This document shows positions 1 through 64,000 of a DNA stretch of 64,000 nucleotides, piece after piece. The notes below the pieces were generated by a model, which was not told the DNA's origin, searched no databases, and worked only from the letters and a program-made list of their open reading frames with translations. The stretch comes from Minisyncoccota bacterium (GTDB lineage: Bacteria > Patescibacteriota > Minisyncoccia > Phycocordibacterales > Phycocordibacteraceae), in NCBI GenBank assembly GCA_022842945.1, contig JALHOO010000002.1, positions 103,180 through 167,179 on the forward strand, given 5' to 3'. Each line of letters opens with the position of its first letter. Within the stretch, counting starts at the first letter, position 1. The position numbers were made by a program, and so were the translations under genes.

Positions 1-712
1 CTGTTGATGCACGTCCCACAAGAAACCCGTCTACAAGGGTGCCGGTTGCAAGTGAGCGCACATCATCAGCATCAACCGACCCTCCGTAGAGAATACGCAC
101 CTTCTGATTTGCGCGTCCTGGCATGAAGTCTGCAAGCACCTTGCGTATGTAGAGCACCATCTCAGCAAGATCTGTTGGGGTTATGGCTTCAAGGTCTGTC
201 TTTCCGATAGCCCAGATAGGTTCGTATGCAACCACAACCGAAAGTCGCTCCTTTGGTGTAAGGGCTGCAAACACACTACTAATCTGCGCACGCACAAACT
301 TCAGGTATTGTGCTTCGGGATCGCGATCTGCTTCTCCGACACAAATTATAGGTGTCATCCCATGCGCGAGTACGTGCCGCGCCTTCTCCGTAACAATCTC
401 ATCCGTTTCTCCACGCGCACGACGCTCTGAGTGTCCCACGATCACGTATGAAACCCCGATCTCCCTAAGCACTCCTGCGGTTACTTCTCCGGTTTTTGCA
501 CCTCCAACGGTTATGGATACATCCTGAGCACCCAGAGCAGGCACGTCCTTTACTGACGGACGCAGCGGCGCGAGCATACCAATATAAGGAAACGAGGGAG
601 CGATAACAATCTCATGCACACCCTTAGCACCAAGACGCCTTGCACCTGCACAAAGTGCTTTGGCTTTCGCCTTCGATTCCACGTATGCTTTCCAGTTTCC
701 AACGATTAACAT
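1..712 (-). CDS. tpiA: triosephosphate isomerase, C-terminus truncated by window edge
   Basis: Manual reverse translation from ATG at 710-712 gives MLIVGNWKAY...VGHSERR...AYEPIWAIGKT...YGGSV, the TIM signature motifs. Not in the ORF track because the stop lies outside the window. Confidence 0.85.
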   Translation of the reverse strand, partial: MLIVGNWKAYVESKAKAKALCAGARRLGAKGVHEIVIAPSFPYIGMLAPLRPSVKDVPALGAQDVSITVGGAKTGEVTAGVLREIGVSYVIVGHSERRARGETDEIVTEKARHVLAHGMTPIICVGEADRDPEAQYLKFVRAQISSVFAALTPKERLSVVVAYEPIWAIGKTDLEAITPTDLAEMVLYIRKVLADFMPGRANQKVRILYGGSVDADDVRSLATGTLVDGFLVGRAST

Positions 713-788
713 GGCTAAATCGTAGCACGCCCACGCAAAGGGCCCGGAACGTGCGTGCCGGGCCCTGGGATTACCTTCCTTGCAGAGA

Positions 789-1103
789 CTACCTGGAAAG
801 CATCGGGAGAGCGTTGCCTGTCTTGAGATACAGCGCAATGAGGTCTTCGTTGTCGTTGTGCGTCCAGACCTCGAGTGCCTTGCCGTGAAAATCCTTTCTG
901 AAATGGAGCCACAAAGCACCAAAAAGAAGGAGCGGCAGGATAAAGCCAGGGATGCTGTACGAACCAGCCACGAAGAACCATACCCCGAAGACGACAGGTC
1001 CCAAGAAAAGTTCTATCGCAAAATATCCGAGAGTCTTCAGCACGCGTTCACGCTCGGTATACCTCATCGCCCTTCTGCCATTAGCGTCTATGATCTGTAT
1101 CAT
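789..1103 (-). CDS. small membrane protein, possible bacterial PH-like domain, hypothetical
   Basis: Track ORF 789..1157, trimmed to the internal Met MIQIIDANG. Two hydrophobic helices follow. No recognisable motif. Confidence 0.3.
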   Translation of the reverse strand: MIQIIDANGRRAMRYTERERVLKTLGYFAIELFLGPVVFGVWFFVAGSYSIPGFILPLLLFGALWLHFRKDFHGKALEVWTHNDNEDLIALYLKTGNALPMLSR

Positions 1104-1168
1104 GAGGAACTTCCTCCTTTCTAAGGAGAACACTAGCACGCCCTTATGCTGGTTCAAATATTCTTCAG

Positions 1169-2620
1169 CTACTCCTCCCTCCAGTCTACAAACTCATAAT
1201 CTGTAGAGGTTGTAGGCGTAAAGGGCGGCGGGTCTGTTGAGAGCTTTCGGTCAAACGCATCAACGCGCGTCTGGTACCCTGCCTGGTTGTTTGATCCACA
1301 ATCAACCCCCGTCCACTTTGTTCCCGTACGCAGGTTTGAGACAGTCGTACCAAGAATAGTTAGAGAGGTGCGAGGCTCATACGAGGTATTACATCGGTCA
1401 TCATTCGCGTTTCGCCAGTAATAGTTGCGACCAAAGGCGCCCCCTTGGGCAACAAAAATGCCGTTCAATGTCATGTTCTGCGGGGAATTTGGCGTAACGA
1501 GCACGTTGTTCTCGGCAATAACTGTAAGTCCATCAGTACCGTCTGTTGCTGCATACGTTAGATTGCCCGGAAGCATCACGTTTGGCTCTATGCCTGTAGT
1601 TACTACGTTTGCCGCAACCACGGTTACCTTCCTATCAACCACTCCCTCAATCCATACATTGTCCTCTACATAAATGAGTCCGCACCCTGCAGGTATCGTG
1701 AGCGTTGAGTAGAAGCTTTCTGAAGAGATAAGGGTACGGTCCGGTAGCGCATCGTCTGACGTGTTCACGTGTGTCGAATGCAAGAGCGTGGTGTTCGTTA
1801 CGCGACGCACCGTTACCGTTCCATTCCCATTAAAGATGAGGTGGTATCCGTCCCAGTAGTTCTGGTTCCCCGTGTTCGTGCCGGTACTATATCGCGGAAG
1901 GTAGTGTCCTGACGCAATCGCTCGTGTCTTCAAACTTGAGAAGTCTGCCGCAATACCACTGAAATCAACCTGAGGCACCGGGTATCCCCACAATGTCTGG
2001 TTCGGTCCATTCCCCCACACACCAGTCTTTGTCTGATTAGGTGAACACCCGAAGGACGAGGTACAGAGCCAGGAGGATAAGGAGCTCGTAACTGGAGAGT
2101 TGGACGTACCGTCCATACGCACACCCCCATTGCTGTGATACGGACCAAGAATAACGCGGTCTTCCCCCGCCCACACACTGTCGTTCAGAATGTACGAGAA
2201 GCGCGCAACCGTTGGTCGCGCATAACGTGCCGTTATGGTGCTCGAAACATTTGGCGCGGCCTCGGGAGTCCCTGTAGAACGGATATCAATCGAGCTTATC
2301 GCTCCGCACGATGTGTTACCAGTTATGGCGAGCTCTATGATTCCCGCATTCCCGCCCTCTGGGTCTGCATAGGGAATGGTGTAAGGACCCGGCACTCCCG
2401 TGCCGTTCTGCAAATCGTTTGGGTAGTGTGCCAAGAACCAGCGATAGTACTCGAGACCTGCCTCAGCAATGGCCGTTGCCTGCACACTCTGCGTTGCTGT
2501 AGATTGTGCTCGGTTCTCGGTTAAAACAAACCCTGAAAGAGCACCCAGTACCGTAAGGAATATCGCACCAAACACGATGGCGAGGAGCATGAGGTAGCCG
2601 CGTACAGGTTCGTGTTTCAT
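1169..2620 (-). CDS. large pilin-like / pseudopilin-like protein (PilX/GspK-like N-terminus)
   Basis: Track ORF trimmed to MKHEPVRGYLMLLAIVFGAIFLTVLG: basic leader, Gly, then a hydrophobic helix without Glu at +5. Last gene of a run of pilin-like genes downstream of pilC. Many NxS/T sites. Confidence 0.45.
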   Translation of the reverse strand: MKHEPVRGYLMLLAIVFGAIFLTVLGALSGFVLTENRAQSTATQSVQATAIAEAGLEYYRWFLAHYPNDLQNGTGVPGPYTIPYADPEGGNAGIIELAITGNTSCGAISSIDIRSTGTPEAAPNVSSTITARYARPTVARFSYILNDSVWAGEDRVILGPYHSNGGVRMDGTSNSPVTSSLSSWLCTSSFGCSPNQTKTGVWGNGPNQTLWGYPVPQVDFSGIAADFSSLKTRAIASGHYLPRYSTGTNTGNQNYWDGYHLIFNGNGTVTVRRVTNTTLLHSTHVNTSDDALPDRTLISSESFYSTLTIPAGCGLIYVEDNVWIEGVVDRKVTVVAANVVTTGIEPNVMLPGNLTYAATDGTDGLTVIAENNVLVTPNSPQNMTLNGIFVAQGGAFGRNYYWRNANDDRCNTSYEPRTSLTILGTTVSNLRTGTKWTGVDCGSNNQAGYQTRVDAFDRKLSTDPPPFTPTTSTDYEFVDWREE

Positions 2621-2624
2621 AAGT

Positions 2625-3224
2625 CTATTCGCTGCGTAGGTTACGGAGCGTTGCCCCTGACTCAAGTCGGAGAATGTTCGGTGCACGAAGAGGATTAATA
2701 TCCACATCAAGACGAGCTCGGACAGAGCGCACACTCGCAATGTCTATAGCACCTGTTAACTCTACGCCATCCTCATCGAAGTATCGGAACACGGGCGTAT
2801 TCGCAGCATTCTTAACATACGTAGCGATAACCGTAGTCGTCTCTGACTGACCGGTGTACGAAGGCGGGTTGCCGGCGGCATTTGTAACGCCCTTATAAAA
2901 CGTATCTCCCGAACGATAGAGTCGCACCTTCTCAATAGCGGGGTCTGCATCGACATCTGCATGGAACGTAACACTTGAGGTTGCTGTGCCCGAAAGAGGA
3001 TACGCCCCATCCTCTCCATACGACGCCTCGCGCAATGAGGTAATGGACTCAGTAAGTCCCCTGCTCGCACTATCAACCGCACTTGTGGCTTCGAGCAGAT
3101 AGGCATTCGTACGATAGAAGTACGCAATCATCGAAAGGAGGCCGACGCCCACAAGTCCTGTAAGCGCAATAACCACGAGCATCTCTGCAAGTGTGAATCC
3201 CCTCATGCGCGCAGCAGTCATCAT
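2625..3224 (-). CDS. type IV pilin-like protein with canonical prepilin (class III) signal peptide
   Basis: MMTAARMRGFTLAEMLVVIALTGLVGVGLL contains the G|FTLxE prepilin peptidase motif. The track ORF 2625..3335 is N-terminally over-extended into the upstream gene. Confidence 0.6.
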   Translation of the reverse strand: MMTAARMRGFTLAEMLVVIALTGLVGVGLLSMIAYFYRTNAYLLEATSAVDSASRGLTESITSLREASYGEDGAYPLSGTATSSVTFHADVDADPAIEKVRLYRSGDTFYKGVTNAAGNPPSYTGQSETTTVIATYVKNAANTPVFRYFDEDGVELTGAIDIASVRSVRARLDVDINPLRAPNILRLESGATLRNLRSE

Positions 3225-4678
3225 TGCAGTATAAGCGTTGCCTCCGTAGCGGTGCCTGGCGCAATCGTATACGGAGGAGTCGAAGACGCCGTAACGATGG
3301 TGTATCCCGGAATCGAAAGCTCGTACACATCCCACTCAAGCGAGAGGGCTCGAACACCAAGCGCAGAGGTTGTTGTCGACACAATAGTCTTTGGTATAGG
3401 CACTCCAGCTCCCGTTGTGCCCTTCTTCTTAGCTCCTGTAAGGGTGAACGGGACATTGGGAAGCGGCACGGGCCCTTCATCAAACGCAATGGTCCACGAG
3501 GCAATCGCTGGTGTCGAGATACCGTCCGAGCTGAATTGCGCACGAACCTGTAGAGCGGGGTATGTAGTAGTTGATACTGCCGAAAGATCTATAGGAAAGG
3601 TACTGAATCCGCTCGTATTTCCTGGAAGCACCGCGTCTGACAACAACGTTCCGGTGCTGTCAGCAATAGATACTAAGAATGACGTACCTGCAGGTGTCGA
3701 CGCAGACACCGCAAGAGAAGTCCATGCGGAAAGATACGAAGGAGCAAACGATACGGACCGCGCACTTCCAGAGAGCGCGTAGCTTAGCGGTGCACCCGAA
3801 AGCATGAGATTGCCCCCTGACACTTGTGTTGAGAGCATTTCTTGCATGAGTGAAGCATCTGTAAAGGTATCAATGGTTGAACTTGCACGTATCGGGGAGA
3901 AGGTTTTCATAACAAGCTGTGCGAGTACATCTATGGAGAACGTGCTGGAGGTTGTCTGATTCTGCGCAACCGTGAGATACCCGGGAGTTGGATTCTGGTT
4001 TGTTGCATCGCGCACATACGTCTCAGCGGTTGAGTACCCGTCCTTGGAAACGGTTATGCGGTAGTTGGTTGAGGTAGGGGCACCCGGGAGAAGCACGATA
4101 CCCTCAAGATCCGCAAAAGTAGTGAAGTCCACCACCGGACTTACGGTTGAGTTCTGAATGCGGACTCCGGCGCCCGGAACCGGCGCACCAAGCGCATCTA
4201 CGGTGTTAATGCGTAGTGTCCCTCCACCAGTCGTGCTTTCAATAGACGGGGGTGCAATGTTTGAAACTACTGCTACCTCACGCTCCTCCTGACGGAAGAT
4301 ATAGGTTGCGGTTACACGCACGCGCTTGTAGTCGGTTGTGATGCCGTTAGCGTCGCTCGCTCCCGTGCCGTCCTTGCTGTCGTCCACATACTGAATAAAG
4401 GTGCGCACACCATACGGAATACCGTTTAGGGTTGTTGTTGCGTACTGCGCCACAGGACCCGCAGGAATACCTCCAAGCGTACCAACCGAGTCATACGGCA
4501 AGGATCTCAAGTACTCGATGTGCGTCGTAGCAACCGCGGTAGCACCGGCCTTTGCTTTAGAGGAGGACGAGATGAGGAGAGACGCGCGCAAGAGCCCCAG
4601 GAGCGCGAGGAAGACAATGAGGATGAGTGCGACACCCACCACCACATCAATGAGCGACATACCGCGCGGTATCTTCAT
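3221..4678 (-). CDS. large (about 485 aa) type IV pilin-like protein
   Basis: MKIPRGMSLIDVVVGVALILIVFLALLGLL: prepilin-like leader ending in Gly, then hydrophobic helix with Asp at +5. The Thr/Ser-rich remainder is unusually long for a pilin. Confidence 0.55.
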   Translation of the reverse strand: MKIPRGMSLIDVVVGVALILIVFLALLGLLRASLLISSSSKAKAGATAVATTHIEYLRSLPYDSVGTLGGIPAGPVAQYATTTLNGIPYGVRTFIQYVDDSKDGTGASDANGITTDYKRVRVTATYIFRQEEREVAVVSNIAPPSIESTTGGGTLRINTVDALGAPVPGAGVRIQNSTVSPVVDFTTFADLEGIVLLPGAPTSTNYRITVSKDGYSTAETYVRDATNQNPTPGYLTVAQNQTTSSTFSIDVLAQLVMKTFSPIRASSTIDTFTDASLMQEMLSTQVSGGNLMLSGAPLSYALSGSARSVSFAPSYLSAWTSLAVSASTPAGTSFLVSIADSTGTLLSDAVLPGNTSGFSTFPIDLSAVSTTTYPALQVRAQFSSDGISTPAIASWTIAFDEGPVPLPNVPFTLTGAKKKGTTGAGVPIPKTIVSTTTSALGVRALSLEWDVYELSIPGYTIVTASSTPPYTIAPGTATEATLILQ

Positions 4679-4706
4679 ACCGCTATGATAACGCACCAAT
4701 GCCGTA

Positions 4707-5915
4707 CTAAATCTTCTCTGAAAGAGAGTAGATCGGTGTAATCATCGCCATCGCAAACACACCCACGGCACTTCCGATAATGAGCATGAGAATGGGCTCG
4801 ATAATAGTTGAGAGATCCTTGGTGCGTTCTTCCACGTCAGTCTCGTAGTACTGCGCTACCTGTCCGAGCATGTCTGCTACTTTTCCGGTCTCCTCTCCCA
4901 CCGCAATCATGTCGCCCACAAATACCGGGTACAGCTTTGAGTGCTCTGAGAACGATACGGAAAGCGGCTCTCCTTTACGCACACGTTCTTCTGCTTCCTT
5001 CACCACCTTTCCAAAAGAGTTGTCCCCCACAACCTCTCCTGCAATAGAGAGCGCTGAAAGCATTTCAACACCTGAGGAAAGAAGGGACGACATGGAGCGC
5101 GCCGCACGCGCACTCATAGTCTCGCGTACGAGTTCTCCAATAACCGGAATGCGGAGAGCAAGGAAGAGCGTTACCTTCCCTCCCACCTTAGAACGAAGGA
5201 ACAGCATGAGCCCGGCAAAGAATGCCGCCACAAGCACGAGAACCAGCACAACATTGCCTGCCATAAAGTCTGAGACGTCCACAATGATGCGTGTCGCAAG
5301 CGGGAGCTCCACACCGAGCTCCTTAAACGTATTCGAAAGCGTTGGCACTACGAACATGAGCATCAGGATACCGATGACGACAATAGCGGAGAGAATAATC
5401 GACGGATATATCATCGCGCCCTTCACCTTCTTCTGAAGCGTATTTGCCTTGTCCATCTGCCGCGCTACAACCGCAAGGGACTCTGCGAGTGTTCCAGACT
5501 CTTCGCCAGCTTTCGTCATAGCAATAAAGAGATCAGAGAAAATCTTGCGATGCCGCGCCAGTGCCTCATGAAAGGCAGCTCCCTTCTTTACCTCGCTCTC
5601 AAGATCCATAACTATCTTCTTGAGGAACTTGTTCTTTGTCTGGCGCTCGATAACAGAGAGAGCGCGCGTAAGGGTGAGACCAGCTGCAATCATGGCAGCC
5701 AGGTTCTTCGTAAACGTAATCTTCTCGTCAGTCTTCACACCAGTCCCGATAGTCATCTGTGTCCACGCGGGCATACCGCCCGCACCTTCAAGCACTGAGA
5801 CAACCATCCCTCCTTCCTTCTCTACCTGCTCATACACAGCAAAACGACTCGCTGCCTCTATAACGCGCTTCTCTTCTCCTCCTTCAGCAGACTTCGATAC
5901 GACGCGGAATTTCAT
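4707..5915 (-). CDS. pilC: type IV pilus assembly platform protein PilC (GspF family)
   Basis: 402 aa with duplicated GspF-type domains and three TM segments. Adjacent to the PilB ATPase gene. Confidence 0.85.
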   Translation of the reverse strand: MKFRVVSKSAEGGEEKRVIEAASRFAVYEQVEKEGGMVVSVLEGAGGMPAWTQMTIGTGVKTDEKITFTKNLAAMIAAGLTLTRALSVIERQTKNKFLKKIVMDLESEVKKGAAFHEALARHRKIFSDLFIAMTKAGEESGTLAESLAVVARQMDKANTLQKKVKGAMIYPSIILSAIVVIGILMLMFVVPTLSNTFKELGVELPLATRIIVDVSDFMAGNVVLVLVLVAAFFAGLMLFLRSKVGGKVTLFLALRIPVIGELVRETMSARAARSMSSLLSSGVEMLSALSIAGEVVGDNSFGKVVKEAEERVRKGEPLSVSFSEHSKLYPVFVGDMIAVGEETGKVADMLGQVAQYYETDVEERTKDLSTIIEPILMLIIGSAVGVFAMAMITPIYSLSEKI

Positions 5916-5981
5916 AGAAGAATCCTAGCATGCAAAACATGACAGGCCGGATTCTCGAAAGGAGAATCCGGCCTGCAGGTT

Positions 5982-6362
5982 TCAGTATCTGACCGACACC
6001 GGCCGACTCGCCGTGAGCGCAGAGAGCGCAGCAGCGACGAGCGTCACGATCTGTAGCAGTACCGCCCACCACGGAATCGTCCTGTCGCCAGTAAGACCCG
6101 AAACGAAGACGAGGATGGTGGCAGCGATGAATGCGATGAAGGACCACCGCGGACCGAGCCAGCAGAGAAGCCAGGCGAGAAGGCCCGAGACGACGGCCAC
6201 AATGACCGATACCATCGGCACAGGCGTGAGGAGCGAGCCGACGTTGTAGTGGGTGCTCACCAGGTAGCCAGCGATGGCCGCCAGAAGCACCGCAAGAAAC
6301 TCATACACACTGCGTGACATGGGTATCTCCATACGAACGAGTCTGCCCGGGAGTCGGTGCAA
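5982..6362 (-). CDS. hypothetical membrane protein
   Basis: 126-aa ORF with 3-4 hydrophobic helices between pilC and pilB. No recognisable motif. Confidence 0.3.
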   Translation of the reverse strand: MHRLPGRLVRMEIPMSRSVYEFLAVLLAAIAGYLVSTHYNVGSLLTPVPMVSVIVAVVSGLLAWLLCWLGPRWSFIAFIAATILVFVSGLTGDRTIPWWAVLLQIVTLVAAALSALTASRPVSVRY

Positions 6363-6412
6363 AAAGGACGCGTTCCTGCGTCCTTTATACTCTCCCCAGT
6401 ATTTTCAGCAAC

Positions 6413-8167
6413 CTATTCTGCAACTGCCCGAAGCACCTCTTCAACAGACGTAATACCCCTCGTGGACTTGTAGAGTCCGTCCTCAAGCATGGTGAGCATG
6501 CCTTCTTTGCGCGCCTGCGCCTCTATCGCATCAGGAGATGCGCTATGAAGGATAAGGTCGCGAAGTGTTGGTGTAACCGTAAGAACCTCGTGAATACCGA
6601 TGCGGCCGGAGTATCCATCCTCGCATTGCGCGCTTGGTACCGCCTTATAGAACGGCACCGTATCAATCTTTGTTCCCTCTTTAACGAGCTTCTCCTCCGT
6701 TAGTGCGGCAAGCACGTTGTCAAAATGGTCTTCGCTCGCAATCTTGCCTCGCTCCACACTGTCGAGCGCGTACTCTTCTTTTCCGTCACACAGACGACGC
6801 ACCAAGCGCTGTCCCATAACCATGCGGAGTGTGGAGACGAGAAGAAACGGTTCAACACCCATATCCATAAGACGCGGAATGGCACCAGCGGCAGAGTTCG
6901 TATGGATGGTTGAGAGCACAAGGTGTCCGGTGAGCGCGGCATTGATGGCAAGAGACGCCGTCTCTGCGTCACGGATCTCTCCCACCATAATTATGTTCGG
7001 ATCCTGGCGAAGAAGGGCGCGCAGACCATTCGCAAACGTAAACCCAATTGCAGGGTTAACCTGCGTCTGATTCACGCGCTTCATCTGGTACTCGATAGGG
7101 TCTTCAACGGTGGATATATTTACGTCCGGCGTATTAAGAATGTCGAGAATGGTATAGAGGGTCGTTGTCTTTCCGGAACCGGTTGGTCCTGAAATAAGAA
7201 TGATGCCAGTGGTTTGCTTCATTGCCTTGTGTACGCGCTCAAGTCCCTGACCATGGAACCCGAGCACATCAAGCGTGAAGCCTTCACCCGTCTCGCGAAG
7301 AAGACGCATAACTACCTTCTCTCCAAAGTAGGTTGGAAGCATGGATACACGGAAGGACACCTTGTCAGTGTCGGTCTCCATCTTGAAGCGTCCGTCCTGC
7401 GGAAGACGCTTCTCGTCGAGCTTGAGGTTTGCAAGCACCTTAATGCGAGCAGTTATGCCGGCTGCTGCTGCACGCGGCAGAGTCATAGCGTCATGGAGCA
7501 CCCCGTCGATGCGATACCGCACGAGCACCTCAAGTTCCATCGGCTCAATATGGATGTCTGACGCCTTCTGAATAATGGCGTGGCGAAGAAGCGTATCAAC
7601 AATACGTACTATAGGAAGATCCTCGGCCATCTTCTTCAAGTCTTCTCCGGACACATCGTCTCCTGGTTGCCCGTCCTTTATAAGGTTAATGCGTCCAGCT
7701 TCAGTGGTAATAAGATCGCCGAACTCTTCCTTGAGAGACTTTTGGTACTGCAAGAGGACGTTCTTCAAAGACTCGTCGTCGGTAAGGCGCGGGAGAAGAC
7801 GAAGACCGGTAGACTTGCGAACCGAATCAATTGCAGGAAGATCTTCTGTATCAAGCATCGCCACTTCAAGCGTGTCCCCTTCTTTCTTGTACGCCACAAT
7901 GCTGTGCGTTCGTGCGATTGGTTCTGGGATAAGAGAGAGGACAGCAAGATCAATCTTCTTGTCCTTCAAGTTAACGAACGGAATGCCGAGCACGTATGCC
8001 TTTATGCGGCGAAGGCTGTCGCTTGAGAGAAGCCCCTGCGAAACAAGAATGTCTCCAATGGACTGCTTCTTTTGTTTTGCCTCTTCGTCTGCAGCATCAA
8101 CATCCTTCCGAGACACGAGTCCGGAGTCGAGAATGAATTCTTTGAGTTCGCTTTCAGAGACCTGCAT
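6413..8167 (-). CDS. pilB: type IV pilus assembly ATPase PilB (GspE family)
   Basis: Walker A GPTGSGKTTTLY and the GspE-type N-terminal domain. Start trimmed to MQVSESELKEF; the longer track start at 8215 is possible. Confidence 0.9.
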   Translation of the reverse strand: MQVSESELKEFILDSGLVSRKDVDAADEEAKQKKQSIGDILVSQGLLSSDSLRRIKAYVLGIPFVNLKDKKIDLAVLSLIPEPIARTHSIVAYKKEGDTLEVAMLDTEDLPAIDSVRKSTGLRLLPRLTDDESLKNVLLQYQKSLKEEFGDLITTEAGRINLIKDGQPGDDVSGEDLKKMAEDLPIVRIVDTLLRHAIIQKASDIHIEPMELEVLVRYRIDGVLHDAMTLPRAAAAGITARIKVLANLKLDEKRLPQDGRFKMETDTDKVSFRVSMLPTYFGEKVVMRLLRETGEGFTLDVLGFHGQGLERVHKAMKQTTGIILISGPTGSGKTTTLYTILDILNTPDVNISTVEDPIEYQMKRVNQTQVNPAIGFTFANGLRALLRQDPNIIMVGEIRDAETASLAINAALTGHLVLSTIHTNSAAGAIPRLMDMGVEPFLLVSTLRMVMGQRLVRRLCDGKEEYALDSVERGKIASEDHFDNVLAALTEEKLVKEGTKIDTVPFYKAVPSAQCEDGYSGRIGIHEVLTVTPTLRDLILHSASPDAIEAQARKEGMLTMLEDGLYKSTRGITSVEEVLRAVAE

Positions 8168-8298
8168 GCCGTTTGTAGTGAAAGTATAGCGCGGTAGCGC
8201 ATGTTTTTTGCGCATCTATATAGGTAGAACGCGTGGAAAAGAAAAAGCCGCGCGGTGGTGTGCCGCGCGGCCCTTCGAGTCCCGTGAAAATCAGATTG

Positions 8299-8952
8299 TC
8301 AGGACTGTTCGCCTGAAGAAATGATGAGCTCGAAAAGCTCCTTCAGGCGAGACTGGTACATCTCTAGAGGCATGCTCCTGAGCACCTCAACACGGCAAGC
8401 GTAGAGATGAGTATCGCTCAGCATCCTTGCTTTTGCCTCGGTCTCTTTATCGGTCTTCTCGTCCCCCTGGTTTCCCGTAAGAACAGAAGCGATTACGTCT
8501 GTGACGGACCTCCGCCGTATATAGAGTGGTATGCGAGCTCGATCAGGGATTCCTGACCATTGGCCAGTATGGCGACGTACTTCAAGTGAAGCGGTCGCCT
8601 CCAGCAAGTGGAATCTCTCGTTGAAGAACGAGAAGTCAGTAGCGCAGACTCGAACGATTCGGTCGAGTACAGTCCCCTCCTCAGTAGCAGCACGCACCAG
8701 CATCTTTTCGTGCGACTTTGTCTCATCTTCGACAATTGTAAGTAGCAGATCGGCCTTGTCTCTGAAGCTCGCGAACACAGCGCCGGTCGACATGCCCGCC
8801 CTTTTCGCTATGTCGCGGATAGTGGCCTGGCTGTAGCCACCTTCCATGAAGAGGGCTCGGCCTGCATTGATGACCTTCTTACGGGTCTTCGCCTTGGCTT
8901 GATGCCGACGATTGGGTAATCCCTTTTTGGTTATTCCAACCTCGTTGCTCAC
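8299..8952 (-). CDS. TetR-family transcriptional regulator
   Basis: N-terminal TetR HTH, ...AGRALFMEGGYSQATIRDIAKRAGMSTGAVFASFRDK..., in a 217-aa protein. Confidence 0.8.
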   Translation of the reverse strand: MSNEVGITKKGLPNRRHQAKAKTRKKVINAGRALFMEGGYSQATIRDIAKRAGMSTGAVFASFRDKADLLLTIVEDETKSHEKMLVRAATEEGTVLDRIVRVCATDFSFFNERFHLLEATASLEVRRHTGQWSGIPDRARIPLYIRRRSVTDVIASVLTGNQGDEKTDKETEAKARMLSDTHLYACRVEVLRSMPLEMYQSRLKELFELIISSGEQS

Positions 8953-9179
8953 TTTCTGGCTCCCTCTAAGCGCCTAGGCGCGTTCATTTCCGCCTTTAGA
9001 GAAACACTAATTATCAGAAACGTCAATGATTTGCATGAACTCTCCATATTGACCTTGTACCTATATATGGTATCTTCTACCTATCTGGAATGTCCGCACC
9101 TGCGGGCATTTATTTTTAGGAATCCAGAGTTACGTGCGAAAATAGAATAACAGCGTGCGAACAACTAAATAACGGACCT

Positions 9180-10571
9180 ATGTTGGACCTAAAAACAATC
9201 AATTCAGTGCTCGGGGAGTTCGAGGAGCGCGGCATCACCAAGGAAACCATGGTGGATGCTATCGAGCAGGCTATGGCAACTGCCTATAAGAAGGAGTACG
9301 GAAAGCGTGGCCAGGTAGTACGCGGCATGCTTGATATGAACTCAGGCACCGTTTCCTTTGAGCAGGTTAAGACTATCGTTGACGAGACGATGGTGCGCTT
9401 CCCTGAGGAAGGCGAGGAAGTTGCTGAGCTCCCCGCACACCACCCGCACTTCGACCGCGAGGAAGAAGTAGTCGAGGGCGAACTCCCTCGCTACGACGCT
9501 GAAAAGCACATCCTTCTAGAGGACGCGAAGCGCATTAAGCGCACCGCGGAGCTTGGCGAAGAGATTATCTTCCCTCTTGAGCCTCAGGACGACTTTGGCC
9601 GCATTGCTGCACAGACCGCAAAGCAGGTGGTTATCCAGAAGATCCGTGAGGCAGAGAAGCTTTCTATCCTCGACGAGTTCGGACACAAGAAGGGCGAGAT
9701 TGTTACAGGTATTGTGCAGCGCGCAGAGCGCGGAGCAATCTTCGTAGACCTTGGTCGCGCCACCGGTATTATTCCCTACGAGGAGCAAATTCCTGGAGAG
9801 CGCTACCGTCCAGGAGAGCGCATTAGCGCATACCTCTACGCCGTTGATGAAGGATTCCGTGGCGTATACCTTCGCCTTTCTCGTAGCCACCCACGCTTCC
9901 TCACCCGTCTATTCGAAATGGAGGTTCCGGAGCTTGCTGCGGGTTCTATTGAAATCAAGGGTCTCGCGCGCGAGCCAGGAAGCCGCACCAAGATTGCTAT
10001 CGCTTCGAACGATCCGCACGTAGACCCAGTTGGCTCACTCGTTGGCCAGCGCGGTGTTCGTGTATCTACCGTTATGGCAGCACTCGGTGGCGAGCGCATC
10101 GACATCATCGAATGGTCTGAGGACCAGGCTGCTTATATCAAGGAGTCTCTTTCTCCAGCAACTATCGTTAGCGTAGAGCTCGACGAGGAAGGACATCGTG
10201 CGAGTGTCACCGTTACCGAAGACCAGCAGTCACTCGCTATTGGTCGCGGCGGACAGAACGTGCGCCTTGCGGCAAAGCTCACCGGCTGGAACATCGACAT
10301 CATGGCCGTTGGCGGCGAGAACGTCGCTGAGAGCGAAGTTCCCGAGGAGAAGTCTGAGGACGTAGTGTCTGACGAGTCCGTTGCTGCTCTTGAGAACGCT
10401 GAGGACATGGACCCAGCCGTTGCTGCGGGTATTGACCCTACAGAGACGGGGTCTGTTGTCTCCGAAGACGATACCTCAGACAGCACCCTTACCGTTGAAG
10501 ACGAGACCGCTTTTGACGACAACGGTCCTGTCGCAGATGCTGAAGAAGCGCGCGACGAGTCTGCAGCATAG
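9180..10571 (+). CDS. nusA: transcription termination/antitermination factor NusA with acidic C-terminal tail
   Basis: N-terminal domain, S1 domain (GEIVTGIVQRAERGAIFVDLG) and two KH domains, followed by a D/E-rich tail. Confidence 0.9.
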   Translation: MLDLKTINSVLGEFEERGITKETMVDAIEQAMATAYKKEYGKRGQVVRGMLDMNSGTVSFEQVKTIVDETMVRFPEEGEEVAELPAHHPHFDREEEVVEGELPRYDAEKHILLEDAKRIKRTAELGEEIIFPLEPQDDFGRIAAQTAKQVVIQKIREAEKLSILDEFGHKKGEIVTGIVQRAERGAIFVDLGRATGIIPYEEQIPGERYRPGERISAYLYAVDEGFRGVYLRLSRSHPRFLTRLFEMEVPELAAGSIEIKGLAREPGSRTKIAIASNDPHVDPVGSLVGQRGVRVSTVMAALGGERIDIIEWSEDQAAYIKESLSPATIVSVELDEEGHRASVTVTEDQQSLAIGRGGQNVRLAAKLTGWNIDIMAVGGENVAESEVPEEKSEDVVSDESVAALENAEDMDPAVAAGIDPTETGSVVSEDDTSDSTLTVEDETAFDDNGPVADAEEARDESAA

Positions 10572-10583
10572 TACCCTGTACAC

Positions 10584-11105
10584 ATGAACCTTCTTCACGA
10601 CATTGCTCCGGGCACGAAGGACGAGATGAATGTCATCATCGAGATTCCTCGCGGCTCGCACAACAAGTATGAGATTGATAAGGAGACCGGCATCATCGCG
10701 CTTGATCGTGTGCTGCACACTGCACAGACCTATCCGTTTGACTACGGATTCGTGCCGCAGACGCTCTGGGATGATGGGGACGCACTTGATGTAGTGCTTC
10801 TCACTACCAACCCTCTTCTTCCAGGTATCTTGGTTCGCGCACGCCCTATCGCAACGCTTCCTATGATTGATGGTGGCGACTCGGACGAGAAGATTCTTGC
10901 CGTTCCCATAGCCGATCCTCGCTTCGCTGATGTGAAGGACTTAAGCGATGTGAACAAGCACACCCTTAAGGAAATCGCGCACTTCTTCGAAACCTACAAG
11001 AAGATTCAGGACAAGGAAGTGTCTCTTGGTGCCTGGGCTGACAAAGCAGCAGCTCAAGCAGCATTTGAGCGCTCCGTTGGACTCTACGCACAGAAGAACG
11101 CGTAA
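10584..11105 (+). CDS. ppa: inorganic pyrophosphatase
   Basis: NVIIEIPRGSHNKYEIDKETG...DDGDALDVVLL matches family I soluble pyrophosphatase. Confidence 0.9.
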   Translation: MNLLHDIAPGTKDEMNVIIEIPRGSHNKYEIDKETGIIALDRVLHTAQTYPFDYGFVPQTLWDDGDALDVVLLTTNPLLPGILVRARPIATLPMIDGGDSDEKILAVPIADPRFADVKDLSDVNKHTLKEIAHFFETYKKIQDKEVSLGAWADKAAAQAAFERSVGLYAQKNA

Positions 11106-11226
11106 GAAACTCTCTTGGAATACAGCCGGCTTCATAGAGAAGCCGGCTGTATTCGTATCCCCACCCCGTACTCTGCCTCTCCCCCCTTCGCCTATACTTA
11201 ACCTTAGTTACCCTAATCAATCACCT

Positions 11227-11499
11227 ATGGAACAAGCACCTGACCAGAACACCAACACCACCCCTCCCCCAGCAATGCCGCCTGTTGCAGAGGAAGCAAA
11301 GGGTCCCGCATACGGCTCCATCCTCGGTATCATCCTCATCGTGGCTATTCTTGTCGCGGGAGCGTTCTATGTGTGGAACGAGCGCATCAACATGGACACG
11401 AACACAGTTGAGGGTGAAGTGCTTCCAGACGGTTCCATGCCAACGGTTGAGGGTGCTGCTGACGTAGAGGAGGGTCCAAACGGCCCGATGCCAATCTAA
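11227..11499 (+). CDS. small Pro-rich single-pass membrane protein, hypothetical
   Basis: Track ORF 11026..11499 overlaps ppa. Trimmed to the ATG after the ppa stop. One TM helix, GSILGIILIVAILVAGAFYVW. Confidence 0.3.
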   Translation: MEQAPDQNTNTTPPPAMPPVAEEAKGPAYGSILGIILIVAILVAGAFYVWNERINMDTNTVEGEVLPDGSMPTVEGAADVEEGPNGPMPI

Positions 11500-11513
11500 T
11501 ACGCGCATCATAA

Positions 11514-11543
11514 GAAAACGCCCCACCTACATGGGGCGTTTTC
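11514..11543 (+). terminator. intrinsic terminator hairpin
   Basis: aaaacgcccc...ggggcgtttt stem-loop followed by a T-tract. Confidence 0.5.
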
Positions 11544-11578
11544 TCTTATCCGTCGAGCTTTGGTAATATGACCAGACT

Positions 11579-12187
11579 ATGGAATACAAAAATACTAATC
11601 CCCGTGCAATGCTCGTGCCGATGGTTGTAGAGAAGTCGCAGTTCGGCGAGCGTGGCTACGATATCTACTCCCGCCTCTTGAAGGACCGCATCGTCTTCCT
11701 TGGTGGCGGCATCGATGACGATATGGCGAACCTCATCATCGCCCAGCTCCTCTTTCTTGAGTCTGAGGACCCGAAGAAGGACATTTCGCTCTATGTGAAC
11801 TCTCCCGGTGGCTCCGTTACAGCAGGTCTCGCCATTCTCGACACCATGAACCATGTGAAGCCAGACGTCTCTACGGTTGTGGTTGGTATGGCGGCAAGTG
11901 CAGCTGCGGTTATTCTCGCAGCAGGCGCCAAGGGAAAGCGCTTCGCGCTTCCGAATGCTGAGGTTATGATCCACCAGCCATGGGGCGGAGCTCAGGGCCA
12001 GGCAGCTGACATTGAGATTACAGCCAAGCACATCCTCCTTACCCGCGATCGTTTGAACAAGATTCTTGCGAAGAGCACCGGACAGCCTCTCTCAAAGATT
12101 GAGAAGGACGTTGATCGCGACTACTTTATGATGGCGGAAGATGCGAAGAAGTACGGACTTGTAGACCAAGTGTACAAGAGCAAGTAG
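11579..12187 (+). CDS. clpP: ATP-dependent Clp protease proteolytic subunit
   Basis: [19 protein letters not shown]...MIHQPWGG: Ser/His/Asp catalytic-triad context typical of ClpP. Confidence 0.95.
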
Positions 12188-12202
12188 ATTCAATTTCAAT
12201 CA

Positions 12203-12233
12203 AACAGCCGCTCTCTCTGAGAGCGGCTGTTTG
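12203..12233 (+). terminator. intrinsic terminator hairpin after clpP
   Basis: aaacagccgctctc tctg agagcggctgttt, a perfect stem followed by a T-tract. Confidence 0.6.
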
Positions 12234-12372
12234 ATTTGCGAAACCCCAAAAAAGTGTTATTTTATAAGGGTTCTGGGGAATTCTGCTTTACAGAAACGGC
12301 TGAAATACTGCGTTCCCGAACCTAATTTGCTTGCAAACCCTTCGCGTACGCGCGAAGGACCCATCCACCGGT

Positions 12373-13902
12373 ATGTCCATAAAGATAATATTGAGCCTTT
12401 TGGCGCTTTCCGGCCTCGCCGGTATTGCGCTTGGGTACGTGCTTCGCCTCTTAATTGCACTCGGCCAGCGCGGGTCGCTTGAGATAGAGGTTAAGCAAAA
12501 GATGCTCGAAACCAAGGAGCGCGCGAACCGCGTCCTTGAGGACGCTGAGGACCGTGCCCGCAAGCTTGAAGAAGAGCGTGCCCTTCCCCTGAAGGAACAA
12601 GAGGAGAAGATAGCAAAGCTAACAGAGCGCATCAACAAGCGCGAGGAGTTTCTTGATGAGCGTGAGCGAGCGCTCGCCATTGACCTTGAGGAGGTTAAGA
12701 ACCGCGAGAACGAAGTAGCGAACCTGAAGCGTGACGCAGAGAAACTTCGTGACGAGCGCAGACAGGAACTGGTGCGCGTGGGACGTCTCTCAGAGAAGGA
12801 TGCGAAAACCGCCCTTCTCAAAGACCTTGAGGACAGCCACGAGGAGAGTGTGCTTGCACGCCTCCAGAAGCTTGCCGCAAATGGCCGCGAACAACTTGAA
12901 GAGAAGAGTCGTGCCATCCTCCTTGCAACCGTACATCGCATGGCAGGGGCCGTTAACAGCGAGGTTATGACGCTTTCCGTTACGATTCCTTCTGAAGAGG
13001 TTAAGGGAAAGATTATCGGCAAAGAAGGACGTAACATTAAGGCCTTTGAGCGCGCTACCGGTGTCGACGTTATTATCGACGACGCTCCGGACAAGATAAC
13101 GCTCTCATCGTTCGATCCCCTTCGCCGCCACATCGCAAAGCTCGCGCTTGAGAGTCTTATAGAGGATGGCCGTATACAGCCCGCAAAGATTGAAGAGGCA
13201 GTTGAGAAGGCAAAGGCTGAAGTTGCTGAGGCAGTTAAACAAAAGGGTGAGCAGGCGGCATACGAGGTTGGTGTTATAGGCCTCGATCCACGTCTTGTAG
13301 CACTCCTTGGACGTCTGCACTTCCGCACCAGCTACGGACAGAATGTCCTCCAGCATTCAATTGAAATGGCACACATCGCAGGCATGCTCGCGTCTGAGCT
13401 GGGTGCTGACAGTGACGTCGCAAAAGCTGGCGCACTCCTTCATGACATCGGAAAGGCTGTTGATCACGAAGTTGAAGGCACGCATGTAGAAATTGGACGC
13501 CGCATCCTCGAGAAATTCGGCGTTGCAAAGCCGGTTATTCAGGCCATGCAGTCGCACCATGAGGAGTATCCGTATGAAACACCGGAATCTATGATCGTGC
13601 AGGCGGCAGATGCCCTCTCCGCAGGGCGCCCTGGAGCTCGTAGAGACACCGTAGAGCGCTATCTAGAGCGCCTTACGGACCTGGAGCGCATTGCGCGGGG
13701 ATATGAAGGCGTTGAGAAGGTATACGCTATCTCTGCAGGGCGTGAAATAAGGATATTCGTGAACCCAGGCAAGGTCTCAGACCTGGCGATGCACAGAATG
13801 GCACGTGATATTGCTGAGCGCGTACAGCAGGAACTCAAGTATCCAGGCGAAATCAAGGTTAACGTGATTCGGGAGAACAGAGTGGTTGAGTTTGCGCGCT
13901 AA
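12373..13902 (+). CDS. rny: ribonuclease Y
   Basis: N-terminal TM helix, coiled coil, KH domain and HD domain (LLHDIGKAVDHEVEGTHVEIG). Track start 12331 trimmed to MSIKIILSLL. Confidence 0.9.
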   Translation: MSIKIILSLLALSGLAGIALGYVLRLLIALGQRGSLEIEVKQKMLETKERANRVLEDAEDRARKLEEERALPLKEQEEKIAKLTERINKREEFLDERERALAIDLEEVKNRENEVANLKRDAEKLRDERRQELVRVGRLSEKDAKTALLKDLEDSHEESVLARLQKLAANGREQLEEKSRAILLATVHRMAGAVNSEVMTLSVTIPSEEVKGKIIGKEGRNIKAFERATGVDVIIDDAPDKITLSSFDPLRRHIAKLALESLIEDGRIQPAKIEEAVEKAKAEVAEAVKQKGEQAAYEVGVIGLDPRLVALLGRLHFRTSYGQNVLQHSIEMAHIAGMLASELGADSDVAKAGALLHDIGKAVDHEVEGTHVEIGRRILEKFGVAKPVIQAMQSHHEEYPYETPESMIVQAADALSAGRPGARRDTVERYLERLTDLERIARGYEGVEKVYAISAGREIRIFVNPGKVSDLAMHRMARDIAERVQQELKYPGEIKVNVIRENRVVEFAR

Positions 13903-14071
13903 TTGATCCCTTGTGAAATCCGCTATTTCTCACGAAATAGCGGATTTTGCATTATCCCCCGGATTTTTCAAGCCCTATTGCACAATATGGCTCATTTCCT
14001 ATACTTCTCAGGTAGCCCTTTTGTAGGGCTTTACAAAAAAGCCCTACCAGGGAATAACCCTCATTACGTAC

Positions 14072-14344
14072 ATGAACAAAGCAGACATCGCAGTAAAGGT
14101 GCAGGAGGTGCTCGGCGGAACAAAGGCTGACGCAGAGCGCGCAGTTGAAACTGTTATTGCAAGCATCACTGATGGCCTTAAGAGCGGCGACGAAGTTTCG
14201 ATCGCAGGTCTTGGTATCTTCAGCGCGAAGGCTCGTCCTGCGCGCACCGGACGCAATCCACGCACCGGCGAGACCATCAAGATTGCCGCAACGCGCACAC
14301 CAAAGTTCCGTGCAGCAAAGGCACTCAAGGACGCGGTTAAGTAG
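14072..14344 (+). CDS. hup: DNA-binding protein HU
   Basis: 90 aa; ...GLGIFSAKARPARTGRNPRTGETIKI... is the HU/IHF arm motif. Confidence 0.9.
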   Translation: MNKADIAVKVQEVLGGTKADAERAVETVIASITDGLKSGDEVSIAGLGIFSAKARPARTGRNPRTGETIKIAATRTPKFRAAKALKDAVK

Positions 14345-14357
14345 ATAAACGTTTGTT

Positions 14358-14392
14358 ACAGAAAGGCCCCGCTTGTGCGGGGCCTTTCTCTT
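14358..14392. terminator. bidirectional intrinsic terminator
   Basis: aaaggccccgcttgtgcggggcctttctctttt sits between convergent hup (+) and the acidic-repeat gene (-). Confidence 0.6.
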
Positions 14393-14409
14393 TTCTGTTC
14401 TCTGTAGAA

Positions 14410-15615
14410 CTATAGGGCGTCAACTGCCTCTTCAGCGAGATCCATTGCCTCTTCAGCGTAGTCTATGGCGTCGTCATAGTCTTCGTCGTCGAAGGCGTCT
14501 TCTGCGTCGTTAAGTGCGTCCTCAGCCTCATCGAGAAGATCTTCTGCTTTGTTAATCTTCGAGCTTGAGCTATTGGAGTCATCAATTTCATCGCGCGCAT
14601 CGTCAATTGCATCCTTTGCGTCATCAATGGCGTCTTCTGCATCGTCCTCATCTCCTCCACTTGAGTTGCGTGAGTCAATCTCGTCGAGCGCTTCGTCAAT
14701 GAGGTCCATTGCCTCTTCTGCATACTCTATGGCGTCTTTATAGTCACCGTCATCAAATGCATCCTCTGCATCCTTAATGAGGTCGTCAGCCTCGTCGAGA
14801 AGGTCCTCTGCCTTGTCGGTATCCTCACCGTCATCATAGGCTTCATCTACCTCATCCTTGGCATCATCAAGTGCATCGTTCGCGTCGTCGATGAGGTCTT
14901 CAGCATCCGCTTCCGACTCCTTGCTTCCAACTCCCTCGATCTCATCAAGTGCTTCGTTAACAAGATCCTCTGCTTCCTCAGCAAGATCAAGTGCCTCGCT
15001 GTAGTCTTTGTCAACGAACGCGTAGAGCGCTTCAGTGAGTACGTCGTCAGCTTCAGCAAGAAGTGTCTTAGAGCTTCCTAGATTGTTGCCGTCATCTTTC
15101 GCGTCGTCGTAGTCGTCCTGAGCATCCTCATGTGCATCACGCGCATCGAGTATGGCGTTGCGCGCTGAATTCTCCTGTGTGGAACTCGGCTGTGGAGACG
15201 GAATAACTGGCGTCGTTGGCTGTGGGACTGGTGTTGTGGGTGCCGGTGCTGGAGTTGACGACGTAAGTACGATGTACTTCGCGCGTGAGAGTGGACCGAA
15301 CGTGCCCGTGGCAGGACTAATGCCATTTGCGGCCTGCCACTTCTGTACGGCAGCAACGGTCTTCGTCTGGTACTGATTTGTCTCGAAGCCTTTCGACCCC
15401 ACGCCAGACGCAGAAACAGTGAACCCGTTTGCATTCAGATACCGCTGAAGACAACGGACTGCTTCGGTCTCAACGCCGAGCTCAAGATTGCTTGTAAACG
15501 TACAGGTCGCGGCGCGAGCATTGCTTGGAAGAAGGAGCACGCTTCCTGCGAACGCTATGGCGAATGCAAAAAATAGTGCGCCGCTTCTTTGTAGTGTCTG
15601 GGTATTCATACGCAT
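14410..15615 (-). CDS. secreted protein: N-terminal peptidoglycan-binding-like domain, Pro/Thr linker, about three acidic 65-aa helical repeats
   Basis: Signal peptide; PG_binding_1-like LQRYLNANGF...TVAAVQKWQAANGI; TPAPAPTTPVPQPTTPV linker. Then repeated KAEDLLDEADDLIKDAEDAFDDGDYKDAIEYAEEAMDLIDEALDEID units. Confidence 0.6.
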   Translation of the reverse strand: MRMNTQTLQRSGALFFAFAIAFAGSVLLLPSNARAATCTFTSNLELGVETEAVRCLQRYLNANGFTVSASGVGSKGFETNQYQTKTVAAVQKWQAANGISPATGTFGPLSRAKYIVLTSSTPAPAPTTPVPQPTTPVIPSPQPSSTQENSARNAILDARDAHEDAQDDYDDAKDDGNNLGSSKTLLAEADDVLTEALYAFVDKDYSEALDLAEEAEDLVNEALDEIEGVGSKESEADAEDLIDDANDALDDAKDEVDEAYDDGEDTDKAEDLLDEADDLIKDAEDAFDDGDYKDAIEYAEEAMDLIDEALDEIDSRNSSGGDEDDAEDAIDDAKDAIDDARDEIDDSNSSSSKINKAEDLLDEAEDALNDAEDAFDDEDYDDAIDYAEEAMDLAEEAVDAL

Positions 15616-15734
15616 AATGATCAACTCATAATCGTTCCGAACTCGCACGCAAAGGTGCGACGGATATACAGTAAAGATAGCACGCGCCCATCTGGCGAAT
15701 GCGTGACGATACTCTACAGAACACTCTTAGGTAG

Positions 15735-15805
15735 TGCGGGATAGGAGAATCGGACTCCTGCTCTCAGTTTGGAAAACTGATGTTCTACCATTAAACTAAT
15801 CCCGC
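15735..15805 (-). tRNA. tRNA-Gly (anticodon TCC)
   Basis: Manual fold: acceptor GCGGGAT/ATCCCGC, D-arm GTTT..GAAC, anticodon loop TTTCCAA, T-arm AGGAG TCCGATT CTCCT. No encoded CCA. Confidence 0.7.
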
Positions 15806-15876
15806 TTCGGATTCGAGAATACCACATTCTCTATACTCTTCTACAGATGCCATCTGTGCATCCTGTCAAAAACAAA

Positions 15877-15950
15877 GTCGGGGTGCGGAGAATTGAACTC
15901 CGTCTACTTGTTCCCAAAACAAGCGTACTACCGGTATACGACACCCCGAC
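15877..15950 (-). tRNA. tRNA-Pro (anticodon TGG), approximate ends
   Basis: Anticodon stem CTTGT/ACAAG with loop TTTGGGA (G37). T-arm CGGAG TTCAATT CTCCG. Acceptor pairing CGGGGTG/CACCCCG. D-arm assignment is ambiguous by hand. Confidence 0.6.
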
Positions 15951-16309
15951 TTTGCTTTCGACTCACACAGACACCTTCTGGCGGCCGGGAGAGTCTCTCA
16001 CGAATCTCCTGTCTTCGCTATCCTAACAGATTTATAGGATTTGGGCAGATACCCTAGAAAATAGTGGCCGCTACTGAGGTAGTCTTCCCCATTATTCACA
16101 CCCAGATATCCAAGACGTGTCGGATAACGACGTGTCCTTGGGGATAGAAAGTCTTATATACGACTTTAAGGAAAACGTTATGTAATAAGGCTATATTAGG
16201 GACCGTGAAGATTTCTTCAGAAATGTCCCTTGTCCTTTATCCCCAGTACTAACAGGTTTGTCCACTGGTATCCCTTGACGGCATAATCTAGTCTGATAGA
16301 CTGTCTTTA

Positions 16310-17188
16310 ATGGCAAAAGAAACCAAGTACGGCCTCACTTCTTTAAAGAAGGACTTCCCCACAGATGAATCCTGCCTTGAGTTCGTCTTCGATAACCTAC
16401 ATAGCCGAGAGTGCTCATGCGGTGGTACTTACTCGCTTTTAAAAGGACGTAAGAAGTTCCAGTGCTCAAAGTGTCGCTTTCAGATAGCTCCGGCTGCGGG
16501 GACGATCTTCCATAAATCAGATACCCCTCTTACGCTCTGGTTCCATGCCCTGTGGGTGTTCTCGAACGCCAAGAGTGGAATCAGTGCCAAGGAGATGGAA
16601 CGTCAGCTTGAGGTTACATACAAGACGGCATGGAGAATGCTGAAGCTCATACGAGAAGCCCTCGGAAAGGACTTCACACGCCTTGGCGGGGATGTTGAGA
16701 CGGATAGCGCGTACTTCGGTGGCAAGGGCGACGGCGGGGAGTACAACGTGCGACAGAGCACTGTGATGCGCTCAAAGGCGCTGGTTATTGGGGCTGTGGA
16801 GCGTGGAGGACGGGTGCGGACAAAAGTGGTCGAGAGGAACAGCGCTGTGGAGCATGGGAAGTTCCTAGAAGAGAACGTGGATCCCCTCTTTGGAACCCGC
16901 CTCATGACAGACAGCACCAGCGTGCTCGACAATGCAGCTCGAGGATACGAGCGCTTTATGGTTAATCACTCAAGGAAGGAGTGGGTGCGAGGGGATGTAC
17001 ACATAAACACCATGGAATCTTTCTGGAGCCATGTTAAGCGCTCTATCAAGGGGACGCACAAGGCGGTATCTAAACAGCACTTGCAGGGGTACCTCGACGC
17101 CTTTGCCTTTCAATGGAGCAATTCACGCAACGACAGGCGTCGGTTCGCGGTTTTGCTCGGTACTGTATTACTCGCTTCAAGAGTGTAA
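16310..17188 (+). CDS. IS1595-family (ISXO2-like) transposase
   Basis: N-terminal zinc-ribbon (CSCGG...CSKCR) and DDE_Tnp_IS1595 core, with C-terminal ...NTMESFWSHVKRSIKGTHKAVSKQHLQGYLDAFAFQWSNSRN characteristic of the family. Confidence 0.85.
   Translation: MAKETKYGLTSLKKDFPTDESCLEFVFDNLHSRECSCGGTYSLLKGRKKFQCSKCRFQIAPAAGTIFHKSDTPLTLWFHALWVFSNAKSGISAKEMERQLEVTYKTAWRMLKLIREALGKDFTRLGGDVETDSAYFGGKGDGGEYNVRQSTVMRSKALVIGAVERGGRVRTKVVERNSAVEHGKFLEENVDPLFGTRLMTDSTSVLDNAARGYERFMVNHSRKEWVRGDVHINTMESFWSHVKRSIKGTHKAVSKQHLQGYLDAFAFQWSNSRNDRRRFAVLLGTVLLASRV
16310..17188 (+). mobile_element. IS1595-family insertion sequence; minimum extent given as the transposase ORF, terminal inverted repeats not resolved
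   Basis: Transposase gene sits inside a tRNA cluster between tRNA-Pro and the anomalous tRNA. Inverted repeats could not be assigned by eye. Confidence 0.5.
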
Positions 17189-17232
17189 GAAAAGAAGAAC
17201 GATTCATTGGAGCCATTTTAACATTAAACAAA

Positions 17233-17257
17233 AGCCCCTTTCGGGGCTTTTGCTCGT
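17233..17257 (+). terminator. intrinsic terminator after the transposase gene
   Basis: aaaagcccctttcggggcttttgc. Confidence 0.55.
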
Positions 17258-17427
17258 TTCTAACATCCTTTTGGGAGTAAAGATATGACAGAACCTCCAA
17301 GAAAGACACTAGGACTCTGGCTTTATTGGCCAGCTCGGCTCAAGTGCCGAGGCCTGCTAAGGGCATAGAGAATGGTAGCACAAGCCCCGGCACGGTCAAT
17401 CAAGACCGATGGGGGATAAGTTTCAAG

Positions 17428-17516
17428 CGGAGGCGATGGGGTTCGAACCCATGAGACCCTTAGCAAGCCTTCCGAGTTTGGAGCTCGGTGCATTCGACCA
17501 ACTCTGCCACGCCTCC
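17428..17516 (-). tRNA. class II (long variable arm) tRNA with serine identity elements (G73, G2:C71, A3:U70, C11:G24) but anticodon CCA
   Basis: Manual fold: GGAGGCG TG GCA GAGTTGGTCGAA TGC A CCGAG CTCCAAA CTCGG, a 19-nt variable arm, ATGGG TTCGAAC CCCAT, CGCCTCC G. The scaffold parallels E. coli tRNA-Ser and the bona fide tRNA-Ser(TGA) at 63914-63998. Loop CTCCAAA gives anticodon CCA. Confidence 0.55.
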
Positions 17517-17888
17517 TTCAGATGTACCTAAACATAAAACCACTTCAGAGGCAGGGACTCGTGGATTCCGAACTTACGTTTGGAAACCCACTAGTTTGGA
17601 GACCGTGGAGTTTCCCCCACGAGTGCCCACCTCTTAAGTGGTTTGGCTATCCTTTCGGATTCCCTGCCGTCTTGCGGTCTCCATGCAAGACATATTCGTA
17701 TGTATAGGTACATCATTAACTTACCATGATTCATCTAATCCTCCGTGTGCATAAACCATCACGAAATACCTACAGAAAAATGCAAGTCTAGGACATCATG
17801 CTGTGGGGGGATAGGCATGGGTTTGTCCACAGTTGTCCCCAATGCAAAAGACAGCCTTTTGAGCTGTCTTTTGCATCCTTCTCGCTAG

Positions 17889-17959
17889 TGCGGATAGGGA
17901 GAATCGAACTCCCGACTCGTCCTTGGCAAGGACGCGTTTTACCACTAAACCATATCCGC
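17889..17959 (-). tRNA. tRNA-Gly (anticodon GCC)
   Basis: Acceptor GCGGATA/TATCCGC, D-arm GTTT AGTGGTA AAAC, anticodon loop TTGCCAA, T-arm GGGAG TTCGATT CTCCC. Confidence 0.75.
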
Positions 17960-18003
17960 TACGGGAGGCATCATAGCACAGACTGCGCTGTACTATCCAG
18001 TGT

Positions 18004-19185
18004 TTAAAGCGCGTAGTTGGAAGGAGAAAAGGATATATCCTTCACCCTTCCGGAACCCAAGATCATTACTTCGTGGGGCAAAGCATGCATGTTGAAGTTG
18101 CTTGCCATAGAGAATCCGTACGCTCCAGCGTTTCGTATGGCGAGAAAGTCTCCTATCTCTGGACGAATCATAGGACGGCCTACGGCAAACAGATCTCCCG
18201 ACTCACACACGTTACCCGCTATCGATATTGCGGTCTTCGTACCACGCGTGCGCGAAAGGTTCTCTATGGGGTGATATGAGCCGTACATGGCATGTCTGAT
18301 GAGCTGATTGAACCCTGAATTCACTCCAGCAAACAGATGTGCGCTTGTCTCCTTCACGTCAACAACCGATACAAGTAGCGACCCGCTCTCGGCAACGATG
18401 AAGCGACCTGGCTCCATAGCGAATGACACTTCTCGCCCGTGCTTCTTAGCGAAGGCTTTAGACATGGCAACGAACTCCTTCCCTACCCTTTGAAGAGGAA
18501 GCTGTTTCTCTCCTGGCGCGTAGGGCACACCGAGACCTCCGCCGAAATCAATATGTGTGAGCTCCGGGAATGCCTCAGCAGTCTTAAGGAGGGTCTGCAT
18601 TGCCTTGATGAAGATGTCTGCAGAAAGAACGTTGGATCCTATATGCTGCTGGATACCAGTTATAGAAAGGCCGTACTTCTCCGCAATGCGCTTAGCCTCA
18701 GGAATGTCCTTTAGGGTTATGCCGAACTTGCTGTGAGGTCCTCCGGTTATGACATGCGCATGGTGTCCAGCTCCAATGCCCTGATTAAGTCTTAGGGACA
18801 CTTCCCTGCCCAGAGCGCGCCTTCCCCACGTCTCAAGCTGTGTAAGCGAATCAAGATGCACGCGTACGCCCGTCTGCGCAGCTGCACAGAGCTCTTCTTC
18901 AGTTAGGCTCGCGCACGTGAAGCTCGTATCTTTCTTCTTGAATCCAACTGATTTGGCCAGCGACAGCTCGCCCAGACTTACTGCCTCAACCCCTATTCCC
19001 TGCTTTCGTATACCCTTAAGTATCTCAGGGTTGCTGTTTGCCTTCATGGCGTAGTGGAACGCCACACTTGGGAAATACTTAAGAAGCTTCTGGCACTGAT
19101 TCTCAATAACAGACTGCTCGTACACGTAGACAGGGGTGCCGAAGGCACTTGCAACGTTTGTAAGCGCATCTGTTCCCTTTTTCAT
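18004..19185 (-). CDS. lysA: diaminopimelate decarboxylase (PLP-dependent, fold type III)
   Basis: HYAMKANSNPEIL (PLP lysine region), GGGLGVPY and CESGD motifs. Confidence 0.8.
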   Translation of the reverse strand: MKKGTDALTNVASAFGTPVYVYEQSVIENQCQKLLKYFPSVAFHYAMKANSNPEILKGIRKQGIGVEAVSLGELSLAKSVGFKKKDTSFTCASLTEEELCAAAQTGVRVHLDSLTQLETWGRRALGREVSLRLNQGIGAGHHAHVITGGPHSKFGITLKDIPEAKRIAEKYGLSITGIQQHIGSNVLSADIFIKAMQTLLKTAEAFPELTHIDFGGGLGVPYAPGEKQLPLQRVGKEFVAMSKAFAKKHGREVSFAMEPGRFIVAESGSLLVSVVDVKETSAHLFAGVNSGFNQLIRHAMYGSYHPIENLSRTRGTKTAISIAGNVCESGDLFAVGRPMIRPEIGDFLAIRNAGAYGFSMASNFNMHALPHEVMILGSGRVKDISFSPSNYAL

Positions 19186-19188
19186 GAG

Positions 19189-19261
19189 TGCGCCCGGAGG
19201 GAATCGAACCCCCGACCCTCTGTTCCGAAGACAGATGCTCTATCCCCTGAGCTACGGGCGC
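19189..19261 (-). tRNA. tRNA-Arg (anticodon TCG)
   Basis: GCGCCCG TAGCTCAGGGGATAGAGC A TCTGT CTTCGGA ACAGA GGGTC GGGGG TTCGATT CCCTC CGGGCGC A. Directly upstream of lysA. Confidence 0.75.
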
Positions 19262-19950
19262 TTCTGGTCACCATACTCTTCTTTACCGTAGTGTTCAATG
19301 AGCATTTGTTGCCAGTAGGTAATCTTTCGAAAGTATTTAACTTTTCCTAACTCAATTCGCACGCAACCAATGTAATTCGGTCTTTTCTTAACCATTAAAC
19401 CCTGCGATTTAAAGATTGTTTTCCCGAAGCGATTAAGAGGAATGGTAAGTAGCTTAGCCCACACCTCTTCATGCTTTTCGTGAGCAAAAGACTTGTGCGT
19501 ATACACACGCATTCTAATTTCATCCTCCGCAGGCCTAAGGTACTCCCTTATCCAATTAATCATCAATCTCGCCATTTCGGAATCAGAGTTCATGAAGCCA
19601 AACGCTGGTGACCTCTTCGAGCCTTCTGCCCAGTACAAACCGATTCCCAATATAAAGAAGGCGTCCTTCTTGTTCTGATCAAACTCTTTTCTTGCTTCTT
19701 CCAATATTTGCTTATCTCTTTCAAGGCGCGCTTGTCGAAGTGAGGTTGCGGCTCGTATTCTTCCGCGGCTTATACTACTGTCCTTTCTTCGCTTTAAGAG
19801 TCTCATTTCGGCTTCAGTAAGCACTGAATCCTTGAGCCATAGCGACACAGAGCTTTTTGAAACTGGCACTTTTTCAAGTATTTGGCGGTACGTTAGCCCC
19901 TTCTTGCGAAGCTCTAAGACAAGTTCCATTTCTCGAACCTTTGATAACAT
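19252..19950 (-). CDS. hypothetical protein with N-terminal HTH-like region and a possible single LAGLIDADG-like motif
   Basis: 232 aa; N-terminus LTYRQILEKVPVSKSSVSLWLK is HTH-like. FILGIGLYWAEGSK loosely resembles LAGLIDADGS. The 3' end overlaps tRNA-Arg by about 10 nt. Confidence 0.35.
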   Translation of the reverse strand: MLSKVREMELVLELRKKGLTYRQILEKVPVSKSSVSLWLKDSVLTEAEMRLLKRRKDSSISRGRIRAATSLRQARLERDKQILEEARKEFDQNKKDAFFILGIGLYWAEGSKRSPAFGFMNSDSEMARLMINWIREYLRPAEDEIRMRVYTHKSFAHEKHEEVWAKLLTIPLNRFGKTIFKSQGLMVKKRPNYIGCVRIELGKVKYFRKITYWQQMLIEHYGKEEYGDQKRP

Positions 19951-20006
19951 TTACTAATGATATCATATAAGGTACGAGTGATTGTGCCTATGCTAGTATT
20001 TTCCTA

Positions 20007-21470
20007 ATGAAGTTCCCTATTCCCCTTGAGGTTTCCCGTGTAACAGCCGATCTCCGAAGTGCAGGATATGAGGCATATCTGGTAGGCGGTTGCGTGCGCG
20101 ACCTCCTTTTAGGACGGAACCCGAAGGACTGGGACGTAACCACAAACGCTAAGCCTGAGCAGATTCAGGCAGTATTTCCAGAATCCTTCTATGAGAACGA
20201 TTTCGGTACGGTAGGAGTGAAGACCGGAAGCGAGGACAACACCCTCGCAATTATTGAAGTGACCCCTTACCGCACGGAGACCGGGTACTCAGACAAGCGC
20301 AGACCTGACGCTGTGGCATTTGGGGATAACTTAGAGGAGGATCTTGCTCGCCGTGACTTCACCATCAATGCCATTGCCCTTGATGATTCTAAAGGACATT
20401 TCATTGACCCCTTTAAAGGACAGGAGGACGTACAGTCGAAGGTATTAAGGACAGTTGGGGTTGCTGCGGACCGTTTTGAAGAGGACGCACTGCGTCTTAT
20501 GAGGGCCGTTCGCCTCGTGGCTGAGCTTGAATTCGCTCTAGACGCCGACACGGCCGCCGCAATCCAGGAGAAGGGACCGAACCTCAAGCACATTTCACGT
20601 GAAAGGGTTCGGGATGAGTTCGTTCGCATCCTGAACTCTAAGCAGCCCATGATGGCTCTGGTTCTCTGCCAGCAGCTCGGTATTCTCACGTATATAGCTC
20701 CCGACCTCACACGCGGAATAGGCATAGACCAGAATCAAGCCCATAGTTACGACGTATTTGGACATCTCATCCGCTCCCTTCAGCATGCTGCTGACAAGGA
20801 CTGGGGCTTTGATATACGCCTAGCAGCTGTTTTTCATGACGTTTCAAAGCCTGAGACCAGGCGCTGGTCTGACGAAAAGAACGATTGGACCTTCCACGGA
20901 CATGAGGTTGTTGGTTCACGTGTAACAAAGAGGGCTTTGGAAGACCTTAAGTTTTCACGTGAAACTATAGAGAAAGTGACCAAATTGGTCCGTTGGCACA
21001 TGTTCTTCTCTGATCCTGATCAGATTACCCTTTCAGCAGTTCGACGCATGATTCGCAATGTTGGCGAGGAACACATTTGGGATCTCCTCAACCTCCGGAT
21101 ATGCGACCGCATTGGCACAGGACGCCCGAAGGAGCAGCCGTTCAGGTTCCGCAGGTATAAGGCTATGGTTGAGGAGGCGCTTAGGGACCCAATATCTGTG
21201 ACCATGCTAAAGACTGACGGCTCACGGATTATGGAGAAGTTCCACGTGCAACCAGGTCCAAAGATAGGTTTTGCCCTGCACGCCCTTCTTGAAGAGGTTC
21301 TAGAGGACCCAAAGCGCAATACTGAGGATTACCTAGACGGGCGGACCAAGTCCCTTCTTGAGCTCCCTGAGGCTGAACTAAAAGAGTTAGGGGATTCTGG
21401 AAAGAAGCGCCGAGAGGCTGAGGAAGAACGAGAGATCAAAGAAATCCTAGAGAAGCATCACGTTTGCTAG
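20007..21470 (+). CDS. cca: CCA-adding tRNA nucleotidyltransferase with HD domain
   Basis: GGCVRDLLLGRNPKDWDVTT (pol-beta-like nucleotidyltransferase head); HD motifs FHDVSKPET and HGHEVVGS. Confidence 0.85.
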   Translation: MKFPIPLEVSRVTADLRSAGYEAYLVGGCVRDLLLGRNPKDWDVTTNAKPEQIQAVFPESFYENDFGTVGVKTGSEDNTLAIIEVTPYRTETGYSDKRRPDAVAFGDNLEEDLARRDFTINAIALDDSKGHFIDPFKGQEDVQSKVLRTVGVAADRFEEDALRLMRAVRLVAELEFALDADTAAAIQEKGPNLKHISRERVRDEFVRILNSKQPMMALVLCQQLGILTYIAPDLTRGIGIDQNQAHSYDVFGHLIRSLQHAADKDWGFDIRLAAVFHDVSKPETRRWSDEKNDWTFHGHEVVGSRVTKRALEDLKFSRETIEKVTKLVRWHMFFSDPDQITLSAVRRMIRNVGEEHIWDLLNLRICDRIGTGRPKEQPFRFRRYKAMVEEALRDPISVTMLKTDGSRIMEKFHVQPGPKIGFALHALLEEVLEDPKRNTEDYLDGRTKSLLELPEAELKELGDSGKKRREAEEEREIKEILEKHHVC

Positions 21471-21499
21471 ATACTGCTCTCTTTCACGTGGAACACAGC

Positions 21500-21523
21500 A
21501 AAAGCCCGTATATACGGGCTTTT
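21500..21523 (+). terminator. intrinsic terminator hairpin GCCCGTATATACGGGC after cca
   Basis: aaaagcccgtatatacgggcttttgg. It is flanked by inverted copies of the TTTCACGTGGAACA motif. Confidence 0.55.
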
Positions 21524-21958
21524 GGCTTGAAAGTAGACTGTTCCACGTGAAAACCACCATAAAACAGAAGACCGCCTGTGAGGGCGGTCTCTTCTGTGGT
21601 TCGTCCAAACGACGGGAAAGGTTGGGGTTGGGGGCTTTGGTAGCTCCCGTCAGGAGAATATGGACGTACTACAGGCGCACAAATGTACTGATGGGTGTGT
21701 TTTCACGTGGAACAGATCGAACCGGACCCAGTCTGTGTAATGCGGATACGCCGCGATTCGTTGGACAGCCGATACGTACACGCTAGTGGCACGAGAGCAC
21801 GAAGGTACGAGCAAGGAACATTCGGTTCCTGGAACGCCTGCCTACGGCTCTCGCGAGCGTTGCTGACCCCCAGGTCTTTATAGATACTACTCCTGTATAG
21901 GACATAGTAAAGGACAACTATGGGGATAGTGTGGACAACCTGTCTTTAATACTGTCCT

Positions 21959-22752
21959 TTAGAGCGTAATGGACACGGGGCAGTGGTCTGATCCCATAAT
22001 GTCTGCATGAATAGCCGCTTCTTTGACCTTAGGTGCAAAAGCCTTTGATACAAACACATAATCGATTCGCCACCCGACGTTTCGCTCCCTAGATTTTGCG
22101 AAATGGCTCCACCAGGAGTAGTGCCCCTTGCCTTCAGTGAAGAGGCGGAACGTATCTACAAATCCAGCCGCAATAACCTTATCGATTCCCTCGCGTTCTT
22201 CGTTTGTATATCCATGCTTTCCTTCGTTTGGTTTGGGGTTTGCAAGGTCGTTTGGCGTATGGGCAGCATTTAAGTCGCCACAGAATATAACTGGCTTTTC
22301 CTCTTCAAGCCGTTTCATGTATTCAAGAAACGCCGGGTCCCATTGCGTATGGCGCAGTGAAAGTCGTGAAAGATCCTCCTTGGAGTTCGGTGTATACACG
22401 GAGACAACCCAGAAAGACGTCATGTCGGCCGCTATGATGCGTCCTTCTTCATTCGGGTCTCCGTACCCATCCCCAGAAAGCCCGTATTTGCTAGCTATGT
22501 CGGCAGGCATGCCAAACGCCACATTCTCCGGAACCTGCTTTGAGAATATCGCTGTGCCGCTGTAGCCCTTCTTATTCTTTGCCGAGTGCCAGTATTCCTC
22601 ATACCCCATGAGGTCAACAGGGGACTGGTGCTGTTCTGCCTTTGTTTCTTGAAGGCAGATAATATCTGGCTTCAATTGCTTAATAAATGGCTCAAATAAG
22701 CCCTTGGTATGTACAGCACGAATGCCATTCACGTTCCATGAAACGATTCTCA
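21959..22752 (-). CDS. xth: exodeoxyribonuclease III (AP endonuclease)
   Basis: MRIVSWNVNGIRAVH...ICLQETK and the C-terminal SDHCPV motif. Track ORF start 22834 trimmed to the conserved MRIVSWN start. Confidence 0.85.
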
Positions 22753-22775
22753 TGCCTCTATTGTATACCCAAGAG

Positions 22776-23711
22776 TTATCGACCTTTCCCGTGGAACTTC
22801 TTATGGACGTCTCTAAGGTGACTGTCCGTAACATGCGTGTAAATCTGCGTCGTATTTATGGACGCATGACCCAGTAGAGCCTGAACACTACGTATATCAG
22901 CTCCGTTTGAGAGTAAATCAGTCGCAAAAGAGTGTCGCATCACGTGAGGCGTAACTTTCTTTGTTATACCAGCCTTTGCAGCATAGGTTTTGATGAGTAA
23001 CTCAATAGAGCGGGGAGTGAGGCGGGTGGGTACGCGCTTCTTTGTCTCAGTGCTTCGCGCAACACTAACGAAAAGTGCTGGCTCCATGTCCGTACGAGCT
23101 TTCAAGTAGGCTCTTGTAGCGTCTTTTGCAGCGTCCGAGAGGAACACTACACGTACCTTGTCTCCCTTGCCGCGAATAGGGAAGTCGTCCCGCGAGAGAT
23201 CTATATCGGAATCCAGAGAACACAGCTCGGAAACACGCAGGCCTGTAGAGAAGAGCATTTCAAGAATCGCTTTATCTCGTAGAGCGCGTTCGCCATTGCC
23301 ATCGGTCGCGGCAAGAAGACGTTCCAGCTCTTGGCTAGAAATAAGGTCCAAATGGCGCTCAGGCACCTTTGCAAGTTCTATCTTCTCCGGAGAGAGGGAA
23401 GGGATATCGCGCTTCCTGAGGTATTTTAGGTACGCACGTAGCGCAATAAGGTAATAGTTCTGCGTTCTGCGCTTCATGGAGTCCTTGTTGGTGCCCGGCT
23501 GTCGGTTAAGCCAAAGCCGGAATTCACGCACATTGGCTTCGTTTATGTCTTTAGCCTCCCGTATGCCCATTTGGTCTATAAAACGAGTCAGGTAATGGTC
23601 GTAGTTCTCAACGGTTTTCACCGCACGACCGCGCTCAATCTCTATATATTCGAGAAACTCACGCTTCATCTGTCGAGCATCCATAGGGAAAGGGTACCAT
23701 GAACTTCGCAC
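22776..23711 (-). CDS. tyrosine site-specific recombinase XerC/XerD family
   Basis: C-terminal HVMRHSFATDLLSNGADIRSVQALLGHASINTTQIYTHV (R..HxxR..Y catalytic signature); N-terminal SAM-like domain. The true start may be the internal Met about 27 nt downstream. Confidence 0.85.
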   Translation of the reverse strand: MRSSWYPFPMDARQMKREFLEYIEIERGRAVKTVENYDHYLTRFIDQMGIREAKDINEANVREFRLWLNRQPGTNKDSMKRRTQNYYLIALRAYLKYLRKRDIPSLSPEKIELAKVPERHLDLISSQELERLLAATDGNGERALRDKAILEMLFSTGLRVSELCSLDSDIDLSRDDFPIRGKGDKVRVVFLSDAAKDATRAYLKARTDMEPALFVSVARSTETKKRVPTRLTPRSIELLIKTYAAKAGITKKVTPHVMRHSFATDLLSNGADIRSVQALLGHASINTTQIYTHVTDSHLRDVHKKFHGKGR

Positions 23712-23787
23712 AATATTGTTTACGTGGCAGACTCCTCCTACTAGGAAACACTTGCGCTTTTAATCAAGGTGTGGTAAGGTACATCCA

Positions 23788-24054
23788 ATGCTAACGAAAC
23801 GAGTAAAGACCGCCACTATTAAGAATGTGGCACGCCACCCCGAGGATACCGGCTCTGCCGACGTCCAGGTAGCTATACTTAGCCGCAAGATTGAGGAGCT
23901 CACCAGCCACCTTAAGAAGAACAAGAAGGATTTCCACTCCCGTCGCGGTCTTCTCCAGATGGTTGCTGATCGCCGCACCCATCTTCGCTACCTTGAGAAG
24001 AACGACAAGCGCCGCTACAGCGCGGTTGTGAAGAAGCTCGGTCTCAAGAAGTAG
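23788..24054 (+). CDS. rpsO: 30S ribosomal protein S15
   Basis: 88 aa; ...HSRRGLLQMVADRRTHLRYLEKND... is the S15 signature. Confidence 0.95.
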   Translation: MLTKRVKTATIKNVARHPEDTGSADVQVAILSRKIEELTSHLKKNKKDFHSRRGLLQMVADRRTHLRYLEKNDKRRYSAVVKKLGLKK

Positions 24055-24155
24055 GGAATCGCGGGCAACAGCCCGCGATTTTCGTTTCTAAGCAGGTGCT
24101 AGAATATATCAGAGGCTCCTCTGAGCCTATTACATCCTTTTAATACAAAACAACT

Positions 24156-24668
24156 ATGCCCGTGATAAAACATCCGGCGCAGCGTGTGGGGGTTTTTATA
24201 GATACCCAGAACCTCTACCACAGCGCCAAGCATCTCTATAAGTCTCGCGTTAACTTCGCTAAGGTTCTTGAAGAAGCAGTAGGGGACCGTATTCTTGTGC
24301 GCGCGATTGCGTACGTCATCTCGACAGAGGGAGGCGACGAGAGTGCGTTCTTCGATGCGCTTACAAAGATTGGTATCGAAACTAAGGTAAAAGGACTCCA
24401 GATATTCTCTGACGGCGCCAAGAAGGCAGACTGGGACGTTGGTCTCGCTATTGATGCCGTAAAGCTCGCTCCGAAGCTTGATACCGTGATTATCGCTTCA
24501 GGAGACGGGGACTTCGTGCCTCTCATTGAGTACTTGGATATGAACCAAGGCTGTCAGGTTGAGGTTATTTCCTTCGGAAAGTCCTCTTCACAGAAACTGA
24601 AAGAAGCGGCACATGCCTTTACCGACATGTGTGACGACCCGAAGAAGTTCATAATCGGACACCGATAG
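24156..24668 (+). CDS. NYN-domain (LabA-like, PIN-fold) protein
   Basis: VFIDTQNLY ... DVGLAIDAV ... SGDGDFVPL match the NYN/LabA acidic active-site pattern. Confidence 0.65.
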   Translation: MPVIKHPAQRVGVFIDTQNLYHSAKHLYKSRVNFAKVLEEAVGDRILVRAIAYVISTEGGDESAFFDALTKIGIETKVKGLQIFSDGAKKADWDVGLAIDAVKLAPKLDTVIIASGDGDFVPLIEYLDMNQGCQVEVISFGKSSSQKLKEAAHAFTDMCDDPKKFIIGHR

Positions 24669-24680
24669 CACAGACAGAGG

Positions 24681-24712
24681 AAAAGCCGCACTCAACTTGA
24701 GTGCGGCTTTTC
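24681..24712 (+). terminator. intrinsic terminator after the NYN gene
   Basis: aaaagccgcactcaacttgagtgcggcttttcc. Confidence 0.6.
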
Positions 24713-24771
24713 CTATACACGCACCTTCGGGCCATACGTGTCAGTGCACGGTATAATTCGAGCAGCATTGT

Positions 24772-26391
24772 ATGGCGACACCCACTGACCCAACGAAAGT
24801 ACCGAGCTCGCAAAGTACTCCTGATTCTACGCACGCTACCGAGCGCGCAAGCATGAACAATGCACTTGAGGATCGTTCCCAGTTCATTCGCACCATGGCC
24901 AAAGACATGGCTCAGTTTTCACGTAATCCTGCACCCGCATCGCCTGCGCGTCCAGCTAAACTTCCACCAAAGCAAAAAGAAACTGTCGGTGACGTAACCC
25001 TCGACGTTGCCGAACAACCATTTTTCGAGAAGCCGGAGTCTCGCGACGAGCGCGACGCAGAAGAGCCAGTTGCGCTACCTTCTTTTAAGGAGGCAGGGGA
25101 GATAACCGAGTCCGCACCCGTGCAGCCACTTGCAACACCCGAGACTCTTGAAGCCGATCGTTCTGCAGTACTTGATAGACTCCGCCAGAAAGTAGGGGAG
25201 AGTGCTCAGATGTCTATACAACAGTCGCCAGCACCAGTAGTGCCTGAACCTGCTCCACAGCCAGTACCTGCACCCGTAAAGAACCCGGAGCCGGAGTCTG
25301 CATGGTCAAATATCCCAACACCAGCACCCGCGTTTACGCCGCTTTCAGAGCCTGTTCCACCCCGCATGCCTCCTGTCTCTAAGCCGCAAGCTCCGGAGAC
25401 GTATCGCGAACCCATAGAGACATACACACCCCCTAAGCCTGCACCAAGCACGAGCCCTGAAGCGCTCCACACTTATACGAGTGACTTCTCAGACCGCATT
25501 GATACACAGAAAGCATCGACGTTCTCTGTACTGGCCGCGGAACAAGATGCTCAGTCCAAGGCACCGACTGTACTTACCACGAGCAAGGGACTACCAAAGA
25601 AAGCTCTCTTTGCGGTACTAACGAGTATTCTACTTCTTACTCTTGCTGGGGGCGGCATCTTCTTTACGTATCAGTTCGTTATGACCATGCGCGACACACC
25701 TATCGCCTCGCTCACGGTTCCATCTATCGTATTCGCTGATGAGTACCGGGAACTTGAGGGAAGTGGTTCTGCGCTCCTACAGGCTTTGCGGGCCACGACT
25801 GACGCAACACTCATCCCAGGGAACGTGCTCGTTACGTATATCCTTACCTCGTCAGAGAGCGGGGACGGCTCTATCGTGCAGACTCCCGCAGGAGGAGATG
25901 CCTTTGTACGCGCCCTTCAAATTCCAGCTCCAGACATACTGCTTCGCAACATTGCGGAGCAAAGTACCATTGGTGTGATTAACACTAATGCTCAGAACAC
26001 TCCTTTCTTCGCGCTTCGCGTTGATTCCTACGAGCGAACCTACGCCGGCATGCTTACCTGGGAACCTCTCATGACTCGAGACCTCGGGCTCTTGTTCCCG
26101 CTCTATCCCGTAACAAGTGCTCCTGTTGAAGAGGTGAGTGAGCCTGTCGCTACGACCACCGCCTCAACCACCGTGTCCGTAAGCACGAGCACCGTACAGT
26201 TGCAGGAAGTGCAGGCAACGGCACGTACCCGCTTCGAGGACGCCATAGTAGCTAATCGTGATGTGCGCATACTACGCGACAGCCGTGGCCGTTCTCTTAT
26301 GCTCTATGGCTACGCAGACAAACAGACGTTATTGATTGTTCGCGACGAGGCGGTATTTGAAGCCCTTATTTCGAGGCTCAAAACCGATTAG
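24772..26391 (+). CDS. hypothetical Pro/Ala/Glu-rich protein with a single TM helix and a C-terminal globular domain
   Basis: 539 aa; PAPVVPEPAPQPVPAPVKNPEPE low-complexity region; TM ALFAVLTSILLLTLAGGGIFF. Confidence 0.4.
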   Translation: MATPTDPTKVPSSQSTPDSTHATERASMNNALEDRSQFIRTMAKDMAQFSRNPAPASPARPAKLPPKQKETVGDVTLDVAEQPFFEKPESRDERDAEEPVALPSFKEAGEITESAPVQPLATPETLEADRSAVLDRLRQKVGESAQMSIQQSPAPVVPEPAPQPVPAPVKNPEPESAWSNIPTPAPAFTPLSEPVPPRMPPVSKPQAPETYREPIETYTPPKPAPSTSPEALHTYTSDFSDRIDTQKASTFSVLAAEQDAQSKAPTVLTTSKGLPKKALFAVLTSILLLTLAGGGIFFTYQFVMTMRDTPIASLTVPSIVFADEYRELEGSGSALLQALRATTDATLIPGNVLVTYILTSSESGDGSIVQTPAGGDAFVRALQIPAPDILLRNIAEQSTIGVINTNAQNTPFFALRVDSYERTYAGMLTWEPLMTRDLGLLFPLYPVTSAPVEEVSEPVATTTASTTVSVSTSTVQLQEVQATARTRFEDAIVANRDVRILRDSRGRSLMLYGYADKQTLLIVRDEAVFEALISRLKTD

Positions 26392-26439
26392 GATACTCGT
26401 CTTGCCAGGCATAGCGCCCGGCATGGTAGTATCGTTCAC

Positions 26440-26793
26440 ATGAATACTGAACACTTTCGCACCCGTCTTCTTGAGGAAAAGGCAGCTCTTGAGGCTTCGC
26501 TTTCAACAGTAGGACGCAAGAATCCAAGCAATGAGAATGATTGGGAGGCAACTCCTGAAGAAACTGGACTTGAGGCTGACCCGAACGACCGGGCTGACCA
26601 GATGGAGGAGTTTGGCAACAACAGCGCCATCCTCACCGACCTTGAAACCCGGTACAACGATGTAAAGGCAGCGCTTGAGCGTATTGATGCTGGTACCTAC
26701 GGAACCTGCACCGTGTCGGGCGAGCAGATCGAAGAGGATCGTCTTGAGGCTGACCCTGCTGCAGCAACCTCTAAGGCGCACATGAACGACTAA
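26440..26793 (+). CDS. DksA/TraR-family-like protein with degenerate zinc finger
   Basis: 117 aa; coiled-coil N-terminus. The C-terminal GTCTVSGEQIEEDRL resembles the DksA C4 finger but keeps only one Cys. Confidence 0.45.
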   Translation: MNTEHFRTRLLEEKAALEASLSTVGRKNPSNENDWEATPEETGLEADPNDRADQMEEFGNNSAILTDLETRYNDVKAALERIDAGTYGTCTVSGEQIEEDRLEADPAAATSKAHMND

Positions 26794-26794
26794 T

Positions 26795-27463
26795 ATGGAG
26801 AAATTATCTATTAAGGAGTGCTTCTCGTTTGCGTGGCGAACCTTTAAGTCTCGCCCATGGATATTCATTCAGGCCGGCCTTCTATTGTTCCTTATTAATA
26901 TGGCCGTTAACCTTGTCCAGACGCTTCTGGAGATGGGAGCTGAATCAACGGGAGGATTAATTGTTTCCGTTATAGCCTTTATTTCAGCCATCATTGGCGT
27001 GGCGGTGTCGTTCCTCATCAGCATGGGTGAGGCTGCGTTCTTCCTACGCTCACACGATGACGTGAATGCGGTGTCCCTACGTACACTCTGGAACCCTACA
27101 CCGTTCTGGAAGTTCGTTGGCGTATCCCTCCTTACCGGCATCTGCATCCTTGTCGGTCTCGTATTCCTTATCGTTCCAGGAATAATACTCGGTATCCTCT
27201 TCATGTTCGCGGGATACCTTGTTATTGAAGAGAAGCTTGGACCCATTGATGCTATGAAGAAGAGCATCGAGCTCACGAAAGGGAACCGTGTGCAGCTCTT
27301 CATGCTCTCCCTCGCTATACTTGGCATAAACATCCTCGGATTCTTTGCGCTCTTGGTCGGACTCTTCGTTAGTATTCCGGTATCGTTCCTCATGATGGTG
27401 CATGCGTACCGCACACTCAGTCGCAAGGAACAACCTGAGGTACTCGTTGCAGAACCCGCATAG
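26795..27463 (+). CDS. hypothetical polytopic membrane protein
   Basis: 222 aa with about 5 TM helices. Start is 2 nt after the upstream stop. Confidence 0.4.
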   Translation: MEKLSIKECFSFAWRTFKSRPWIFIQAGLLLFLINMAVNLVQTLLEMGAESTGGLIVSVIAFISAIIGVAVSFLISMGEAAFFLRSHDDVNAVSLRTLWNPTPFWKFVGVSLLTGICILVGLVFLIVPGIILGILFMFAGYLVIEEKLGPIDAMKKSIELTKGNRVQLFMLSLAILGINILGFFALLVGLFVSIPVSFLMMVHAYRTLSRKEQPEVLVAEPA

Positions 27464-27480
27464 GACGCAGGTTCTATACA

Positions 27481-27511
27481 AAGAAAGCCCGCGTGCGCGG
27501 GCTTTCTTTGT
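27481..27511. terminator. bidirectional intrinsic terminator between convergent genes
   Basis: aaagaaagcccgcgtgcgcgggctttcttt. Confidence 0.6.
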
Positions 27512-27525
27512 ATCAGTGTAGGCCC

Positions 27526-28539
27526 CTACGAACCAAATGGGTTCTTTGCGCCACGCACCTCAAAGTGGAGGTGGTACCCGGTGGACTGGCCGGTATTTCC
27601 AACCGTACCGATGTTCTGCCCACGTGAGACGCTCTGACCTATAGAAACAGCGTCGGTACTCATGTGTGCGTACAGGGTCTGAACACCGTTGCCGTGATCA
27701 ATAACGACGTAGTTTCCGTATCCGCCGTTCCAGCCCCCAACCTTGGAGACAATAACGGTACCCGCTGCAGCGGCATTAACCGCAGAGCCCTGAGGAGCCG
27801 CAAGGTCTACACCGTTCCACCCGTGAATGCCCTGAGAAAGTCTTCCGGCAGGAGCGGGGTTTGCAAAGGAGCCTGAAAGGGAGCCGTCTGAGGTGTTTCC
27901 GGTTGCCTTAACGGCACCGAGAGATCCTCCGGTCTTAATCTTTGCCGTTGCTGCAGGTGTCTTTGCCTTTGCTTTAGCAGCTGGAGCACTTGCGAGCTCG
28001 CCTCCAGGGATGATAACGGTAGCGCCCTTTGTAAGAGCCTCGGACGCTCCAAGACCATTATAGGAAGCGATCTCGTCACTATCTGAGCCGTAGCGCTTCG
28101 CGAGAGTGCTCAACGTCTCGCCAGAAGCAACCGTGTGGCGAATACCAGACACCGGAAGGATAACGAGGGTCATGCCCGGACGAACGGTTCCCTTAGCTGG
28201 AAGGTTGTTGGCCCAAAGAATGGTGTTCATGGACACATCGAACATGTCCGCGATACCGGAAAGGGAATCGCCCTCGCGAACCGTGTAGGTAGAAATGCGG
28301 CCACTGCCACGATTCTGATCAATGTCTGCAATGGTGCCGTCAGGACCGGTATAGGCAATGAGTGCCGAGCCATCGGTGGTATTAATGCCTCCACGACCCT
28401 TTGCCGGGTTCGGGTCAGGGTTAATTGCAGCAGCAAGAAGGTCAATACTGCTGTCATGCAGCATTGGAGTAGCAGAACCCGCATCCGATGCGTTGGTTAC
28501 GGTAAATGGCCAGAATGCGCCAGCGGCGCGTGGCATCAA
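27526..28539 (-). CDS. LysM-domain M23-family peptidoglycan endopeptidase
   Basis: Two LysM repeats (GDSLSGIADMF..., GETLSTLAKRYG...). C-terminal M23 motifs HxxxD and GNTGQSTGYHLHFE. Confidence 0.8.
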   Translation of the reverse strand: MMPRAAGAFWPFTVTNASDAGSATPMLHDSSIDLLAAAINPDPNPAKGRGGINTTDGSALIAYTGPDGTIADIDQNRGSGRISTYTVREGDSLSGIADMFDVSMNTILWANNLPAKGTVRPGMTLVILPVSGIRHTVASGETLSTLAKRYGSDSDEIASYNGLGASEALTKGATVIIPGGELASAPAAKAKAKTPAATAKIKTGGSLGAVKATGNTSDGSLSGSFANPAPAGRLSQGIHGWNGVDLAAPQGSAVNAAAAGTVIVSKVGGWNGGYGNYVVIDHGNGVQTLYAHMSTDAVSIGQSVSRGQNIGTVGNTGQSTGYHLHFEVRGAKNPFGS

Positions 28540-28885
28540 AATGATTCCTATCCCCAGAAGGAGGCTTGCGGCGATTAAAGCGCCAGGAATCCAGTATGCA
28601 TCCCGTTCTCCTGCAGTAGCAGTGCGAACAGAAGGTCTCAGAGGGTCAGTTATAGGGGAACCAGGGGATCTTCAGCGTTTCTTCAGAGTACAAAATGGCT
28701 TACCTAAGCCATTCTTGAGTTTCAGATGATCGGTCGATGAAGGTAGTATAAACGCTCCTGAGATAGGGTCAACCACCCGATAATGAGCCTGTTGAGAGTG
28801 GTTTCAGAGCATGAAAAGGACCGAAATCAAGGAACAGGCTCTTGCTTTTGGCGCATGCACGGCACCCAGGTATAGTAGGGAGAGC

Positions 28886-30793
28886 ATGCAACACCTCCAA
28901 GGCTTAAACGACGCACAAAAGGAGGCAGTGCTCACCACCTCAGGACCCGTTTCAGTACTCGCTGGAGCCGGATCAGGCAAAACCCGCGTTCTCACCACCC
29001 GCATATACCACCTTATTAAGGAAGGTGTTCCTGCAGACCGTATTCTTGCCGTTACCTTCACGAATAAAGCTGCCCGCGAGATGCGCGAACGCTTAACGCA
29101 CCGCCTCGGGGATGGCCCTCTCCCGTTTGTGGCAACGTTCCACGGTCTTGGTCGCGAGCTCCTTCAGCGATACGGCACGCGTATAGGCATTCCAAAGTAC
29201 TTCACTATATTTGACCGCGACGACTCGAAGGCGGCTATTCGCCAGGTGCTCAAAGAGATGGATATTGATCCGAAGGAGATGAATCCAAACTTTGTGCTCT
29301 CACGTATCTCGAAAGAGAAGGGGGAAGGGTCCACACCTGCAGAGTTCCGCGACAAATATGCACAGAAAAGTTTCCAGTCTCGTGTTATCGCAGAGGTCTG
29401 GCCGCGGTATGAAGCTATTGTACGCAAAGAGAAGGCGCTTGATTTTGATGATCTCATCTCTCTACCGGTTAGCCTCCTGCGTGATCATGAGGACATACGT
29501 CGCGAAGCAGAGCAGCTCTACAGCCATGTACACGTAGACGAGTTTCAAGACACCAATGGTCTGCAAGGGAAGCTCGCGGGATATCTTTCTGCAGTACATA
29601 ACAATCTGTTTGTTGTGGGAGATATCGATCAGACCATCTACACCTGGCGCGGAGCGACAATCGAAAACCTACTCGGATTCGAAGAGAAGTATGCAGACGC
29701 AAAGACCATCGTCCTTGCGCACAACTACCGCTCCACGAAGACCATCGTTGCAGCCGGGAACCAGATCATCGAAAAGAACCAGAACCGCAAGGACAAGCAC
29801 GCGGTTACAGATAATCCAGACGGGGAACCTATACGTCTGCACGTCGCACGCAATGCAGAGAGCGAAGCTCGATGGGTGGCGCGCGAAACAAAGAAGGCCG
29901 TGCTTGCGGGCACCGCTCCTGAAGAGATAGCCGTGTTGTTCCGTACAAACTTCCAGTCCCGCGCACTTGAAGAAGCATTCTTGAGCGAGAACATCCCATA
30001 CAAGGTTCTCGGTACGCGCTTCCTCGACCGTAAAGAAGTGAAGGATGTGCTCGCGTGGGTACGTCTTGCGCTTGATTCTGAGAGGGAAGTAGACCGAGTT
30101 CGTGCGGTGCAATCGCCAACACGCGGTATTGGAAAGGTAACGCTCGGCAAACTCATAGACGGAAGACGCGACGAGTTGAAGCCTGCAGAACGTACTAAAG
30201 TAGCGGCGTTTGAAGCAATAGTTACCGAGCTTAACGAACTTTCAAAGATTGCGATTCCGTCTGAGTTCGTAAAGCTTGTTATTGAAAAGTCTGGTATTGC
30301 GAGCGCTCTCCAGAAGGGCGGGGAGGAGGATATGGAGCGACTTGAGAACGCAAAGGAGCTTGCCACACTCGCAAGTCGCTACGACGGCATGCCCGGAGAA
30401 GAAGGTATCTCAGCATTCCTTGCAGAGTCGGCACTCGCCGGAGACCAGGACGAGCTCGATGCTCCAGGAAAGAGCGGCGCAACCCTCATGACGGTACACG
30501 CAGCAAAGGGGCTTGAGTTCGATACGGTATTTGTAACCGGCATGGAGGAGGGATTGTTCCCGCACGAAGCGAGGGAAGGGGAGAAGCGGGACGAAGAGGA
30601 AGAGCGCCGTTTGTTCTATGTAGCGGTTACACGCGCAAAACGCAGGCTCAATCTCTCACTCGCAACCGTGCGCCGCATCTACGGCACCGACTTTGCGAGC
30701 GAACCATCCTCATTCATCCGCGACATTGATGAGGGACTTATAACCTTCTCGGAAGGGGAGGATCTGTACGGAGAGCGTACGATATACATCTAG
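28886..30793 (+). CDS. ATP-dependent DNA helicase UvrD/PcrA family
   Basis: Walker A AGAGSGKTRVLTTR and SF1 helicase motifs (DEFQDTN, VGDIDQTIYTWRGA, TVHAAKGLEFD). Start trimmed to the Met before LNDAQKEAV. Confidence 0.9.
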   Translation: MQHLQGLNDAQKEAVLTTSGPVSVLAGAGSGKTRVLTTRIYHLIKEGVPADRILAVTFTNKAAREMRERLTHRLGDGPLPFVATFHGLGRELLQRYGTRIGIPKYFTIFDRDDSKAAIRQVLKEMDIDPKEMNPNFVLSRISKEKGEGSTPAEFRDKYAQKSFQSRVIAEVWPRYEAIVRKEKALDFDDLISLPVSLLRDHEDIRREAEQLYSHVHVDEFQDTNGLQGKLAGYLSAVHNNLFVVGDIDQTIYTWRGATIENLLGFEEKYADAKTIVLAHNYRSTKTIVAAGNQIIEKNQNRKDKHAVTDNPDGEPIRLHVARNAESEARWVARETKKAVLAGTAPEEIAVLFRTNFQSRALEEAFLSENIPYKVLGTRFLDRKEVKDVLAWVRLALDSEREVDRVRAVQSPTRGIGKVTLGKLIDGRRDELKPAERTKVAAFEAIVTELNELSKIAIPSEFVKLVIEKSGIASALQKGGEEDMERLENAKELATLASRYDGMPGEEGISAFLAESALAGDQDELDAPGKSGATLMTVHAAKGLEFDTVFVTGMEEGLFPHEAREGEKRDEEEERRLFYVAVTRAKRRLNLSLATVRRIYGTDFASEPSSFIRDIDEGLITFSEGEDLYGERTIYI

Positions 30794-30794
30794 T

Positions 30795-31574
30795 ATGGTC
30801 TTCGCTAAAAAATCCCTCGGACAGAACTTCCTGATGCATAAGCAGACCGCTGCGCGCATCGTTGGGGCAGCGAACCTTGAGAAGAACGCTCTTGTACTTG
30901 AGGTTGGTCCGGGCACCGGCATGTTAACTAAAGAACTTCTGAAAGCGGGCATGCGCGTTATTGCCGTTGAGGCAGACTACACACTTATACCGGAACTTGA
31001 AGCGAGGTTCATTAAGGAGATCGAAGAGGGGAGACTCACACTCAAGAGTGCAGACATCCGTTCATTTGATACCGGCACCATTACGGAGCCATACGCACTC
31101 GTAGCCAATATTCCGTACTACATAACCGGCGAGATTATTCGCCAGTTCCTTACGGCCCCTAACCAACCTCAGTCCATGACCCTGCTTGTGCAGAAGGAAG
31201 TGGCCGAGCGCATAGCCCGAAGCAAGAAGGAAAGCCTCCTTTCTTTGTCCGTTAAGGTGTACGGGGAGCCTAGCTACTGCTTTACCGTGCCTCGCGGTGC
31301 GTTCGTCCCGGCACCGAATGTAGACTCTGCTGTTCTGCATATACAGGACATTTCGAGGAACTCTTTCTCAAGCGGGGAAGAAGAGGACCGATTCTTCGAA
31401 GTTATACGTGCAGGGTTCGCGCACAAGAGAAAGCGCCTTGCGAAGAATCTAGAGGAGCATTGGTCTAGAGAGGCGGTGACGAGTGCATTTAGCGCAGCCG
31501 GACTTGATACGAATGCACGCTCAGAAGATCTTACACTCGCGCACTGGAATACCGCTGTGAAGACGCTGAGTTAA
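30795..31574 (+). CDS. rsmA: 16S rRNA (adenine1518/1519-N6)-dimethyltransferase
   Basis: KKSLGQNFLMH...VLEVGPGTGMLT SAM-binding motif; NIPYYIT motif. Confidence 0.9.
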   Translation: MVFAKKSLGQNFLMHKQTAARIVGAANLEKNALVLEVGPGTGMLTKELLKAGMRVIAVEADYTLIPELEARFIKEIEEGRLTLKSADIRSFDTGTITEPYALVANIPYYITGEIIRQFLTAPNQPQSMTLLVQKEVAERIARSKKESLLSLSVKVYGEPSYCFTVPRGAFVPAPNVDSAVLHIQDISRNSFSSGEEEDRFFEVIRAGFAHKRKRLAKNLEEHWSREAVTSAFSAAGLDTNARSEDLTLAHWNTAVKTLS

Positions 31575-31641
31575 TGCACACACCTTATATAGGTTCGTGA
31601 AGGGAGCGTGAGCCTGCGTGCTATTATTTTGGTACTGAAAT

Positions 31642-32640
31642 ATGGCTCATTCTACCCGCACACTCCGCATCGGCATCGCTTCATTAGTAGCTATCGTTAT
31701 GGTTGGGGGAACCTTCGCACTCACTGGTCCTGATCCTCTGTTTGGTCTTGGTCGCGTTGCTGAAGCGCAGTCTTCGGAAGAGCTCTTGCGTGAATATGCT
31801 GCTAAAGATACGGACTCTGACAGTCTCCCGGACTGGCAGGAGTCGCTCTATGGGACAGACCCAACAAACCCGGAGTCGTTCCAGGCAGGCATCAAGGACG
31901 GGGATGCGGTTGCACAGGGGCTCATTCAGCCGAAGGTTGCAGTACGCGAGGAAGGCGAGATGACGGATATCGAGACTATCCCAGGAACTACTGCGGCCCC
32001 GAACTCTCTCACAGACCGCTTTGCACAAACACTTCTCAAGCAGTACCTCCAGAACAGGGGAGAGACGCCGCCAACGAGCGCGGAGATTGTTGCGTTTGTT
32101 GAGGCGGGCATTCAGAACCTCGTTGCAGAAAGCGACTCATCCGCTCGCTATGCACTTGCTGACGTGCGGCTGTCTGGAGAGACAGGAACCATTGGACTCC
32201 AGTCCTACGCTGCACAGATGGAAAGTGCATTTGCACGCAACACGGTTGCCGCGAACCGGAACGAGCTTTCCTACTTCTCTGACGCACTTAGCGGAGACAC
32301 GGCTTCTCTCAAGAAGATTGGGGAGATTAGCCAAGCATACAAGAACATCGCGTCTGCACTCATCACAGTACCGGTTCCAAGCGAAGCCCGTCAGGCACAT
32401 CTTTCAATTGCTAACGCGCTCGTACACATGAGTGAGACAAGTGCAGACATGGCAGCCATGGAAACAGATCCGCTTCGCGCACTTATGGGCATCGGACTCT
32501 ACGAGAAGTACGCAACAGAGCTCGTTGCAGGATTCTCTAACCTGCACGGCGTATTTTCTGCACAACAAGTGTCTGTGCCACAGGGAACTGTTGGGTATCA
32601 AGTTATTAAAACAGCGGCAGATGCCGCCGCAAGCAATTAG
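31642..32640 (+). CDS. secreted hypothetical protein, first gene of the T4SS-like cluster
   Basis: Signal peptide/TM IGIASLVAIVMVGGTFALTG. No recognisable motif. Confidence 0.4.
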   Translation: MAHSTRTLRIGIASLVAIVMVGGTFALTGPDPLFGLGRVAEAQSSEELLREYAAKDTDSDSLPDWQESLYGTDPTNPESFQAGIKDGDAVAQGLIQPKVAVREEGEMTDIETIPGTTAAPNSLTDRFAQTLLKQYLQNRGETPPTSAEIVAFVEAGIQNLVAESDSSARYALADVRLSGETGTIGLQSYAAQMESAFARNTVAANRNELSYFSDALSGDTASLKKIGEISQAYKNIASALITVPVPSEARQAHLSIANALVHMSETSADMAAMETDPLRALMGIGLYEKYATELVAGFSNLHGVFSAQQVSVPQGTVGYQVIKTAADAAASN

Positions 32641-32643
32641 CCT

Positions 32644-34068
32644 ATGAACCGCACTTCACATACCCCCCACGCAAAGAAGTTCGCCGCAGGTGCACTTATG
32701 TTTGTGTGTTTGGTTGGTGTTTCAATTCCGCACAAGGCTGAGGCTCAATTTACTGACGCACTTAACCTCGTCCAGAACACTATTCAGGCAGTGTTCAGTT
32801 CTGGAGAGAATGTTAAGGAGTATGTGTTCGATGCGCTCGCATGGCAGGTTGCGAACATGGCCATTGAGTCTATTACAAAGAGCACCGTTAACTGGATTAA
32901 CTCCGGCTTCCAGGGATCTCCTGCATTCGTTACAGATCTGAACGAGAACCTTCGAGGGGTGGGGGATGCGGTTGCCGCCCGCTTCTTTGACGAGCTCTCT
33001 GCACAGACCATTGCTGATACTCCATTCCAGGACAAGGTTCTCGACAGCGTTCGTCTCGCATACTACCTCCGCACCAGTCCTGAATCTTTCTACACACGCA
33101 ATCCGTACACCTTGAATCAGGTTAGTGCGAACGATCGTGCATTCCTTCAAGGAGACTTCAACCAGGGAGGCTTCAATGCCTGGTTCGCAACCGTGATGAA
33201 TCCGCAGAACAATCCGTACGGCGCGCAGATGCTTGCGAACGAAGCACTTGAGAACGCAGTTGCGGGCGCAACAGGTAACCGCCTTGAGGAGCTTTCATGG
33301 AACCGTGGATTCCTTTCATGGAGAGGGGATTGTGCAGTATCAGACGAGACGGACACCATATCACTCACCGGAGCAGACCCGTGTGTGGAGTACAACATCG
33401 ACACGCCAGGGTCCGTTATCATGGAGCAGCTCAACAGCCAGCTTGGTGTTGGTGTGGAGCGTCTTGTCTCTGCTGACGAGTTCAACGAGATCATCGGTGC
33501 ACTCTTGAACCAGCTCGCAAGCCAGGTGCTTGGCGGAGGCAGTGGGGGACTACGCGGTGTGTCGCGTCCTTCAACCGGAGGCGGAGGTTCGTTCCTTGAT
33601 ACAGCGTCCGGTTCTTCTACGGGAAGCGGTGCGGCTATTAGCCGAACATTCTCTTCAACTATAACGAACCAGATTGCACGCATCGATGCATACCGTGCTT
33701 CGTGGGAGAAGATTCGTACTGCAGCAGAGGCAGCACGGCAGCAGTGTGCGAATAACAGCGCGGCGCAGGATGTACTTAACCGCGCAGCTGTTGCTCTAAC
33801 GAAGGCCGCGAATGCGCGGGCAGCACTTCAGGCGATTGAAACCAAGCTTGCTGAGAGCGCGGCGCAGGGAGGAGACAGAACACTGGATCTCCTTGATATC
33901 TCGAACGAGTACAACGAACTCACCGCCTCCGGCGTTCTTCCATCTGCAGAGGAGATTGCAGAGGCACAGAACGAGTCACAGGATACGGGAGACACAGAAC
34001 CAGGTTCGCTATATAGCCAGATGAAGCGTGCATCGTCTGGAAGTTGTAGCGCTAACTCGGGCAACTAG
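32644..34068 (+). CDS. secreted hypothetical protein with Gly-rich segment and C-terminal coiled coil
   Basis: Signal peptide FAAGALMFVCLVGVSIPHKAEA. Starts one codon after the upstream stop, in the same frame. Confidence 0.4.
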   Translation: MNRTSHTPHAKKFAAGALMFVCLVGVSIPHKAEAQFTDALNLVQNTIQAVFSSGENVKEYVFDALAWQVANMAIESITKSTVNWINSGFQGSPAFVTDLNENLRGVGDAVAARFFDELSAQTIADTPFQDKVLDSVRLAYYLRTSPESFYTRNPYTLNQVSANDRAFLQGDFNQGGFNAWFATVMNPQNNPYGAQMLANEALENAVAGATGNRLEELSWNRGFLSWRGDCAVSDETDTISLTGADPCVEYNIDTPGSVIMEQLNSQLGVGVERLVSADEFNEIIGALLNQLASQVLGGGSGGLRGVSRPSTGGGGSFLDTASGSSTGSGAAISRTFSSTITNQIARIDAYRASWEKIRTAAEAARQQCANNSAAQDVLNRAAVALTKAANARAALQAIETKLAESAAQGGDRTLDLLDISNEYNELTASGVLPSAEEIAEAQNESQDTGDTEPGSLYSQMKRASSGSCSANSGN

Positions 34069-34070
34069 AT

Positions 34071-36674
34071 ATGCAGAAGCTCCTACGAGCGTCACTTCTT
34101 GTAGCGACTCTGTCGGTGCTTTTGTTTGTGAGTGGGCATGGCGCTGTCAGTGCGCAGACCCCACCTCCTGCTCCTGACCCCACACCCACACTTGAAGATA
34201 AAGGGCAGGCCGGAGCGTACGACCAAAGTGCTGTTGCGAGACTGCGGGATGCTTGTTTCGCGGCTAATGGTGGTGATCGGATTGGGTGTGCTGTTGAAAA
34301 CAGCCCTGCAGGCGGAAGTACTTCGTGTGAAGCCGTTGGCTTGTTGCCGCCAAGAATCAGGTGCGAGGCTAAGTTCCCTGATGGCAGCAGGATCATCTCT
34401 CAACAAGGAATATCCAACTCCTGGGTAAACAGTTATTACGGCTCACCCGAAGACGATGATCCGCTGGTACGCGACCCAGGACTAGGGGATGACGTAGGTG
34501 ACGAAGAGGATGTTGCAGCCGTTACAAATGTTGGCAGGTCTTGTACGGAAGGGGATGTTGTTAGTTGTCTCCGAAATCTGCCTGGGATGCTCTTTACTGG
34601 AATCGCGTTTCTTTTTCTTACGCTCTCCGGGTTTGTTCTGGGACTTGCGGGCACCGTCTTTAACTGGGTTGTTATACGAACCGTATTCCAATTCGGAACA
34701 TACTTTGGCACCAACGAAGGCATGCTCATAGCGTGGGGAGTTATGCGAGATGTTGCAAACATTGGTCTTCTGTTCGGGTTCATTCTCATGGGGGTTCTTC
34801 TCATACTGAATGTTGAAGGCGGCGGAGGGCACGGCCATGGCGGAGGGATGAGTGCAAAGAAGGCGATTCCTCGCTTGATTATCTTTGCTGTTCTTCTTAA
34901 CTTCAGTCTCTTTGCTTCTCAACTTGTTATCGATGTAGCAAACGCATTCAGCTCTAGCTTTGCAACACTCGCAGGAGAATCTTGTTCGACAAATACTTCG
35001 ACCGGAACAAATGCTGACAATAGTGCGCAAGACAACGATGCCTGCGCAAACATTGGTATTGCGGGACAGGTACTTAAGGTAACAGGCCTAACGGCATTGT
35101 GGGACACAGAGGCTCTTGATATAGAGACGGGAATGAAGAATCTTGTTGATCGACCGTACTCCTACGCTGTGTCGCTCATCATGCTTTCCATATTTGTGCT
35201 CATAACCGCAATGGTGCTTCTTGCTGGTGCAATTATGCTCATCATTCGTGTAGTTATTCTGTCATTGCTCATGGTTACCTCGCCAGTTGGATTTGCTGGT
35301 ATGGCGATACCAAAGCTTCAAGGTATAGCTACGATGTGGTGGAGCAAGCTCATGTCACAAGCATTCTTTGCGCCGGTCTACCTTCTCCTCATATTCATCA
35401 GCATCAAGCTGACCGAGGGCCTAACAGAAGGGAACGCGACTCTTGCGAACGCACTTATTGCTAATGAGGGCAATTCAGTAGCGGGAAACATGCAGGTGGT
35501 TATGGTGTTCCTGATTGTTATTGGATTCATGATCGGCTCGCTTATTGCTGCTACGAAGATGGGAGCAATGGGCGCAAGCTTCGCAACAAATGCCGCGAGC
35601 GCTCTTGCGTTCGGAGCAGTCACTCGTGGTGCAAACTTTACGACCGGAGGGGCAGCGTACGGACTAAGACGCATCCAGCAGAAAACCGGTTTTGGGGGAC
35701 GTGTAGGTGAAGTGATGGTAAATCGTGGCCTGCGTCCGTTAGAGAAAGCGAATCTTGACCTGCGACGCATTCCAGGAATGGCCGGAGGTCTTGGTGCTGC
35801 AGGCATATCAGCAGGAGCTAAGGCAGCGGAACATGCGACATATGCCGATATTGCACATCAGTTCTCTGACATAAAAGCAGGCAAGGAAGGACAGAAGCTT
35901 CACGAAGAATACGATCAGGAGAAGAAGAATATGATGCTTGAAGACAATGCGCATCATGGCGGAATGACTTCAGATGACAAGGCACACCTTGCTTCCCTAT
36001 CTACGAAGGAACTTGAGCAGCTTCATGGAGTCAAGGAGGGCGTACAGCAGCTTGCAGAGAATTTGAGTCCTGAACAGTTTGAGAACCTAATGAAGAGCGA
36101 CAAGCTTACAGATATCGAGAAGGGGACCCTTAAGTCTGGTCGCTTCTCGTCCTTGAATGAGGCGGCTGCATCTGGCCGCGGAGCAGACGTGAAGAATCTA
36201 ATGAAGACCATGAGCAAGAAGGATCTTGAGAACGCGCCGAATGGCGTACTCCTACAGCCGCTTGTTCTCGAGAATCTTTCTGATCAGCAGCGTGAGGACC
36301 TTGTTAAGAGCGACAAGCGAACACCAGCCGAAAAGGCTGCCATAAAGGCTTCGTACGCAAACGAGGTTCTGAAAACAGTCTTTACAGGGGCAGGTGGTGG
36401 TGCAGCAGGGGCGGCAGCAGTCATCGCACACCCAAAGTATGGTTCTGTGTCTACAGCTCAGTTCGCTGAACTTGGTGTTGATATACTTCAGCAGTCATCT
36501 ATTGCCCAGAACATTCCGGTATCGGTACTTGAAAAGATTGTTAAGGACAATAAGTTGAGTCCTGCGGAGATGAAGCTTGTTGGAGCACAGATGGAGGCAG
36601 CCGTCGCAGCGGGCACAGCCTCAGCTGGAGTAAGAGGATATATGGCAAGTCCTAAGGGAGATTTCTGGAGGTAA
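34071..36674 (+). CDS. VirB6/TrbL-like polytopic membrane protein with long C-terminal repeat-containing extension
   Basis: Signal peptide, a large extracytoplasmic N-domain, then about 6 TM helices (...SLIMLSIFVLITAMVLLAGAIMLIIRVVILSLLMVTSPVGFAGMAIP...). C-terminal hydrophilic region has repeated ENL..Q.EDLVKSDK.T..EK units. Confidence 0.5.
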   Translation: MQKLLRASLLVATLSVLLFVSGHGAVSAQTPPPAPDPTPTLEDKGQAGAYDQSAVARLRDACFAANGGDRIGCAVENSPAGGSTSCEAVGLLPPRIRCEAKFPDGSRIISQQGISNSWVNSYYGSPEDDDPLVRDPGLGDDVGDEEDVAAVTNVGRSCTEGDVVSCLRNLPGMLFTGIAFLFLTLSGFVLGLAGTVFNWVVIRTVFQFGTYFGTNEGMLIAWGVMRDVANIGLLFGFILMGVLLILNVEGGGGHGHGGGMSAKKAIPRLIIFAVLLNFSLFASQLVIDVANAFSSSFATLAGESCSTNTSTGTNADNSAQDNDACANIGIAGQVLKVTGLTALWDTEALDIETGMKNLVDRPYSYAVSLIMLSIFVLITAMVLLAGAIMLIIRVVILSLLMVTSPVGFAGMAIPKLQGIATMWWSKLMSQAFFAPVYLLLIFISIKLTEGLTEGNATLANALIANEGNSVAGNMQVVMVFLIVIGFMIGSLIAATKMGAMGASFATNAASALAFGAVTRGANFTTGGAAYGLRRIQQKTGFGGRVGEVMVNRGLRPLEKANLDLRRIPGMAGGLGAAGISAGAKAAEHATYADIAHQFSDIKAGKEGQKLHEEYDQEKKNMMLEDNAHHGGMTSDDKAHLASLSTKELEQLHGVKEGVQQLAENLSPEQFENLMKSDKLTDIEKGTLKSGRFSSLNEAAASGRGADVKNLMKTMSKKDLENAPNGVLLQPLVLENLSDQQREDLVKSDKRTPAEKAAIKASYANEVLKTVFTGAGGGAAGAAAVIAHPKYGSVSTAQFAELGVDILQQSSIAQNIPVSVLEKIVKDNKLSPAEMKLVGAQMEAAVAAGTASAGVRGYMASPKGDFWR

Positions 36675-36679
36675 TATCT

Positions 36680-37402
36680 ATGGCACGATTCACACAAGAA
36701 CAACTTTTGGAAGCATATCGAAGGGCGCCAGAGGCGATTCAGGATACCTATGGCAGCGAACTAATGGCTGGTGTAATTAACGACATTAAGACGAGATTTC
36801 GCTTACACGTAGATGTGGTTGGCAGTATTGAGAGGGAGGTGGGATATCTCATGCTGGGACTGATTAGCCCTGCGGAGTTCTTTGGTAGCCTTATGCTTTC
36901 AGGGACAGACGAGCAGTCCGCTAGAGGAATTATGGAGGAGGTGAACCAGCGAATCTTTATTCCGCTCAAGAGGAGAATGTCAGGAGTGACGCAGGCTCCT
37001 GTAATGGAAGGGACGTATGCGAACACTCCCGAGAGACCTGTGCGAGAGCCTGCAGTACCAACGCCGGCACTTGATTATGAAGCCCCCGCAACCCTTCCAG
37101 GATCACCAGTGGCGGCCCCAATGCCTTTGGCAGTAAGCACGCCTCCTTCTGTGGTGGTTTCTGAGTCCTCACCAATCTCTATGGAGGCCCCGAAAGTGAC
37201 ACCCGCCGCCGAAACAACGGGTTCGCCTGCCCCTGCAGGCAATGTTGCGAACAATACTTATACTCCACCGACTTTTATCGCATCTCCTGCAGCACCCAGA
37301 GCGAGCGCTCCCGTACAGCCGGTTTCAGTGCCAGTCCAACCAAAGCCAGAAAGTCCCCTTAAGAAAGAAGGTTGGGCAGATCCATATCGTGAACCGATAT
37401 AA
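36680..37402 (+). CDS. hypothetical Pro-rich protein
   Basis: 240 aa, C-terminal Pro/Ala/Val-rich low-complexity half. Confidence 0.35.
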   Translation: MARFTQEQLLEAYRRAPEAIQDTYGSELMAGVINDIKTRFRLHVDVVGSIEREVGYLMLGLISPAEFFGSLMLSGTDEQSARGIMEEVNQRIFIPLKRRMSGVTQAPVMEGTYANTPERPVREPAVPTPALDYEAPATLPGSPVAAPMPLAVSTPPSVVVSESSPISMEAPKVTPAAETTGSPAPAGNVANNTYTPPTFIASPAAPRASAPVQPVSVPVQPKPESPLKKEGWADPYREPI

Positions 37403-37446
37403 AATCACTAGTTTGAAACGCGCTTAGGTCCTGCTACTATTTTAGT

Positions 37447-37920
37447 ATGTCTGAGAACCCTCCCCGAACCTTACCTAACGAACCCGGTGAACAGATGGTG
37501 GAGGCGAACAATCCAGAATCTTCAGGAGAGAACAGTGGCGATTCGCAAGAAACAGGCCCGCAGCCAGGAACATCTGTCGCAGAAACCATCCTCGCTGATG
37601 AGCGCGAGGCCATAGCGCAGGGTCGCCGCGCTGAGACCCTAGAGAATCTTAGGAGGCACGCGGATGCTTCGCCGCGAGCGGAGGAAACTAATCCTGGTAG
37701 TACCACCCATACAACAAGGGCACCCGCTGCTGTTCATAAGCAGGGCGGGCGTATTGGTGCTTCGGTACTAGGCACCGGCAAGAATATTTTTGCACTCTTT
37801 GGCCTGTTCGGCTCATGGATCTTAATGGCTCTCAAAGGCGCAGGGGCCATGGCAGGCAAAGGAGGCGGCGGAGGTGGTGGTCACGCCAAGAAGGATGATC
37901 ACGGGGGCGGACATCATTAG
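37447..37920 (+). CDS. hypothetical protein with one TM helix and a Gly/His-rich tail
   Basis: C-terminus ...GKGGGGGGGHAKKDDHGGGHH. Confidence 0.3.
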   Translation: MSENPPRTLPNEPGEQMVEANNPESSGENSGDSQETGPQPGTSVAETILADEREAIAQGRRAETLENLRRHADASPRAEETNPGSTTHTTRAPAAVHKQGGRIGASVLGTGKNIFALFGLFGSWILMALKGAGAMAGKGGGGGGGHAKKDDHGGGHH

Positions 37921-37984
37921 CGTCCACAGTACGAACGTGAGGAATTTAGCAGTCGGCGAGAACCGACTGCTATACTTATAGGTA

Positions 37985-38389
37985 ATGGAGTACCAAGTAC
38001 CGCAGTTCATCGAAGTAGAGGATAAGATTTTCGGACCCTTCACGCTGAAGCAGTTCATCTATGTAGCCGGCGGGGTAGGGCTCTGCGCTATTCTTGTTCT
38101 GTATTTCCCGCTCATCATTGGCCTCATCCTCGCGCTTCCAGTAGCTGCGTTCACAGCAGCTCTCGCGTTCTACAAGATAAACAACAAGCCGTTCGTTGAA
38201 ATCATGGAAGCAGCCTTTAACTACTACATCGGGGACCGCCTGTATCTCTGGAAGAAGGAGAAGAACCAAGTAGATGCACCGGTTGCTGTGAAGCCTGCGG
38301 ACCCAGAGAAGCTCGGCCTAACCCAGAGCAAACTCAAAGACCTCGCCTGGTCTCTTGATATCAAGGATCAAAACAACACCCCTTCCTAA
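37985..38389 (+). CDS. VirB3/PrgI-like small membrane protein
   Basis: 134 aa; MEYQVPQFIEVEDKIFGPFTLKQFIYVAGGVGLCAILVLYFP... followed by two TM helices. Immediately precedes the VirB4-like ORFs in the same frame. Confidence 0.4.
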   Translation: MEYQVPQFIEVEDKIFGPFTLKQFIYVAGGVGLCAILVLYFPLIIGLILALPVAAFTAALAFYKINNKPFVEIMEAAFNYYIGDRLYLWKKEKNQVDAPVAVKPADPEKLGLTQSKLKDLAWSLDIKDQNNTPS

Positions 38390-38392
38390 TCT

Positions 38393-39025
38393 ATGGCTCC
38401 TACTAAGACTACGCAGTCATTTGTGCCGGTAAAAGAAGTACGCAACGGTGTTGTGGTACTTAAGAACGACGGGTACCGAGGGATTCTCATGTGCTCCTCT
38501 ATTAACTTCGCCTTGAAAGGGGAGGACGAGCAGCGCGCTATTATCGGCGGATTCCAGAGCCTTCTTAATACGCTCGATTTCTCTATACAGATCGTGGTGC
38601 ACTCTCGAAAAACTGATATTCGTCCATACCTCGCACTCCTTGAGACGCGCATGCAGGAACAGTCTACGGAGCTCATGCGTCTCCAGCTGCGCGAGTACAT
38701 CGCCTTCATCAGGAACTTCATCGACTCGAGCGACATTATGACGAAGCTCTTCTACGTCGTTGTCCCATATGCTCCTGGCGCCGGAGGTATTGTATCGAGC
38801 ACACCATCCTTCCTTGGGGGAACGAAGCGCCCCGCAACAGACGGCACGAGCGATTCATTCGAAGAGAACCGCGTACAGCTAGAGCAGCGCATGGCACTTG
38901 TGGTGCAGGGCTTGGCTGCAAGCGGGGTGCGTGCCGTGCCGCTTGGCACCGAGGAGGTTATCGAGCTTCTATACCGCTCATTCAACCTCTCTGAGCTTGA
39001 GAACCCTATTCATCTTTCTGCATAA
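38393..39025 (+). CDS. VirB4-family ATPase, N-terminal domain fragment encoded as a separate ORF
   Basis: 210 aa; ...PVKEVRNGVVVLKNDGYRGILMCSSINFALKGEDEQRAIIGGFQSLLNTLDFSIQIVV... resembles VirB4/TraC N-terminal region. Ends TAA; the next ORF starts 3 nt later in the same frame. Confidence 0.5.
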   Translation: MAPTKTTQSFVPVKEVRNGVVVLKNDGYRGILMCSSINFALKGEDEQRAIIGGFQSLLNTLDFSIQIVVHSRKTDIRPYLALLETRMQEQSTELMRLQLREYIAFIRNFIDSSDIMTKLFYVVVPYAPGAGGIVSSTPSFLGGTKRPATDGTSDSFEENRVQLEQRMALVVQGLAASGVRAVPLGTEEVIELLYRSFNLSELENPIHLSA

Positions 39026-39028
39026 TCT

Positions 39029-40852
39029 ATGGCACTCCTCGACTTCCTCGGAAAGAATAAGGGCGACGAAACACCAAGCATGGCACCAGTCCTTCCAAAG
39101 GACATCTATGCAGAAGGGGAGCTGAAGCTCGCTGACGCTATCGCGCCGGCGGCCCTCAAGGTTGGAGCCCGCGAGCTTGAGCTAGGGGAGAAGGTATCTC
39201 GCTCGTTCTACACCATTTCCTACCCACGCTTCCTCGTTGATAGCTGGTTCACACCAATCATCAACCTCGACAAGGTATTCGATGTTTCTATTTTCATTCA
39301 TCCCGTTGAAACCGGTTCAGCACTCCGCGGCTTCCAGAAAAAGGTTGCTGAGATTGAGAGTCAGATCTCTGACAGGGAAGAGAAGGGGTTAGTGCGCGAC
39401 CCGATGCTCGATACCGCGTACCGCGACCTTGAGCAGCTGCGTGACCAGCTTCAGCAGGCAGAAGAGCACATCTTTGAAGTGGGGCTCTACATAACACTCT
39501 ACGGAAACTCGAAGGAGGACCTCGACAAGATCGAAGGGGACGTGCGCGGCATCCTCGACGCCAAGCTCGTATATACGAAGCCAGCACTCTTCCAGCAGGA
39601 GCAGGGATTCCGCTCGACACTTCCGCTCGCGACCGACGAGCTCCAGGTTACAAGCAAGCTCAACTCCTCTCCGCTCTCTTCCATATTCCCGTTCGTGTCC
39701 TTCGACCTCACGAGTGACCGCGGCATTCTCTACGGTATCAACCGCCACAACGCCTCGTTGATTCTTTTCGACCGCTTCTCCCTTGAGAACTACAACTCGG
39801 TTGTGTTCGCAAAGTCTGGTTCCGGAAAGTCCTATGCCGTTAAACTCGAGATTCTTCGTTCCTTGATGTTCGGCACTGACGTTATTGTTATCGACCCTGA
39901 GCGCGAGTACGAGAACCTGGCATCTGCCACAGGAGGACGTACCTTCAACATCTCGCTCTCGTCCGAGCACCACATCAATCCGTTCGACTTGCCGCCGGTT
40001 AAGGAAGACGAGGAGCCGTCTGACATCCTTCGCTCGAACATCATTAATCTCGTGGGTCTATTCCGTCTCATGCTCGGAGGACTTTCGCCTGAGGAGGACG
40101 CGATTATCGATCGCGCAATAACGGAGACCTACGCCCTTAAGGACATCACCGGGGACAGCGACTTCACTGGCATCGAACCGCCGATTCTCTCGGACTTCGA
40201 GAACGTGCTTTCCGGCATGGAGGGCTCAGAATCCCTTGTTATACGCCTTTCCAAGTACACGCACGGTACCTGGGCTGGGTTCATTAACCAGCCGACGAAC
40301 ATCGACATAAACAAGCAGTTCATCGTGTTCTCTGTGCGCGACATGGAGGACGAGCTGAAGCCTATTGCGATGTACATCATCACGCACTACATCTGGAACG
40401 CGGTCCGCCACGAACTCAAGAAACGCCTTCTCATAATCGACGAGGCGTGGTGGATGATGAAGTCAGACGACACCGCGTCCTTCCTCTACAGCCTTGCTAA
40501 GCGCGGCCGTAAATACTATCTGGGTGTTGCAACCGTCACCCAAGACGTTGAGGACTTCCTCCGCTCTCCATACGGCCGTCCTATCCTTACGAACTCGTCC
40601 ATGCAGTTGCTCTTGAAGCAGTCTCCAACAACCATCAACGTCCTCAAGGAGACCTTTAACCTTACAGACGAGGAGAAATTCCTTCTTCTTGAGTCTGGAG
40701 TGGGGGAGGGTCTCTTCTTCGCAGGCCTTAAGCACGTGGCTATTAAGATTGTTGCGTCCTACACCGAGGACCAGATCATAACCTCAGACCCGAGCCAGTT
40801 GCTCCAGATCAAGCAAGAGAAGGCACGAAACGACGCGGGGCTCGCGGCCTAG
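39029..40852 (+). CDS. VirB4/TrbE/CagE-family type IV secretion ATPase, motor domain
   Basis: Walker A VVFAKSGSGKSYAV, Walker B RLLIIDEAWWMM; 607 aa. Together with the previous ORF it approximates a full-length VirB4 of about 820 aa. Confidence 0.8.
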   Translation: MALLDFLGKNKGDETPSMAPVLPKDIYAEGELKLADAIAPAALKVGARELELGEKVSRSFYTISYPRFLVDSWFTPIINLDKVFDVSIFIHPVETGSALRGFQKKVAEIESQISDREEKGLVRDPMLDTAYRDLEQLRDQLQQAEEHIFEVGLYITLYGNSKEDLDKIEGDVRGILDAKLVYTKPALFQQEQGFRSTLPLATDELQVTSKLNSSPLSSIFPFVSFDLTSDRGILYGINRHNASLILFDRFSLENYNSVVFAKSGSGKSYAVKLEILRSLMFGTDVIVIDPEREYENLASATGGRTFNISLSSEHHINPFDLPPVKEDEEPSDILRSNIINLVGLFRLMLGGLSPEEDAIIDRAITETYALKDITGDSDFTGIEPPILSDFENVLSGMEGSESLVIRLSKYTHGTWAGFINQPTNIDINKQFIVFSVRDMEDELKPIAMYIITHYIWNAVRHELKKRLLIIDEAWWMMKSDDTASFLYSLAKRGRKYYLGVATVTQDVEDFLRSPYGRPILTNSSMQLLLKQSPTTINVLKETFNLTDEEKFLLLESGVGEGLFFAGLKHVAIKIVASYTEDQIITSDPSQLLQIKQEKARNDAGLAA

Positions 40853-40855
40853 CGT

Positions 40856-41362
40856 ATGGCAGCACCTCACAAGATAGGGAACGTAACGGCTGGTTTCATG
40901 GTCGCAATCGCCTTGCTTGTGGACGGTGTCCAGGCACTTCTAACGCTCTCTGTGTTCCTGCTTCCGTTATCTGTTCTTGCCACGTTCTTTTCTATAACCA
41001 TGTTCTTTTTATGGTTTGGCATCCTGGGGGTGAAGTACACCGGAAACGGGGGAGGGAAGAAACTCTTGATTATGCTCGCTACAACCGTAGCTGAAATAGC
41101 GCCGGTTATAAACGCACTTCCTGCTACAACTGCGGGGGTCATTGGGGTGATCGTTCAGACTCGCATTGAGGACGCTCGAGCTTCTGTAGAGGGGAATGTA
41201 ACCCCAAACACCGCGATGGCATACGCTCGCCAAAGACGAATGCAGGCTGCCCGCGTCAACCGCCAGGACTCAGCGCGAGAGGGTAGGGAAGAGGTTCAAA
41301 ATGCTCGCCACTCAGAACCTGCTAACGACAATTCGGGAGAGTCGTACCGCAGCGCGGCATAA
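40856..41362 (+). CDS. hypothetical membrane protein (3 TM helices)
   Basis: 168 aa. Same reading frame as the three preceding ORFs, TAG-CGT-ATG junction. Confidence 0.35.
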   Translation: MAAPHKIGNVTAGFMVAIALLVDGVQALLTLSVFLLPLSVLATFFSITMFFLWFGILGVKYTGNGGGKKLLIMLATTVAEIAPVINALPATTAGVIGVIVQTRIEDARASVEGNVTPNTAMAYARQRRMQAARVNRQDSAREGREEVQNARHSEPANDNSGESYRSAA

Positions 41363-41409
41363 CATTACCCCCGTCCTCTAAAGAGGCTCTGGGGTATTCG
41401 GTATATACT

Positions 41410-42399
41410 GTGCGTATGATACGCGCGCTACTTCTAGCGATTCTTCTTATCGGCACAAGCATTCCCGCAGCGCTTGCTCAGGGACTTCCCGGAACAGACC
41501 CGCTTACACTCGTCGTTTCTCCGCAGTATCCGCGACCATACCAAACCGTGAGTATTGCACCGAGAAGCTCACTTCTCGACCTCTCAGCGAGCACGGTGCG
41601 GGTTTCGGTAGACGGGGAACGGGTATATGAGGGAAGTGGTACTCAAGCAACTAATGTTCGTGCAGGAGCTCTAGGAGAGCGCACCACGGTTTCAGTGTCT
41701 GTTACGGATCCAGACGGCCGTGTCTATACAAAGACGCAGGTACTTCGTCCCGCAGAAGTGTCGTTGATACTGGAACCCGCCTCAACAGCACACCCTTTCT
41801 ATAGGGGTGGGGGGTTGGTTGCCTCAGAGGGCAGGGTGCGTCTTATCGCTGTGCCTGATTTGAGAAGCGCTCCGGGCACACGTCTCCCCGCATCGTCCTT
41901 GGTATACACCTGGCGTCTTGGAGACCGTATCCTTACGGACTCTTCCGGTATTGGGCGCTCTACACTAACGGCAGAAGCACCCGTCCGCTATCGCAATGCA
42001 AACATAAGCGTAACCGTAACGAGCCCAGACAGCTCTTTGGTAGGGGAGGCGAGAACGGTTGTGTCAGCGGTTGATCCGACTGCTCGTATGTATCGCAACG
42101 ACCCTCTCCTTGGACCAAACTTTGATGTAGCGCTTAGTGATCGGTTCTCTATGCCAGATACTGAGGCAACCTTCCGTGCAGTTGGATACTTCTTCGCAAC
42201 ACCTCCAACATTCGCGTGGACCGTTAACAACACAACCAACGGCACCGACAAGGACCTCACCGTCCGCGCTACCGGCAACGGACAGGGGGCTGCTCGTCTC
42301 GGCGTTACCGTAACGGAGCCTGCAAGTAGGCGCTCTGCTGAGAGTCGCGTAACCGTAGACTTCGGTGCGTCCACTGGCTTTGGATTCTTTGGCCTATAA
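41410..42399 (+). CDS. secreted hypothetical protein
   Basis: Signal peptide MRMIRALLLAILLIGTSIPAALAQG. Beta-rich sequence with repeated VTVT-type segments. Confidence 0.4.
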   Translation: MRMIRALLLAILLIGTSIPAALAQGLPGTDPLTLVVSPQYPRPYQTVSIAPRSSLLDLSASTVRVSVDGERVYEGSGTQATNVRAGALGERTTVSVSVTDPDGRVYTKTQVLRPAEVSLILEPASTAHPFYRGGGLVASEGRVRLIAVPDLRSAPGTRLPASSLVYTWRLGDRILTDSSGIGRSTLTAEAPVRYRNANISVTVTSPDSSLVGEARTVVSAVDPTARMYRNDPLLGPNFDVALSDRFSMPDTEATFRAVGYFFATPPTFAWTVNNTTNGTDKDLTVRATGNGQGAARLGVTVTEPASRRSAESRVTVDFGASTGFGFFGL

Positions 42400-42403
42400 C
42401 ACT

Positions 42404-43243
42404 ATGAAATACCTTTCTTTTCTCGTACTTTTCTTCGGACTCCCACTCATGGCACTCGCACAGAGCACCGACATTGGGAGTGGGTTCGTACCTCTTACGA
42501 ATATTCCAATCCTTGCTCAGACCGGAAACTCATTCAGTCTCGATCAGTTCCTGAACGGTCTCTACAGAATCTGTATTGGTATAGCGGCAGTGCTCGCGGT
42601 GCTCCAGATCATGCGCGCGGGCATCATGTACATGGGAGGAGACAGCGTTACGGAGAAGAAGGAGGCCAAGAACCTCATTGCTATGGCTATTGGGGGACTT
42701 ATTTTGGTGCTTTCGCCAGTTGTTGTGTTCTCGGTTATTAATCCAGAGATTCTTACACTGAAGATTAATAACATCGAGGAACTTGCTCCGGAAGAACCAG
42801 CGACACCAACACCACCCATCACACTTCCGAGCACCGAACAGGGTGTGTGCAGCATCACGTATGTTGAAAGGCGTGAGGCACCGAACTGTAGTGCACTTGG
42901 CTCCGATTGGGAGACAGCGAGTCTTTCGTGCTGTGTGTCTTTCACGGGAGGCTTCTGTTGTGGCCGCAAGCCGCAAACTCCTTCGACGCCAGACACCACT
43001 GCGGGCTTCAGATATCGAATTGCCGTACAAGACACTGATTCAAGAAACCCTGATTTTCTATATCAGAGTCGTTCCTGCGTTCGTTACGAAGAGGGAACGG
43101 AGGCGAATCAAATAGCGTGCGTTGGTGCACTTGAAGCAGAGAAGATTCAGCTTCAAGGAAAACAGTATCAAGTTGTGAAGGAGTGTGTTGGACAGGAAGC
43201 TACTACGCACGCATATACAAACCTACCGACCTGTACACCTTAG
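42404..43243 (+). CDS. VirB2/TrbC-like pilin with long Cys-rich C-terminal extension
   Basis: Signal peptide, then two hydrophobic segments (LYRICIGIAAVLAVLQIMRAGIMYMGG...LIAMAIGGLILVLSPVVVFSVI) as in VirB2. A C-terminal tail of about 150 aa has 13 Cys. Track start 42365 trimmed to MKYLSFLVL. Confidence 0.4.
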   Translation: MKYLSFLVLFFGLPLMALAQSTDIGSGFVPLTNIPILAQTGNSFSLDQFLNGLYRICIGIAAVLAVLQIMRAGIMYMGGDSVTEKKEAKNLIAMAIGGLILVLSPVVVFSVINPEILTLKINNIEELAPEEPATPTPPITLPSTEQGVCSITYVERREAPNCSALGSDWETASLSCCVSFTGGFCCGRKPQTPSTPDTTAGFRYRIAVQDTDSRNPDFLYQSRSCVRYEEGTEANQIACVGALEAEKIQLQGKQYQVVKECVGQEATTHAYTNLPTCTP

Positions 43244-43246
43244 TTT

Positions 43247-44470
43247 ATGAACCGCCGCATCCTCGTTATCGTTGCAAGTATCATCGTCCTCATAGGGCTT
43301 CTTGTGGGTGGGTACTATCTGTTCTTCGCGAACGGAGCCTCTCTCTCTGTAGGGTTGCCTGGAGACCCATTCGGTTCAAGCGGAGACCGTGATCAAACAG
43401 GGCTTCTAGGACCAGACGGTCAACCTATTCAAGGAGCCGGAACGGTGGTGGCACCGCGTCTCATCCGTATCTCTGATGCTCCTGTGGCAAAGGGCGCTAT
43501 TGCACTCTACATCCCGCCAGTTCTTCCGGTTGGCACTTCGACCGATCCTGAGATTCCTGCTGACACTGAGGTTCGCTTCATCGAGCGTCAGAGCGGGAAC
43601 ATCTACGCATTCCGCGTTCATGATCGCGTGCTCACACGCGTAAGCAACCGCACTCTTCCAGGTATTCAGGAAGCAACATGGAGCTCAGACGGGTCTCGTG
43701 CCTTTGCGCGCTATCTCACCCGTGCTGCAGACGGCACTGAGCACATTGATACCTATGCGCTTCCTGCAGACGGTGGGGAAGGGTACTTCTTAGAGCAGGA
43801 CCTTGAGCAGGTTGCGGTGCAGGGTTCAACAACCGTCTTCTCACTCCTTCCAAACTCAACCGGCTCTATAGGAAGCCTTTCAAATACAGACGGCACAAAC
43901 GTCAGTACACTCTTCACGTCCGCTCTCTCTCGCCTGCATGCCGGCTTCTCAGGCAACGACCTCGTACTTGCCACTAAGGCCTCAAGCGGACTCGATGGCT
44001 ATGCATTCCTCGCATCAAGGACAACAGGTGCGTTCACGCGCATTCTAGGACCCCTCAGAGGCCTCGCTGTACTTCCGAACACCGAAGGCACGTCTGTTCT
44101 TTACAGTTATGCTGATGCAGGACGTGTGTACCTACAGGTCCTCGACCTCTCAACCAGAAACTCAACCGCACTTCCGCTCGTTACACTCGCTGAAAAGTGT
44201 ACCTGGGCACCTGGAGGACGTGCCGTCTACTGCGGCGTACCAACCGCGCTCGCAGGAAACGTACCAGACGAGTGGTACCAGGGCGCAAAGACATTCTCTG
44301 ATCGCATTTGGCGCATTGATCTTGATACACGCCTCGCAACGCTAATCGTTGACCCGGGGACCGTTGCAGGTGTTGCTATTGATGCAGTTGCTCTTACGGT
44401 TGACCCAGTAGGGGACACTCTAGTGTTCACGAATAAGAAAGATGGCACACTCTGGGTATACGACCTCTAG
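43247..44470 (+). CDS. membrane-anchored hypothetical protein, possible beta-propeller-like ectodomain
   Basis: N-terminal TM ILVIVASIIVLIGLLVGGYYLFF. Repeated ...DG.....Y.. segments (TWSSDGSRAFARY, WAPGGRAVYCG, DGTLWVYDL). Confidence 0.35.
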   Translation: MNRRILVIVASIIVLIGLLVGGYYLFFANGASLSVGLPGDPFGSSGDRDQTGLLGPDGQPIQGAGTVVAPRLIRISDAPVAKGAIALYIPPVLPVGTSTDPEIPADTEVRFIERQSGNIYAFRVHDRVLTRVSNRTLPGIQEATWSSDGSRAFARYLTRAADGTEHIDTYALPADGGEGYFLEQDLEQVAVQGSTTVFSLLPNSTGSIGSLSNTDGTNVSTLFTSALSRLHAGFSGNDLVLATKASSGLDGYAFLASRTTGAFTRILGPLRGLAVLPNTEGTSVLYSYADAGRVYLQVLDLSTRNSTALPLVTLAEKCTWAPGGRAVYCGVPTALAGNVPDEWYQGAKTFSDRIWRIDLDTRLATLIVDPGTVAGVAIDAVALTVDPVGDTLVFTNKKDGTLWVYDL

Positions 44471-44486
44471 AGAACAGGAAATAAGA

Positions 44487-44515
44487 AAAGAGCCCGTATA
44501 TACGGGCTCTTTTCT
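44487..44515. terminator. bidirectional terminator containing GCCCGTATATACGGGC
   Basis: aaaagagcccgtatatacgggctcttttc between convergent genes. Same hairpin core as at 21504-21519. Confidence 0.55.
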
Positions 44516-44527
44516 TATATGCAGTGC

Positions 44528-45262
44528 TTACGCCTCAACCGGCGCAACTTTCTTGCGGCGCACAATGAACTCCTGCAGCACTCCTACGAGGTTGCTTGTT
44601 ATGAAGTAGAGGGCGATAGCAACTGACGTGTAGTACGCGGCAATACCAATGAACACTGGAAGCATGTAGCGCATTTGAAGCGCGAGTGAGCGTCCGAAAT
44701 CTGCTTGCATGTCGGTTCCTTTCTTCTTGGTTGAGCGCTCGGGCACCGGAATAGCGTACCAACCGTACACAAACTGCGTAATGGCAGCGATAAGAGCAAG
44801 GGTGATGCTTGCGCTGGTTACCGCAAATACCCCAAGGAAGAGGGGAGAGATGGCGAGAGGGGCTGGCACAAACGAATAAAGAATCGCGGTATCAACCATG
44901 AGAAGCTCCTTGTTGTTGAACACCCAGTAGAGGGAGATAACGATAGGAAGCTGGATGATAAGGGTGAGGAGGCCTGCGAATGGGTTAACGCCGTACTTCT
45001 TGTAGAGTGCGAACATCTCCTTAGCCTGATTCTCCTTATCGTCCTTAAGCTTCTCCCGGATCTCTTTCATCTCAGGCTCAATGGCCTTAATAGCGCGCTG
45101 GGTGCGCAGTGCCGCGAAGGAAAGAGGCATCAAAATAACCTTCACAATGAGGGTGGCAATAACCACCGCCATGCCAATATCCTGCCCGGGCAGGATATCC
45201 GTAAGGAACATAAGGAGGTTGTAAATCGGCGTGTAGAGAACAGTGTGAAAGAAGGACATCAT
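44528..45262 (-). CDS. yidC: membrane protein insertase YidC (short Oxa1-type)
   Basis: 244 aa, 5 TM helices, cytoplasmic loop with ...RAIKAIEPEMKEIREKLKDDKENQAKEMFALYKKYGVNPFAG... Confidence 0.85.
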   Translation of the reverse strand: MMSFFHTVLYTPIYNLLMFLTDILPGQDIGMAVVIATLIVKVILMPLSFAALRTQRAIKAIEPEMKEIREKLKDDKENQAKEMFALYKKYGVNPFAGLLTLIIQLPIVISLYWVFNNKELLMVDTAILYSFVPAPLAISPLFLGVFAVTSASITLALIAAITQFVYGWYAIPVPERSTKKKGTDMQADFGRSLALQMRYMLPVFIGIAAYYTSVAIALYFITSNLVGVLQEFIVRRKKVAPVEA

Positions 45263-45289
45263 GATGCCTTGAGTGTACCGTATTTGGGT

Positions 45290-45616
45290 CTATTTCGCGC
45301 TTTGGGGAAGGGCGCGAACAAGAAGATCTCCCAGCTCCTTCTGGATAGCAGGGAAGTCGAGGGTGGGAGCTCCCGGACGAGCATACACAATGAGAATACG
45401 GGTGGGGAGGCAATGCGGAGCGATAACCGAAGCCATCCGGCGCTTTAGGAGATGACGAAAAACCGAGAGTTTTGCTACCTTTTTCCCAATAACCACGGCG
45501 CACCCGCCCTTTTCTGCCTCCCGTACTGAAAGGGAGAAATGGGGGCTGGCAGACCTCTTTTCAGGGCCTGTGGGCGCAAAATGCGCCCGAGAGAGGCGCA
45601 TGTTCCGTGGAATCAT
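45290..45616 (-). CDS. rnpA: ribonuclease P protein component
   Basis: 108 aa basic protein; ...AVVIGKKVAKLSVFRHLLKRRM... (RNR-like motif). Sits between rpmH and yidC. Confidence 0.8.
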   Translation of the reverse strand: MIPRNMRLSRAHFAPTGPEKRSASPHFSLSVREAEKGGCAVVIGKKVAKLSVFRHLLKRRMASVIAPHCLPTRILIVYARPGAPTLDFPAIQKELGDLLVRALPQSAK

Positions 45617-45753
45617 TAGACAGTGAGCTTCGAACGTCCCTTGCGGCGACGGCGAAGAAGGACAGCGCGTCCAGTAGGGGTACTGGTGCGTGCACGGAAG
45701 CCGTGCGTACGCGCGCGCTTACGCTTTTTCGGCTGATAGGTGCGCTTTGGCAT
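45616..45753 (-). CDS. rpmH: 50S ribosomal protein L34
   Basis: Manual translation [45 protein letters not shown]. Below the 60-aa track cutoff. Its stop overlaps the rnpA ATG (TAATG). Confidence 0.85.
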
Positions 45754-45853
45754 ATGCACAGGATACTAACAGGTTGACGGGAAGTGAGCAAGGAAATGCC
45801 TTACGGGCGCCCTGGTCGCGCATTTTGAAAACCTCCGTATACTTACCCTAACA

Positions 45854-47203
45854 ATGAATCGGTTAGACGCACGAGAACTCTGGGAATACACCCTTACGCA
45901 AGTGGAACTCTCCATTTCACCCGCTAATTTCAATACCTGGTTCCGTGATAGTTCTATCGTAAAGATAGAGGATGGGATCGTATATATAGGCGTTCCAAGC
46001 CAATTCTTTCGGGACTGGTACCTGAAGAAGTTCAACATGCTTCTTCTTAAGATTATTCGCGGTGTCTCCCACGAGTACCGCAATATCGAATACATGATTG
46101 TGAAGGACGATCGTAGACGTCCTAAGGAAGTACGTCGCCAGCAGCAAGCAACAGTTGAGATGCCGCTTGATGAATTCTACATCAATAAGAGTGACGGCCT
46201 AAACCCACGCTATACGTTTGAGACGTTCGTGGTTGGCTCGTTCAATGAGCTGGCACACACCGCGGCGCAGGCGGCATTGAAGCGCCCTGGCATCATGTAC
46301 AACCCACTCTTCATCTATGGAGACACCGGAAGAGGGAAGACCCACCTTATCCAGGCGATAGGGAATCAATTCAAGAAGCTGTATCCCGGCCGTAAGGTGT
46401 TCTATTTAACTGCGGAAACCTTTGCGCAGGACTACATGAACTCTATTCAGGCGGGAAACACGAACCGCTTCAAGGAGAAGTACCGCCAGTACGATCTCCT
46501 TATCATGGACGACATTCAGTTCTTCTCGAAGAAGGATAAGACGCAGGAAGAGCTGTTCCATCTCTTTAACGCCCTCTACGACAACAACAAACAGATCCTC
46601 TTCTCTTCTGATAGGGCACCGGCTGCTATTCCAGACATTGCAGATAGGCTTCGTGGCCGCTTCGCCGCCGGTATGTCTATTGATATTGGCGAACCGGACA
46701 CTGAGAGCCGTATGGCTATTGTGCGCAAGAAGGCTGCCGCAAACGGCGTCATGCTCTCAGACGAAGTTATCGAACACATCGCAACCTCTATATCAGGCTC
46801 TATCCGTGAGCTTGAAGGTGTTATAAACAGCGTTGTTTGCCATACACAGGTTAAGGGCGTTCCACCAGACCTTGCTGAAGTGCGCCACTCTCTTCGTTCC
46901 TTCGCACGCCCTCAGAAGACGGTCTCGGTTAAGCATGTGGTCTCTAAAGTGGCTGAGTTCTACGGTATTGATGAGGAAAGTATCTATGAGAAGACGCGTA
47001 GAAGGGAGGTGGTGCGCCCGCGTCAGGTAATCATGTATATCCTTCGAGAGGATTTCAGCGTCTCGTATCCAACCATTGGCTCAAAGCTCGGAGGCCGTGA
47101 CCACACAACCGTTATCCATTCCTGTGAGAAGGTTAAGAGGGAGGTGCTTGTCGACCCGGATCTCGCAAAGGAGATTCAGGACATTAGAAGCCTGTTGGTA
47201 TAG
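45854..47203 (+). CDS. dnaA: chromosomal replication initiator protein DnaA
   Basis: AAA+ Walker A GDTGRGKTHLIQAIGN, and the C-terminal DNA-binding domain with the DnaA signature region. Confidence 0.95.
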   Translation: MNRLDARELWEYTLTQVELSISPANFNTWFRDSSIVKIEDGIVYIGVPSQFFRDWYLKKFNMLLLKIIRGVSHEYRNIEYMIVKDDRRRPKEVRRQQQATVEMPLDEFYINKSDGLNPRYTFETFVVGSFNELAHTAAQAALKRPGIMYNPLFIYGDTGRGKTHLIQAIGNQFKKLYPGRKVFYLTAETFAQDYMNSIQAGNTNRFKEKYRQYDLLIMDDIQFFSKKDKTQEELFHLFNALYDNNKQILFSSDRAPAAIPDIADRLRGRFAAGMSIDIGEPDTESRMAIVRKKAAANGVMLSDEVIEHIATSISGSIRELEGVINSVVCHTQVKGVPPDLAEVRHSLRSFARPQKTVSVKHVVSKVAEFYGIDEESIYEKTRRREVVRPRQVIMYILREDFSVSYPTIGSKLGGRDHTTVIHSCEKVKREVLVDPDLAKEIQDIRSLLV

Positions 47204-47415
47204 TTGGGGAAAACCTATGGATAACCTTCGGAAAAGCGCGGGGATATGCAGGGGAAAGAAGGGTTTCGGAATGGATAGTTTTGCACTATCCCCAGAACAT
47301 CTCGTTCAAACGAGACCGTCATCAACAGGATGTTTCAGGGTAAAGAGGGCACAAACCGCGTTCTTGCGCGCCTCCAGGGGTTGTCCCCGGTGTCCACACC
47401 CCTAATAATAGGACT
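47204..47415. promoter_or_regulatory. putative oriC segment: DnaA-box-like motifs and AT-rich stretch in the dnaA-dnaN spacer
   Basis: tatggataa (47215-47223, reverse complement TTATCCATA), gaatggatag (47269-47278), ctatcccca (47285-47293) and gtgtccaca (47390-47398) approximate TTATCCACA. AT-rich ctaataataggactatgattattactttagataag lies just before dnaN. Confidence 0.5.
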
Positions 47416-48516
47416 ATGATTATTACTTTAGATAAGAAAGAATTCTCTGAAGGAGTGCAGACGGTTGCACGCTTTGCAGAGCGACGGAGCGGTACGCTTC
47501 CAGTGCTCGCTGGTATCGCAATCATTGCAGGGGATGATGGCATCAAACTTCGGGCAACCAATCTCGAGACAGGTATTGATCTCAAGGTGGAGGGAACCAT
47601 AAAGAGCGACGGGGTTGTAGCGCTCCCCGCGAACACCCTTCGTGATATTGCCTCTTCTCTGTCAGGAACAGGCACTCTTACGCTCGAGCACACTGGCGAC
47701 ACGGTTCTCGTAAGCACCGGAAACGGGCGCAGTACGCTCAAGACCCTTCCGTTCGAGGATTTCCCTACACTTCCGCTTCCCGAGTCTCCACGAGCGAAAT
47801 TCGAGCTTCCAGGTGCACTTCTACGCTCTCTTGTTATGGCAGTCTCTCCCTATGCTTCCGTATCAACGGTGCGTCCTGAACTTGCTTCTGTTCTTATTAA
47901 GAGCGAAGGAAATATCCTTAAGGCTGTTGCGACAGATTCCTTCCGTCTTGCGGAGAAGAAGATATCGCTTTCAAGTGCGGTTGAGGAGTTCTCCATGCTT
48001 ATTCCCGCAAAGAATGCAGGAGATATTATGCAGACACTTCCAGACGAAACTATCTCCATCTCAGTTGATGAGCATCAGTGTGCCTTCTTCTGGAAGAAGG
48101 GCGTCCTTACAACCCGTCTCGTTACGGCAAACTATCCTGACTACACCCAGATTATCCCGAAGAGCTTTGTGTCTGAGGCAACAGTCCTCAAGAAAGACTT
48201 TGAGACAGCACTTCGCAGAACCGCTATCTTCTCCGATACGTTCCAGAAGGTACGTCTTGGGTTTGATGCAGGAGCTAAAGCAGTTGCGCTCTCTGCGCAG
48301 AATGCAGACGTGGGGGACTCAAACGAATCTATCCCTGCAGCAGTTACAGGTGACGCGGTTGATCTATCCTTCAACCATCGTTACCTCTCAGCTCCCATAG
48401 GAAGTATTGCAACGGAAAGCGTTACGCTATCTGCAAGCGGTATAGGACGGGCCATGGTTATGCGAGGAGCAGGGGACACATCATTCTTGTATCTCGTGAT
48501 GCCGATGAATCAGTAA
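47416..48516 (+). CDS. dnaN: DNA polymerase III beta subunit (sliding clamp)
   Basis: 366 aa, three-domain clamp organisation. Canonical position after dnaA. Confidence 0.9.
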   Translation: MIITLDKKEFSEGVQTVARFAERRSGTLPVLAGIAIIAGDDGIKLRATNLETGIDLKVEGTIKSDGVVALPANTLRDIASSLSGTGTLTLEHTGDTVLVSTGNGRSTLKTLPFEDFPTLPLPESPRAKFELPGALLRSLVMAVSPYASVSTVRPELASVLIKSEGNILKAVATDSFRLAEKKISLSSAVEEFSMLIPAKNAGDIMQTLPDETISISVDEHQCAFFWKKGVLTTRLVTANYPDYTQIIPKSFVSEATVLKKDFETALRRTAIFSDTFQKVRLGFDAGAKAVALSAQNADVGDSNESIPAAVTGDAVDLSFNHRYLSAPIGSIATESVTLSASGIGRAMVMRGAGDTSFLYLVMPMNQ

Positions 48517-48571
48517 GGTTCGATTTCTAGTCTGATACAAGAAAGGCCACGATATCGTGGCCTTTCTGCTT

Positions 48572-50770
48572 TTAGATATTCTCCTCTCGTTCTCTCCTGC
48601 GCTCTTCTCTGTCCAGGTCGCGCTGTTCTCTATCAGTTAATTCTTCTTCCGGAACCGTTGGTGTGGTGGTGGCAGTGTTCTGCATTGCCCCTGTCCACAT
48701 CTGTATCGGTGTTTCCCAGTACGCGAGCTGAGGATCGCTATATGGATTCTGCGGAGGGGCCCCTTGAGGATTGTTCTTGTTTGTTAAGAGAAGGAGCGAG
48801 TGCCATATAACTTGTCCGCGAAGCACCGCAGGAGCACTCTCAGGAATAGGGGGCGGTTCGTTGAAGTATTCCTTCGGAAGCTTTGCAAGGGCTACATCCA
48901 TGAACTCCCGCCACATAGGCGCAACAATGTATCCCGCAATCTCCTTAACCATTGGCGAGTTGTCGTTGTTTCCAGCCCATATCGCAACGGCGATGGTTGG
49001 GGAGTAGCCAACGGTCCACGCGTCACGTGACTCGTTTGTAGTTCCAGTCTTTGCGGCAACATCGTAGTCGCTGAAGGCGAGCGGGTTAACAGGGTTGTAG
49101 GACGGAATACGTGCCTGGTTGTCCGACATAATGTCTGCCATCTGGCGGGCAACACCCTGGTCTATCGCTTGCTCTGGAGCTGGGGTGAACTTCTCAATAA
49201 CACGCCCGCGCATGTCGCGAATCTCAAGGATACCAGTAGGGGGATTGCGCACACCGTCGTTCGCGAACACGCCCATAGCACTTGCCATCTGCAGTGGGGT
49301 AACCTCAGCGGCGCCCAGCGCAAAGGAAAGGCCATAGTCCTTAGAGGTGCCGAGGGTTGTGATGCCCATACGAGTTGAGAGGTTAATCACATTGTCGACG
49401 CCCGCAAGGTAGAGCGCCTTAACTGCGGGGATGTTTATGGACTGTGCGAGCGCAGTACGGAACGTCATTGGTCCGCGGAAGGTGAGGTCGTAGTTCTGAG
49501 GCGCGTAGCAGGGAGGCGTGCTGTTGCTGGTATCTGTTGGAGAACACGCCGTTGAGAACTGTGTCGGGACGTCGAAGATAACCGTCTCTGAGGTGTATCC
49601 GCGCTCAAGTGCAGTTGCGTACACGAACGGCTTGAAGGCCGACCCTGGTTGGCGGGTTGCAACCGCTACGTTGTAGTTGCCGGGAATAACTTCGTCGAAG
49701 TAGTCACGAGACCCCACCATCGAAAGGATTTGCCCGGTCTTAGGATCAATAGCAACGAGTGCCGCATTCGATGCGTTGTAACGAGTCGCGTTTGAAAGGG
49801 CACCCTGCTTGATGATGGTCTGTGCAGCATTCTGAAGATCCGTATCAAGGGTGGTTATAACGGTAAGACCCTGTGTAACTACGTCAGCGCCGTACTTCTG
49901 CTCAAGCAGCTGCTCAATGTAGAACACAAAATGTGGCGCGATAATAGAGTTGTTCTGCTGACGACTAAAGACAACAACTTCTCTCTGTGCAGCAACCTTC
50001 TCTTCCTCAGTTATGAATCCAAGAAGTTCCATGCGCTCAAGCACATAGTTCTTGCGAGCATCAAGCTCCTCACGGTTGTTTCCGTATGGAGAGTAGTAGG
50101 TAGGAAGCTGGGGAATAGCGGCGAGGTACGCGGCCTCGGAAAGCGAGAGATCGTTTGCACTCTTTCCATAGAACGCGCGCGCCGCAACTTCGGCGCCGTA
50201 GAGTGTACCGCCGTATGGGGTTACGTTGAAGTAAAACTCAAGGATCTGCTCCTTTGAGTAACGGTGCTCAAGCTTCCAGGCCAGTACCCACTCTTGAAAC
50301 TTACGAATAGGAGTCTTATCTCCCGAAAGAATGGTGTTCTTCACCACCTGCTGGGTAATAGTAGAACCGCCCTGTGCGAGCGACATGGTCTGAATATCAA
50401 CCCAAATGGCGCGCGCAATAGCCTTGAGAGAGACACCGCTGTGGGTGTAGAACTCTGAGTCTTCAATAGCGATAGCGGCCTGCTGGAGATTTGGAGAAAT
50501 CTCTGCGAGCGTAACCACGTTGCGGCGTACATCATGGTTAAGGTCATACAGGACTGTCTTTCCTTCACGGTCGTAGATCTTCGTAGACTGCGCCACCTTC
50601 CTTGAATCAAAGGAGTTCAAGTCTGGAATCGGCGTGAGTGCTGCCCAGAGGACACCCACACCCGCGAGTAGCATGAGGCCTCCAATACCTATGAAGATAA
50701 CGCGGAGTATGGGGTGCGGATTCTCAATGTGAGAACGAAGGTCGATTTTCTTTCGGGGGCGTTTAGGCAT
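48572..50770 (-). CDS. class A penicillin-binding protein (transglycosylase + transpeptidase)
   Basis: N-terminal TM; GT51 motifs (EDSEFYTHSGV, GGSTITQQ). Transpeptidase SxxK region (GSAFKPF), SxN (SIN) and KTGT motifs. Confidence 0.9.
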   Translation of the reverse strand: MPKRPRKKIDLRSHIENPHPILRVIFIGIGGLMLLAGVGVLWAALTPIPDLNSFDSRKVAQSTKIYDREGKTVLYDLNHDVRRNVVTLAEISPNLQQAAIAIEDSEFYTHSGVSLKAIARAIWVDIQTMSLAQGGSTITQQVVKNTILSGDKTPIRKFQEWVLAWKLEHRYSKEQILEFYFNVTPYGGTLYGAEVAARAFYGKSANDLSLSEAAYLAAIPQLPTYYSPYGNNREELDARKNYVLERMELLGFITEEEKVAAQREVVVFSRQQNNSIIAPHFVFYIEQLLEQKYGADVVTQGLTVITTLDTDLQNAAQTIIKQGALSNATRYNASNAALVAIDPKTGQILSMVGSRDYFDEVIPGNYNVAVATRQPGSAFKPFVYATALERGYTSETVIFDVPTQFSTACSPTDTSNSTPPCYAPQNYDLTFRGPMTFRTALAQSINIPAVKALYLAGVDNVINLSTRMGITTLGTSKDYGLSFALGAAEVTPLQMASAMGVFANDGVRNPPTGILEIRDMRGRVIEKFTPAPEQAIDQGVARQMADIMSDNQARIPSYNPVNPLAFSDYDVAAKTGTTNESRDAWTVGYSPTIAVAIWAGNNDNSPMVKEIAGYIVAPMWREFMDVALAKLPKEYFNEPPPIPESAPAVLRGQVIWHSLLLLTNKNNPQGAPPQNPYSDPQLAYWETPIQMWTGAMQNTATTTPTVPEEELTDREQRDLDREERRREREENI

Positions 50771-51035
50771 GATGCGAGCATAATATCACGAAGAATGGCC
50801 CCGTTTCGGGGCCATTCTGTACTAGATTGCGTCGTCTTCGGACTCTTCGTCCTCGTCGAGCAAATCTTCTTCCTCATCCTCCTCAAGTGGGAGATCGGCC
50901 CCTTCGAGCTCGTCGTCCTCACCCAAGATTTCATCGTCCATGATCATGGTACGGAAATTACGTTTATCATGCGTTCGCCTACGCGAAGCTTACGTAGTGT
51001 GTACAGAAGCCGGGAAGTTGGCAATGCCCCGGCAC

Positions 51036-51506
51036 TTACCCACGTGTGGACAGTGCACAAATAGCGAGAGCTATAGCATCAAGCTCATCATCAAGACGTT
51101 TCTTGGGCGGCAAAGATATAAGGCGAGGAACCATGCTTGCCACCGCCTTCTTATCAGCGTTCCCGTACCCCGTTACGGCGAGCTTCACCTGCTGTGGAGA
51201 GTGTTCAGACACCGAAAGTCCGGCCTCAGCTGCTGCAGACAATGCCGCGCCCCGAGCCTCAGCAACCCCCAAAGCACTTCGTTTGTTGTTGGTGCTCCAG
51301 AACAGGCTTTCAATAGCGACGCGATCTGGGGAGTGCTCCTGAATCGCCTCGGCAACAGCTTTATGCACAAATGCTAAACGGTCTTCAGTAGCTCCCTTTG
51401 GGGGGAGGGCACAATCGCTCCACACGTGCGTGGGGCGTGAGGGATCGCCCTCAAGGACCGCAAGGCCCATGCGATCGTATCCCGGATCAATAGCAAGGAT
51501 GCGCAT
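51036..51506 (-). CDS. ruvC: crossover junction endodeoxyribonuclease RuvC
   Basis: MRILAIDPGYDRMGLAVLE RNase H-fold start. Confidence 0.9.
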   Translation of the reverse strand: MRILAIDPGYDRMGLAVLEGDPSRPTHVWSDCALPPKGATEDRLAFVHKAVAEAIQEHSPDRVAIESLFWSTNNKRSALGVAEARGAALSAAAEAGLSVSEHSPQQVKLAVTGYGNADKKAVASMVPRLISLPPKKRLDDELDAIALAICALSTRG

Positions 51507-52075
51507 TAGTCTGTCTCGTCGCTCTCACTCGTCTCGTACCCGCGGGCGTTGGTGTAGAAGCGTTGCACATCGTCATGCTCGTCGAGGAGTTCAAATATCT
51601 TTCCTAGAGATTCTTCGTCGCTTTCTGAAAGGTCCATAAGGGGTTCGTTTGGAGAGAAGCTCCCGTCCGGGGACTTCTTGAACGCCCACGCAGCTGAACC
51701 TTGTGCACCAAGTTCGAACCCATTCTTTGTTATAAGGTGCTTTATTTCCTGTGTGGTGCGGTTCGTGTTGTCCGTGAGGGCATCAATGATGATGGCGGTG
51801 CCACCCGGCCCGTACCACTCGTAGACTACCTGTATAAGGTCGGTTGCGTCTTTGGATGCGCCCTTTGTTACCGCTCTTTCAATACTGTCCTTGGGCATGT
51901 TAACTGCCTTCGCGCGACCGATAGCGGTTGCAAGGCCTGGGGAAGAGGTGTCGCCACCTGCTTTCTTAGATTCTTGAGCAATGAGCTTCGAGAAGCGGGC
52001 GAACGTCTTTGACTTAGCTGCATCAGCAACGCCCTTCTGTCTCTTTATTTGTGACCACTTACTGTGCCCTGACAT
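51506..52075 (-). CDS. YebC/PmpR-family probable transcriptional regulator
   Basis: MSGHSKWSQIKRQKGVADAAKSKTF... is the characteristic YebC N-terminus. 189 aa is shorter than typical. Confidence 0.75.
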   Translation of the reverse strand: MSGHSKWSQIKRQKGVADAAKSKTFARFSKLIAQESKKAGGDTSSPGLATAIGRAKAVNMPKDSIERAVTKGASKDATDLIQVVYEWYGPGGTAIIIDALTDNTNRTTQEIKHLITKNGFELGAQGSAAWAFKKSPDGSFSPNEPLMDLSESDEESLGKIFELLDEHDDVQRFYTNARGYETSESDETD

Positions 52076-52169
52076 ATGAGAACACTATAACAAAGTCCAA
52101 AGGGGCTCCGGGTATTTGTATTAGAAGATTGATGATATGCTCTGCTCGGATTAGGAGAAGGGGTACAAA

Positions 52170-52565
52170 ATGCTTAGTTTCCTTAACGGACTACTTGATC
52201 GAGGTGTGTCGTTACCACAAAAAAGACACAATCTTGGCGACCTTCGCTACGGGTCGTATTACCTCGGACGTTTTATCTCCGAGGTAGAAAAGATCGCTGA
52301 CGGACTCTCAGGGCTTGGTCAGCCCATTAGCGCGGTTTTCGTGAAGGATCGTGGACTGGTCGAATTCCGTCTTCCCGCAGGCGAGGTGTACGCGGAACTT
52401 CGCATGGAGGGTTGTTGTTGTGAAGAAACAGATGCATATGTCTCTCCTGGGAACCTTCCCGAGTATGCGGTGCGTCAATTCTTTGTTCTCAAGTCACGCG
52501 TTAAGGTCCATATTGCAGACCGAGACAGATGGCGTGAGTATGGCAGCAGAGGCTCGTTCGCGTAA
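52170..52565 (+). CDS. hypothetical protein
   Basis: 131-aa ORF with no recognisable motif; contains CCC. Confidence 0.3.
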   Translation: MLSFLNGLLDRGVSLPQKRHNLGDLRYGSYYLGRFISEVEKIADGLSGLGQPISAVFVKDRGLVEFRLPAGEVYAELRMEGCCCEETDAYVSPGNLPEYAVRQFFVLKSRVKVHIADRDRWREYGSRGSFA

Positions 52566-52596
52566 CAAGGAATCATAGGGTCGCCATTTGGCGGCC

Positions 52597-53580
52597 CTAT
52601 TTCTTTTCCAAATACTCTTTGCCTTTCTCGGTGAGCATACGTCCGCGCGGAGAGCGCTCAATGAACCCAAGGCGCATAAGATATGGCTCATACACGTTCT
52701 CAACGGTGTCCGGGTCTTCGTGCAGTGCTGAGGCAAGTGCGCGAACTCCGGCAGGTCCACCTTTGAAAGCGTCACGCAGTGTTGAAAGATACCGTCGGTC
52801 GTCTTTGGTGAGACCAAGAGCATCGATGCCAAATAGCTCGCACGCAAGATCCGCCACTTCTGCAGAGAGGGGCTTGTTCTCCACCTGAGAATAATCACGC
52901 ACACGTTTAAGAAGGGCGTTTGCAACGCGGGGTGTGGCGCGACTTCGAGAGGCAACACGCTCAACCACTTCGTCCGGTGTATCAAGCCCGAGTACGCCTG
53001 CTGAGCGGCGGATAATACTGCGGAGATCTTCGTCTGTATAGAAATCCAGCTGGTACACACCTCCTCCAAAGCGAGAACGAAGCGGGGAAGAGAGCTGGGC
53101 CATGCGCGTGGTTGCACCAACGAGCGTGAACGGAGGAAGAGCAAGCTCAACCGTGCGTGCGGACGGCCCCTTTCCGAGAATAATGTCCAAAGACCCGGAC
53201 TCAAGGGCAGGATAGAGAAGCTCCTCTACCTTAGAAGAGAGCTGGTGTATCTCGTCGATGAACAATACAGTCCCTGGCTCAAGGTTGGTGAGAATAGATG
53301 CGAGGTCAGCGGCGCGCTCGATAGCCACACCCGAGGTCGACTTCAAGGGAGCGTCCAAAGACGCGGCCACAAGGTGGGCCAACGTGGTCTTTCCGACACC
53401 CGGAGGTCCATAGAAAAGGATGTGCTCAGGCATGTCCCCGCGCATCTTCGCCGCCTCTAAAACGACGGAAACATTGGCTTTTACGTGACCTTGGCCTACA
53501 TAATCGTCCCACGTAGCGGGACGCAGGGCACTATCGAGGGCCTGATCACGGAGCTTCGGTATCTCGAGGGGACTTGACAT
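52597..53580 (-). CDS. ruvB: Holliday junction branch migration ATPase RuvB
   Basis: Walker A LFYGPPGVGKTTLAHLVA, Walker B LFIDEIHQL, C-terminal winged-helix domain. Confidence 0.95.
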   Translation of the reverse strand: MSSPLEIPKLRDQALDSALRPATWDDYVGQGHVKANVSVVLEAAKMRGDMPEHILFYGPPGVGKTTLAHLVAASLDAPLKSTSGVAIERAADLASILTNLEPGTVLFIDEIHQLSSKVEELLYPALESGSLDIILGKGPSARTVELALPPFTLVGATTRMAQLSSPLRSRFGGGVYQLDFYTDEDLRSIIRRSAGVLGLDTPDEVVERVASRSRATPRVANALLKRVRDYSQVENKPLSAEVADLACELFGIDALGLTKDDRRYLSTLRDAFKGGPAGVRALASALHEDPDTVENVYEPYLMRLGFIERSPRGRMLTEKGKEYLEKK

Positions 53581-53825
53581 AAAGTTGCACTATGCTACCA
53601 TTCTATCACACCGGCTCTTTCATTAGGGCCGATTCTCTTTTCAGATCGTTCATAGCACCCTCTAGGCAAGGCTTGACGGCTTCAGGGCGTTTCCCCAAGG
53701 ACCATTTGGTACCGCGCTTGTTCGCGGCCCACTGGATGCATCCTCAGGCGACTCGTCCGCCTTTCCATTGCGGAAAGGAGTGCCTGGAGGGTACTGCGCA
53801 CGATCTGCAGAGAAGACGCAGGAAC

Positions 53826-53851
53826 AAAACGCACGCTACGGCGTGCGTTTT
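53826..53851 (+). terminator. intrinsic terminator inside the ruvB upstream spacer
   Basis: aaaacgcacgc tacg gcgtgcgtttt, an 11-bp perfect stem flanked by A- and T-tracts. Confidence 0.55.
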
Positions 53852-53892
53852 GTGTTATCAACCAACCCCAGAACCTGCTATCCTTATATCCA

Positions 53893-54074
53893 TGACGCCA
53901 GACCCCATACCTGAGCTATACGAAGAGACCGCAACGATGCTTTCAAAGGAGCATGCGGATGCGGCTGCAGAAATACGACAGGGAGCTATTGCCCTTCAGG
54001 AAGCAATTGCCGCACGCGGTGCGGGGGAGAAGCGCGCGTCGCTCCTTGCGCGCCTTTTTAATGGAAGCGTATGA
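53893..54074 (+). CDS. small hypothetical protein (60 aa)
   Basis: Coding-like C-terminal part of track ORF 53592..54074 (MTPDPIPELYEETATMLSKEHADAAAEIRQGAIALQEAIAARG...). The upstream 100 codons have non-coding composition. Confidence 0.25.
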
Positions 54075-54730
54075 GTTTTGAAGAAACACCATTCGATGCG
54101 TATGGCGGAGCTGATAAAGAATCAGTATCGAGTACTCTAACGCCAGAGAGTATCGAAGAGCATGCACAGACGCAGGAAACAATAATGAATGAGAGGGAGG
54201 CGGACCTTCTGCGAACGCTCGACACCATACAGCCTGAGACGCCAGATCAGGAGAGGATACTCGAAGCGCTCAAAGAGAGAACGCTCGCGTTGTCTGGACC
54301 CCGTCTTGATTTGAAGGTGGCAGCACAGACCGCCGCACTGTCTGTTGCGCTCGAAGGCATTCTCTCAGCAAATAGTATTGCGCCTGAAGGTGAGACATAT
54401 ACTGCACGGCTTCTCGCAAACAATCCTGAACTAACCGAGATGCTCATGCAGCGAATTCTTGGTGTTGCAGAAGGGGCACCGAAGTCGGTACTTATTGATA
54501 GTGCAAAAGAGGTACTAGCAGAAATGGAAGGATCAGACTCGAAGCTCTTTAAGGGACTTGCGCTACGTACTGCTGAGCGCGCTGCGCGAGCACTTATTAG
54601 TGCCAGCACGCTTGGTATAGGAACGGTTGTGTACGATTCTGCCAAAGACCTCTATATAAGCTTGCGCGAGAGAAGCGTGTCTCGCACGAAGCAGAGACTT
54701 ACGTCTTCAACTGCTATTCCGGCAGTCTAG
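54071..54730 (+). CDS. hypothetical protein
   Basis: 219 aa, acidic and helical. Overlaps the previous ORF by 4 nt (ATGA). Convergent with the second PilB-like gene. Confidence 0.35.
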   Translation: MSFEETPFDAYGGADKESVSSTLTPESIEEHAQTQETIMNEREADLLRTLDTIQPETPDQERILEALKERTLALSGPRLDLKVAAQTAALSVALEGILSANSIAPEGETYTARLLANNPELTEMLMQRILGVAEGAPKSVLIDSAKEVLAEMEGSDSKLFKGLALRTAERAARALISASTLGIGTVVYDSAKDLYISLRERSVSRTKQRLTSSTAIPAV

Positions 54731-56400
54731 TCTCGCGGAAGATCAACAACCCTGAAGACCTCGTCGAGAGAAGTTTCTCCTGCAAGTGCCTTGAGTACAC
54801 CATCCTGCGCCATGGTTAGGAATCCTTGGCGACGTACATGCTTTGCGATGTCGCCCTCGCTTGGGTTCTCGCGTAGATAGTTTCCAAGTTCGTCATCCAT
54901 GAATATGGCTTCGTGTACGCCGGTGCGTCCTTTGTATCCGGTCTGTTCAGCGCTCTTCGGGTCAGGTACCCATACGGTGTCGAGAGAGCTAGGCATGAGG
55001 CTCGGGTCTGCGATGGTGGAGAGTACTTTCTGCATAAGTGCTTTTTGCTCTTCTGTAGCAGGCACCTGTTTCTTAGCTTCAGGGTCTAGGGTGCGCACCA
55101 GACGCTGTGCCATGGCAACGGATACCGCAGACGCAAAGGTCTTAGGGTCCACCCCAAGATCAACAAGGCGAGGGAAGGTTCCGGCGGCGTTGTTGGTGTG
55201 GAGTGTTGAGAACACAAAGTGTCCGGTGAGGGCGGCTTGAACCGCCGTCTCTGCAACTTCGCCGTCGCGCACTTCTCCAACCATGATTACGTCAGGGTCC
55301 TGGCGAAGTACCGACCGGAGACCAGAGGCGAATGTGTACTGCTTGCCGTCGGTCTGTGTCTGCACAATACCTGGGAGGTGGTACTCGATAGGGTCTTCGA
55401 TCGTAACAATCTTGATTTCAGGGGTATGAATATGACGCAGGAATGCGTACAGCGTCGTGGTCTTTCCGGAGCCCGTTGGTCCTGTAACCAGAAGCATGCC
55501 GGTGGGGCGTGCTATTTCCTTGGTAAGACGCTCAAGAAGATTTGCGCGGATACCAAGCTTTTCAAACGAGACGCCCAGTATAGAAGGGTCGAGGATACGC
55601 ATAACGAACGACTCGCCGTATGCGCCGGGAATAAGGGAGGTGCGAATCTCAACCTCAGAGTCGCCAACCGGCACCGTGAAGCGACCGTCCTGCGCGCGGT
55701 CCCTAACGTTGATTTTGAGTCCTGAAAGGAGCTTGATGCGAGAGGACAGGAGATTGTAGGTGTGTGCATCAAACGTGTACGCGTCTACCAGCTGGCCATC
55801 AAGACGAAGTCTCAGACGAATACCAACCTCTTCAGGCTCAAGGTGTATGTCAGACGCGCGCAGTGCAAAGGCAGTTGCAAGAACGAACTCAAGAACTCGA
55901 GAGACCTGTGCACGTGCTCCCGCGGTTAGTGTTTCGTCCAGCTGCGCACGAAGGCTTGCGAGGGAGGTTAGTTTCTCACGAAGCTCATGCAGCTCTTCTC
56001 CACGAATATCAAAAACTCCGGCCTTACTTTCACTTGCGAGTGAGAGCTCCATGTAGCGAGCATACGCGCGCTCAAGACTCTTTCGAGAGACCAGGAAACG
56101 ATTCAGGATAAACCCATTCGCCTCAAGTGCGTGTTCTACCTGCGCATACGGCACACTACTTGGGTTCCTAACGGCAATTGAGAGATGCTTCCCGCTCTTA
56201 TCAAATGCCACTACCTCAGCCTCTTTCGCTTCTTTCTCTGGGATGAGGCGAAGTGCATCCACGTTAATGGGCATGATGGTAAGGTCGGTGTAGGCGTAGC
56301 CGTACTTTTCTGAGAGTACGCGCGCCAGATCCTCTTCTTCTTGTGCGCGAACGCTATCGAGCTTCGCGTCTTCAGCGTCTGTATCAAACTGTGCGGGCAT
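54727..56400 (-). CDS. second GspE/PilB-family secretion ATPase (orphan)
   Basis: Walker A VTGPTGSGKTTTLYAFL, Asp box, His box, and tetracysteine-less C-terminus. N-terminal GspE_N-like domain. Confidence 0.85.
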   Translation of the reverse strand: MPAQFDTDAEDAKLDSVRAQEEEDLARVLSEKYGYAYTDLTIMPINVDALRLIPEKEAKEAEVVAFDKSGKHLSIAVRNPSSVPYAQVEHALEANGFILNRFLVSRKSLERAYARYMELSLASESKAGVFDIRGEELHELREKLTSLASLRAQLDETLTAGARAQVSRVLEFVLATAFALRASDIHLEPEEVGIRLRLRLDGQLVDAYTFDAHTYNLLSSRIKLLSGLKINVRDRAQDGRFTVPVGDSEVEIRTSLIPGAYGESFVMRILDPSILGVSFEKLGIRANLLERLTKEIARPTGMLLVTGPTGSGKTTTLYAFLRHIHTPEIKIVTIEDPIEYHLPGIVQTQTDGKQYTFASGLRSVLRQDPDVIMVGEVRDGEVAETAVQAALTGHFVFSTLHTNNAAGTFPRLVDLGVDPKTFASAVSVAMAQRLVRTLDPEAKKQVPATEEQKALMQKVLSTIADPSLMPSSLDTVWVPDPKSAEQTGYKGRTGVHEAIFMDDELGNYLRENPSEGDIAKHVRRQGFLTMAQDGVLKALAGETSLDEVFRVVDLPRD

Positions 56401-56459
56401 GGTCTCTATACTACCGCGCCTCTAAGCGCGTTCCTACCGAGCTTGGTACAATTACTCCC

Positions 56460-56900
56460 ATGAGATCCGGGATAACCGTGGAGAGTCCAGAAGCGTTTGC
56501 TGCAGAGGCAGGTGCGTTCGCGCGGAGTCTCGTTCCAAAAGAGAGCGGAGCGACGTTGGTTACCCTCTCAGGAGACCTGGGTGCTGGCAAAACGACGTTT
56601 ACTCAAGGACTCGCGAAAGCGCTTGGCGTATCAGAACCCGTTACGAGCCCTACGTTTGTGCTTGCAAAGTCGTACCACCTTCCTGAAGGTCCTTTTAAAA
56701 AGCTCGTGCACATTGACGCGTACCGGTTAACAGAAGGGAAGGACCTTGCACCGCTGGCCTTTTCCGAAGTCATTGAAGATGCGGAAACTATCGTTATGCT
56801 CGAGTGGCCCGAAATTGTGGCGGACGCACTTCCCGCTATCGACGTCGCGGTGTCGATACTGATGCTTCCGGACGGCTCGCGTACTATTTCCTATGCCTAA
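56460..56900 (+). CDS. tsaE: tRNA threonylcarbamoyladenosine biosynthesis ATPase TsaE
   Basis: GDLGAGKTTFTQGLAKALGV...PVTSPTFVL; short P-loop protein. Track start 56343 overlaps pilB-like gene, so trimmed to ATG 56460. Confidence 0.8.
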   Translation: MRSGITVESPEAFAAEAGAFARSLVPKESGATLVTLSGDLGAGKTTFTQGLAKALGVSEPVTSPTFVLAKSYHLPEGPFKKLVHIDAYRLTEGKDLAPLAFSEVIEDAETIVMLEWPEIVADALPAIDVAVSILMLPDGSRTISYA

Positions 56901-59271
56901 AAGCACGTCTACAAAGCCACTTCGTCTCGTGCTCTTGGATGCGCACGCGATTATTCATCGTGCGTATCACGCGCTCCCTGATTTCACGGCGCCAGACGGG
57001 CAACCAACTGGTGCGCTCTACGGACTCGCGTCCATGCTGCTCCGTATCGCAACTGATCTAAAACCTGACTACATCGTTGCGTGTTACGACCTAGCAGGAC
57101 CAACAGTGCGTCACGAAGCATACGAAGACTACAAGTCCACACGCTCTTCCATAGACGATGCGCTCATAGCCCAACTCAACACGTCCCGGAATGTATTCAA
57201 AGCATTCTGCGTTCCCACATACGAGAAGGCAGGATTTGAGGCAGACGATATCCTCGGCACTATCGTAGAGAAGTTGAAGGACGATCCGAATACCGAGATT
57301 ATCATCGCGTCTGGCGACATGGACACGATGCAGCTCATCGAAGGCAAGAAGGTGCAGGTATACACCCTGAAGAAGGGACTGAACGACACTATCCTCTACG
57401 ACGAACAGGCAGTGCTTGAGCGCTACGGATTCCTACCCGCACTCATTGCAGACTATAAGGGTCTTCGCGGCGACCCGTCCGACAACATTAAGGGTGTGCC
57501 CGGTATTGGAGAGAAGACGGGAACTGAGCTCATCCAGAAGTTTGGCTCTGTAGAAGAGATATACAAGACACTAAAGAAGAACGAGAACGCATTCCTTGAG
57601 GCGGGCGTAAAGCCCCGTATCGTAAACCTCCTCAAGGAACATGAGGAAGATGCGCACTTCTCAAAGTCCCTCGCAACCATCAGGCTCGATGCGCCCATAA
57701 CATTTAAGCTTCCAGCAAAAGAATGGAGAGACACTATCTCAATTCCGAACCTGCTCGCGCTCTTTGACGAACTTGGCTTCCGCTCTTTACGGGGAAGGGT
57801 ACACGCGTTGCTTGGAGAGAGTGACGAGGAAGAAGAGGAAGACGTACTCGAAGAAGAAGAGGTTCCAGAGATCCGTCTTCAGGAAGCAAAGGTTATGCTC
57901 TGGCTTTTGTATTCAGATTTCACAAACCCCACGCTCGACGACATTCTCGCGTATACCAAAGCCAAGAACTTTGACGAGGCATACGCGTCTCTTGAAAAGA
58001 GCCTTGCCGAAACCGGTCGCTTGAAAGAGCTGTACGAGACTATGGAGCGCCCTCTCATTGCGGTGCTCGAGGCAATGCATGAGAACGGTGTGCGCATCGA
58101 CACCAAGGTTCTCGAGACACTTCAGAAGGAATACCGAAAGGATCTAGAGGTTATAGAACAACGCATATACAAGACCGCAGGGCACGAGTTTAATATTAGT
58201 TCTCCAAAGCAACTTGGAGACGTGCTCTTCGACGAGCTCGGTCTTGCGGCCAAAGGCCAGAAGAAGACCGCCACGGGCCAGCGCTCAACGAAGGAATCTG
58301 AACTCGAGAAACTCAAGGACGCGCACCCTATCATTAACGACGTACTGGAGTTCCGCGGACTGCAGAAGCTCCTCTCTACGTATATCGAAGCACTCCCGCC
58401 CTTGCTCGACGAAGGGAATAGGCTCCATGCGCAGTTCTTGCAGACTGGTGCCGTTACCGGACGCATGGCGAGCCAGAACCCGAACCTTCAGAACATTCCT
58501 ATACGCACCGAGCGCGGACGCGCTATTAGGAATGCTTTTATTCCGCGCGACGGATACACGCTCGTTGGGCTCGATTACTCGCAGATAGAGTTACGCATCG
58601 CGGCTATTCTTTCGGGAGACGAGAAACTTAAGGCTATATTCAAGAGCGGTCGCGATGTGCACACGGAAGTTGCAGCGGCAGTGTTTAAGGTTGCTCCAGA
58701 AGACGTGGATCGCGAGATGCGCAGACGTGCGAAGATCATCAACTTCGGCATCCTCTACGGCATGGGGGTAAACGCACTTAAGACTCAGCTCGGTACTTCG
58801 CTCGGCGAAGCACACACGTTCTACGATGATTACTTCGCAACCTTCGACACCCTCGCAAAGTACCTAGAGTCCACGCGCGGATTCGCACGCAAGCACGGAT
58901 ACACCGAGACTATGTTTGGTAGACGCAGGCAATTCCCGGAGATGAAATCGTCTCTGCCATATGTTCGCGCACAAGCAGAGCGCATGGCTATTAATGCGCC
59001 GATTCAGGGAACTCAAGCGGATCTTATTAAGCTCGCTATGGTGCGGGTGGATGCTCTGCTGAAAGAGCTGGGTGCGCGCGAAGATGCACACCTTCTTCTT
59101 CAGGTGCACGACGAGCTCGTATACGAAGTGCGTGCAGACCGCGTTGCAGAACTTTCCGCTCAGGTTCGCAGAACTATGGAGGAAGCGCTTCCTGAGGAAC
59201 TCGCAGACGGTGTCCCGATACTTGCAGAAGCCAAGGCGGGTCCCAACTGGGGACATATGGAACTTCTATGA
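56893..59271 (+). CDS. polA: DNA polymerase I (5'-3' exonuclease + polymerase domains, no obvious 3'-5' exonuclease domain)
   Basis: N-terminal FEN-like domain (LVLLDAHAIIHRAYHA). Polymerase motifs A (DYSQIELRIAA), B (RRRAKIINFGILYGMG) and C (QVHDELVYEV). Confidence 0.9.
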   Translation: MPKSTSTKPLRLVLLDAHAIIHRAYHALPDFTAPDGQPTGALYGLASMLLRIATDLKPDYIVACYDLAGPTVRHEAYEDYKSTRSSIDDALIAQLNTSRNVFKAFCVPTYEKAGFEADDILGTIVEKLKDDPNTEIIIASGDMDTMQLIEGKKVQVYTLKKGLNDTILYDEQAVLERYGFLPALIADYKGLRGDPSDNIKGVPGIGEKTGTELIQKFGSVEEIYKTLKKNENAFLEAGVKPRIVNLLKEHEEDAHFSKSLATIRLDAPITFKLPAKEWRDTISIPNLLALFDELGFRSLRGRVHALLGESDEEEEEDVLEEEEVPEIRLQEAKVMLWLLYSDFTNPTLDDILAYTKAKNFDEAYASLEKSLAETGRLKELYETMERPLIAVLEAMHENGVRIDTKVLETLQKEYRKDLEVIEQRIYKTAGHEFNISSPKQLGDVLFDELGLAAKGQKKTATGQRSTKESELEKLKDAHPIINDVLEFRGLQKLLSTYIEALPPLLDEGNRLHAQFLQTGAVTGRMASQNPNLQNIPIRTERGRAIRNAFIPRDGYTLVGLDYSQIELRIAAILSGDEKLKAIFKSGRDVHTEVAAAVFKVAPEDVDREMRRRAKIINFGILYGMGVNALKTQLGTSLGEAHTFYDDYFATFDTLAKYLESTRGFARKHGYTETMFGRRRQFPEMKSSLPYVRAQAERMAINAPIQGTQADLIKLAMVRVDALLKELGAREDAHLLLQVHDELVYEVRADRVAELSAQVRRTMEEALPEELADGVPILAEAKAGPNWGHMELL

Positions 59272-59921
59272 TCTATCTCTTTCACGGCACGGACACGGGG
59301 AAGGCACGCGCCAAGGCATTTGCGTGGATTGCCGCTGCGCGCGCGAAAGCTCCGGACGCCGCATACATACGGCTGCAGGGAAGCCAGATAACAGAAGAGG
59401 CGCTACGAAATGCCATAAGCGCGCAGGGACTCTTCTTTGCGAAGTCCCTCATTCTTATAGACGACCCCTTCGCAGACGAAGAGTCTGGAGAGACTGTGCT
59501 CGAGCTTCTTCCAACACTCGCAGGGTCCGGGAACCCGGTTGGCATACTGGCACCCAAGCTTCTTGCGGCACAGGCGAAGAAGCTTGAAGCGGCAGCGAGC
59601 AAGGTCTTTAAAGAAGATGCTGTCCCAAAGAAGGCACAGGGATTTAATAGCGCGCTCGTTAATGCACTTGGAAGCAAGGACGGTGCAGGGTTATGGAAAG
59701 AGATCGTATCAGCAGAAAGGAATGGTGACGTACCTGAAGCACTGCACGGCCTTCTGCACTGGAAAGCTCGCGACATGATGCAGAAGGGGAGTGCTGTATG
59801 GGGGAAGGATGGAGCACGTGCTCTTTCTCTACAGCTTATTGAGTTGGTCTCAAGCGCACGTGGGGGAGGGTTGCCGCTTGGTACAGCACTCGAACACTTC
59901 GCGCTTTCGCTGAAGAAATAA
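59268..59921 (+). CDS. hypothetical protein, possibly DNA polymerase III delta-subunit-like
   Basis: MIYLFHGTDTGKARAK... start resembles HolA N-termini. 4-nt ATGA overlap with the polA stop. Confidence 0.35.
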   Translation: MIYLFHGTDTGKARAKAFAWIAAARAKAPDAAYIRLQGSQITEEALRNAISAQGLFFAKSLILIDDPFADEESGETVLELLPTLAGSGNPVGILAPKLLAAQAKKLEAAASKVFKEDAVPKKAQGFNSALVNALGSKDGAGLWKEIVSAERNGDVPEALHGLLHWKARDMMQKGSAVWGKDGARALSLQLIELVSSARGGGLPLGTALEHFALSLKK

Positions 59922-59926
59922 TTGTG

Positions 59927-59999
59927 TGCGCCCGCCTGGGCTCGAACCAGGGACCGTCTCCTTAAAAGGGAGCTGCTCTACCAACTGAGCTACGGGCGC
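59927..59999 (-). tRNA. tRNA-Lys (anticodon TTT)
   Basis: GCGCCCG TAGCTCAGTTGGTAGAGC A GCTCC CTTTTAA GGAGA CGGTC CCTGG TTCGAGC CCAGG CGGGCGC A. Confidence 0.75.
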
Positions 60000-60032
60000 A
60001 ATATGCTTCTTTCGCACTTGGACGTTATACCG

Positions 60033-60959
60033 CTAATACGTATACAGGTCTACCGTTCGTCCTTCAGTATCAAGTAGCTTAACGGCGTCTCTGGAAGATT
60101 TCCAGAACTCGTCAGAGCGTCCACGAGAGTTCTCGTGTTCTAGATATATGCGCCACGTGTCGCCCGTGAAATCCGCGTCCGCACTGTGTGTAGCAACACA
60201 ACCGCTGTACGTAAGGCGATCGTCGATGAACTGGATGCAGGCATTTGATACGGAGCGGTCACTTGGGGTGTCGCAGGTGGCCGTACTTTGCATGCGCTCG
60301 TAACAACGATCGTCACGAAGTGCATTGCCCGAGTAATACCGATCGAACTCCCGTGCTGCGTCAGGGCATTGATTACTTACGCTCGGGAAGAAGCCCTGAT
60401 TGCGCGTGAGGTATCCAATACACATGTTCTCCTTAAAGGAGACCCCGATAGGGGACTCGCCCGTAACAACAATAGCTTCGTCTCCAGGATTGAGCACAAT
60501 GCGCCCTGTACTGTTTACGCGACCAGAGCGCGGAAGGCTCGCGCCCTCTGGAATGCGCACACTTCTTCCAGACGCTCCTGAAACGAGCCTCCAGTCAGTT
60601 ATGTCAACACTCACGTCTCCACGCGCACGAAGCACTATGTACTCCTTGTCCGCGTCCTCGCTACTAACACCCGCAACACTTGAGACTTCAACCTGCCCCT
60701 TCTGGGGAGACGCAACATCATTTGCGCCAATATTCATGCCTCCTGAAAAGCTGCCGCCCATAATGTCAGACCATACGCTGCGTGCACGGAAATCAACCGT
60801 AGGGGTGTCGCCGTATCCTTGCTGAATAGTGTCGACATCTGTTATGGGCGTAATGTAGGGACCTGCGAACGATATGGGTTTGGTTGGTCCGCCGGTTGCG
60901 AACCAGAGTATGAAAAAGAAGGCGAGGACGCCGAGAAAGAAAACTCCGTCGCTTTGCAT
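60033..60959 (-). CDS. secreted/membrane-anchored hypothetical protein with Cys-rich C-terminal part
   Basis: N-terminal hydrophobic segment VFFLGVLAFFFILWFATGG. 308 aa with 8 Cys in the C-terminal third. Confidence 0.4.
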   Translation of the reverse strand: MQSDGVFFLGVLAFFFILWFATGGPTKPISFAGPYITPITDVDTIQQGYGDTPTVDFRARSVWSDIMGGSFSGGMNIGANDVASPQKGQVEVSSVAGVSSEDADKEYIVLRARGDVSVDITDWRLVSGASGRSVRIPEGASLPRSGRVNSTGRIVLNPGDEAIVVTGESPIGVSFKENMCIGYLTRNQGFFPSVSNQCPDAAREFDRYYSGNALRDDRCYERMQSTATCDTPSDRSVSNACIQFIDDRLTYSGCVATHSADADFTGDTWRIYLEHENSRGRSDEFWKSSRDAVKLLDTEGRTVDLYTY

Positions 60960-60963
60960 AGCT

Positions 60964-62244
60964 CTATAGTACCAAGCCCTTCTTCAGTTTCCGTAGTTCT
61001 TCACGCACCACCTCAGCGTCACTCCACGGCGTCCTCGTATCGTTCGCTTCCATGATGTAGGGGTCAGTCCCTTTGCCGGTTACGAGCACAGCGTCTCCTG
61101 TGTGTGCAAGCGATAGCGCATGTGCGATGGCTTCTCTGCGGTCCATGATGATGGTTGGCTTCTTCTCCATACCGTCTGCCATTGCGTCAACAATTGCGCG
61201 CGGGTCCTCCTCGTACGGATCTTCGTTCGTAAGGATAACTTCGTCGCAGTACTCTTCGGCGATAGCTCCCATCTCCGGGCGCTTCCAGGTATCACGTCCG
61301 CCGCCGGTGTTTCCAAGTACGCAGATGCGACGCGTTGGGTACGCTTCGTAGAGCGCCTTTAGAGAGTCTGGTGTGTGTGCGTAGTCCACAATGGCTTGGA
61401 AGTCCTGGCCCTCTTCAATTCTTTCCGTGCGTCCCGGAATGCGGTCAAGTTGTGCGAGTGCCTCTGCACAGGTTTCAAGCGGTACACCAAGGAACCGTGC
61501 GGCCCTAATAACCGCAAGCGCGTTCATAACACTGAAGCTTCCGGGAAGCTTCATGGAGAAGCGCACGCCTTCATAGGTGAAGGCGACGGTGCCGGGAGCA
61601 TGCACGACATCCGTAACATCCTCGTATGAGAAGGGGAGTTTCTCCTCAACCGAAAGTGCGAGGTATGGCTCGCTGTGTACGTTGTCTTTGTTTGCGATTA
61701 TGGCGCGCGGACGCTTTGGAGAGCGTGCAAGCTCCTTGCCAATCTCAAGTTTGGCGGCTGCGTAGTTCTCGAATGAACCATGCGACTCGATGTGTTCCCT
61801 ATGAAGGTTCGTAAACACAAGTCCATCGAGGTAGAGGTAACGGTGGCGACTCTGGCGAACACTCTCAGAGGTTATCTCGAGAACCGCGTGGGTAGCACCA
61901 GCCTTTCGCGCACGCGCAAGAAACGCATGAATGAACCCGCGTCCGGGCATGGTCATCTTAAAAAGGTTCGGCTCTGAAGTGTCGCGTATGGCAAAACGAA
62001 TAGTGCCCGCAACCGCTGCAGGAATGCCTGCATAGTGAAGGACAGTGAAGAGCATGTCAGACACTGAAGACTTTCCCTTAGTGCCCGTTACACCGATAAC
62101 GGTCATGTGCCGAGCGGGGAACCCATAACTTCCCGCAAGCATGAATGCCATCACGCGGTGATAGAGAGGAAGAAGCGGCCGCACCAACGAGCGGGGAAGC
62201 AGTTTCTTCAAGAATTCAATGAGGGTGTTGAGAATGCGGTACAT
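60964..62244 (-). CDS. Mur ligase family protein (MurE/MurF/MurT-like)
   Basis: VIGVTGTKGKSSVSDMLFTVL P-loop of Mur ligases, middle and C-terminal domains. Only 426 aa. Confidence 0.6.
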   Translation of the reverse strand: MYRILNTLIEFLKKLLPRSLVRPLLPLYHRVMAFMLAGSYGFPARHMTVIGVTGTKGKSSVSDMLFTVLHYAGIPAAVAGTIRFAIRDTSEPNLFKMTMPGRGFIHAFLARARKAGATHAVLEITSESVRQSRHRYLYLDGLVFTNLHREHIESHGSFENYAAAKLEIGKELARSPKRPRAIIANKDNVHSEPYLALSVEEKLPFSYEDVTDVVHAPGTVAFTYEGVRFSMKLPGSFSVMNALAVIRAARFLGVPLETCAEALAQLDRIPGRTERIEEGQDFQAIVDYAHTPDSLKALYEAYPTRRICVLGNTGGGRDTWKRPEMGAIAEEYCDEVILTNEDPYEEDPRAIVDAMADGMEKKPTIIMDRREAIAHALSLAHTGDAVLVTGKGTDPYIMEANDTRTPWSDAEVVREELRKLKKGLVL

Positions 62245-62246
62245 GG

Positions 62247-62792
62247 CTATTTTGCTGAGAGGGCTGCTTTAAGGCGTGCGTCTTTCCCCACAACACTCGC
62301 AGGAATCTTTCCAAGTGTTGCGCGTGCTTCACGGTCGGTGTAGCCGAGTGCCACAAGAGTATCGAATACTTCTCCGTCGTCGCTGTCAGGAGCCGTACCT
62401 CCGCCAACTTTCTCCGAGAGCTCGACCATGAGTTTCTCGGCAGCCTTCTTTCCGAGACCAATAACGCGCGTGAGGTAGTCGAGGTCACGCTTCCCAATAG
62501 CGCCCTCAAGGGCTTCGCGAGGAGCTTTCCTAAGGATGGAGAGTGCGGTCTTTGGTCCAACCCCTGGAACACCCAGTAGAAGCTCGAAGAACTTGCGCTC
62601 AGCCTCGTCTGCAAACCCGTATAGGTCCATACCGTCCTGCTTTATGGCGAGATAGGTCTTGAGAGTAATCTCAGCTCCCTCAGGGTACGTTTCAGGGGAC
62701 ACGACATGGACTAGGGTGCCCCAGCCACTAATATCAAGGACGATGCCCCCAGCTTCCGCTCCCATAACCGTGCCGCGTACGTGTCGGATCAT
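62247..62792 (-). CDS. ruvA: Holliday junction DNA helicase subunit RuvA
   Basis: Track ORF trimmed to MIRHVRGTVMG...; helix-hairpin-helix motifs LLLGVPGVGPKTALSIL; C-terminal domain III. Confidence 0.85.
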   Translation of the reverse strand: MIRHVRGTVMGAEAGGIVLDISGWGTLVHVVSPETYPEGAEITLKTYLAIKQDGMDLYGFADEAERKFFELLLGVPGVGPKTALSILRKAPREALEGAIGKRDLDYLTRVIGLGKKAAEKLMVELSEKVGGGTAPDSDDGEVFDTLVALGYTDREARATLGKIPASVVGKDARLKAALSAK

Positions 62793-62850
62793 GTGAGTAT
62801 CGTAGCATTTCTTGCGCATATGAGCGGAATGCCGTACTATCCGGTCTACA

Positions 62851-63114
62851 ATGGCAATTACGAAGAACGCAAAGAAGGCGCACCGCGCATCCCTCAAGAA
62901 GCACGTTTTCAACGTGCGCCGCAAGCGCACCCTTGCTGACGCTACTAAGGTAGTGAAGAAGGCTATCGGCACCGACCTTAAGGAAGCTGAGAAGTCCCTT
63001 CCAGCTGCTTTTAAGGCAATCGACAAGGCGGCGAAGACCGGTGTTATCAAGAAGAACGCGGCAGACCGCAAGAAGTCCCGTCTCGCTAAGGCAATCGCGC
63101 GCGCGAAAGCGTAA
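62851..63114 (+). CDS. rpsT: 30S ribosomal protein S20
   Basis: MAITKNAKKAHRASLKKHVFNVRRKR... is the basic S20 N-terminus. Confidence 0.9.
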   Translation: MAITKNAKKAHRASLKKHVFNVRRKRTLADATKVVKKAIGTDLKEAEKSLPAAFKAIDKAAKTGVIKKNAADRKKSRLAKAIARAKA

Positions 63115-63126
63115 CGAAGACAAAAG

Positions 63127-63150
63127 AAAAGGCCCGCACAAGCGGGCCTT
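63127..63150 (+). terminator. intrinsic terminator after rpsT
   Basis: aaaaggcccgcacaagcgggccttttctttt. Confidence 0.6.
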
Positions 63151-63159
63151 TTCTTTTAG

Positions 63160-63231
63160 TGCTCCTGGCAGGAATCGAACCTGCATCAATTCCTTCGGAG
63201 GGAACTATCCTATCCATTGAACGACAGGAGC
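63160..63231 (-). tRNA. tRNA-Arg (anticodon CCG)
   Basis: Acceptor GCTCCTG/CAGGAGC, anticodon stem GTTCC/GGAAT with loop CTCCGAA, T-arm GCAGG TTCGATT CCTGC. No encoded CCA. Confidence 0.65.
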
Positions 63232-63258
63232 GAATCTCCATAGTAGCGCACGGGGTGT

Positions 63259-63333
63259 TGGTGCTCTTGGATGGAATCGAACCATCATTACAACTTCCGC
63301 AAAGTTGCGTCCTATCCATTGAACGACAAGAGC
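63259..63333 (-). tRNA. tRNA-Arg (anticodon GCG) with genomically encoded 3' CCA
   Basis: GCTCTTG...CAACT TTGCGGA AGTTG...ATGG TTCGATT CCAT CAAGAGC A CCA. Confidence 0.7.
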
Positions 63334-63366
63334 GTATCAGGACTCTACCGCACCCTTTACCTTAAA

Positions 63367-63840
63367 TCAAAGTCTGAGCATCTCTATGATGCGGTCTATG
63401 ACGGACTCGTCGTGGCGACCCTCCTCGACATGCTCTGCGAAGAACTCATATATCTCAACTGGATCATGGCCAACGATAGGGATAATGAGGTGCGGGGCGA
63501 GGAGCTTATGGGTGCGAATAGAGAGGGCAGGGGGCAGGTTCGGGTCGATGTACTCAAGCACCGAGAAGGAGACGATGCTGTCATAGTCGTACAAGTTCTC
63601 ATCCACCATCACCCCCTCGTCCGTTATAGAGAAGTGGTGAACGCGAGGACGCGTGATGGTAGAGAGTGCGAGGGTTACGCTCGCGGCGATGATGAGAAGC
63701 GCGAGAATAACATTCCCAAACAGAATGCTCGCAATAGCACTCGCTACCGCAATGATGCCGAGTGCCCAATACCAATCAGAACTCTTCTCTTCGAAGAGGT
63801 ATCCTTCTGCATCCCACTCAAAAAAGACCGCGCGTGCCAT
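63367..63840 (-). CDS. hypothetical membrane protein
   Basis: Two TM helices (WYWALGIIAVASAIASILFGNVILALLIIAASVTLAL). Track start 63891 trimmed to MARAVFF. Confidence 0.35.
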   Translation of the reverse strand: MARAVFFEWDAEGYLFEEKSSDWYWALGIIAVASAIASILFGNVILALLIIAASVTLALSTITRPRVHHFSITDEGVMVDENLYDYDSIVSFSVLEYIDPNLPPALSIRTHKLLAPHLIIPIVGHDPVEIYEFFAEHVEEGRHDESVIDRIIEMLRL

Positions 63841-63910
63841 AGATACACGAATGATAGCACTGCATGTGCGCACATGAGCGTGTATGAACACTTATATCTT
63901 CGTAACACTT

Positions 63911-63998
63911 TGGCGGAGGAGGCGAGATTCGAACTCGCGGTACCTTTCAGTACGGCGCATTTCAAGTGCGCTGGAATAAACCACTATCCGACTCCTCC
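63911..63998 (-). tRNA. tRNA-Ser (anticodon TGA) with encoded CCA
   Basis: GGAGGAG...GCGCA CTTGAAA TGCGC, long variable hairpin GTACTGAAAGGTAC, GCGAG TTCGAAT CTCGC, CTCCTCC G CCA. Has Ser identity pairs G2:C71 and A3:U70. Confidence 0.75.
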
Positions 63999-64000
63999 AA

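Follow-up and report, generated by a model that had tools for sequence, protein, structure and literature searches.

A conserved trio of minor pilins with a ComZ/PilX-like member in a type IV pilus-type locus of a Paceibacteria-type bacterium

The locus described here is of the type IV pilus type and belongs to an ultrasmall monoderm bacterium of the Paceibacteria type (CPR). It very probably encodes the core components for assembling a type IVa-like pilus, in which the products of the three pilin genes after pilC, named here pA, pB, and pC, would be the core set of minor pilins, priming assembly and forming the tip. The best reading of the trio is a complex of the GspI/J/K kind for priming and tip formation rather than a set of oversized major pilins. 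The gene content, leaders, folds, conservation, and synteny on which this reading draws were observed in the window, i.e., the whole 64-kb stretch of DNA analyzed, and in related genomes.

Organization of the locus

All features lie on the minus strand; a slash in a leader marks the predicted cleavage site.

8299-8952, minus strand: TetR-family regulator gene, directly upstream of pilB (Pfam TetR_N 2.5e-14)
8215-6413, minus strand: pilB, assembly ATPase, 600 aa; MshEN-type domain at the N-terminus, ATPase core of the T2SSE family
5916-6412, minus strand: pilB-pilC spacer with a non-conserved ORF and a hairpin
5915-4707, minus strand: pilC, platform protein of the inner membrane, 402 aa (two T2SSF stretches in Pfam, 7.3e-56)
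4678-3221, minus strand: pA, PilV/GspI/ComGE-like minor pilin, 485 aa, leader MKIPRG/MSLIDVVV
3224-2625, minus strand: pB, minor pilin in the PilW/GspJ position, 199 aa, leader MMTAARMRG/FTLAE
2620-1169, minus strand: pC, ComZ/PilX-type cap pilin, 483 aa, leader MKHEPVRG/YLMLL, no Glu5
789-1103, minus strand: small two-TM ORF, 104 aa, downstream of pC, with a pilin-like stretch KTLG/YFAIE

The original prediction of a type IV pilus locus carrying pilB and pilC agrees with the Pfam assignments, T2SSE (4.8e-125) and MshEN (5.9e-13) for PilB and T2SSF for PilC; PilB is 56-92% identical across 69 related loci. The spacer between the two genes contains an ORF for a 126-aa membrane protein (6362-5982), present in the same species only, and a hairpin with a 15-bp stem and, after it, a T tract (5976-5942). 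It matches no Rfam family, its length across species ranges from 2 to 3743 nt (median 31), and it is probably a lineage-specific insertion outside the core. The TetR gene occupies its position in just one other related locus and is possibly a lineage-specific regulator, the membership of which in the pilus system is uncertain. The 104-aa ORF, a motif (regex) match with a Shine-Dalgarno sequence and a start codon, occurs in 3 of 87 loci, all from the same species, and probably stands outside the pilus system.

As originally predicted, neither a major pilin nor a prepilin peptidase is encoded in the locus: a six-frame scan for class III signals over the whole 64 kb returned no other pilin, and no PilD was found among the membrane and large ORFs scanned in the window. 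Of 80 relatives, 79 likewise have no major-pilin candidate inside +/-10 kb, and the operon, with three minor pilins only, holds no GspH/FimU-like adapter. PilT was not found in the 64 kb, nor were PilM/N/O noticed, part of the window's ORFs having been scanned against families. A complete pilus around the trio is assumed here.

The missing nearby major pilin could be accounted for by a type II secretion-like pseudopilus, in which PilB/GspE, PilC/GspF, and a GspI-J-K-like tip would constitute a protein-export piston. The NCBIfam scores of the two models are nearly equal for both machinery proteins (PilB, 545 bits, and GspE, 526 bits, for the ATPase, both under equivalog cut-offs; GspF, 305 bits, and PilC, 267 bits, for the platform protein, below cut-offs), the trio resembles GspI/J/K with some family members matching GspK and XpsI, and "T2SS" is often annotated in CPR genomes (PMC10633639). 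However, no GspG- or GspH-like pseudopilin and no other T2SS part was seen among the window ORFs scanned, and Patescibacteria are thought to have no outer membrane, hence no barrier for a piston. Furthermore, one distant family member adjoins pilM and two small pilN-/pilO-like genes (read by eye), which are alignment machinery of the T4aP type, and the bulky solenoid (310 residues) and the Ig-like array (330 residues) suit an exposed tip better. A secretion piston is thus highly improbable.

The pA-pB-pC trio

All three products combine a prepilin leader with a long N-terminal alpha1 helix; their actual order is 485, 199, and 483 aa, which corrects the order first listed. As had been claimed, each gene begins with a prepilin-type N-terminus, and these recur in the orthologues of 80 species-level genomes, with the conserved motifs G/xSL[IV][DE] in pA and G/FTLxE in pB and a +5 residue in pC that is never acidic. 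The leaders withstand reassessment of the start codons, since ORFs extended upstream would run into the gene before and find no support in the orthologues. The alpha1 helix and lollipop fold are also recovered, as a long N-terminal helix on a four-stranded sheet, in the models of pA and pC. The gene order is invariant in the 80 species and is kept in a lineage of 31% identity despite different neighbors. The stop codon of pA overlaps the start codon of pB in the sequence ATGA, only 4 nt separate pB from pC, and translational coupling thus links all three genes.

The claim that the proteins are large even among minor pilins holds for pA and pC. At 199 aa, pB is ordinary for a GspJ/PilW-type pilin, and proteins of that type are typically of comparable size. 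Judged by its sequence, pB is a canonical type IV pilin: it matches Pfam N_methyl (24.0 bits, cut-off 21.2), as do 18 of 22 orthologues, and its family profile finds Geobacter pilin N-termini in the PDB (3.8e-5). Translation from a later Met gives 193 aa beginning MRG/FTLAEMLVV. A further motif, D-x-D-x-D-x-x-I-E, recurs in 16 of 22 orthologues and in lineages of 30% identity.

2957-2931, minus strand: pB D-x-D-x-D-x-x-I-E motif, residues 90-98

pC, a ComZ/PilX-type pilin

The AF2 model of pC (pLDDT 95.3, pTM 0.91) comprises the following elements.

2602-2426, minus strand: alpha1 helix, residues 7-65 (59 residues)
2383-2219, minus strand: four-stranded pilin sheet, residues 80-134
2194-1256, minus strand: beta-solenoid, residues ~143-455
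1195-1175, minus strand: C-terminal strand, residues 476-482

Its best PDB match with Foldseek is ComZ of Thermus thermophilus (6QVI; E 2.3e-10, probability 1.0), a competence-associated tip pilin, followed by ice-binding beta-helices, including FfIBP (4NU2); the same ice-binding beta-helices were reported as nearest to the ComZ solenoid (PMC6561018). Both proteins are pilin-like, have ~500 aa, and combine a hydrophobic N-terminal helix with a small pilin sheet like that of GspK and a large, triangular beta-solenoid related to ice-binding proteins, and both are encoded by the last gene in a run of minor pilins. The relationship rests on fold and architecture, since the pC family profile finds no significant similarity in the ComZ sequence (E 3.1) and the global TM-score is 0.30 (rmsd 16.5 A); pC, moreover, comes from a monoderm CPR bacterium.

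Although pC itself matches no Pfam or NCBIfam model, PilX_N matches 16 of 90 family members (best 1.2e-7), with weak matches to GspK in 5, ComGG in 8, and ComGE in 6 members. The +5 residue is non-acidic throughout the 80 species, and the cap pilins GspK, PilX, and ComGG likewise have no Glu5. These family matches (PilX_N, GspK, ComGG), the missing Glu5, and the fold match to ComZ together support a location at the tip. The suggestion of tip adhesins in the original prediction is thus sustained, by homology, as to the tip, whereas a core minor-pilin set describes the proteins better than three unusual adhesins.

The likeness to ComZ raises the question of a competence (Com-like) pilus, a short DNA-capture fiber in which pC would be the DNA receptor feeding ComEC, serving transformation or the scavenging of nucleotides by a cell that is probably unable to make them. 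The top structural match of pC is indeed a DNA-binding competence pilin (PMC6561018), pC and pA have weak family matches to ComGG and ComGE, and PilB and PilC match the NCBIfam models ComGA and ComGB below cut-offs. The conservation of pC, similar to that of PGK, RecJ, and PilC and greater than that of TIM and ComEC (34-78 species from many habitats), fits a universal ligand. In addition, every related locus with sufficient flanking sequence has recJ and comEC 3-6 kb downstream, oriented in the same way. Natural competence is a property of CPR bacteria, and the Com system together with type IV pili has been proposed to scavenge nucleotides (PMC10633639).

Nevertheless, the recJ/comEC linkage is part of a lineage-wide synteny with nusA, tpiA, and pgk, and it is gone in distant lineages, in which the trio adjoins pilM or a malic enzyme gene. 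The operon contains no ComGC-like major pilin. DNA binding by pC is not favored, since the protein is acidic (net charge -12) and poor in Lys (1.2%); the two Lys implicated in ComZ cannot be placed on it, although ComZ, too, has no obvious basic patch (PMC6561018). In Saccharibacteria, comEC is dispensable and type IV pili are essential, for reasons apart from comEC-dependent competence (PMC10633639), and T4P-2 pilin mutants show normal competence (PMC11623550, PMC10633639). The solenoid PilX of cyanobacteria occurs in both competence and motility pili (10.64898/2026.02.12.705559), and DNA binding therefore does not follow from the fold. A dedicated competence pilus is, on balance, unlikely.

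pA, a modular pilin

The AF2 model of pA (pLDDT 86.7) consists of a helix (9-59), four strands (79-141), and three beta-rich domains.

4678-4661, minus strand: leader MKIPRG/M
4678-4229, minus strand: pilin module, residues 1-150
4222-3935, minus strand: CarboxypepD_reg-like beta-sandwich, residues 153-248
3922-3476, minus strand: second beta-sandwich, residues 253-401
3451-3227, minus strand: third beta-sandwich, residues 410-484

The beta-rich domains resemble tandem CnaB/Ig-like sortase pilins in the PDB (Foldseek, TIE 6fwv, 9e-10), with a Pfam match to PF13620 below cut-off (1e-5). The pilin module gives weak matches to ComGE (7/16), PilV (5/16), and XpsI (2/16) as well as to HpsB. Orthologues range from 145 to 953 aa, with 570 aa as an intermediate length, and the number of beta-sandwiches differs between species; the shortest, at 145-149 aa, are the pilin module alone, which argues for a modular protein in which domains have been grafted onto a pilin.

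This architecture bears on host attachment, as first suggested for the locus: an episymbiont would recognize the surface of its host through the large domains that pA and pC carry. Tandem Ig/CnaB-like domains are typical of Gram-positive adhesins and pilins, and their variable number in pA points the same way. In Saccharibacteria, efficient binding to the host requires PilX2, a large minor pilin of the PilX type, and the C-terminal domains of PilX in that group look similar to lectins (PMC11623550); a Paceibacteria lineage attached to Methanospirillum also has pilin gene clusters (PMC9763046). On the other hand, neither pA nor pC matches a lectin or CBM family in Pfam or NCBIfam, and the housekeeping-level conservation of pC disfavors a host-specific adhesin, since such receptor proteins are expected to diverge fast. 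The predicted variable array of pA is the sole feature that fits; it is a better adhesin candidate than pC and may constitute a surface- or host-specific arm. Host attachment through both proteins is possible but doubtful.

Relationship to known minor pilins

Large PilX-type minor pilins are already known from Thermus, cyanobacteria, and Saccharibacteria. Like the present trio, GspK-GspI-GspJ and PilX-PilV-PilW each consist of three minor (pseudo)pilins encoded together, the largest being a cap member without Glu5; the trio also shows weak family matches to GspK, XpsI, and PilV. The genes follow the order I-J-K or V-W-X in T2SS and T4aP operons, and pC likewise comes last. In contrast, the present locus has neither a GspH/FimU adapter nor GspG, pA has 330 residues beyond the one small domain of which GspI and PilV consist, and the extra domain of GspK is alpha-helical and inserted elsewhere (PMC6561018).

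Among cyanobacteria, PilX proteins with a beta-solenoid (Synechocystis PilX3 and others) are Glu5-less, cap-type minor pilins like pC; their solenoid sits between the penultimate and last strands, is compared with ComZ by the authors, and is proposed to be a tip plug replacing PilY1 (10.64898/2026.02.12.705559). The solenoid of pC is similarly placed, its insertion point being taken from the order of secondary structures, not from coordinates, and PilV- and PilW-type partners are co-encoded as a core priming set in both. The likeness is one of architecture, drawn across phyla, and cyanobacteria have two specialized sets, for competence and motility, compared with one trio in this window.

PilX1 and PilX2 of the saccharibacterium Nanosynbacter lyticus TM7x are also large CPR minor pilins and proposed tip proteins, GAST-rich and with accessory domains and non-canonical leaders; however, they bear a beta-jelly roll and a seven-bladed beta-propeller instead of a solenoid, and Patescibacteria pilins are reported to show very low conservation (PMC11623550), whereas conservation of the pC family is high within Paceibacteria. 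For pA, a close parallel in design is PilB of Streptococcus sanguinis, a pilin module with a C-terminal functional module (PMC8179133), although the modules there are vWA or lectin domains and those of pA are variable tandem CarboxypepD_reg/CnaB-like beta-sandwiches.

Proposed assembly of the tip

For the priming and tip complex, we infer the location, assembly order, and ligands as follows. The prepilins pA, pB, and pC would be inserted in the membrane and cut after the conserved Gly by a peptidase encoded elsewhere. By homology, pC, having no Glu5, the residue through which a pilin is joined to the next subunit up, could occupy the top position only and would enter first to cap the fiber, like GspK, PilX, and ComZ. 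Subsequently, pB (in the GspJ/PilW position) and pA (GspI/PilV/ComGE-like) would dock under pC via their alpha1 helices, giving a GspK-I-J-like trimer, below which PilB would power the polymerization of a major pilin encoded elsewhere. The beta-solenoid of pC, near-constant across the class, may serve as a bulky plug at the tip or as a surface for priming. Its ligand is probably a generic one, with extracellular DNA as the leading candidate by analogy with ComZ. The Ig-like array of pA, variable in number, is a candidate surface- or host-specific adhesive arm.

Composition and sequons

The GAST content of the trio is 37-43%, compared with 27% in PilB, and TM7x pilins follow the same GAST-rich pattern (PMC11623550). 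The Thr/Ser/Asn richness that was first noted is borne out, with S+T+N at 27% in pA and pC versus 10-15% in cytoplasmic neighbors. The accompanying claim of many N-x-S/T sequons does not extend to pA (3 versus 2.8 expected), and pB has none; it applies marginally to pC, in which 12 sequons, poorly conserved in distant homologues, were observed against 6.6 +/- 2.3 expected from composition (p ~0.02), a weak hint of glycosylation.

Organization of the Pilus Operon

Five genes are arranged in series on the minus strand of the window, at 1169–8215. They include a PilB-type ATPase and a PilC-type platform, as in type IVa pili, and three prepilin-type genes, here named pA, pB, and pC, follow these:

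8215–6413, minus strand: pilB, 600 aa; Pfam T2SSE (4.8e-125) and MshEN domain
5915–4707, minus strand: pilC, 402 aa; Pfam T2SSF in two stretches
4678–3221, minus strand: pA, 485 aa
3224–2625, minus strand: pB, 199 aa
2620–1169, minus strand: pC, 483 aa

The three are most readily understood as the core minor pilins of the pilus, in which pA is the GspI/PilV/ComGE-like member, pB takes the GspJ/PilW position, and pC is GspK/PilX/ComZ-like. The stop codon of pA and the start codon of pB overlap in ATGA, and a gap of 4 nt separates pB from pC; thus, the three genes are translationally coupled. Longer mechanical ORF calls (492, 236, and 523 aa) were rejected since they overlap the upstream genes and find no support among the orthologues.

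The pilC–pA and pilB–pilC junctions are insertion hot spots. The spacer of the former ranges from −3 to 2470 nt across relatives, and that of the latter, which measures 498 nt in the window, spans 2 to 3743 nt among related species. In Parcubacteria bacterium C7867-004 (fetched locus L005/L006, 6994–7879), the insertion between pilC and pA comprises a membrane ORF of 84 aa and a gene for a TMEM175-like channel. In the window, a terminator-like hairpin is located just upstream of pilC (5942–5976, minus strand; 15 bp, GC-rich, followed by a T-rich tract) and adjoins a non-conserved 126-aa membrane ORF (6362–5982); this hairpin could be an attenuator or an insertion remnant. An RNA element in the 498-nt spacer was considered and rejected, as no Rfam match was obtained and the spacer length varies widely. 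The 126-aa ORF was likewise rejected as a part of the system, being conserved in the same species only, and so was a 104-aa ORF directly after pC (789–1103, minus strand), on the same grounds. The latter follows a good Shine-Dalgarno sequence, contains two hydrophobic segments as well as a pilin-like 'KTLG/YFAIE' stretch, and is probably unrelated to the pilus. Upstream, a TetR-family regulator gene (8299–8952, minus strand) is situated between nusA and pilB; it is matched in one related locus only, at 40% identity, and may regulate the pilus operon in a lineage-specific manner.

Prepilin N-termini and Composition

The original prediction had read prepilin-type N-termini in the three proteins (MKIPRG/MSLIDVVV, MRG/FTLAEMLVV, and MKHEPVRG/YLMLL, the slash marking the end of the leader), and this is borne out by the conservation of the leaders among the orthologues of 80 species. 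Each protein combines a class III leader, which is short, basic, and Gly-ended, with approximately 20 hydrophobic residues, and this arrangement is kept in the 80 species. The pA orthologues follow R-G/[MVLF]-[ST]-[LF]-[IV]-[DE], in which close relatives have Asp and distant ones Glu at position +5, and those of pB display the canonical G/[FML]-T-L-x-E with Glu at +5. The pC orthologues are of the R-G/Y-L-M-L-L type, with an acidic +5 residue in none of the 80 species. Additionally, pB scores above the Pfam N_methyl cut-off, as do 18 of its 22 orthologues, and its family profile matches solved type IV pilins (3.8e-5). The N-terminal α1 helix, whose absence from structure predictions had been named beforehand as a refuting outcome, is present in the AF2 models of pA and pC, where it packs on a four-stranded antiparallel sheet.

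Residues 90–98 of pB (window 2931–2957, minus strand) read D-V-D-A-D-P-A-I-E and conform to the pattern D-x-D-x-D-x-x-[IV]-E, which occurs in 16 of 22 orthologues and in lineages that are only ~30% identical. This motif is similar to the EF-hand-like Ca2+ site of PilY1, which spans nine residues, and is a candidate calcium site only.

The Ser/Thr/Asn richness that had been ascribed to two of the proteins holds: these residues make up 27% of pA and pC versus 10–15% of neighbouring cytoplasmic proteins. The GAST content of 37–43%, compared with 27% in PilB, corresponds to the bias reported for the pilins of the Saccharibacteria strain TM7x (PMC11623550). The accompanying claim of many N-x-S/T sequons stands only for pC, and marginally (12 versus 6.6 ± 2.3 expected, p ~0.02), since pA carries 3 versus 2.8 expected and pB none. 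No pC sequon is retained by more than 34 of 90 distant homologues. Given this marginal enrichment in pC only and the poor conservation, N-glycosylation is not regarded as indicated, and the β-solenoid and β-sandwich folds, together with the GAST bias of extracellular pilins, account better for the abundance of Ser, Thr, and Asn.

pC: A Probable Cap Pilin with a Predicted β-Solenoid

The AF2 model of pC, built on a 90-sequence alignment with 29–60% identity, has a mean pLDDT of 95.3 and a pTM of 0.91. It begins with a 59-residue N-terminal helix (7–65) and four strands (80–134), continues with a long β-rich region (~143–455), and closes with a final strand (476–482). According to this model, pC has a large β-solenoid built into a pilin fold, and the DSSP order of its elements places the predicted solenoid before the last strand.

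When the model was compared with the PDB by Foldseek, ComZ of Thermus thermophilus (6QVI) supplied the top three matches (E 2.3e-10 to 8e-9, probability 1.0), and ice-binding β-helix proteins ranked next. ComZ consists of a GspK-like pilin domain with a ~380-residue triangular β-solenoid between its penultimate and last strands, and the closest relative of that solenoid is the ice-binding protein FfIBP (PMC6561018); pC thus matches the same pair of structures, the ComZ fold and ice-binding β-helices. However, the global TM-score between ComZ and pC is only 0.30, and sequence homology with ComZ went undetected, as phmmer returned no PDB match and the pC family profile reached E 3.1 against 6qvi_A. 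The claim is therefore one of shared architecture with ComZ, with homology unproven.

The probable assignment to the cap pilins draws on further evidence. Pfam PilX_N matches 16 of the 90 family members (best 1.2e-7), NCBIfam GspK matches five (4.6e-5) and ComGG eight, and a few match ComGE; pC itself matches no model. PilX_N, GspK, and ComGG represent cap pilins that are devoid of Glu5, and the absence of Glu5 from the pC sequence is as expected of such pilins. Moreover, pC is the last gene of the minor-pilin set and is encoded with its partners in the invariant order pA–pB–pC. A tailspike-like depolymerase was rejected as an identity for pC, as the best match in a viral structure library (E 0.47) was not significant.

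pA: A Modular Pilin

pA is a pilin module carrying a variable number of Ig-like domains. Its AF2 model (pLDDT 86.7, pTM 0.61) contains a pilin module with a helix at 9–59 and a four-stranded sheet at 79–141, a CarboxypepD_reg-like β-sandwich at 153–248, and two further β-sandwiches at 253–401 and 410–484. The β-sandwiches are similar to the CnaB/Ig domains that occur in tandem in Gram-positive sortase pilins and adhesins; TIE is the best match (9e-10), and BcpA, PitA, and RrgB come next. PDB sequence searches with pA, pC, and pA profiles produced no match. Against the PilV model, pA scores 16.7 bits relative to a cut-off of 52.2; among 16 orthologues of the module, ComGE matches seven, PilV five, and XpsI (GspI) two, all weakly and below the cut-offs.

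The modularity is apparent from length variation. Three species have an orthologue of just 145–149 aa, which corresponds to pA residues 5–148, with pB directly next. Across 73 species, lengths are ~145 aa (3), 400–499 aa (18), 550–599 aa (51), and 953 aa (1), and the 485-aa form of the window is therefore a minority variant.

Distribution and Conservation

The pC family is large, well conserved, and previously unannotated. More than 2,269 relatives were found at 90% clustering, the best 120 of which are 65–79% identical, equal in length, and free of Pfam domains; the named ones among these are 'hypothetical protein' entries from Paceibacterota, Parcubacteria, or Patescibacteria. An exhaustive search yielded 579 representatives at 50% clustering, and at least 549 relatives occur in species-representative genomes. 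The labels of the 80 fetched loci read Kaiserbacteria, Paceibacterota, or Parcubacteria, with 'uncultured Candidatus Saccharibacteria' on some of them. On these names and labels, the window derives from a Paceibacteria-class CPR bacterium.

The order nusA (opposite strand), pilB, pilC, pA, pB, pC, tpiA, pgk, recJ, comEC is found in every related locus with no rearrangement. The mean identities to the window proteins, calculated for the 34 species with all ten genes, are as follows:

Mean identity to the window proteins (34 species)
NusA: 66%
PilB: 70%
PilC: 55%
pA: 47%
pB: 44%
pC: 53%
TIM: 48%
PGK: 52.5%
RecJ: 53%
ComEC: 44%

In 71 of 78 species, pC shows higher conservation than pA, and in 78 of 79 it surpasses pB; at this level and ranking, the cap protein evolves like a housekeeping enzyme. 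The pA–pB–pC trio is the conserved unit and stays together even in a lineage with only 31% identity, in which a gene for malic enzyme follows it. Downstream of another distant family member come pilM and two small genes that look, by eye, like pilN and pilO.

The proximity of recJ and comEC was rejected as a functional link, because the genes belong to a lineage-wide colinear block that is absent in distant lineages and is not an operon. Beyond the low end of the window, comEC itself is apparently split (fetched locus L001, 12297–13778 and 14437–15303; same arrangement in L005/L006): a 493-aa gene contains DUF4131 and the Competence domain, the metallo-β-lactamase domain forms a separate 288-aa downstream gene, and an opposite-strand superoxide dismutase gene lies between the halves. 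This arrangement is conserved in many related genomes.

Proposed Role of the Trio

In the proposed mechanism, the trio would prime assembly on PilC and then form the tip of the fibre. pC could be accommodated solely as the top subunit because it lacks Glu5, and its bulk fits the tip only. The same argument was made by the authors of the ComZ study for ComZ (PMC6561018) and in a cyanobacterial study for a solenoid-bearing PilX as a PilY1-like plug (10.64898/2026.02.12.705559). Since pC varies so little, it may have a structural role, bind a generic ligand, or do both. By analogy with ComZ, DNA would be the leading candidate ligand, although the acidity of pC does not favour it, and specific adhesion would more likely fall to the variable array of pA.

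The rival readings, namely a dedicated competence pilus, a host-adhesion pilus, and a T2SS-like pseudopilus, differ mainly in the use of the fibre. The furthest-reaching proposal, which we regard as rather unlikely, is that the pC family serves as a DNA receptor of the ComZ type in nearly all Paceibacteria and Kaiserbacteria, and that pilBC–pApBpC builds a DNA-capture pilus supplying ComEC in bacteria that are unable to make nucleotides; if true, this would provide a concrete extracellular receptor for CPR DNA uptake.

No new kind of system is revealed, as comparable proteins are already described, i.e., ComZ in Thermus (PMC6561018) and PilX in cyanobacteria (10.64898/2026.02.12.705559), with further precedents in PilX1 and PilX2 of Saccharibacteria TM7x (PMC11623550) and the modular pilins of Streptococcus sanguinis (PMC8179133). 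A targeted full-text search of a collection of papers yielded no description of this Paceibacteria family. CPR/Patescibacteria have few conserved surface machines, type IV pili among them; these pili are essential in cultivated Saccharibacteria, and tip proteins outside Saccharibacteria are listed as 'hypothetical'. A fold and a proposed role are now assigned to three co-inherited families, including that of pC with its >2,200 clusters at 90% and 579 at 50% identity and no Pfam model, and the range of the ComZ/PilX β-solenoid cap, which covered Thermus and cyanobacteria, now takes in a large CPR class. The division of labour between a constant pC cap and a variable Ig-like pA arm offers targets for studying DNA uptake versus host attachment.

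Remaining Pilus and Secretion Genes

The original prediction had pointed out that the locus holds neither a small major pilin nor a prepilin peptidase. A six-frame class III signal scan of the 64 kb disclosed no other pilin, and no PilD was found among those window ORFs that were family-scanned, which were a part of the total. Within the same scope, PilM/N/O and PilT were not noticed in the 64-kb window. The ±10 kb around the operon in the 80 relatives contain one extra canonical pilin in total (locus L081). The genes for the major pilin and the peptidase would have to lie elsewhere.

The sole further pilus-related gene among the scanned window ORFs encodes a second, orphan PilB/GspE-like ATPase at 54727–56400 on the minus strand (557 aa; T2SSE 1e-105 and MshEN). 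It is ~35% identical to the PilB of the locus, is flanked by neither a pilin nor a platform gene, and lies between ruvB-like and polA-like genes, named by eye from their N-termini. Furthermore, a cluster of secreted and membrane ORFs (e.g., 37985–38389 and 39029–40852) at 31642–44470 on the plus strand includes genes for a VirB4-like ATPase (TraG P-loop 1.3e-24, AAA_10) and for a protein similar to PrgI/VirB3 (Pfam PrgI 1.3e-9). The cluster resembles the monoderm-type type IV secretion system that has been reported to be widespread in Patescibacteria (PMC12102498).

Follow-up and report, generated by a model that had tools for sequence, protein, structure and literature searches.

A serine-type class II tRNA with a tryptophan anticodon carried within an IS1595-family insertion sequence of a Patescibacteria chromosome

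Within the window, by which we mean the whole stretch of 64,000 nucleotides that was analysed, there is a tRNA gene on the minus strand that has a serine-type body with the tryptophan anticodon CCA. The gene is carried as a passenger by an insertion sequence of the IS1595 family, and this element has landed in the spacer between tRNA-Gly(gcc) and tRNA-Pro(tgg) of a Patescibacteria (Paceibacteria-like) chromosome.

The insertion sequence and its empty site

The element and the features within it are listed below, with the evidence for each.

16255-16262, no strand: target-site duplication, left copy of the 8-bp GGTTTGTC, present as a single copy in relatives
16263-17819, no strand: insertion sequence of the IS1595 family, about 1557 bp, with transposase and tRNA cargo, absent in L001-L004; ends placed by comparison with L007 and L008
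16263-16292, plus: left terminal inverted repeat CACTGGTATCCCTTGACGGCATAATCTAGT, from comparison with L007 and L008 and a direct check
16310-17188, plus: IS1595-family DDE transposase of 292 aa (Pfam DDE_Tnp_IS1595, PF12762, E = 1.1e-30)
17229-17252, no strand: G+C-rich hairpin with T-runs on both strands, from a terminator scan and folding of the trailer
17253-17427, minus: structured 3′ trailer of the tRNA (fold z-score -5.1, repeat I6, motif scan)
17428-17516, minus: serine-type class II tRNA, anticodon CCA (ARAGORN, Rfam, segmentation, masked-anticodon profiles, nearest neighbours)
17521-17714, minus: long hairpin made of nested inverted repeats (I1, I2), about 190 nt, within the cargo and directly 5′ of the tRNA (fold z-score -5.6)
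17790-17819, minus: right terminal inverted repeat, reverse complement CATGCCTATCCCCCCACAGCATGATGTCCT, from comparison with L007 and L008 and a direct check
17820-17827, no strand: target-site duplication, right copy of the 8-bp GGTTTGTC, a perfect match to the left copy

The transposase, the terminal inverted repeats, the 8-bp direct duplication and the empty site in relatives together place the element in the IS1595 family. A target duplication of 8 bp is typical of that family (ISfinder). The right and left terminal repeats match at 18 of their 30 positions, with the right repeat homologous to those of L007 and L008, and the core of the left repeat, TATCCCTTGAC, is common to about 45 IS1595 copies in viral contigs. 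Homologues of the transposase number in the thousands, mainly in Patescibacteria.

In all four syntenic relatives (L001-L004) the order is Gly(gcc)-spacer-Pro(tgg), with neither insertion sequence nor tRNA(CCA), and the empty site carries one GGTTTGTC. An earlier note on this DNA had placed the tRNA beside an IS1595 insertion. The inverted repeats and the 8-bp duplication enclose the gene, however, so that it lies inside the element. Nor is it a resident tRNA-Ser of the chromosome that has mutated; the four syntenic relatives are without the gene, which arrived as cargo of the insertion sequence.

Fold and charging identity of the tRNA

ARAGORN predicts a tRNA(cca) gene on the minus strand, spanning 17427-17516. 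The Rfam tRNA model RF00005 matches 17428-17516 with 58.2 bits (E = 5.6e-10), a score within the range of 53.6-73.1 bits given by the window's other eight tRNAs. Read directly, the gene is a class II tRNA of 89 nt with a 7/5 cloverleaf. The acceptor stem GGAGGCG/CGCCUCC forms seven Watson-Crick pairs and is followed by U8 and G9, and the 3-bp D-stem GCA/UGC carries G13·A22 and the D-loop AGUUGGUCGA. The anticodon stem CCGAG/CUCGG closes the loop CUCCAAA, and the 19-nt variable region, AAGGCUUGCUAAGGGUCUC, forms a stem of six pairs of which three are G·U. The T-arm is AUGGG-UUCGAAC-CCCAU and the discriminator is G73. The CCA end is not encoded, and in this and in the 3′ flank CT the gene is the same as the host's own tRNAs. 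All four main stems are perfectly Watson-Crick paired, and the conserved tertiary nucleotides U8, A14, G18G19, A21, U33, G53, U54U55C56, A58 and C61 are all kept.

The earlier description of an intact 89-nt class II tRNA with a 19-nt variable arm on the minus strand, with the anticodon loop CTCCAAA and an anticodon CCA one substitution from the serine anticodon CGA, is in full accord with these results. A check with a tRNA caller had been proposed; ARAGORN calls the gene, and its Rfam score is not low against those of the host tRNAs. The likeness to tRNA-Ser(TGA) at 63914-63998 that had been pointed out is present, although it is only moderate, with 53 of 89 columns identical.

The anticodons CCA and CGA differ by a single base, and a sequencing or assembly error at position 35 might thus have disguised a plain tRNA-Ser(CGA). 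A Logan contig from run SRR28154525 (L005), which is an independent assembly, shows no difference from the window over 2137 nt (100% identity), a stretch that takes in the CCA anticodon, and an assembly error is therefore unlikely. Comparable class II tRNA(CCA) genes are moreover found in other IS1595 contexts, and we consider error at this position hardly credible. With the stems intact and the independent assembly identical, neither the disrupted pseudogene raised in the earlier note nor an obvious sequence error was borne out.

Serine identity in bacteria resides in G73, G1:C72 and G2:C71, with A3:U70 and C11:G24 in E. coli (PMC9976931). Every element of the set formerly described for this tRNA (G73, G2:C71, A3:U70 and C11:G24) is present on direct reading, together with G1:C72. 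Profiles with the anticodon masked score the tRNA at 40.7 bits for Ser, 12.3 for Leu and 4.0 for Tyr. The closest non-CCA tRNAs are all tRNA-Ser, with 75-79% identity; the 487 full-length matches in phage genomes (T4-like) are tRNA-Ser wherever they are annotated; and a search with the D-arm pattern recovered Ser tRNAs alone. The anticodon itself is CCA and not the NGA or GCU that would read a serine codon. We rejected tRNA-Leu and tRNA-Tyr on the basis of structure and profile scores. A tRNA-Sec was likewise rejected, as it requires an 8/5 (13-bp) acceptor branch, a 6-bp D-stem and UCA where the window tRNA has 7/5, a 3-bp D-stem and CCA, and it is the general tRNA model that scores best in Rfam.

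The exact tRNA is known from one lineage only across the genome, viral and metagenome collections. Its D-arm, CCA and T-loop patterns gave 0 matches in the viral and genome collections. An anticodon-arm pattern with the anticodon left free found no near-identical tRNA in the JGI metagenomes, so that no parent Ser(CGA) was seen there, and in the 64-kb window ARAGORN found neither a canonical tRNA-Trp nor a tRNA-Ser(CGA). The lysA product encoded in the window had no exact match, and homology search was used in its place.

Class II-shaped tRNA(CCA) genes with Trp-type acceptor ends are common in the tRNA arrays of huge phages. U72 is retained in 85 of 106 array copies and many have C2:G71; Caulobacter phage CcrColossus (JX100810.1) has an 86-nt long-arm tRNA(CCA) annotated as tRNA-Trp. 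The array copies resemble the window tRNA in their long variable arm, CCA, G73 and a body that is Ser- or Tyr-like by profile. They differ in their N1:U72 and frequent C2:G71, in contrast to the serine acceptor pairs of the window tRNA, which is also cargo of an insertion sequence. Moreover, they adjoin canonical tRNA-Trp among long-arm versions of many class I tRNAs, and none is next to an IS1595 transposase. Membership of this family was ruled out for the window tRNA by G1:C72 in place of N1:U72 and by its solitary context in an insertion sequence, as opposed to a dense array.

Tryptophan identity in bacteria is set by the anticodon CCA, by G73 and by the first pair of the acceptor stem, and in B. 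subtilis G2:C71, G4:C69 and G5:C68 contribute as well (PMC9976931). Most of the determinants for TrpRS are present in the window tRNA (CCA, G73, G2:C71, G4:C69 and G5:C68), and exclusive serylation is therefore not assured. The gene could then be an odd-shaped working tRNA-Trp, in which TrpRS recognizes CCA and G73 in spite of the long arm, so that it mostly brings tryptophan to UGG as an extra mobile tRNA-Trp, with an identity that is at most dual (Ser/Trp). By the published rule (PMC9976931) all that it lacks of the bacterial determinants is A1:U72 and G3:C70, and the abundance in phage arrays of class II-shaped tRNA(CCA) with U72-G73 ends, annotated as tRNA-Trp in CcrColossus, indicates that a long arm is compatible with a Trp-type tRNA. 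Yet the class I shape of tRNA-Trp, with a variable loop of 4-5 nt and A1:U72, is replaced here by a 19-nt arm and G1:C72. The acceptor pairs G1:C72, G2:C71 and A3:U70 are the serine set, and the array copies differ in just these positions, having mostly U72 and often C2:G71, which is an anti-determinant for SerRS. Furthermore, the tRNA(CCA) carried by a sister element (L245) has A73, C1:G72 and a leucine body that bacterial TrpRS should reject, so that charging with tryptophan is not the common denominator of the cargo. We consider a working tRNA-Trp improbable.

Cargo of related elements and the sequence around the tRNA

The same lineage of insertion sequence is found at the same site with different cargo in L007 and L242-244, and in L242/243 this cargo consists of toxin-antitoxin-like ORFs, SocA_Panacea and a partner. 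The sister element L245 has a transposase 72% identical to that of the window, its own inverted repeats and a 7/8 target duplication. Its cargo is the leucine-type class II tRNA(CCA) noted above, which is 85 nt long and scores 42.8 bits for Leu against 19.4 for Ser with masked profiles, and this is adjoined by a G-1:C73 tRNA-like(GGU). We detected no nucleotide homology between the cargo of the window element and that of L245.

Three further cases pair an IS1595 transposase with a class II tRNA. In L114 and L095 the transposase (Pfam 5.9e-37) is separated by 177 nt from a serine-type tRNA(CCA) in convergent orientation, the CCA anticodon having itself been a condition of the search. The source of L095 is an Alphaproteobacteria MAG, in which both transposase and tRNA look decayed, the tRNA with an A30·C40 mismatch. 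In L026 the transposase is followed by a convergent serine-type tRNA(CUU). No convincing inverted repeats were found around the tRNA in L114/L095 or L026; we therefore claim cargo for the window and L245 only, and the other tRNAs may be insertion targets. No PLSDB plasmid record contained both the transposase and the tRNA of L114. The approximately 45 IS1595 copies in viral contigs have a variable slot of 140-2700 nt running from the transposase gene to the right end. One further adjoining class II tRNA was seen among 80 viral-contig copies, and the leucine-type CCA pattern gave 0 matches in viral contigs.

The window element is like other IS1595 elements with passenger genes in its DDE_Tnp_IS1595 transposase, inverted repeats, 8-bp duplication and variable slot before the right end. 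It differs in that its passenger is a tRNA gene, and we found no literature report of tRNA passengers in IS1595 elements.

The sequence on either side of the tRNA is structured. The hairpin at 17229-17252 could act as a terminator for the plus-strand transposase transcript and the convergent minus-strand tRNA transcript alike. The apical loop of the 17521-17714 hairpin is again CUCCAAACU; its tRNA-like similarity by local alignment is weak, and with no Rfam match to the hairpin we rejected the idea that it is a decayed tRNA-Trp. Within the trailer, a 14-nt stretch at 17350-17363 is complementary to the variable arm of the tRNA. Similarity between trailer and tRNA is not significant, with 81 of 500 shuffles scoring equally high, and a plus-strand fragment downstream was rejected as a tRNA remnant for this reason.

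A tRNA-Ser(CGA) might have been captured with flanking DNA, for example through a more distant surrogate right end, have then acquired G35C, and now be an inert, silent or poorly expressed pseudo-tRNA that leaves translation unaffected. This is consistent with the inverted-repeat-like motif GATGGGGGATAAG at 17405-17420 on the plus strand, which lies inside the element 8 nt from the 3′ end of the tRNA as if an older right end had been read through, and with the further tRNA-like debris in the cargo. A simple sigma-70 scan called no promoter 5′ of the tRNA on its strand, in keeping with a silent gene, although such a scan is uninformative for this phylum. The G·U-rich variable stem and the decay of the L095 counterpart point the same way, and many allo-tRNA(UAU) genes adjacent to transposons were inactive in E. 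coli (PMC5389517). Against inertness, the main stems are perfectly paired with every conserved tertiary nucleotide kept, and the Rfam score is on a par with those of the host tRNAs. In addition, the unrelated leucine-type cargo tRNA also has the anticodon CCA, a coincidence not predicted by chance drift (about 1 in 64). Capture followed by silencing is in our view unlikely, though it should be taken seriously.

A tRNA-like RNA might instead serve the element outside translation, in a toxin-antitoxin-like or defence function, as a decoy or substitute for a nuclease directed at tRNA-Trp, as an RNA toxin or antitoxin, or as a processing signal. Toxin-antitoxin-like genes fill the same slot in L242/243, and the hairpins on both sides of the tRNA are unusually stable (z-scores of -5.6 and -5.1). 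The pairing in L245 of tRNA(CCA) with G-1:C73 tRNA-like(GGU) also resembles the 'irregular tRNA polycistron' near toxin-antitoxin systems, charged yet unused in translation, that Mukai et al. describe. However, the cargo in the window is without a gene for a partner protein, nothing in the sequence sets such a role apart from that of an ordinary tRNA, and the proposal makes no specific prediction that sequence analysis could test. We regard it as having little probability.

Possible consequences at UGG codons

The UGG codons in genes of the window align with conserved tryptophan positions. The codon is therefore not reassigned, and we excluded reassignment as an explanation.

The reading that we favor, at somewhat below even confidence, is that this intact serine-type tRNA(CCA) carried by an IS1595 element is a mobile missense tRNA that places serine at UGG, kin in type to the allo-tRNAs. 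The tRNA would be transcribed from inside the cargo, and the host CCA-adding enzyme, whose gene lies at 20007-21470, would add CCA to its 3′ end. SerRS, being blind to the anticodon, would then charge it, and the charged tRNA would compete with the resident tRNA-Trp at UGG to give some substitution of serine for tryptophan. As CCA and G73 are also present, some of the molecules may receive tryptophan, which would dilute the effect. The earlier note had proposed a natural mistranslating tRNA; we infer the same from sequence, and the leucine-type tRNA(CCA) in the sister element strengthens the case. The recurrence of CCA on a leucine-type body that is also anticodon-blind suggests that reading of UGG is selected and not accidental. 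Speculatively, the benefit might be reduced ribosome stalling in an auxotrophic symbiont that is short of tryptophan, or else toxicity or addiction, as with the toxin-antitoxin cargo occupying the same slot in other copies.

Several considerations weigh against a missense tRNA, among them the lack of a called promoter and the single lineage noted above. Given most of the bacterial Trp determinants, the tRNA may be largely charged with tryptophan and harmless. Heavy substitution of serine for tryptophan would be damaging, the UGG codons being at conserved tryptophan positions. Finally, the three G·U pairs in the six-pair variable stem could be drift.

Variants of tRNA-Ser altered in the anticodon stay serylated and mistranslate (PMC9976931). 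The allo-tRNAs (Mukai et al. 2017, NAR, PMC5389517; reviewed in PMC7609411) are of SerRS type; their variable arm is long, and their anticodons, which cover 35 codons, are not those of serine. In E. coli they insert Ser, or Ala, at both sense and stop codons. Their genes often adjoin toxin-antitoxin genes or transposon ORFs, and their polycistrons include 7/5 forms and a G-1 tRNA(GGU). The window tRNA shares with them a serine-type body and a non-serine anticodon; it lies on a transposable element, sister copies of which have toxin-antitoxin-like cargo, and the G-1:C73 tRNA-like(GGU) beside tRNA(CCA) in L245 recalls their polycistrons. However, allo-tRNAs are defined by an 8/4 or 9/3 acceptor/T branch and a tRNA-Sec-like D-arm, where the window tRNA has the canonical 7/5 shape of tRNA-Ser, and they are reported from Clostridia, Proteobacteria and Acidobacteria, not from Patescibacteria. 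Neither carriage within a delimited insertion sequence, with inverted repeats and target duplication, nor a leucine-type counterpart was found in the passages on allo-tRNAs that were consulted.

Yeast tRNA-Ser(UGG) and human tRNA-Ser-AGA-2-3 G35A are further mistranslating tRNA-Ser variants (PMC9976931, PMC6125640, PMC12993449 and PMC9258585). Like the window tRNA they have one anticodon change on a tRNA-Ser body, in the human variant also at position 35. They are, however, engineered or segregating alleles of resident nuclear genes, whereas the window tRNA is bacterial and mobile and reads the sole tryptophan codon. A natural mismatch of identity and anticodon is also seen in the nematode nev-tRNAs (Leu body with Gly or Ile anticodon) and in Streptomyces tRNA-ProX (Pro body with Thr or Ala anticodon). 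These differ from the window tRNA in organism and in identity, and to our knowledge neither has been reported as cargo of an insertion sequence.

A broader proposal, which we consider rather doubtful, is that IS1595 elements of Patescibacteria and of a distant Alphaproteobacteria lineage spread anticodon-blind class II tRNAs of Ser and Leu type that have converged on CCA, as a mobile module making UGG ambiguous (Ser or Leu). Such a module might spare tryptophan or relieve stalling where the symbiont is auxotrophic; alternatively, it might be toxic or addictive, a counterpart of the toxin-antitoxin genes in the same slot.

Callers based on the anticodon give 'tRNA-Trp' for the window gene. Such labels conceal the insertion sequence case, and they equally conceal the long-arm tRNA(CCA) genes of huge-phage arrays, a family that is large and distinct from it. 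It is rare in nature for the charging identity of a tRNA to contradict its anticodon, and such tRNAs are raw material for code change and regulated mistranslation. Here an identity-mismatched tRNA travels inside a precisely delimited insertion sequence, and in a sister element the tryptophan anticodon recurs on another, different tRNA that is anticodon-blind. If these tRNAs are active, the passenger slots of insertion sequences would hold tRNAs besides proteins, and ambiguity at UGG would be a trait that the Patescibacteria, ultra-small and auxotrophic for amino acids, could acquire by horizontal transfer.

Fold and location of the tRNA

The tRNA lies within an insertion sequence in the tRNA cluster of the window; the features in and near this element are as follows.

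Features at the tRNA locus
17428-17516, minus strand: class II tRNA of 89 nt, called by ARAGORN as tRNA(cca) at 17427-17516 and by the Rfam tRNA model
16310-17188, opposite strand to the tRNA: IS1595 transposase gene (Pfam E = 1.1e-30)
17229-17252: hairpin inside the element, a potential two-way transcription terminator
17521-17714, minus strand: nested hairpin of ~190 nt in the cargo, directly upstream of the tRNA
20007-21470: CCA-adding enzyme gene, within the tRNA cluster and near the tRNA

The Rfam score of 58.2 bits (E = 5.6e-10) is inside the range of the other eight tRNAs of the window (53.6-73.1 bits). The acceptor stem GGAGGCG/CGCCUCC can be read directly as seven Watson-Crick pairs out of seven. 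U8 and G9 are present, the D-stem comprises G10-C25, C11-G24 and A12-U23 plus G13.A22, and the D-loop AGUUGGUCGA contains A14, G18G19 and A21. The anticodon stem CCGAG/CUCGG closes the loop C-U-CCA-A-A, and the variable region of 19 nt (AAGGCUUGCUAAGGGUCUC) forms a six-pair stem, three of the pairs being G.U. The T-arm is AUGGG-UUCGAAC-CCCAU and the discriminator is G73. All the features that the earlier note gave are there: a class II tRNA with a 19-nt variable arm, G73, G2:C71, A3:U70, C11:G24 and a CCA anticodon, one step from the serine anticodon CGA. The parallel it drew with the tRNA-Ser(TGA) of the window exists but is modest, with 53 identical positions. The 3' flank is CT with no encoded CCA, as for most host tRNAs; the window has nine tRNA genes (15734-19261, 59926-63998), and seven of them, this one included, lack an encoded CCA end. 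CT directly follows six of those seven.

A sequence error is unlikely. An independent assembly from SRR28154525 (L005) is identical to the window across 2137 nt that include the tRNA and its CCA anticodon, and the transposase is recovered at 100% identity on Logan contigs. The tRNA is most probably no assembly artefact.

Homologues of lysA place the window in Patescibacteria/Paceibacteria. Four relatives (L001-L004, lysA 76-85% identical) have in common the gene order Arg(tcg)-lysA-Gly(gcc)-spacer-Pro(tgg)-Gly(tcc), and none of the four has a class II tRNA at the syntenic locus. Aligning their spacers and comparing other copies of the transposase gene delimits an insertion of ~1557 bp in the window, at 16263-17819. 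Its inverted repeats are imperfect, with the left end CACTGGTATCCCTTGAC... and the right end (reverse complement) CATGCCTATCCCCCCAC... matching at 18 of 30 positions; they are homologous to the ends of the sister elements L007 and L008, and a perfect 8-bp direct repeat, GGTTTGTC, flanks the element. The tRNA is convergent with the transposase gene across a gap of 239 nt. It therefore sits inside the element as passenger cargo, rather than beside it as the earlier note had it. A mutated resident tRNA gene is ruled out by the element ends, the 8-bp duplication and the empty site in L001-L004.

The upstream hairpin is very stable, with arms of 28 nt and 16 nt and a z-score of -5.6. Its tip repeats the anticodon-loop sequence CUCCAAACU, a T-loop-like motif (GUUCGGAAU) comes after, and the hairpin has no Rfam match. 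A structured trailer lies 3' of the tRNA, also inside the cargo.

Separately, an ORF of 232 aa at 19252-19950 (minus strand) has a LAGLIDADG-like motif, GLYWAEGS, with no match in a Pfam search. It shares 10 nt with the 5' end of tRNA-Arg(tcg) and fills ~690 bp that L001-L004 lack in the interval from tRNA-Arg to the CCA-adding enzyme gene. The ORF is a candidate for a second recent insertion and could encode a free-standing homing endonuclease.

Amino-acid identity

We built anticodon-masked profile HMMs from the class II tRNAs of the fetched loci (49 Ser, 81 Leu and 13 Tyr). The tRNA scores 40.7 bits with the serine profile, 12.3 with leucine and 4.0 with tyrosine. Its closest non-CCA neighbours are all tRNA-Ser (75-79% identity), a D-arm pattern search of viral contigs matched only serine tRNAs, and among 487 full-length blastn matches in 50,697 phage genomes every annotated one is tRNA-Ser. 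Serine identity resides in the long variable arm, G73 and the conserved G1-C72 and G2-C71, independently of the anticodon (Giege and Eriani, PMC9976931). Since the tRNA has these features, it is predicted to be of SerRS type by the published criteria. Tryptophan identity in bacteria depends on the CCA anticodon, the discriminator G73 and the first base pair, and in B. subtilis on G2-C71, G3-C70 and G4-C69 strongly and on A1-U72 and G5-C68 to a minor degree (PMC9976931). By this comparison most tryptophan determinants are therefore present too, A1:U72 and G3:C70 being missing, and the sequence may permit dual charging with serine and tryptophan.

Sister elements and other tRNAs with anticodon CCA

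We retrieved 80 IS1595 copies from viral contigs (L009-L088). About 45 of them have a common repeat core, TATCCCTTGAC, a terminal repeat, GGnnnnTATCCCTTGACnnCAnGTA, and a passenger segment of 140-2700 nt running from the transposase gene to the right end. Six close relatives of the window element, with transposases identical at 70% or more, were sampled. No tRNA is present in L008 or L246, and the others are as follows.

Sister elements (locus, transposase identity, site, cargo)
L007, 82%: same site as in the window, duplication GGTTTATC; two ORFs
L242-L244, 73%: between Pro(tgg) and Gly(gcc); 126-aa ORF and SocA_Panacea protein, a toxin-antitoxin-like pair
L245, 72%: own repeats, 7/8 duplication (A/C)AGTAATC; two RNA genes

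One spot in the Gly(gcc)/Pro(tgg) spacer has been hit in three Paceibacteria genomes (window 16255-17827, L007 203-2160, L242 ~2088-4170), with GGTTTGTC or GGTTTATC duplicated, and the closer relatives L001-L004 keep an empty site. The target resembles the element end (TGTCCCC/TATCCCC motifs), and the cargo differs between every copy at this spot. The shared spot, the end-like target and the different cargos together suggest site-specific insertion and cargo swapping in this lineage.

One RNA gene of L245 is a class II tRNA of 85 nt with anticodon CCA, D-arm GUGCAAUUGGUAGACAC and A73, scoring 42.8 bits with the masked leucine profile versus 19.4 with serine. The other, 51 nt upstream, is tRNA-like with anticodon GGU:

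3456-3527, plus strand (L245): tRNA-like gene, Rfam 47.1 bits

Its anticodon loop is AUGGUAC, G18G19 and the T-Psi-C motif are missing, and with its flanks the acceptor helix reaches ~19 bp, giving a tRNA-His-like end, G-1:C73. It resembles the G-1 tRNA(GGU) contained in the irregular tRNA polycistrons that Mukai et al. 2017 (PMC5389517) describe. The same cargo encodes a predicted membrane protein of 95 aa with four Trp codons (4057-4344, plus strand). The window and L245 cargos have no nucleotide similarity. Sister elements bear one tryptophan anticodon on two unrelated anticodon-blind bodies, CCA being one step from the cognate anticodon in each (CGA for serine in the window, CAA for leucine in L245).

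A degenerate pattern for class II tRNAs with CCA was matched by 13 loci when 185,579 species genomes were scanned, and metagenomes added at least 120; ARAGORN confirmed 106 tRNAs. Very few of these are of serine type (G1:C72, G2:C71, A3:U70, G73). Two of these, L095 (from an Alphaproteobacteria MAG) and L114, for which CCA was a search condition, have an IS1595 transposase (Pfam 5.9e-37, with a Zn_ribbon_IS1595 domain) in convergent orientation at a distance of 177 nt, the same geometry as in the window. In L026, found via its transposase, the IS1595 transposase gene is followed after 318 nt by a serine-type tRNA in convergent orientation, whose anticodon is CUU. These three loci support an association of IS1595 with odd tRNAs and are not counted as cargo, because the element ends are not definable there. 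The L026 tRNA (4141-4226, minus strand), class II with a lysine anticodon, has a mismatched acceptor stem; nearby, at 3990-4110, the variable arm and 3' end of a tRNA-Ser (CCTCCTCCGCCA) are partly duplicated, as at an integration junction, and a 75-nt class I tRNA with serine anticodon AGA is 600 nt away. Further serine-type tRNAs(CCA) occur at L118 38-214, L200 ~2840-3016 and L100 6148-6241; among them, one follows an irregular class I tRNA after 12 nt and adjoins a 1073-aa Pfam-less protein, and one (Limisphaerales MAG) is between cas6 and other putative cas genes.

A tryptophan-type end, N1:U72 with G73, is found in 85 of the 106, often with C2:G71, and most of the 106 are a phenomenon apart from the window tRNA. 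This large family (82-94 nt, class II-shaped, A1 or G1 with U72, G73) belongs to dense tRNA arrays (L104-L241), for example:

L107 5-90
L108 10292-10384
L170 2171-2257

About 20 adjoin a canonical tRNA-Trp of 72-75 nt, and long-arm His, Glu, Gln, Met, Val, Lys, Pro, Cys, Asn and Ile tRNAs occur in the same arrays. They are found on IMG/VR contigs of 320-405 kb, from huge phages, and a representative matches the annotated 86-nt tRNA-Trp of Caulobacter phage CcrColossus (L247 589-674 = JX100810.1 59240-59325). Their bodies score Ser- or Tyr-like, and no IS1595 transposase is near them. We found no report of long-arm tRNA-Trp in open-access text. The tRNA(CCA) of L. reuteri plasmid p53608_1 (L098) has a Firmicute tRNA-Tyr variable arm.

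Reading of UGG and relation to known systems

Trp codons of the window align with invariant tryptophan in lysA (39 homologues) and the transposase (48), ruling out reassignment of UGG. The tRNA, if active, would cause ambiguity or mistranslation at UGG and no new code. It would be transcribed from within the cargo (a promoter scan called none for it), processed and given its CCA end. SerRS would serylate it whatever the anticodon, and the product would compete with tRNA-Trp at UGG, leading to Trp-to-Ser changes; any charging by TrpRS would dilute this effect. TrpRS should reject the leucine-type tRNA(CCA) of L245 because of its A73, so that the common denominator of the lineage would be the reading of UGG by a non-Trp tRNA. 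The recurrence of CCA in the two elements appears to favour function over accident.

The closest described system is that of the allo-tRNAs and irregular tRNA polycistrons, reported by Mukai et al. (PMC5389517; review PMC7609411). Their tRNAs have serine identity but bear non-serine anticodons of 35 kinds, act as missense or nonsense suppressors in E. coli and are often located by toxin-antitoxin genes or a transposon ORF. On paper the window tRNA would work likewise. However, allo-tRNAs are defined by an 8/4 or 9/3 structure, whereas the window tRNA is 7/5 and falls outside the definition; it differs too in phylum and as shown IS cargo. Mistranslating anticodon variants of tRNA-Ser in yeast and humans provide a mechanistic precedent (PMC9976931). 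A search of open-access text turned up no IS1595 element described as having a tRNA passenger.

The earlier observation is confirmed and its interpretation partly supported, and we re-frame the gene as an IS1595-borne tRNA with mismatched identity and anticodon, of putative activity. From its sequence we regard it as a mobile tRNA(CCA) of serine type, to which a leucine-type tRNA in a sister element is the counterpart. Speculatively, it may benefit an auxotroph by sparing tryptophan, or it may be toxic or addictive in the manner of the toxin-antitoxin cargo.

Follow-up and report, generated by a model that had tools for sequence, protein, structure and literature searches.

A twelve-gene type IV secretion system (T4SS) locus adjoins the replication origin of an ultrasmall Paceibacteria-class Patescibacterium, and is probably a resident, vertically inherited Patescibacteria T4SS that derives from the MPF-FATA conjugation machinery of monoderms and has ceased to be a conjugation module. 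The original prediction had similarly read the cluster as a T4SS-derived apparatus of the kind proposed for episymbiotic CPR bacteria, and its core-gene setting, its conserved synteny and the lack of a relaxase or VirD4 in the stretch analysed agree with that reading. Its preference for protein secretion over roles such as import or a pilus alone gains no support from any of these analyses.

Organisation and chromosomal position

Within the window (the whole stretch of DNA analysed, 64 kb), the open reading frame (ORF) listing contains exactly 12 ORFs between 31642 and 44470, all intact and on the + strand, and nearly abutting, with gaps of 2–5 nt at nine junctions and 44–64 nt at three; the co-oriented, tightly packed arrangement originally described is borne out. 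Pfam assignments of the large ORFs of the window place the cluster between uvrD–ksgA on one side and yidC–dnaA–dnaN on the other, and GC content is uniform. Two separable modules are seen, g1–g5 (module A) and g6–g12, with the following features:

g1, 31642–32640, + strand: module A accessory protein, 332 aa, with an N-terminal signal/anchor (hydrophobic segment 7–30)
g2, 32644–34068, + strand: secreted all-alpha protein, 474 aa, directly upstream of the VirB6-like g3
g3, 34071–36674, + strand: VirB6/TrbL-like polytopic membrane protein, 867 aa (orthologue matches, topology)
g4, 36680–37402, + strand: protein of 240 aa, no transmembrane (TM) segment, C-terminal half Pro/Ala-rich
g5, 37447–37920, + strand: protein of 157 aa, N-terminal part of low complexity, a single TM helix towards the C-terminus (hydrophobic 114–132) and a Gly/His-rich end
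g6, 37985–38389, + strand: PrgI/VirB3 homologue, 134 aa (Pfam PrgI, 1.3e-9)
g7, 38393–39025, + strand: TrsD-like stand-alone VirB4 N-terminal domain, 210 aa (NCBIfam)
g8, 39029–40852, + strand: VirB4 ATPase of monoderm CD1110/MPF-FATA type, 607 aa (NCBIfam, Pfam)
g9, 40856–41362, + strand: small membrane protein, 168 aa, about three TM helices (hydrophobic segments)
g10, 41410–42399, + strand: secreted protein with a signal peptide and tandem Ig-like beta-sandwich domains, 329 aa
g11, 42404–43243, + strand: VirB2-like pilin, 279 aa (T4SS_pilin, orthologues)
g12, 43247–44470, + strand: protein of 407 aa, N-terminal TM helix followed by a predicted extracytoplasmic beta-propeller of TolB-like fold (AF2, Foldseek)
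Hairpin, 44481–44518, no strand assigned: 17-bp stem with U-tracts between the convergent g12 and yidC (terminator scan), likely a bidirectional terminator closing the cluster

Relatives of g8 number 553 in species-representative genomes, of which 80 loci (73–96% identical) were kept for comparison, all of them from Patescibacteria metagenome-assembled genomes or unclassified metagenome bins. By tblastn, the same gene order surrounds the cluster in most of these 80 species-level relatives, with dozens of Paceibacteria-type species syntenic, and in 55 of 56 loci VirB4 shows stronger conservation than DnaA (median identity 75% versus 56%). No integrase adjoins the cluster borders, no direct repeats flank them, and no tRNA lies within 12 kb; the only tyrosine recombinase in the window is an XerC/D-like gene 8 kb upstream, among housekeeping genes. 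The locus is non-mobile and occupies a fixed chromosomal position beside oriC. The integrase boundaries of an ordinary integrative element, against which the original prediction had to be checked, are not found here, and the synteny comparison it proposed places the cluster beside dnaA in an order conserved across many species. As originally claimed, VirD4, relaxase and VirB11 are lacking in and next to the cluster: Pfam scans of large ORFs found none in the 64-kb window, which is also the span over which the statement about a coupling protein holds.

The VirB4, TrsD-like and PrgI core

The VirB4-family ATPase and the VirB3/PrgI-like protein of the original prediction both exceed family cut-offs. 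For g8, the NCBIfam VirB4-like CD1110 family scores 371.7 bits (cut-off 325), with a Pfam TraG P-loop match at 1.3e-24 and intact Walker A (AKSGSGKS at 261) and Walker B (LLIIDE at 467) motifs; among solved structures it is nearest to 4ag5, the VirB4 C-domain of Thermoanaerobacter (1.4e-44). With Pfam PrgI, g6 reaches 38.9 bits (cut-off 27), and the gene is found by tblastn in 75 of 80 loci directly 5′ of g7; as the VirB3 homologue it is a membrane anchor for VirB4.

The 210-aa gene preceding virB4, which the original prediction had left among the unknowns, is identified by NCBIfam as a TrsD-like VirB4 N-domain, with matches to VirB4_plasma (positions 102–233, 3.5e-8), CD1110 VirB4 (positions 2–101, 1.9e-5) and TrsD (0.0025). 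In 79 of 80 loci it stands as an ORF of its own (tblastn), at a distance from virB4 that is mostly 1–6 nt and with a frame offset that varies among loci, so that the split between g7 and g8 is a true gene split and a sequencing error is ruled out. Profile searches, by which the original prediction was to stand or fall, find T4SS families other than VirB4 in PrgI/VirB3, the TrsD-like domain, the VirB2-like pilin and, by orthology, VirB6/TrbL.

The VirB6-like protein and the pilin

An N-terminal signal-like segment and six further hydrophobic segments (residues 170–500) are present in g3, with an extracytoplasmic region at the N-terminus and a hydrophilic C-terminal tail of ∼370 aa, in which the motif ENLSxxQxExLxKSDKxTxxEK recurs at about 663–690 and 734–760. 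The repeat score of 72 exceeds the shuffle maximum of 39, indicating a genuine internal repeat. Among the syntenic orthologues, 9 of 45 match PF04610 TrbL/VirB6 (best 1.9e-7) and one of 45 matches TrbL_4, and their alignment reveals invariant membrane-domain residues W222, R226, N230, N277–S279, N291 and R393. Pfam and NCBIfam give no match for g3 of the window, and a profile search of the PDB found no VirB6; the repeat-bearing tail of the original prediction is upheld on g3 itself, whereas assignment to the VirB6/TrbL family comes from orthology, with a compatible topology.

The pilin g11 comprises a signal peptide, a two-helix hairpin and a C-terminal tail of ∼160 aa. Its own T4SS_pilin score falls just below the cut-off (25.3 versus 26.6 bits); T4SS_pilin is matched by 40 of 46 orthologues (best 3e-11) and TrbC/VirB2 by 18 of 46. 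The mechanical ORF start is a GTG at 42365, although an ATG at 42404, opening a signal peptide (MKYLSF...), is the likely start and removes the overlap with g10. The originally predicted VirB2-like pilin stands, but its 13-Cys extension does not: 11 cysteines are present in total, 10 of them in the tail. Close relatives share the cysteine skeleton C...C...CC...G.CCG...C...C...C and have mostly even cysteine counts, which suggests a conserved disulfide-type tail. Across the clade the tail can be as short as 8 aa or as long as 267 aa, and 64 of 66 loci carry a single pilin gene.

Accessory genes

Directly upstream of g3, g2 has no Pfam VirB5 match and no sequence match in the PDB, and its homologues share a DUF4141 N-terminal motif, as in Bacteroides conjugative-transposon proteins; it is a candidate VirB5/TraI-like component. 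A Ca-binding-type motif (DxDxDGLPDWxExLYGTDPxNP) and a conserved domain occur in g1, which lacks Pfam and NCBIfam matches, and for which an orthologue profile retrieved only a Bap-like Ca-binding segment from the PDB (2.4e-4). By tblastn against the 80 loci, g1 is detected in 27 and weak homologues of g4, which has no Pfam or NCBIfam family match, in 17; g5 has no match in any of them, which makes its place in the cluster the least certain.

Sequence similarity to g9 is detectable by tblastn in only 11 of the 80 loci, and its position is occupied by an ORF of 115–430 aa with 2–4 TM segments in 41 of the 63 loci having both VirB4 and g10. More widely retained are g10 (79 of 80 loci) and g12 (65 of 80), both by tblastn. 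The g10 orthologue profile matches T4 Hoc Ig domains (2e-4), and a weak Cadherin-like Pfam match is present. For g12, the AF2 model (pLDDT 88.2, pTM 0.81) matches oligogalacturonate lyase and TolB propellers in Foldseek (5e-10 to 5e-8), and four orthologues have weak PD40 matches; a membrane-anchored β-propeller is predicted. Position and co-conservation, which syntenic housekeeping neighbours share, weakly suggest that g1, g4, g5, g9, g10 and g12 belong to the apparatus. Neither VirB8 nor VirB1 has a recognisable counterpart among the cluster genes.

Relation to described systems

Patescibacteria T4SSs derived from the monoderm conjugation class MPF-FATA, with pilins, without relaxase and near dnaA, are described in two earlier studies (Wang 2023, Cell, PMC10633639; Quiñonero-Coronel 2025, Microb Genom, PMC12102498). 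The latter, a phylum survey, reports VirB4, TrsD, PrgI, VirB6 and VirB2-like genes, Paceibacteria loci near dnaA, dnaN and ksgA, VirD4 homologues, usually at a distance from virB4, in 2,918 of 3,035 Patescibacteria genomes, and relaxases in only 103 of the 3,035. The Paceibacteria arrangement given there (Microb Genom 11:001409) shares with the present locus the core of VirB4 and an adjoining TrsD-like gene, PrgI/VirB3, a VirB6-like protein and a VirB2-like pilin, the lack of a relaxase or nearby coupling protein (T4CP), the proximity to dnaA, dnaN and ksgA, and the monoderm MPF-FATA affiliation, which for g8 is indicated by its family score; no difference in kind is apparent. Not found described in the survey text consulted are the Cys-rich C-terminal domain on a single pilin, the Ig-like secreted g10, the TM-anchored beta-propeller predicted for g12, the all-alpha protein with a DUF4141 motif that is encoded ahead of VirB6, and the separability of g1–g5 from g6–g12.

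The T4SS of Southlakia epibionticum ML1 (SEML1_0006-0019; Wang et al. 2023, Cell 186:4803; PMC10633639) is likewise chromosomal and Gram-positive conjugative-like, with pilin genes and without a recognisable coupling protein or relaxase. Epibiotic growth depends on its genes, which are essential. S. epibionticum belongs to another class (Saccharimonadia), carries an array of six divergent pilins in place of one, and encodes, immediately downstream of virB4, peptidase and lysozyme functions that are not seen here (PMC10633639).

Monoderm MPF-FATA systems (C. difficile CTn2 CD1110-type, pCF10 Prg, pGO1 Trs) resemble the locus in the CD1110-type VirB4, which is above cut-off here, the PrgI-type VirB3 and the lack of an outer-membrane core complex, and the separate TrsD-like VirB4 N-domain is found as in pGO1. 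These systems, however, reside on plasmids or integrative conjugative elements and encode a relaxase and a T4CP together with VirB8-like proteins and a VirB1-type hydrolase. VirB2 pilins are lacking in them; the present locus, at its fixed chromosomal site, has one, but no parts for DNA processing. The Helicobacter pylori DNA-uptake system ComB and the Bordetella toxin exporter Ptl function with no VirD4-type coupling protein, and are T4SS cores able to import DNA or export Sec-delivered proteins; they are diderm, have VirB7/9/10 core complexes and are non-essential for growth, and were compared with the locus at the level of shared VirB families.

Proposed function and alternative explanations

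In well-studied VirB systems, VirB4 docked on VirB3/VirB6 pulls pilin from the membrane and feeds a VirB6/VirB5 stalk, and the recognisable parts of this locus are the subset sufficient for pilus biogenesis in those systems. With that subset present and the substrate-recruitment subset (VirD4, relaxase) missing, the core activity would be filament assembly. Judging from gene content, the machine would build a filament or tube of VirB2 type across the monoderm envelope, with the disulfide-rich C-terminal domain of the pilin displayed outside; g2 may act as a VirB5-like partner of g3, and accessory roles in the envelope or in host contact would fall to g10, with its Ig-like domains, and to the propeller protein g12. 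By means of the filament the cell would attach to its host and exchange material with it. We know of no filament seen for any Patescibacteria T4SS.

A somewhat unlikely alternative is an import machine that acquires macromolecules such as DNA, or nucleotides, from the host cell or its surroundings and feeds an organism unable to make nucleotides, in the manner of the T4CP-less Helicobacter ComB or archaeal Ced. As in ComB, no T4CP, relaxase or VirB11 is present in the 64-kb window; ComEC and recJ lie immediately upstream of PrgI–TrsD–VirB4 in a related sublineage; and uptake is the hypothesis favoured in published reviews and in the phylum survey (PMC12102498). The match of g8 to the archaeal DNA-import ATPase CedB (4.9e-9) points the same way, although it is partial, limited to the P-loop region and far under the model cut-off. 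In S. epibionticum, moreover, deletion of comEC ends competence and not viability, yet the T4SS is essential, so that this essentiality does not operate via ComEC-dependent DNA uptake. Export of effector proteins into or onto a host bacterium, with some of g1, g2, g4 and g10 as substrates and not parts, is unlikely. Protein export has been suggested as an alternative to DNA transfer (Wang et al., PMC10633639), several secreted proteins within the cluster have no assigned function, and T4CP-less protein exporters are known (e.g. Bordetella Ptl, Brucella VirB). The candidate substrates, however, have Sec-type signal peptides and fixed conserved positions, which fit structural parts better, contain no toxin or enzyme domain recognisable in Pfam, NCBIfam or orthologue-profile searches of the PDB, and have no nearby T4CP to recruit cytoplasmic substrates.

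It is very improbable that the cluster serves conjugation or mobilisation with a relaxase and coupling protein supplied from another part of the genome, or that it is what remains of an integrative conjugative element after decay. The VirB4, PrgI and TrsD families stem from monoderm conjugative elements, and the VirD4 homologues that the survey places away from virB4 in most Patescibacteria genomes could lie beyond the 64 kb of genome inspected here. Against this stand the identical position beside oriC in dozens of species, the stronger constraint on VirB4 than on DnaA, the borders free of integrase, tRNA and repeats, the intact ORFs and the preserved ATPase motifs; the same survey records the scarcity of relaxases given above, and a distant t4cp in S. 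epibionticum that is non-essential whereas the T4SS genes are essential (PMC12102498).

Returning to the reading as a filament-assembling apparatus, it is possible, at a tentative level, that the organism represents a monoderm with a complete pilus-assembly core (VirB2, VirB5-like g2, VirB6, VirB3 and split VirB4) otherwise found only in diderms, combined with a conserved disulfide-knotted pilin display domain decorating the filament, and that this novel host-piercing or docking tube would be the feeding conduit of Paceibacteria. The locus is a good example, and not a discovery, of the known non-conjugative, pilin-bearing Patescibacteria T4SS described in 2023–2025, to which it adds a VirB5-like candidate (g2), a predicted membrane-anchored β-propeller (g12), a conserved disulfide-type pilin tail and a two-module organisation.

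Organisation and genomic setting of the cluster

Twelve plus-strand open reading frames (ORFs), g1–g12, occupy window positions 31642–44470, with gaps in the ORF listing of 2–5 nt at nine junctions and 44–64 nt at three, in agreement with the twelve co-oriented, tightly packed genes of the original prediction. GC content is uniform between the cluster and the remaining window, and the cluster lies beside the replication origin, flanked by uvrD/pcrA–ksgA on one side and yidC–dnaA–dnaN on the other. A terminator scan returned a hairpin in each flank; a sigma-70 promoter scan was uninformative, with matches at or below shuffled expectation.

31605–31622: terminator-like hairpin 3′ of ksgA, the gene upstream of the cluster
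44481–44518: hairpin with a 17-bp stem, between g12 and the convergent yidC
24772–26391 (+): ORF of 539 aa, no Pfam match whatsoever
1169–2740 (−): ORF of 523 aa, no Pfam match whatsoever

No VirD4/TcpA, relaxase or VirB11 came up in Pfam scans of the large ORFs across the 64-kb window, which bears out their predicted absence; the ORFs of 539 aa and 523 aa lack a P-loop and are therefore not hidden coupling proteins. An ordinary integrative conjugative element (ICE), the alternative raised alongside the original prediction, is effectively excluded, as is an ICE remnant, with synteny, borders and conservation all against: no direct repeats were found flanking the cluster, there are no tRNA genes within 12 kb of it, its position is syntenic among relatives, and the sole tyrosine recombinase in the window is XerC/D-like and located 8 kb upstream.

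Type IV pilus genes are also present in the window, at 4707–8215 (−) and 54727–56400 (−); two encode PilB-like ATPases that carry MshEN domains, another the PilC (T2SSF) platform protein; a VirB11 identity for these two T2SSE ATPases was rejected on account of the MshEN domains and their location beside or near pilus genes. Type IV pili are enriched in Patescibacteria, a pattern that the window's genes fit. An IS1595-family transposase (16310–17188) is situated within a tRNA gene cluster (15734–19261), where the tRNA-Trp call (17427–17516) is unusually long at 90 nt and may reflect an insertion, an intron or a mis-call. Two genes upstream of g1, the gene at 27526–28539 (−) encodes an M23 peptidase that also carries two LysM domains; M23/LysM-containing proteins are listed among VirB1-like matches near virB4 in Paceibacteria in a 2025 survey (PMC12102498).

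Components of the secretion apparatus

On its sequence, g8 (39029–40852) is a VirB4 ATPase: it matches the NCBIfam VirB4-like CD1110 family at 371.7 bits (cut-off 325) and the Pfam TraG P-loop at 1.3e-24, with intact Walker A (AKSGSGKS, 261) and Walker B (LLIIDE, 467) motifs, and among solved structures it comes closest to the Thermoanaerobacter VirB4 C-domain (4ag5, 1.4e-44). The CD1110 model is matched by g8 only from position 183, and the preceding g7 (38393–39025), originally counted among the unknowns, matches TrsD and the N-terminal portion of each of two VirB4 models in NCBIfam; g7 and g8 thus constitute a split VirB4. In the window the two share a reading frame, separated by TAA plus one codon, which would be compatible with read-through of an in-frame stop or a sequencing artefact; both were rejected, since among relatives the spacing, mostly 1–6 nt, and the frame vary, indicating a real and conserved gene split with no read-through site. 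Translational coupling of g7 and g8 is probable. Immediately upstream, g6 is a PrgI/VirB3 protein (Pfam PrgI, 38.9 bits; cut-off 27).

The VirB6/TrbL identity originally proposed for g3 (867 aa) finds support in its syntenic orthologues, 9/45 of which match TrbL/VirB6 (and one TrbL_4), but not in the window protein itself, which has no family match in Pfam or NCBIfam. A signal-like N-terminal segment is followed by six more hydrophobic segments at residues 170–500, and the predicted repeat-bearing tail contains a true repeat (score 72; shuffled maximum 39). Directly upstream of g3, g2 encodes a secreted protein, all-alpha by prediction, whose homologues bear a short N-terminal DUF4141 motif (≤33.7 bits; cut-off 30). 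The Bacteroides protein marked by this motif belongs to a conjugative transposon, where its gene lies between traG and traJ. In the virB operon of Agrobacterium, virB5 occupies the equivalent place directly upstream of virB6, and g2 is a candidate VirB5-like protein. Sequence-profile searches of the PDB with g3, g2, g10 and g1 matched no T4SS structure, the matches being limited to coiled-coil noise, to Ig-like domains for g10 and to a Ca-binding motif for g1.

Profile matches among its orthologues identify g11 as a VirB2-like pilin, with T4SS_pilin found in 40/46 and TrbC/VirB2 in 18; the window protein scores 25.3 bits for T4SS_pilin, below the cut-off of 26.6. Its start is probably the ATG at 42404, so that the gene would span 42404–43243. 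The originally predicted 13-Cys extension was an overcount, the protein having 11 Cys, 10 of them within a tail of ~160 aa; this tail varies in length and, in close relatives, retains a conserved C...C...CC...G.CCG skeleton with mostly even Cys counts. A nearly invariant I-N-P-x-x-L motif (residues ~112–117, numbered from the ATG start) sits where the second helix of the pilin gives way to the tail. It may serve as a hinge or as a site of processing, the latter comparable to the processing that RP4 TrbC undergoes at its C terminus. The small proteins g9 and g5 were rejected as additional pilins, the pilin HMM matching g11 alone in the window.

Among the accessory genes, g12 is modelled as an N-terminal transmembrane helix followed by a beta-propeller (pLDDT 88, pTM 0.81), with oligogalacturonate lyase and TolB as top fold matches; g10 is secreted with Ig-like repeats, and g1 bears a Ca-binding-type DxDxDG...GTDPxNP motif. 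No family match was found for g4, g5 or g9, and g5 has no detectable homologue among the related loci; a small ORF with 2–4 transmembrane segments follows virB4, at the g9 position, in 41/63 loci having both VirB4 and g10.

Conservation and modularity among relatives

A VirB4 search of species-representative genomes returned 553 relatives, from which 80 loci, 73–96% identical, were kept; each comes either from a MAG labelled as a member of Patescibacteria (Paceibacterota, Kaiserbacteria, Parcubacteria or the like) or from an unclassified metagenome bin. The order uvrD–ksgA–g1..g12–yidC–dnaA–dnaN is retained in most loci with long enough flanks. Across 56 syntenic loci, which were picked by VirB4 similarity, VirB4 (39029–40852) is better conserved than DnaA (45854–47203) in 55 (median identity 75% for VirB4, 56% for DnaA), suggesting, for loci so chosen, unusually strong constraint for a secretion ATPase.

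One sublineage is missing g1–g3, including the VirB6-like gene, upstream of PrgI–TrsD–VirB4, exemplified by one of these related loci, L014, where tpiA, pgk, recJ, RNase H, ComEC and an M50 peptidase are found instead.

L014:5292–6814: sublineage without g1–g3; also L013, L019, L023–L026, L030, L032, L033 and L039

The absence of g1–g3 in this sublineage indicates two separable modules, A (g1–g5, including the VirB6-like gene) and B (g6–g12). The ComEC of the sublineage, with DUF4131 plus Competence domains, adjoins PrgI–TrsD–VirB4 and is of interest for a DNA-import hypothesis.

Proposed function and relation to known systems

From the gene content, conservation and non-mobile context, all directly observed, we infer the remainder of a mechanism. 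The recognisable parts, VirB2, B3, B4 and B6, possibly with a B5-like protein, would correspond to the set that model VirB systems require to build a pilus, and those recruiting substrates are missing from the locus; this combination favours a machine for filament or tube assembly, in which VirB4 would drive construction of a VirB2-type structure through the monoderm envelope, with the Cys-rich pilin tail presumably exposed outside the cell. For such a predicted structure, candidate uses are import of host DNA or metabolites, protein export, or host docking alone.

The locus is a real feature and belongs to an already known kind of system, whose composition, missing relaxase and position have all been published; the original observation and its interpretation as a non-conjugative T4SS of the episymbiotic CPR type were correct, with a system-level equivalent in print (PMC10633639; PMC12102498). 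The T4SS of Southlakia epibionticum is essential, resembles Gram-positive conjugative systems and has pilins without coupling and relaxase proteins (Wang et al. 2023, PMC10633639). In their survey of 3,035 Patescibacteria genomes, Quiñonero-Coronel et al. 2025 (PMC12102498) report VirB4 in 2,417, mostly in a single clade nested in MPF-FATA, with TrsD, PrgI/VirB3, VirB6 and VirB2-like genes nearby; relaxases in just 103; VirD4 homologues that are common, seldom near virB4; and, in Paceibacteria, virB4 near dnaA, dnaN and ksgA. According to a 2025 review (PMC12857230), essentiality and potential pili make the Patescibacteria T4SSs unique among those of monoderms; a 2024 perspective (PMC11665869) describes their role as completely unknown.

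The additions made here are incremental: the tail on the pilin, a candidate VirB5-like protein, the propeller and the division into two modules. As a clean example from Paceibacteria, the window offers several starting points for structural studies: a single pilin whose conserved, Cys-rich tail is predicted to be extracellular; the VirB5-like candidate g2 alongside the VirB6-like g3; the membrane-anchored beta-propeller of g12, modelled with confidence; and a VirB4 apparently more constrained than DnaA among loci picked by VirB4 similarity. Essential in the single species tested and kept beside the origin in genomes of <1 Mb, the T4SS is a suspected link by which epibionts exploit their hosts.
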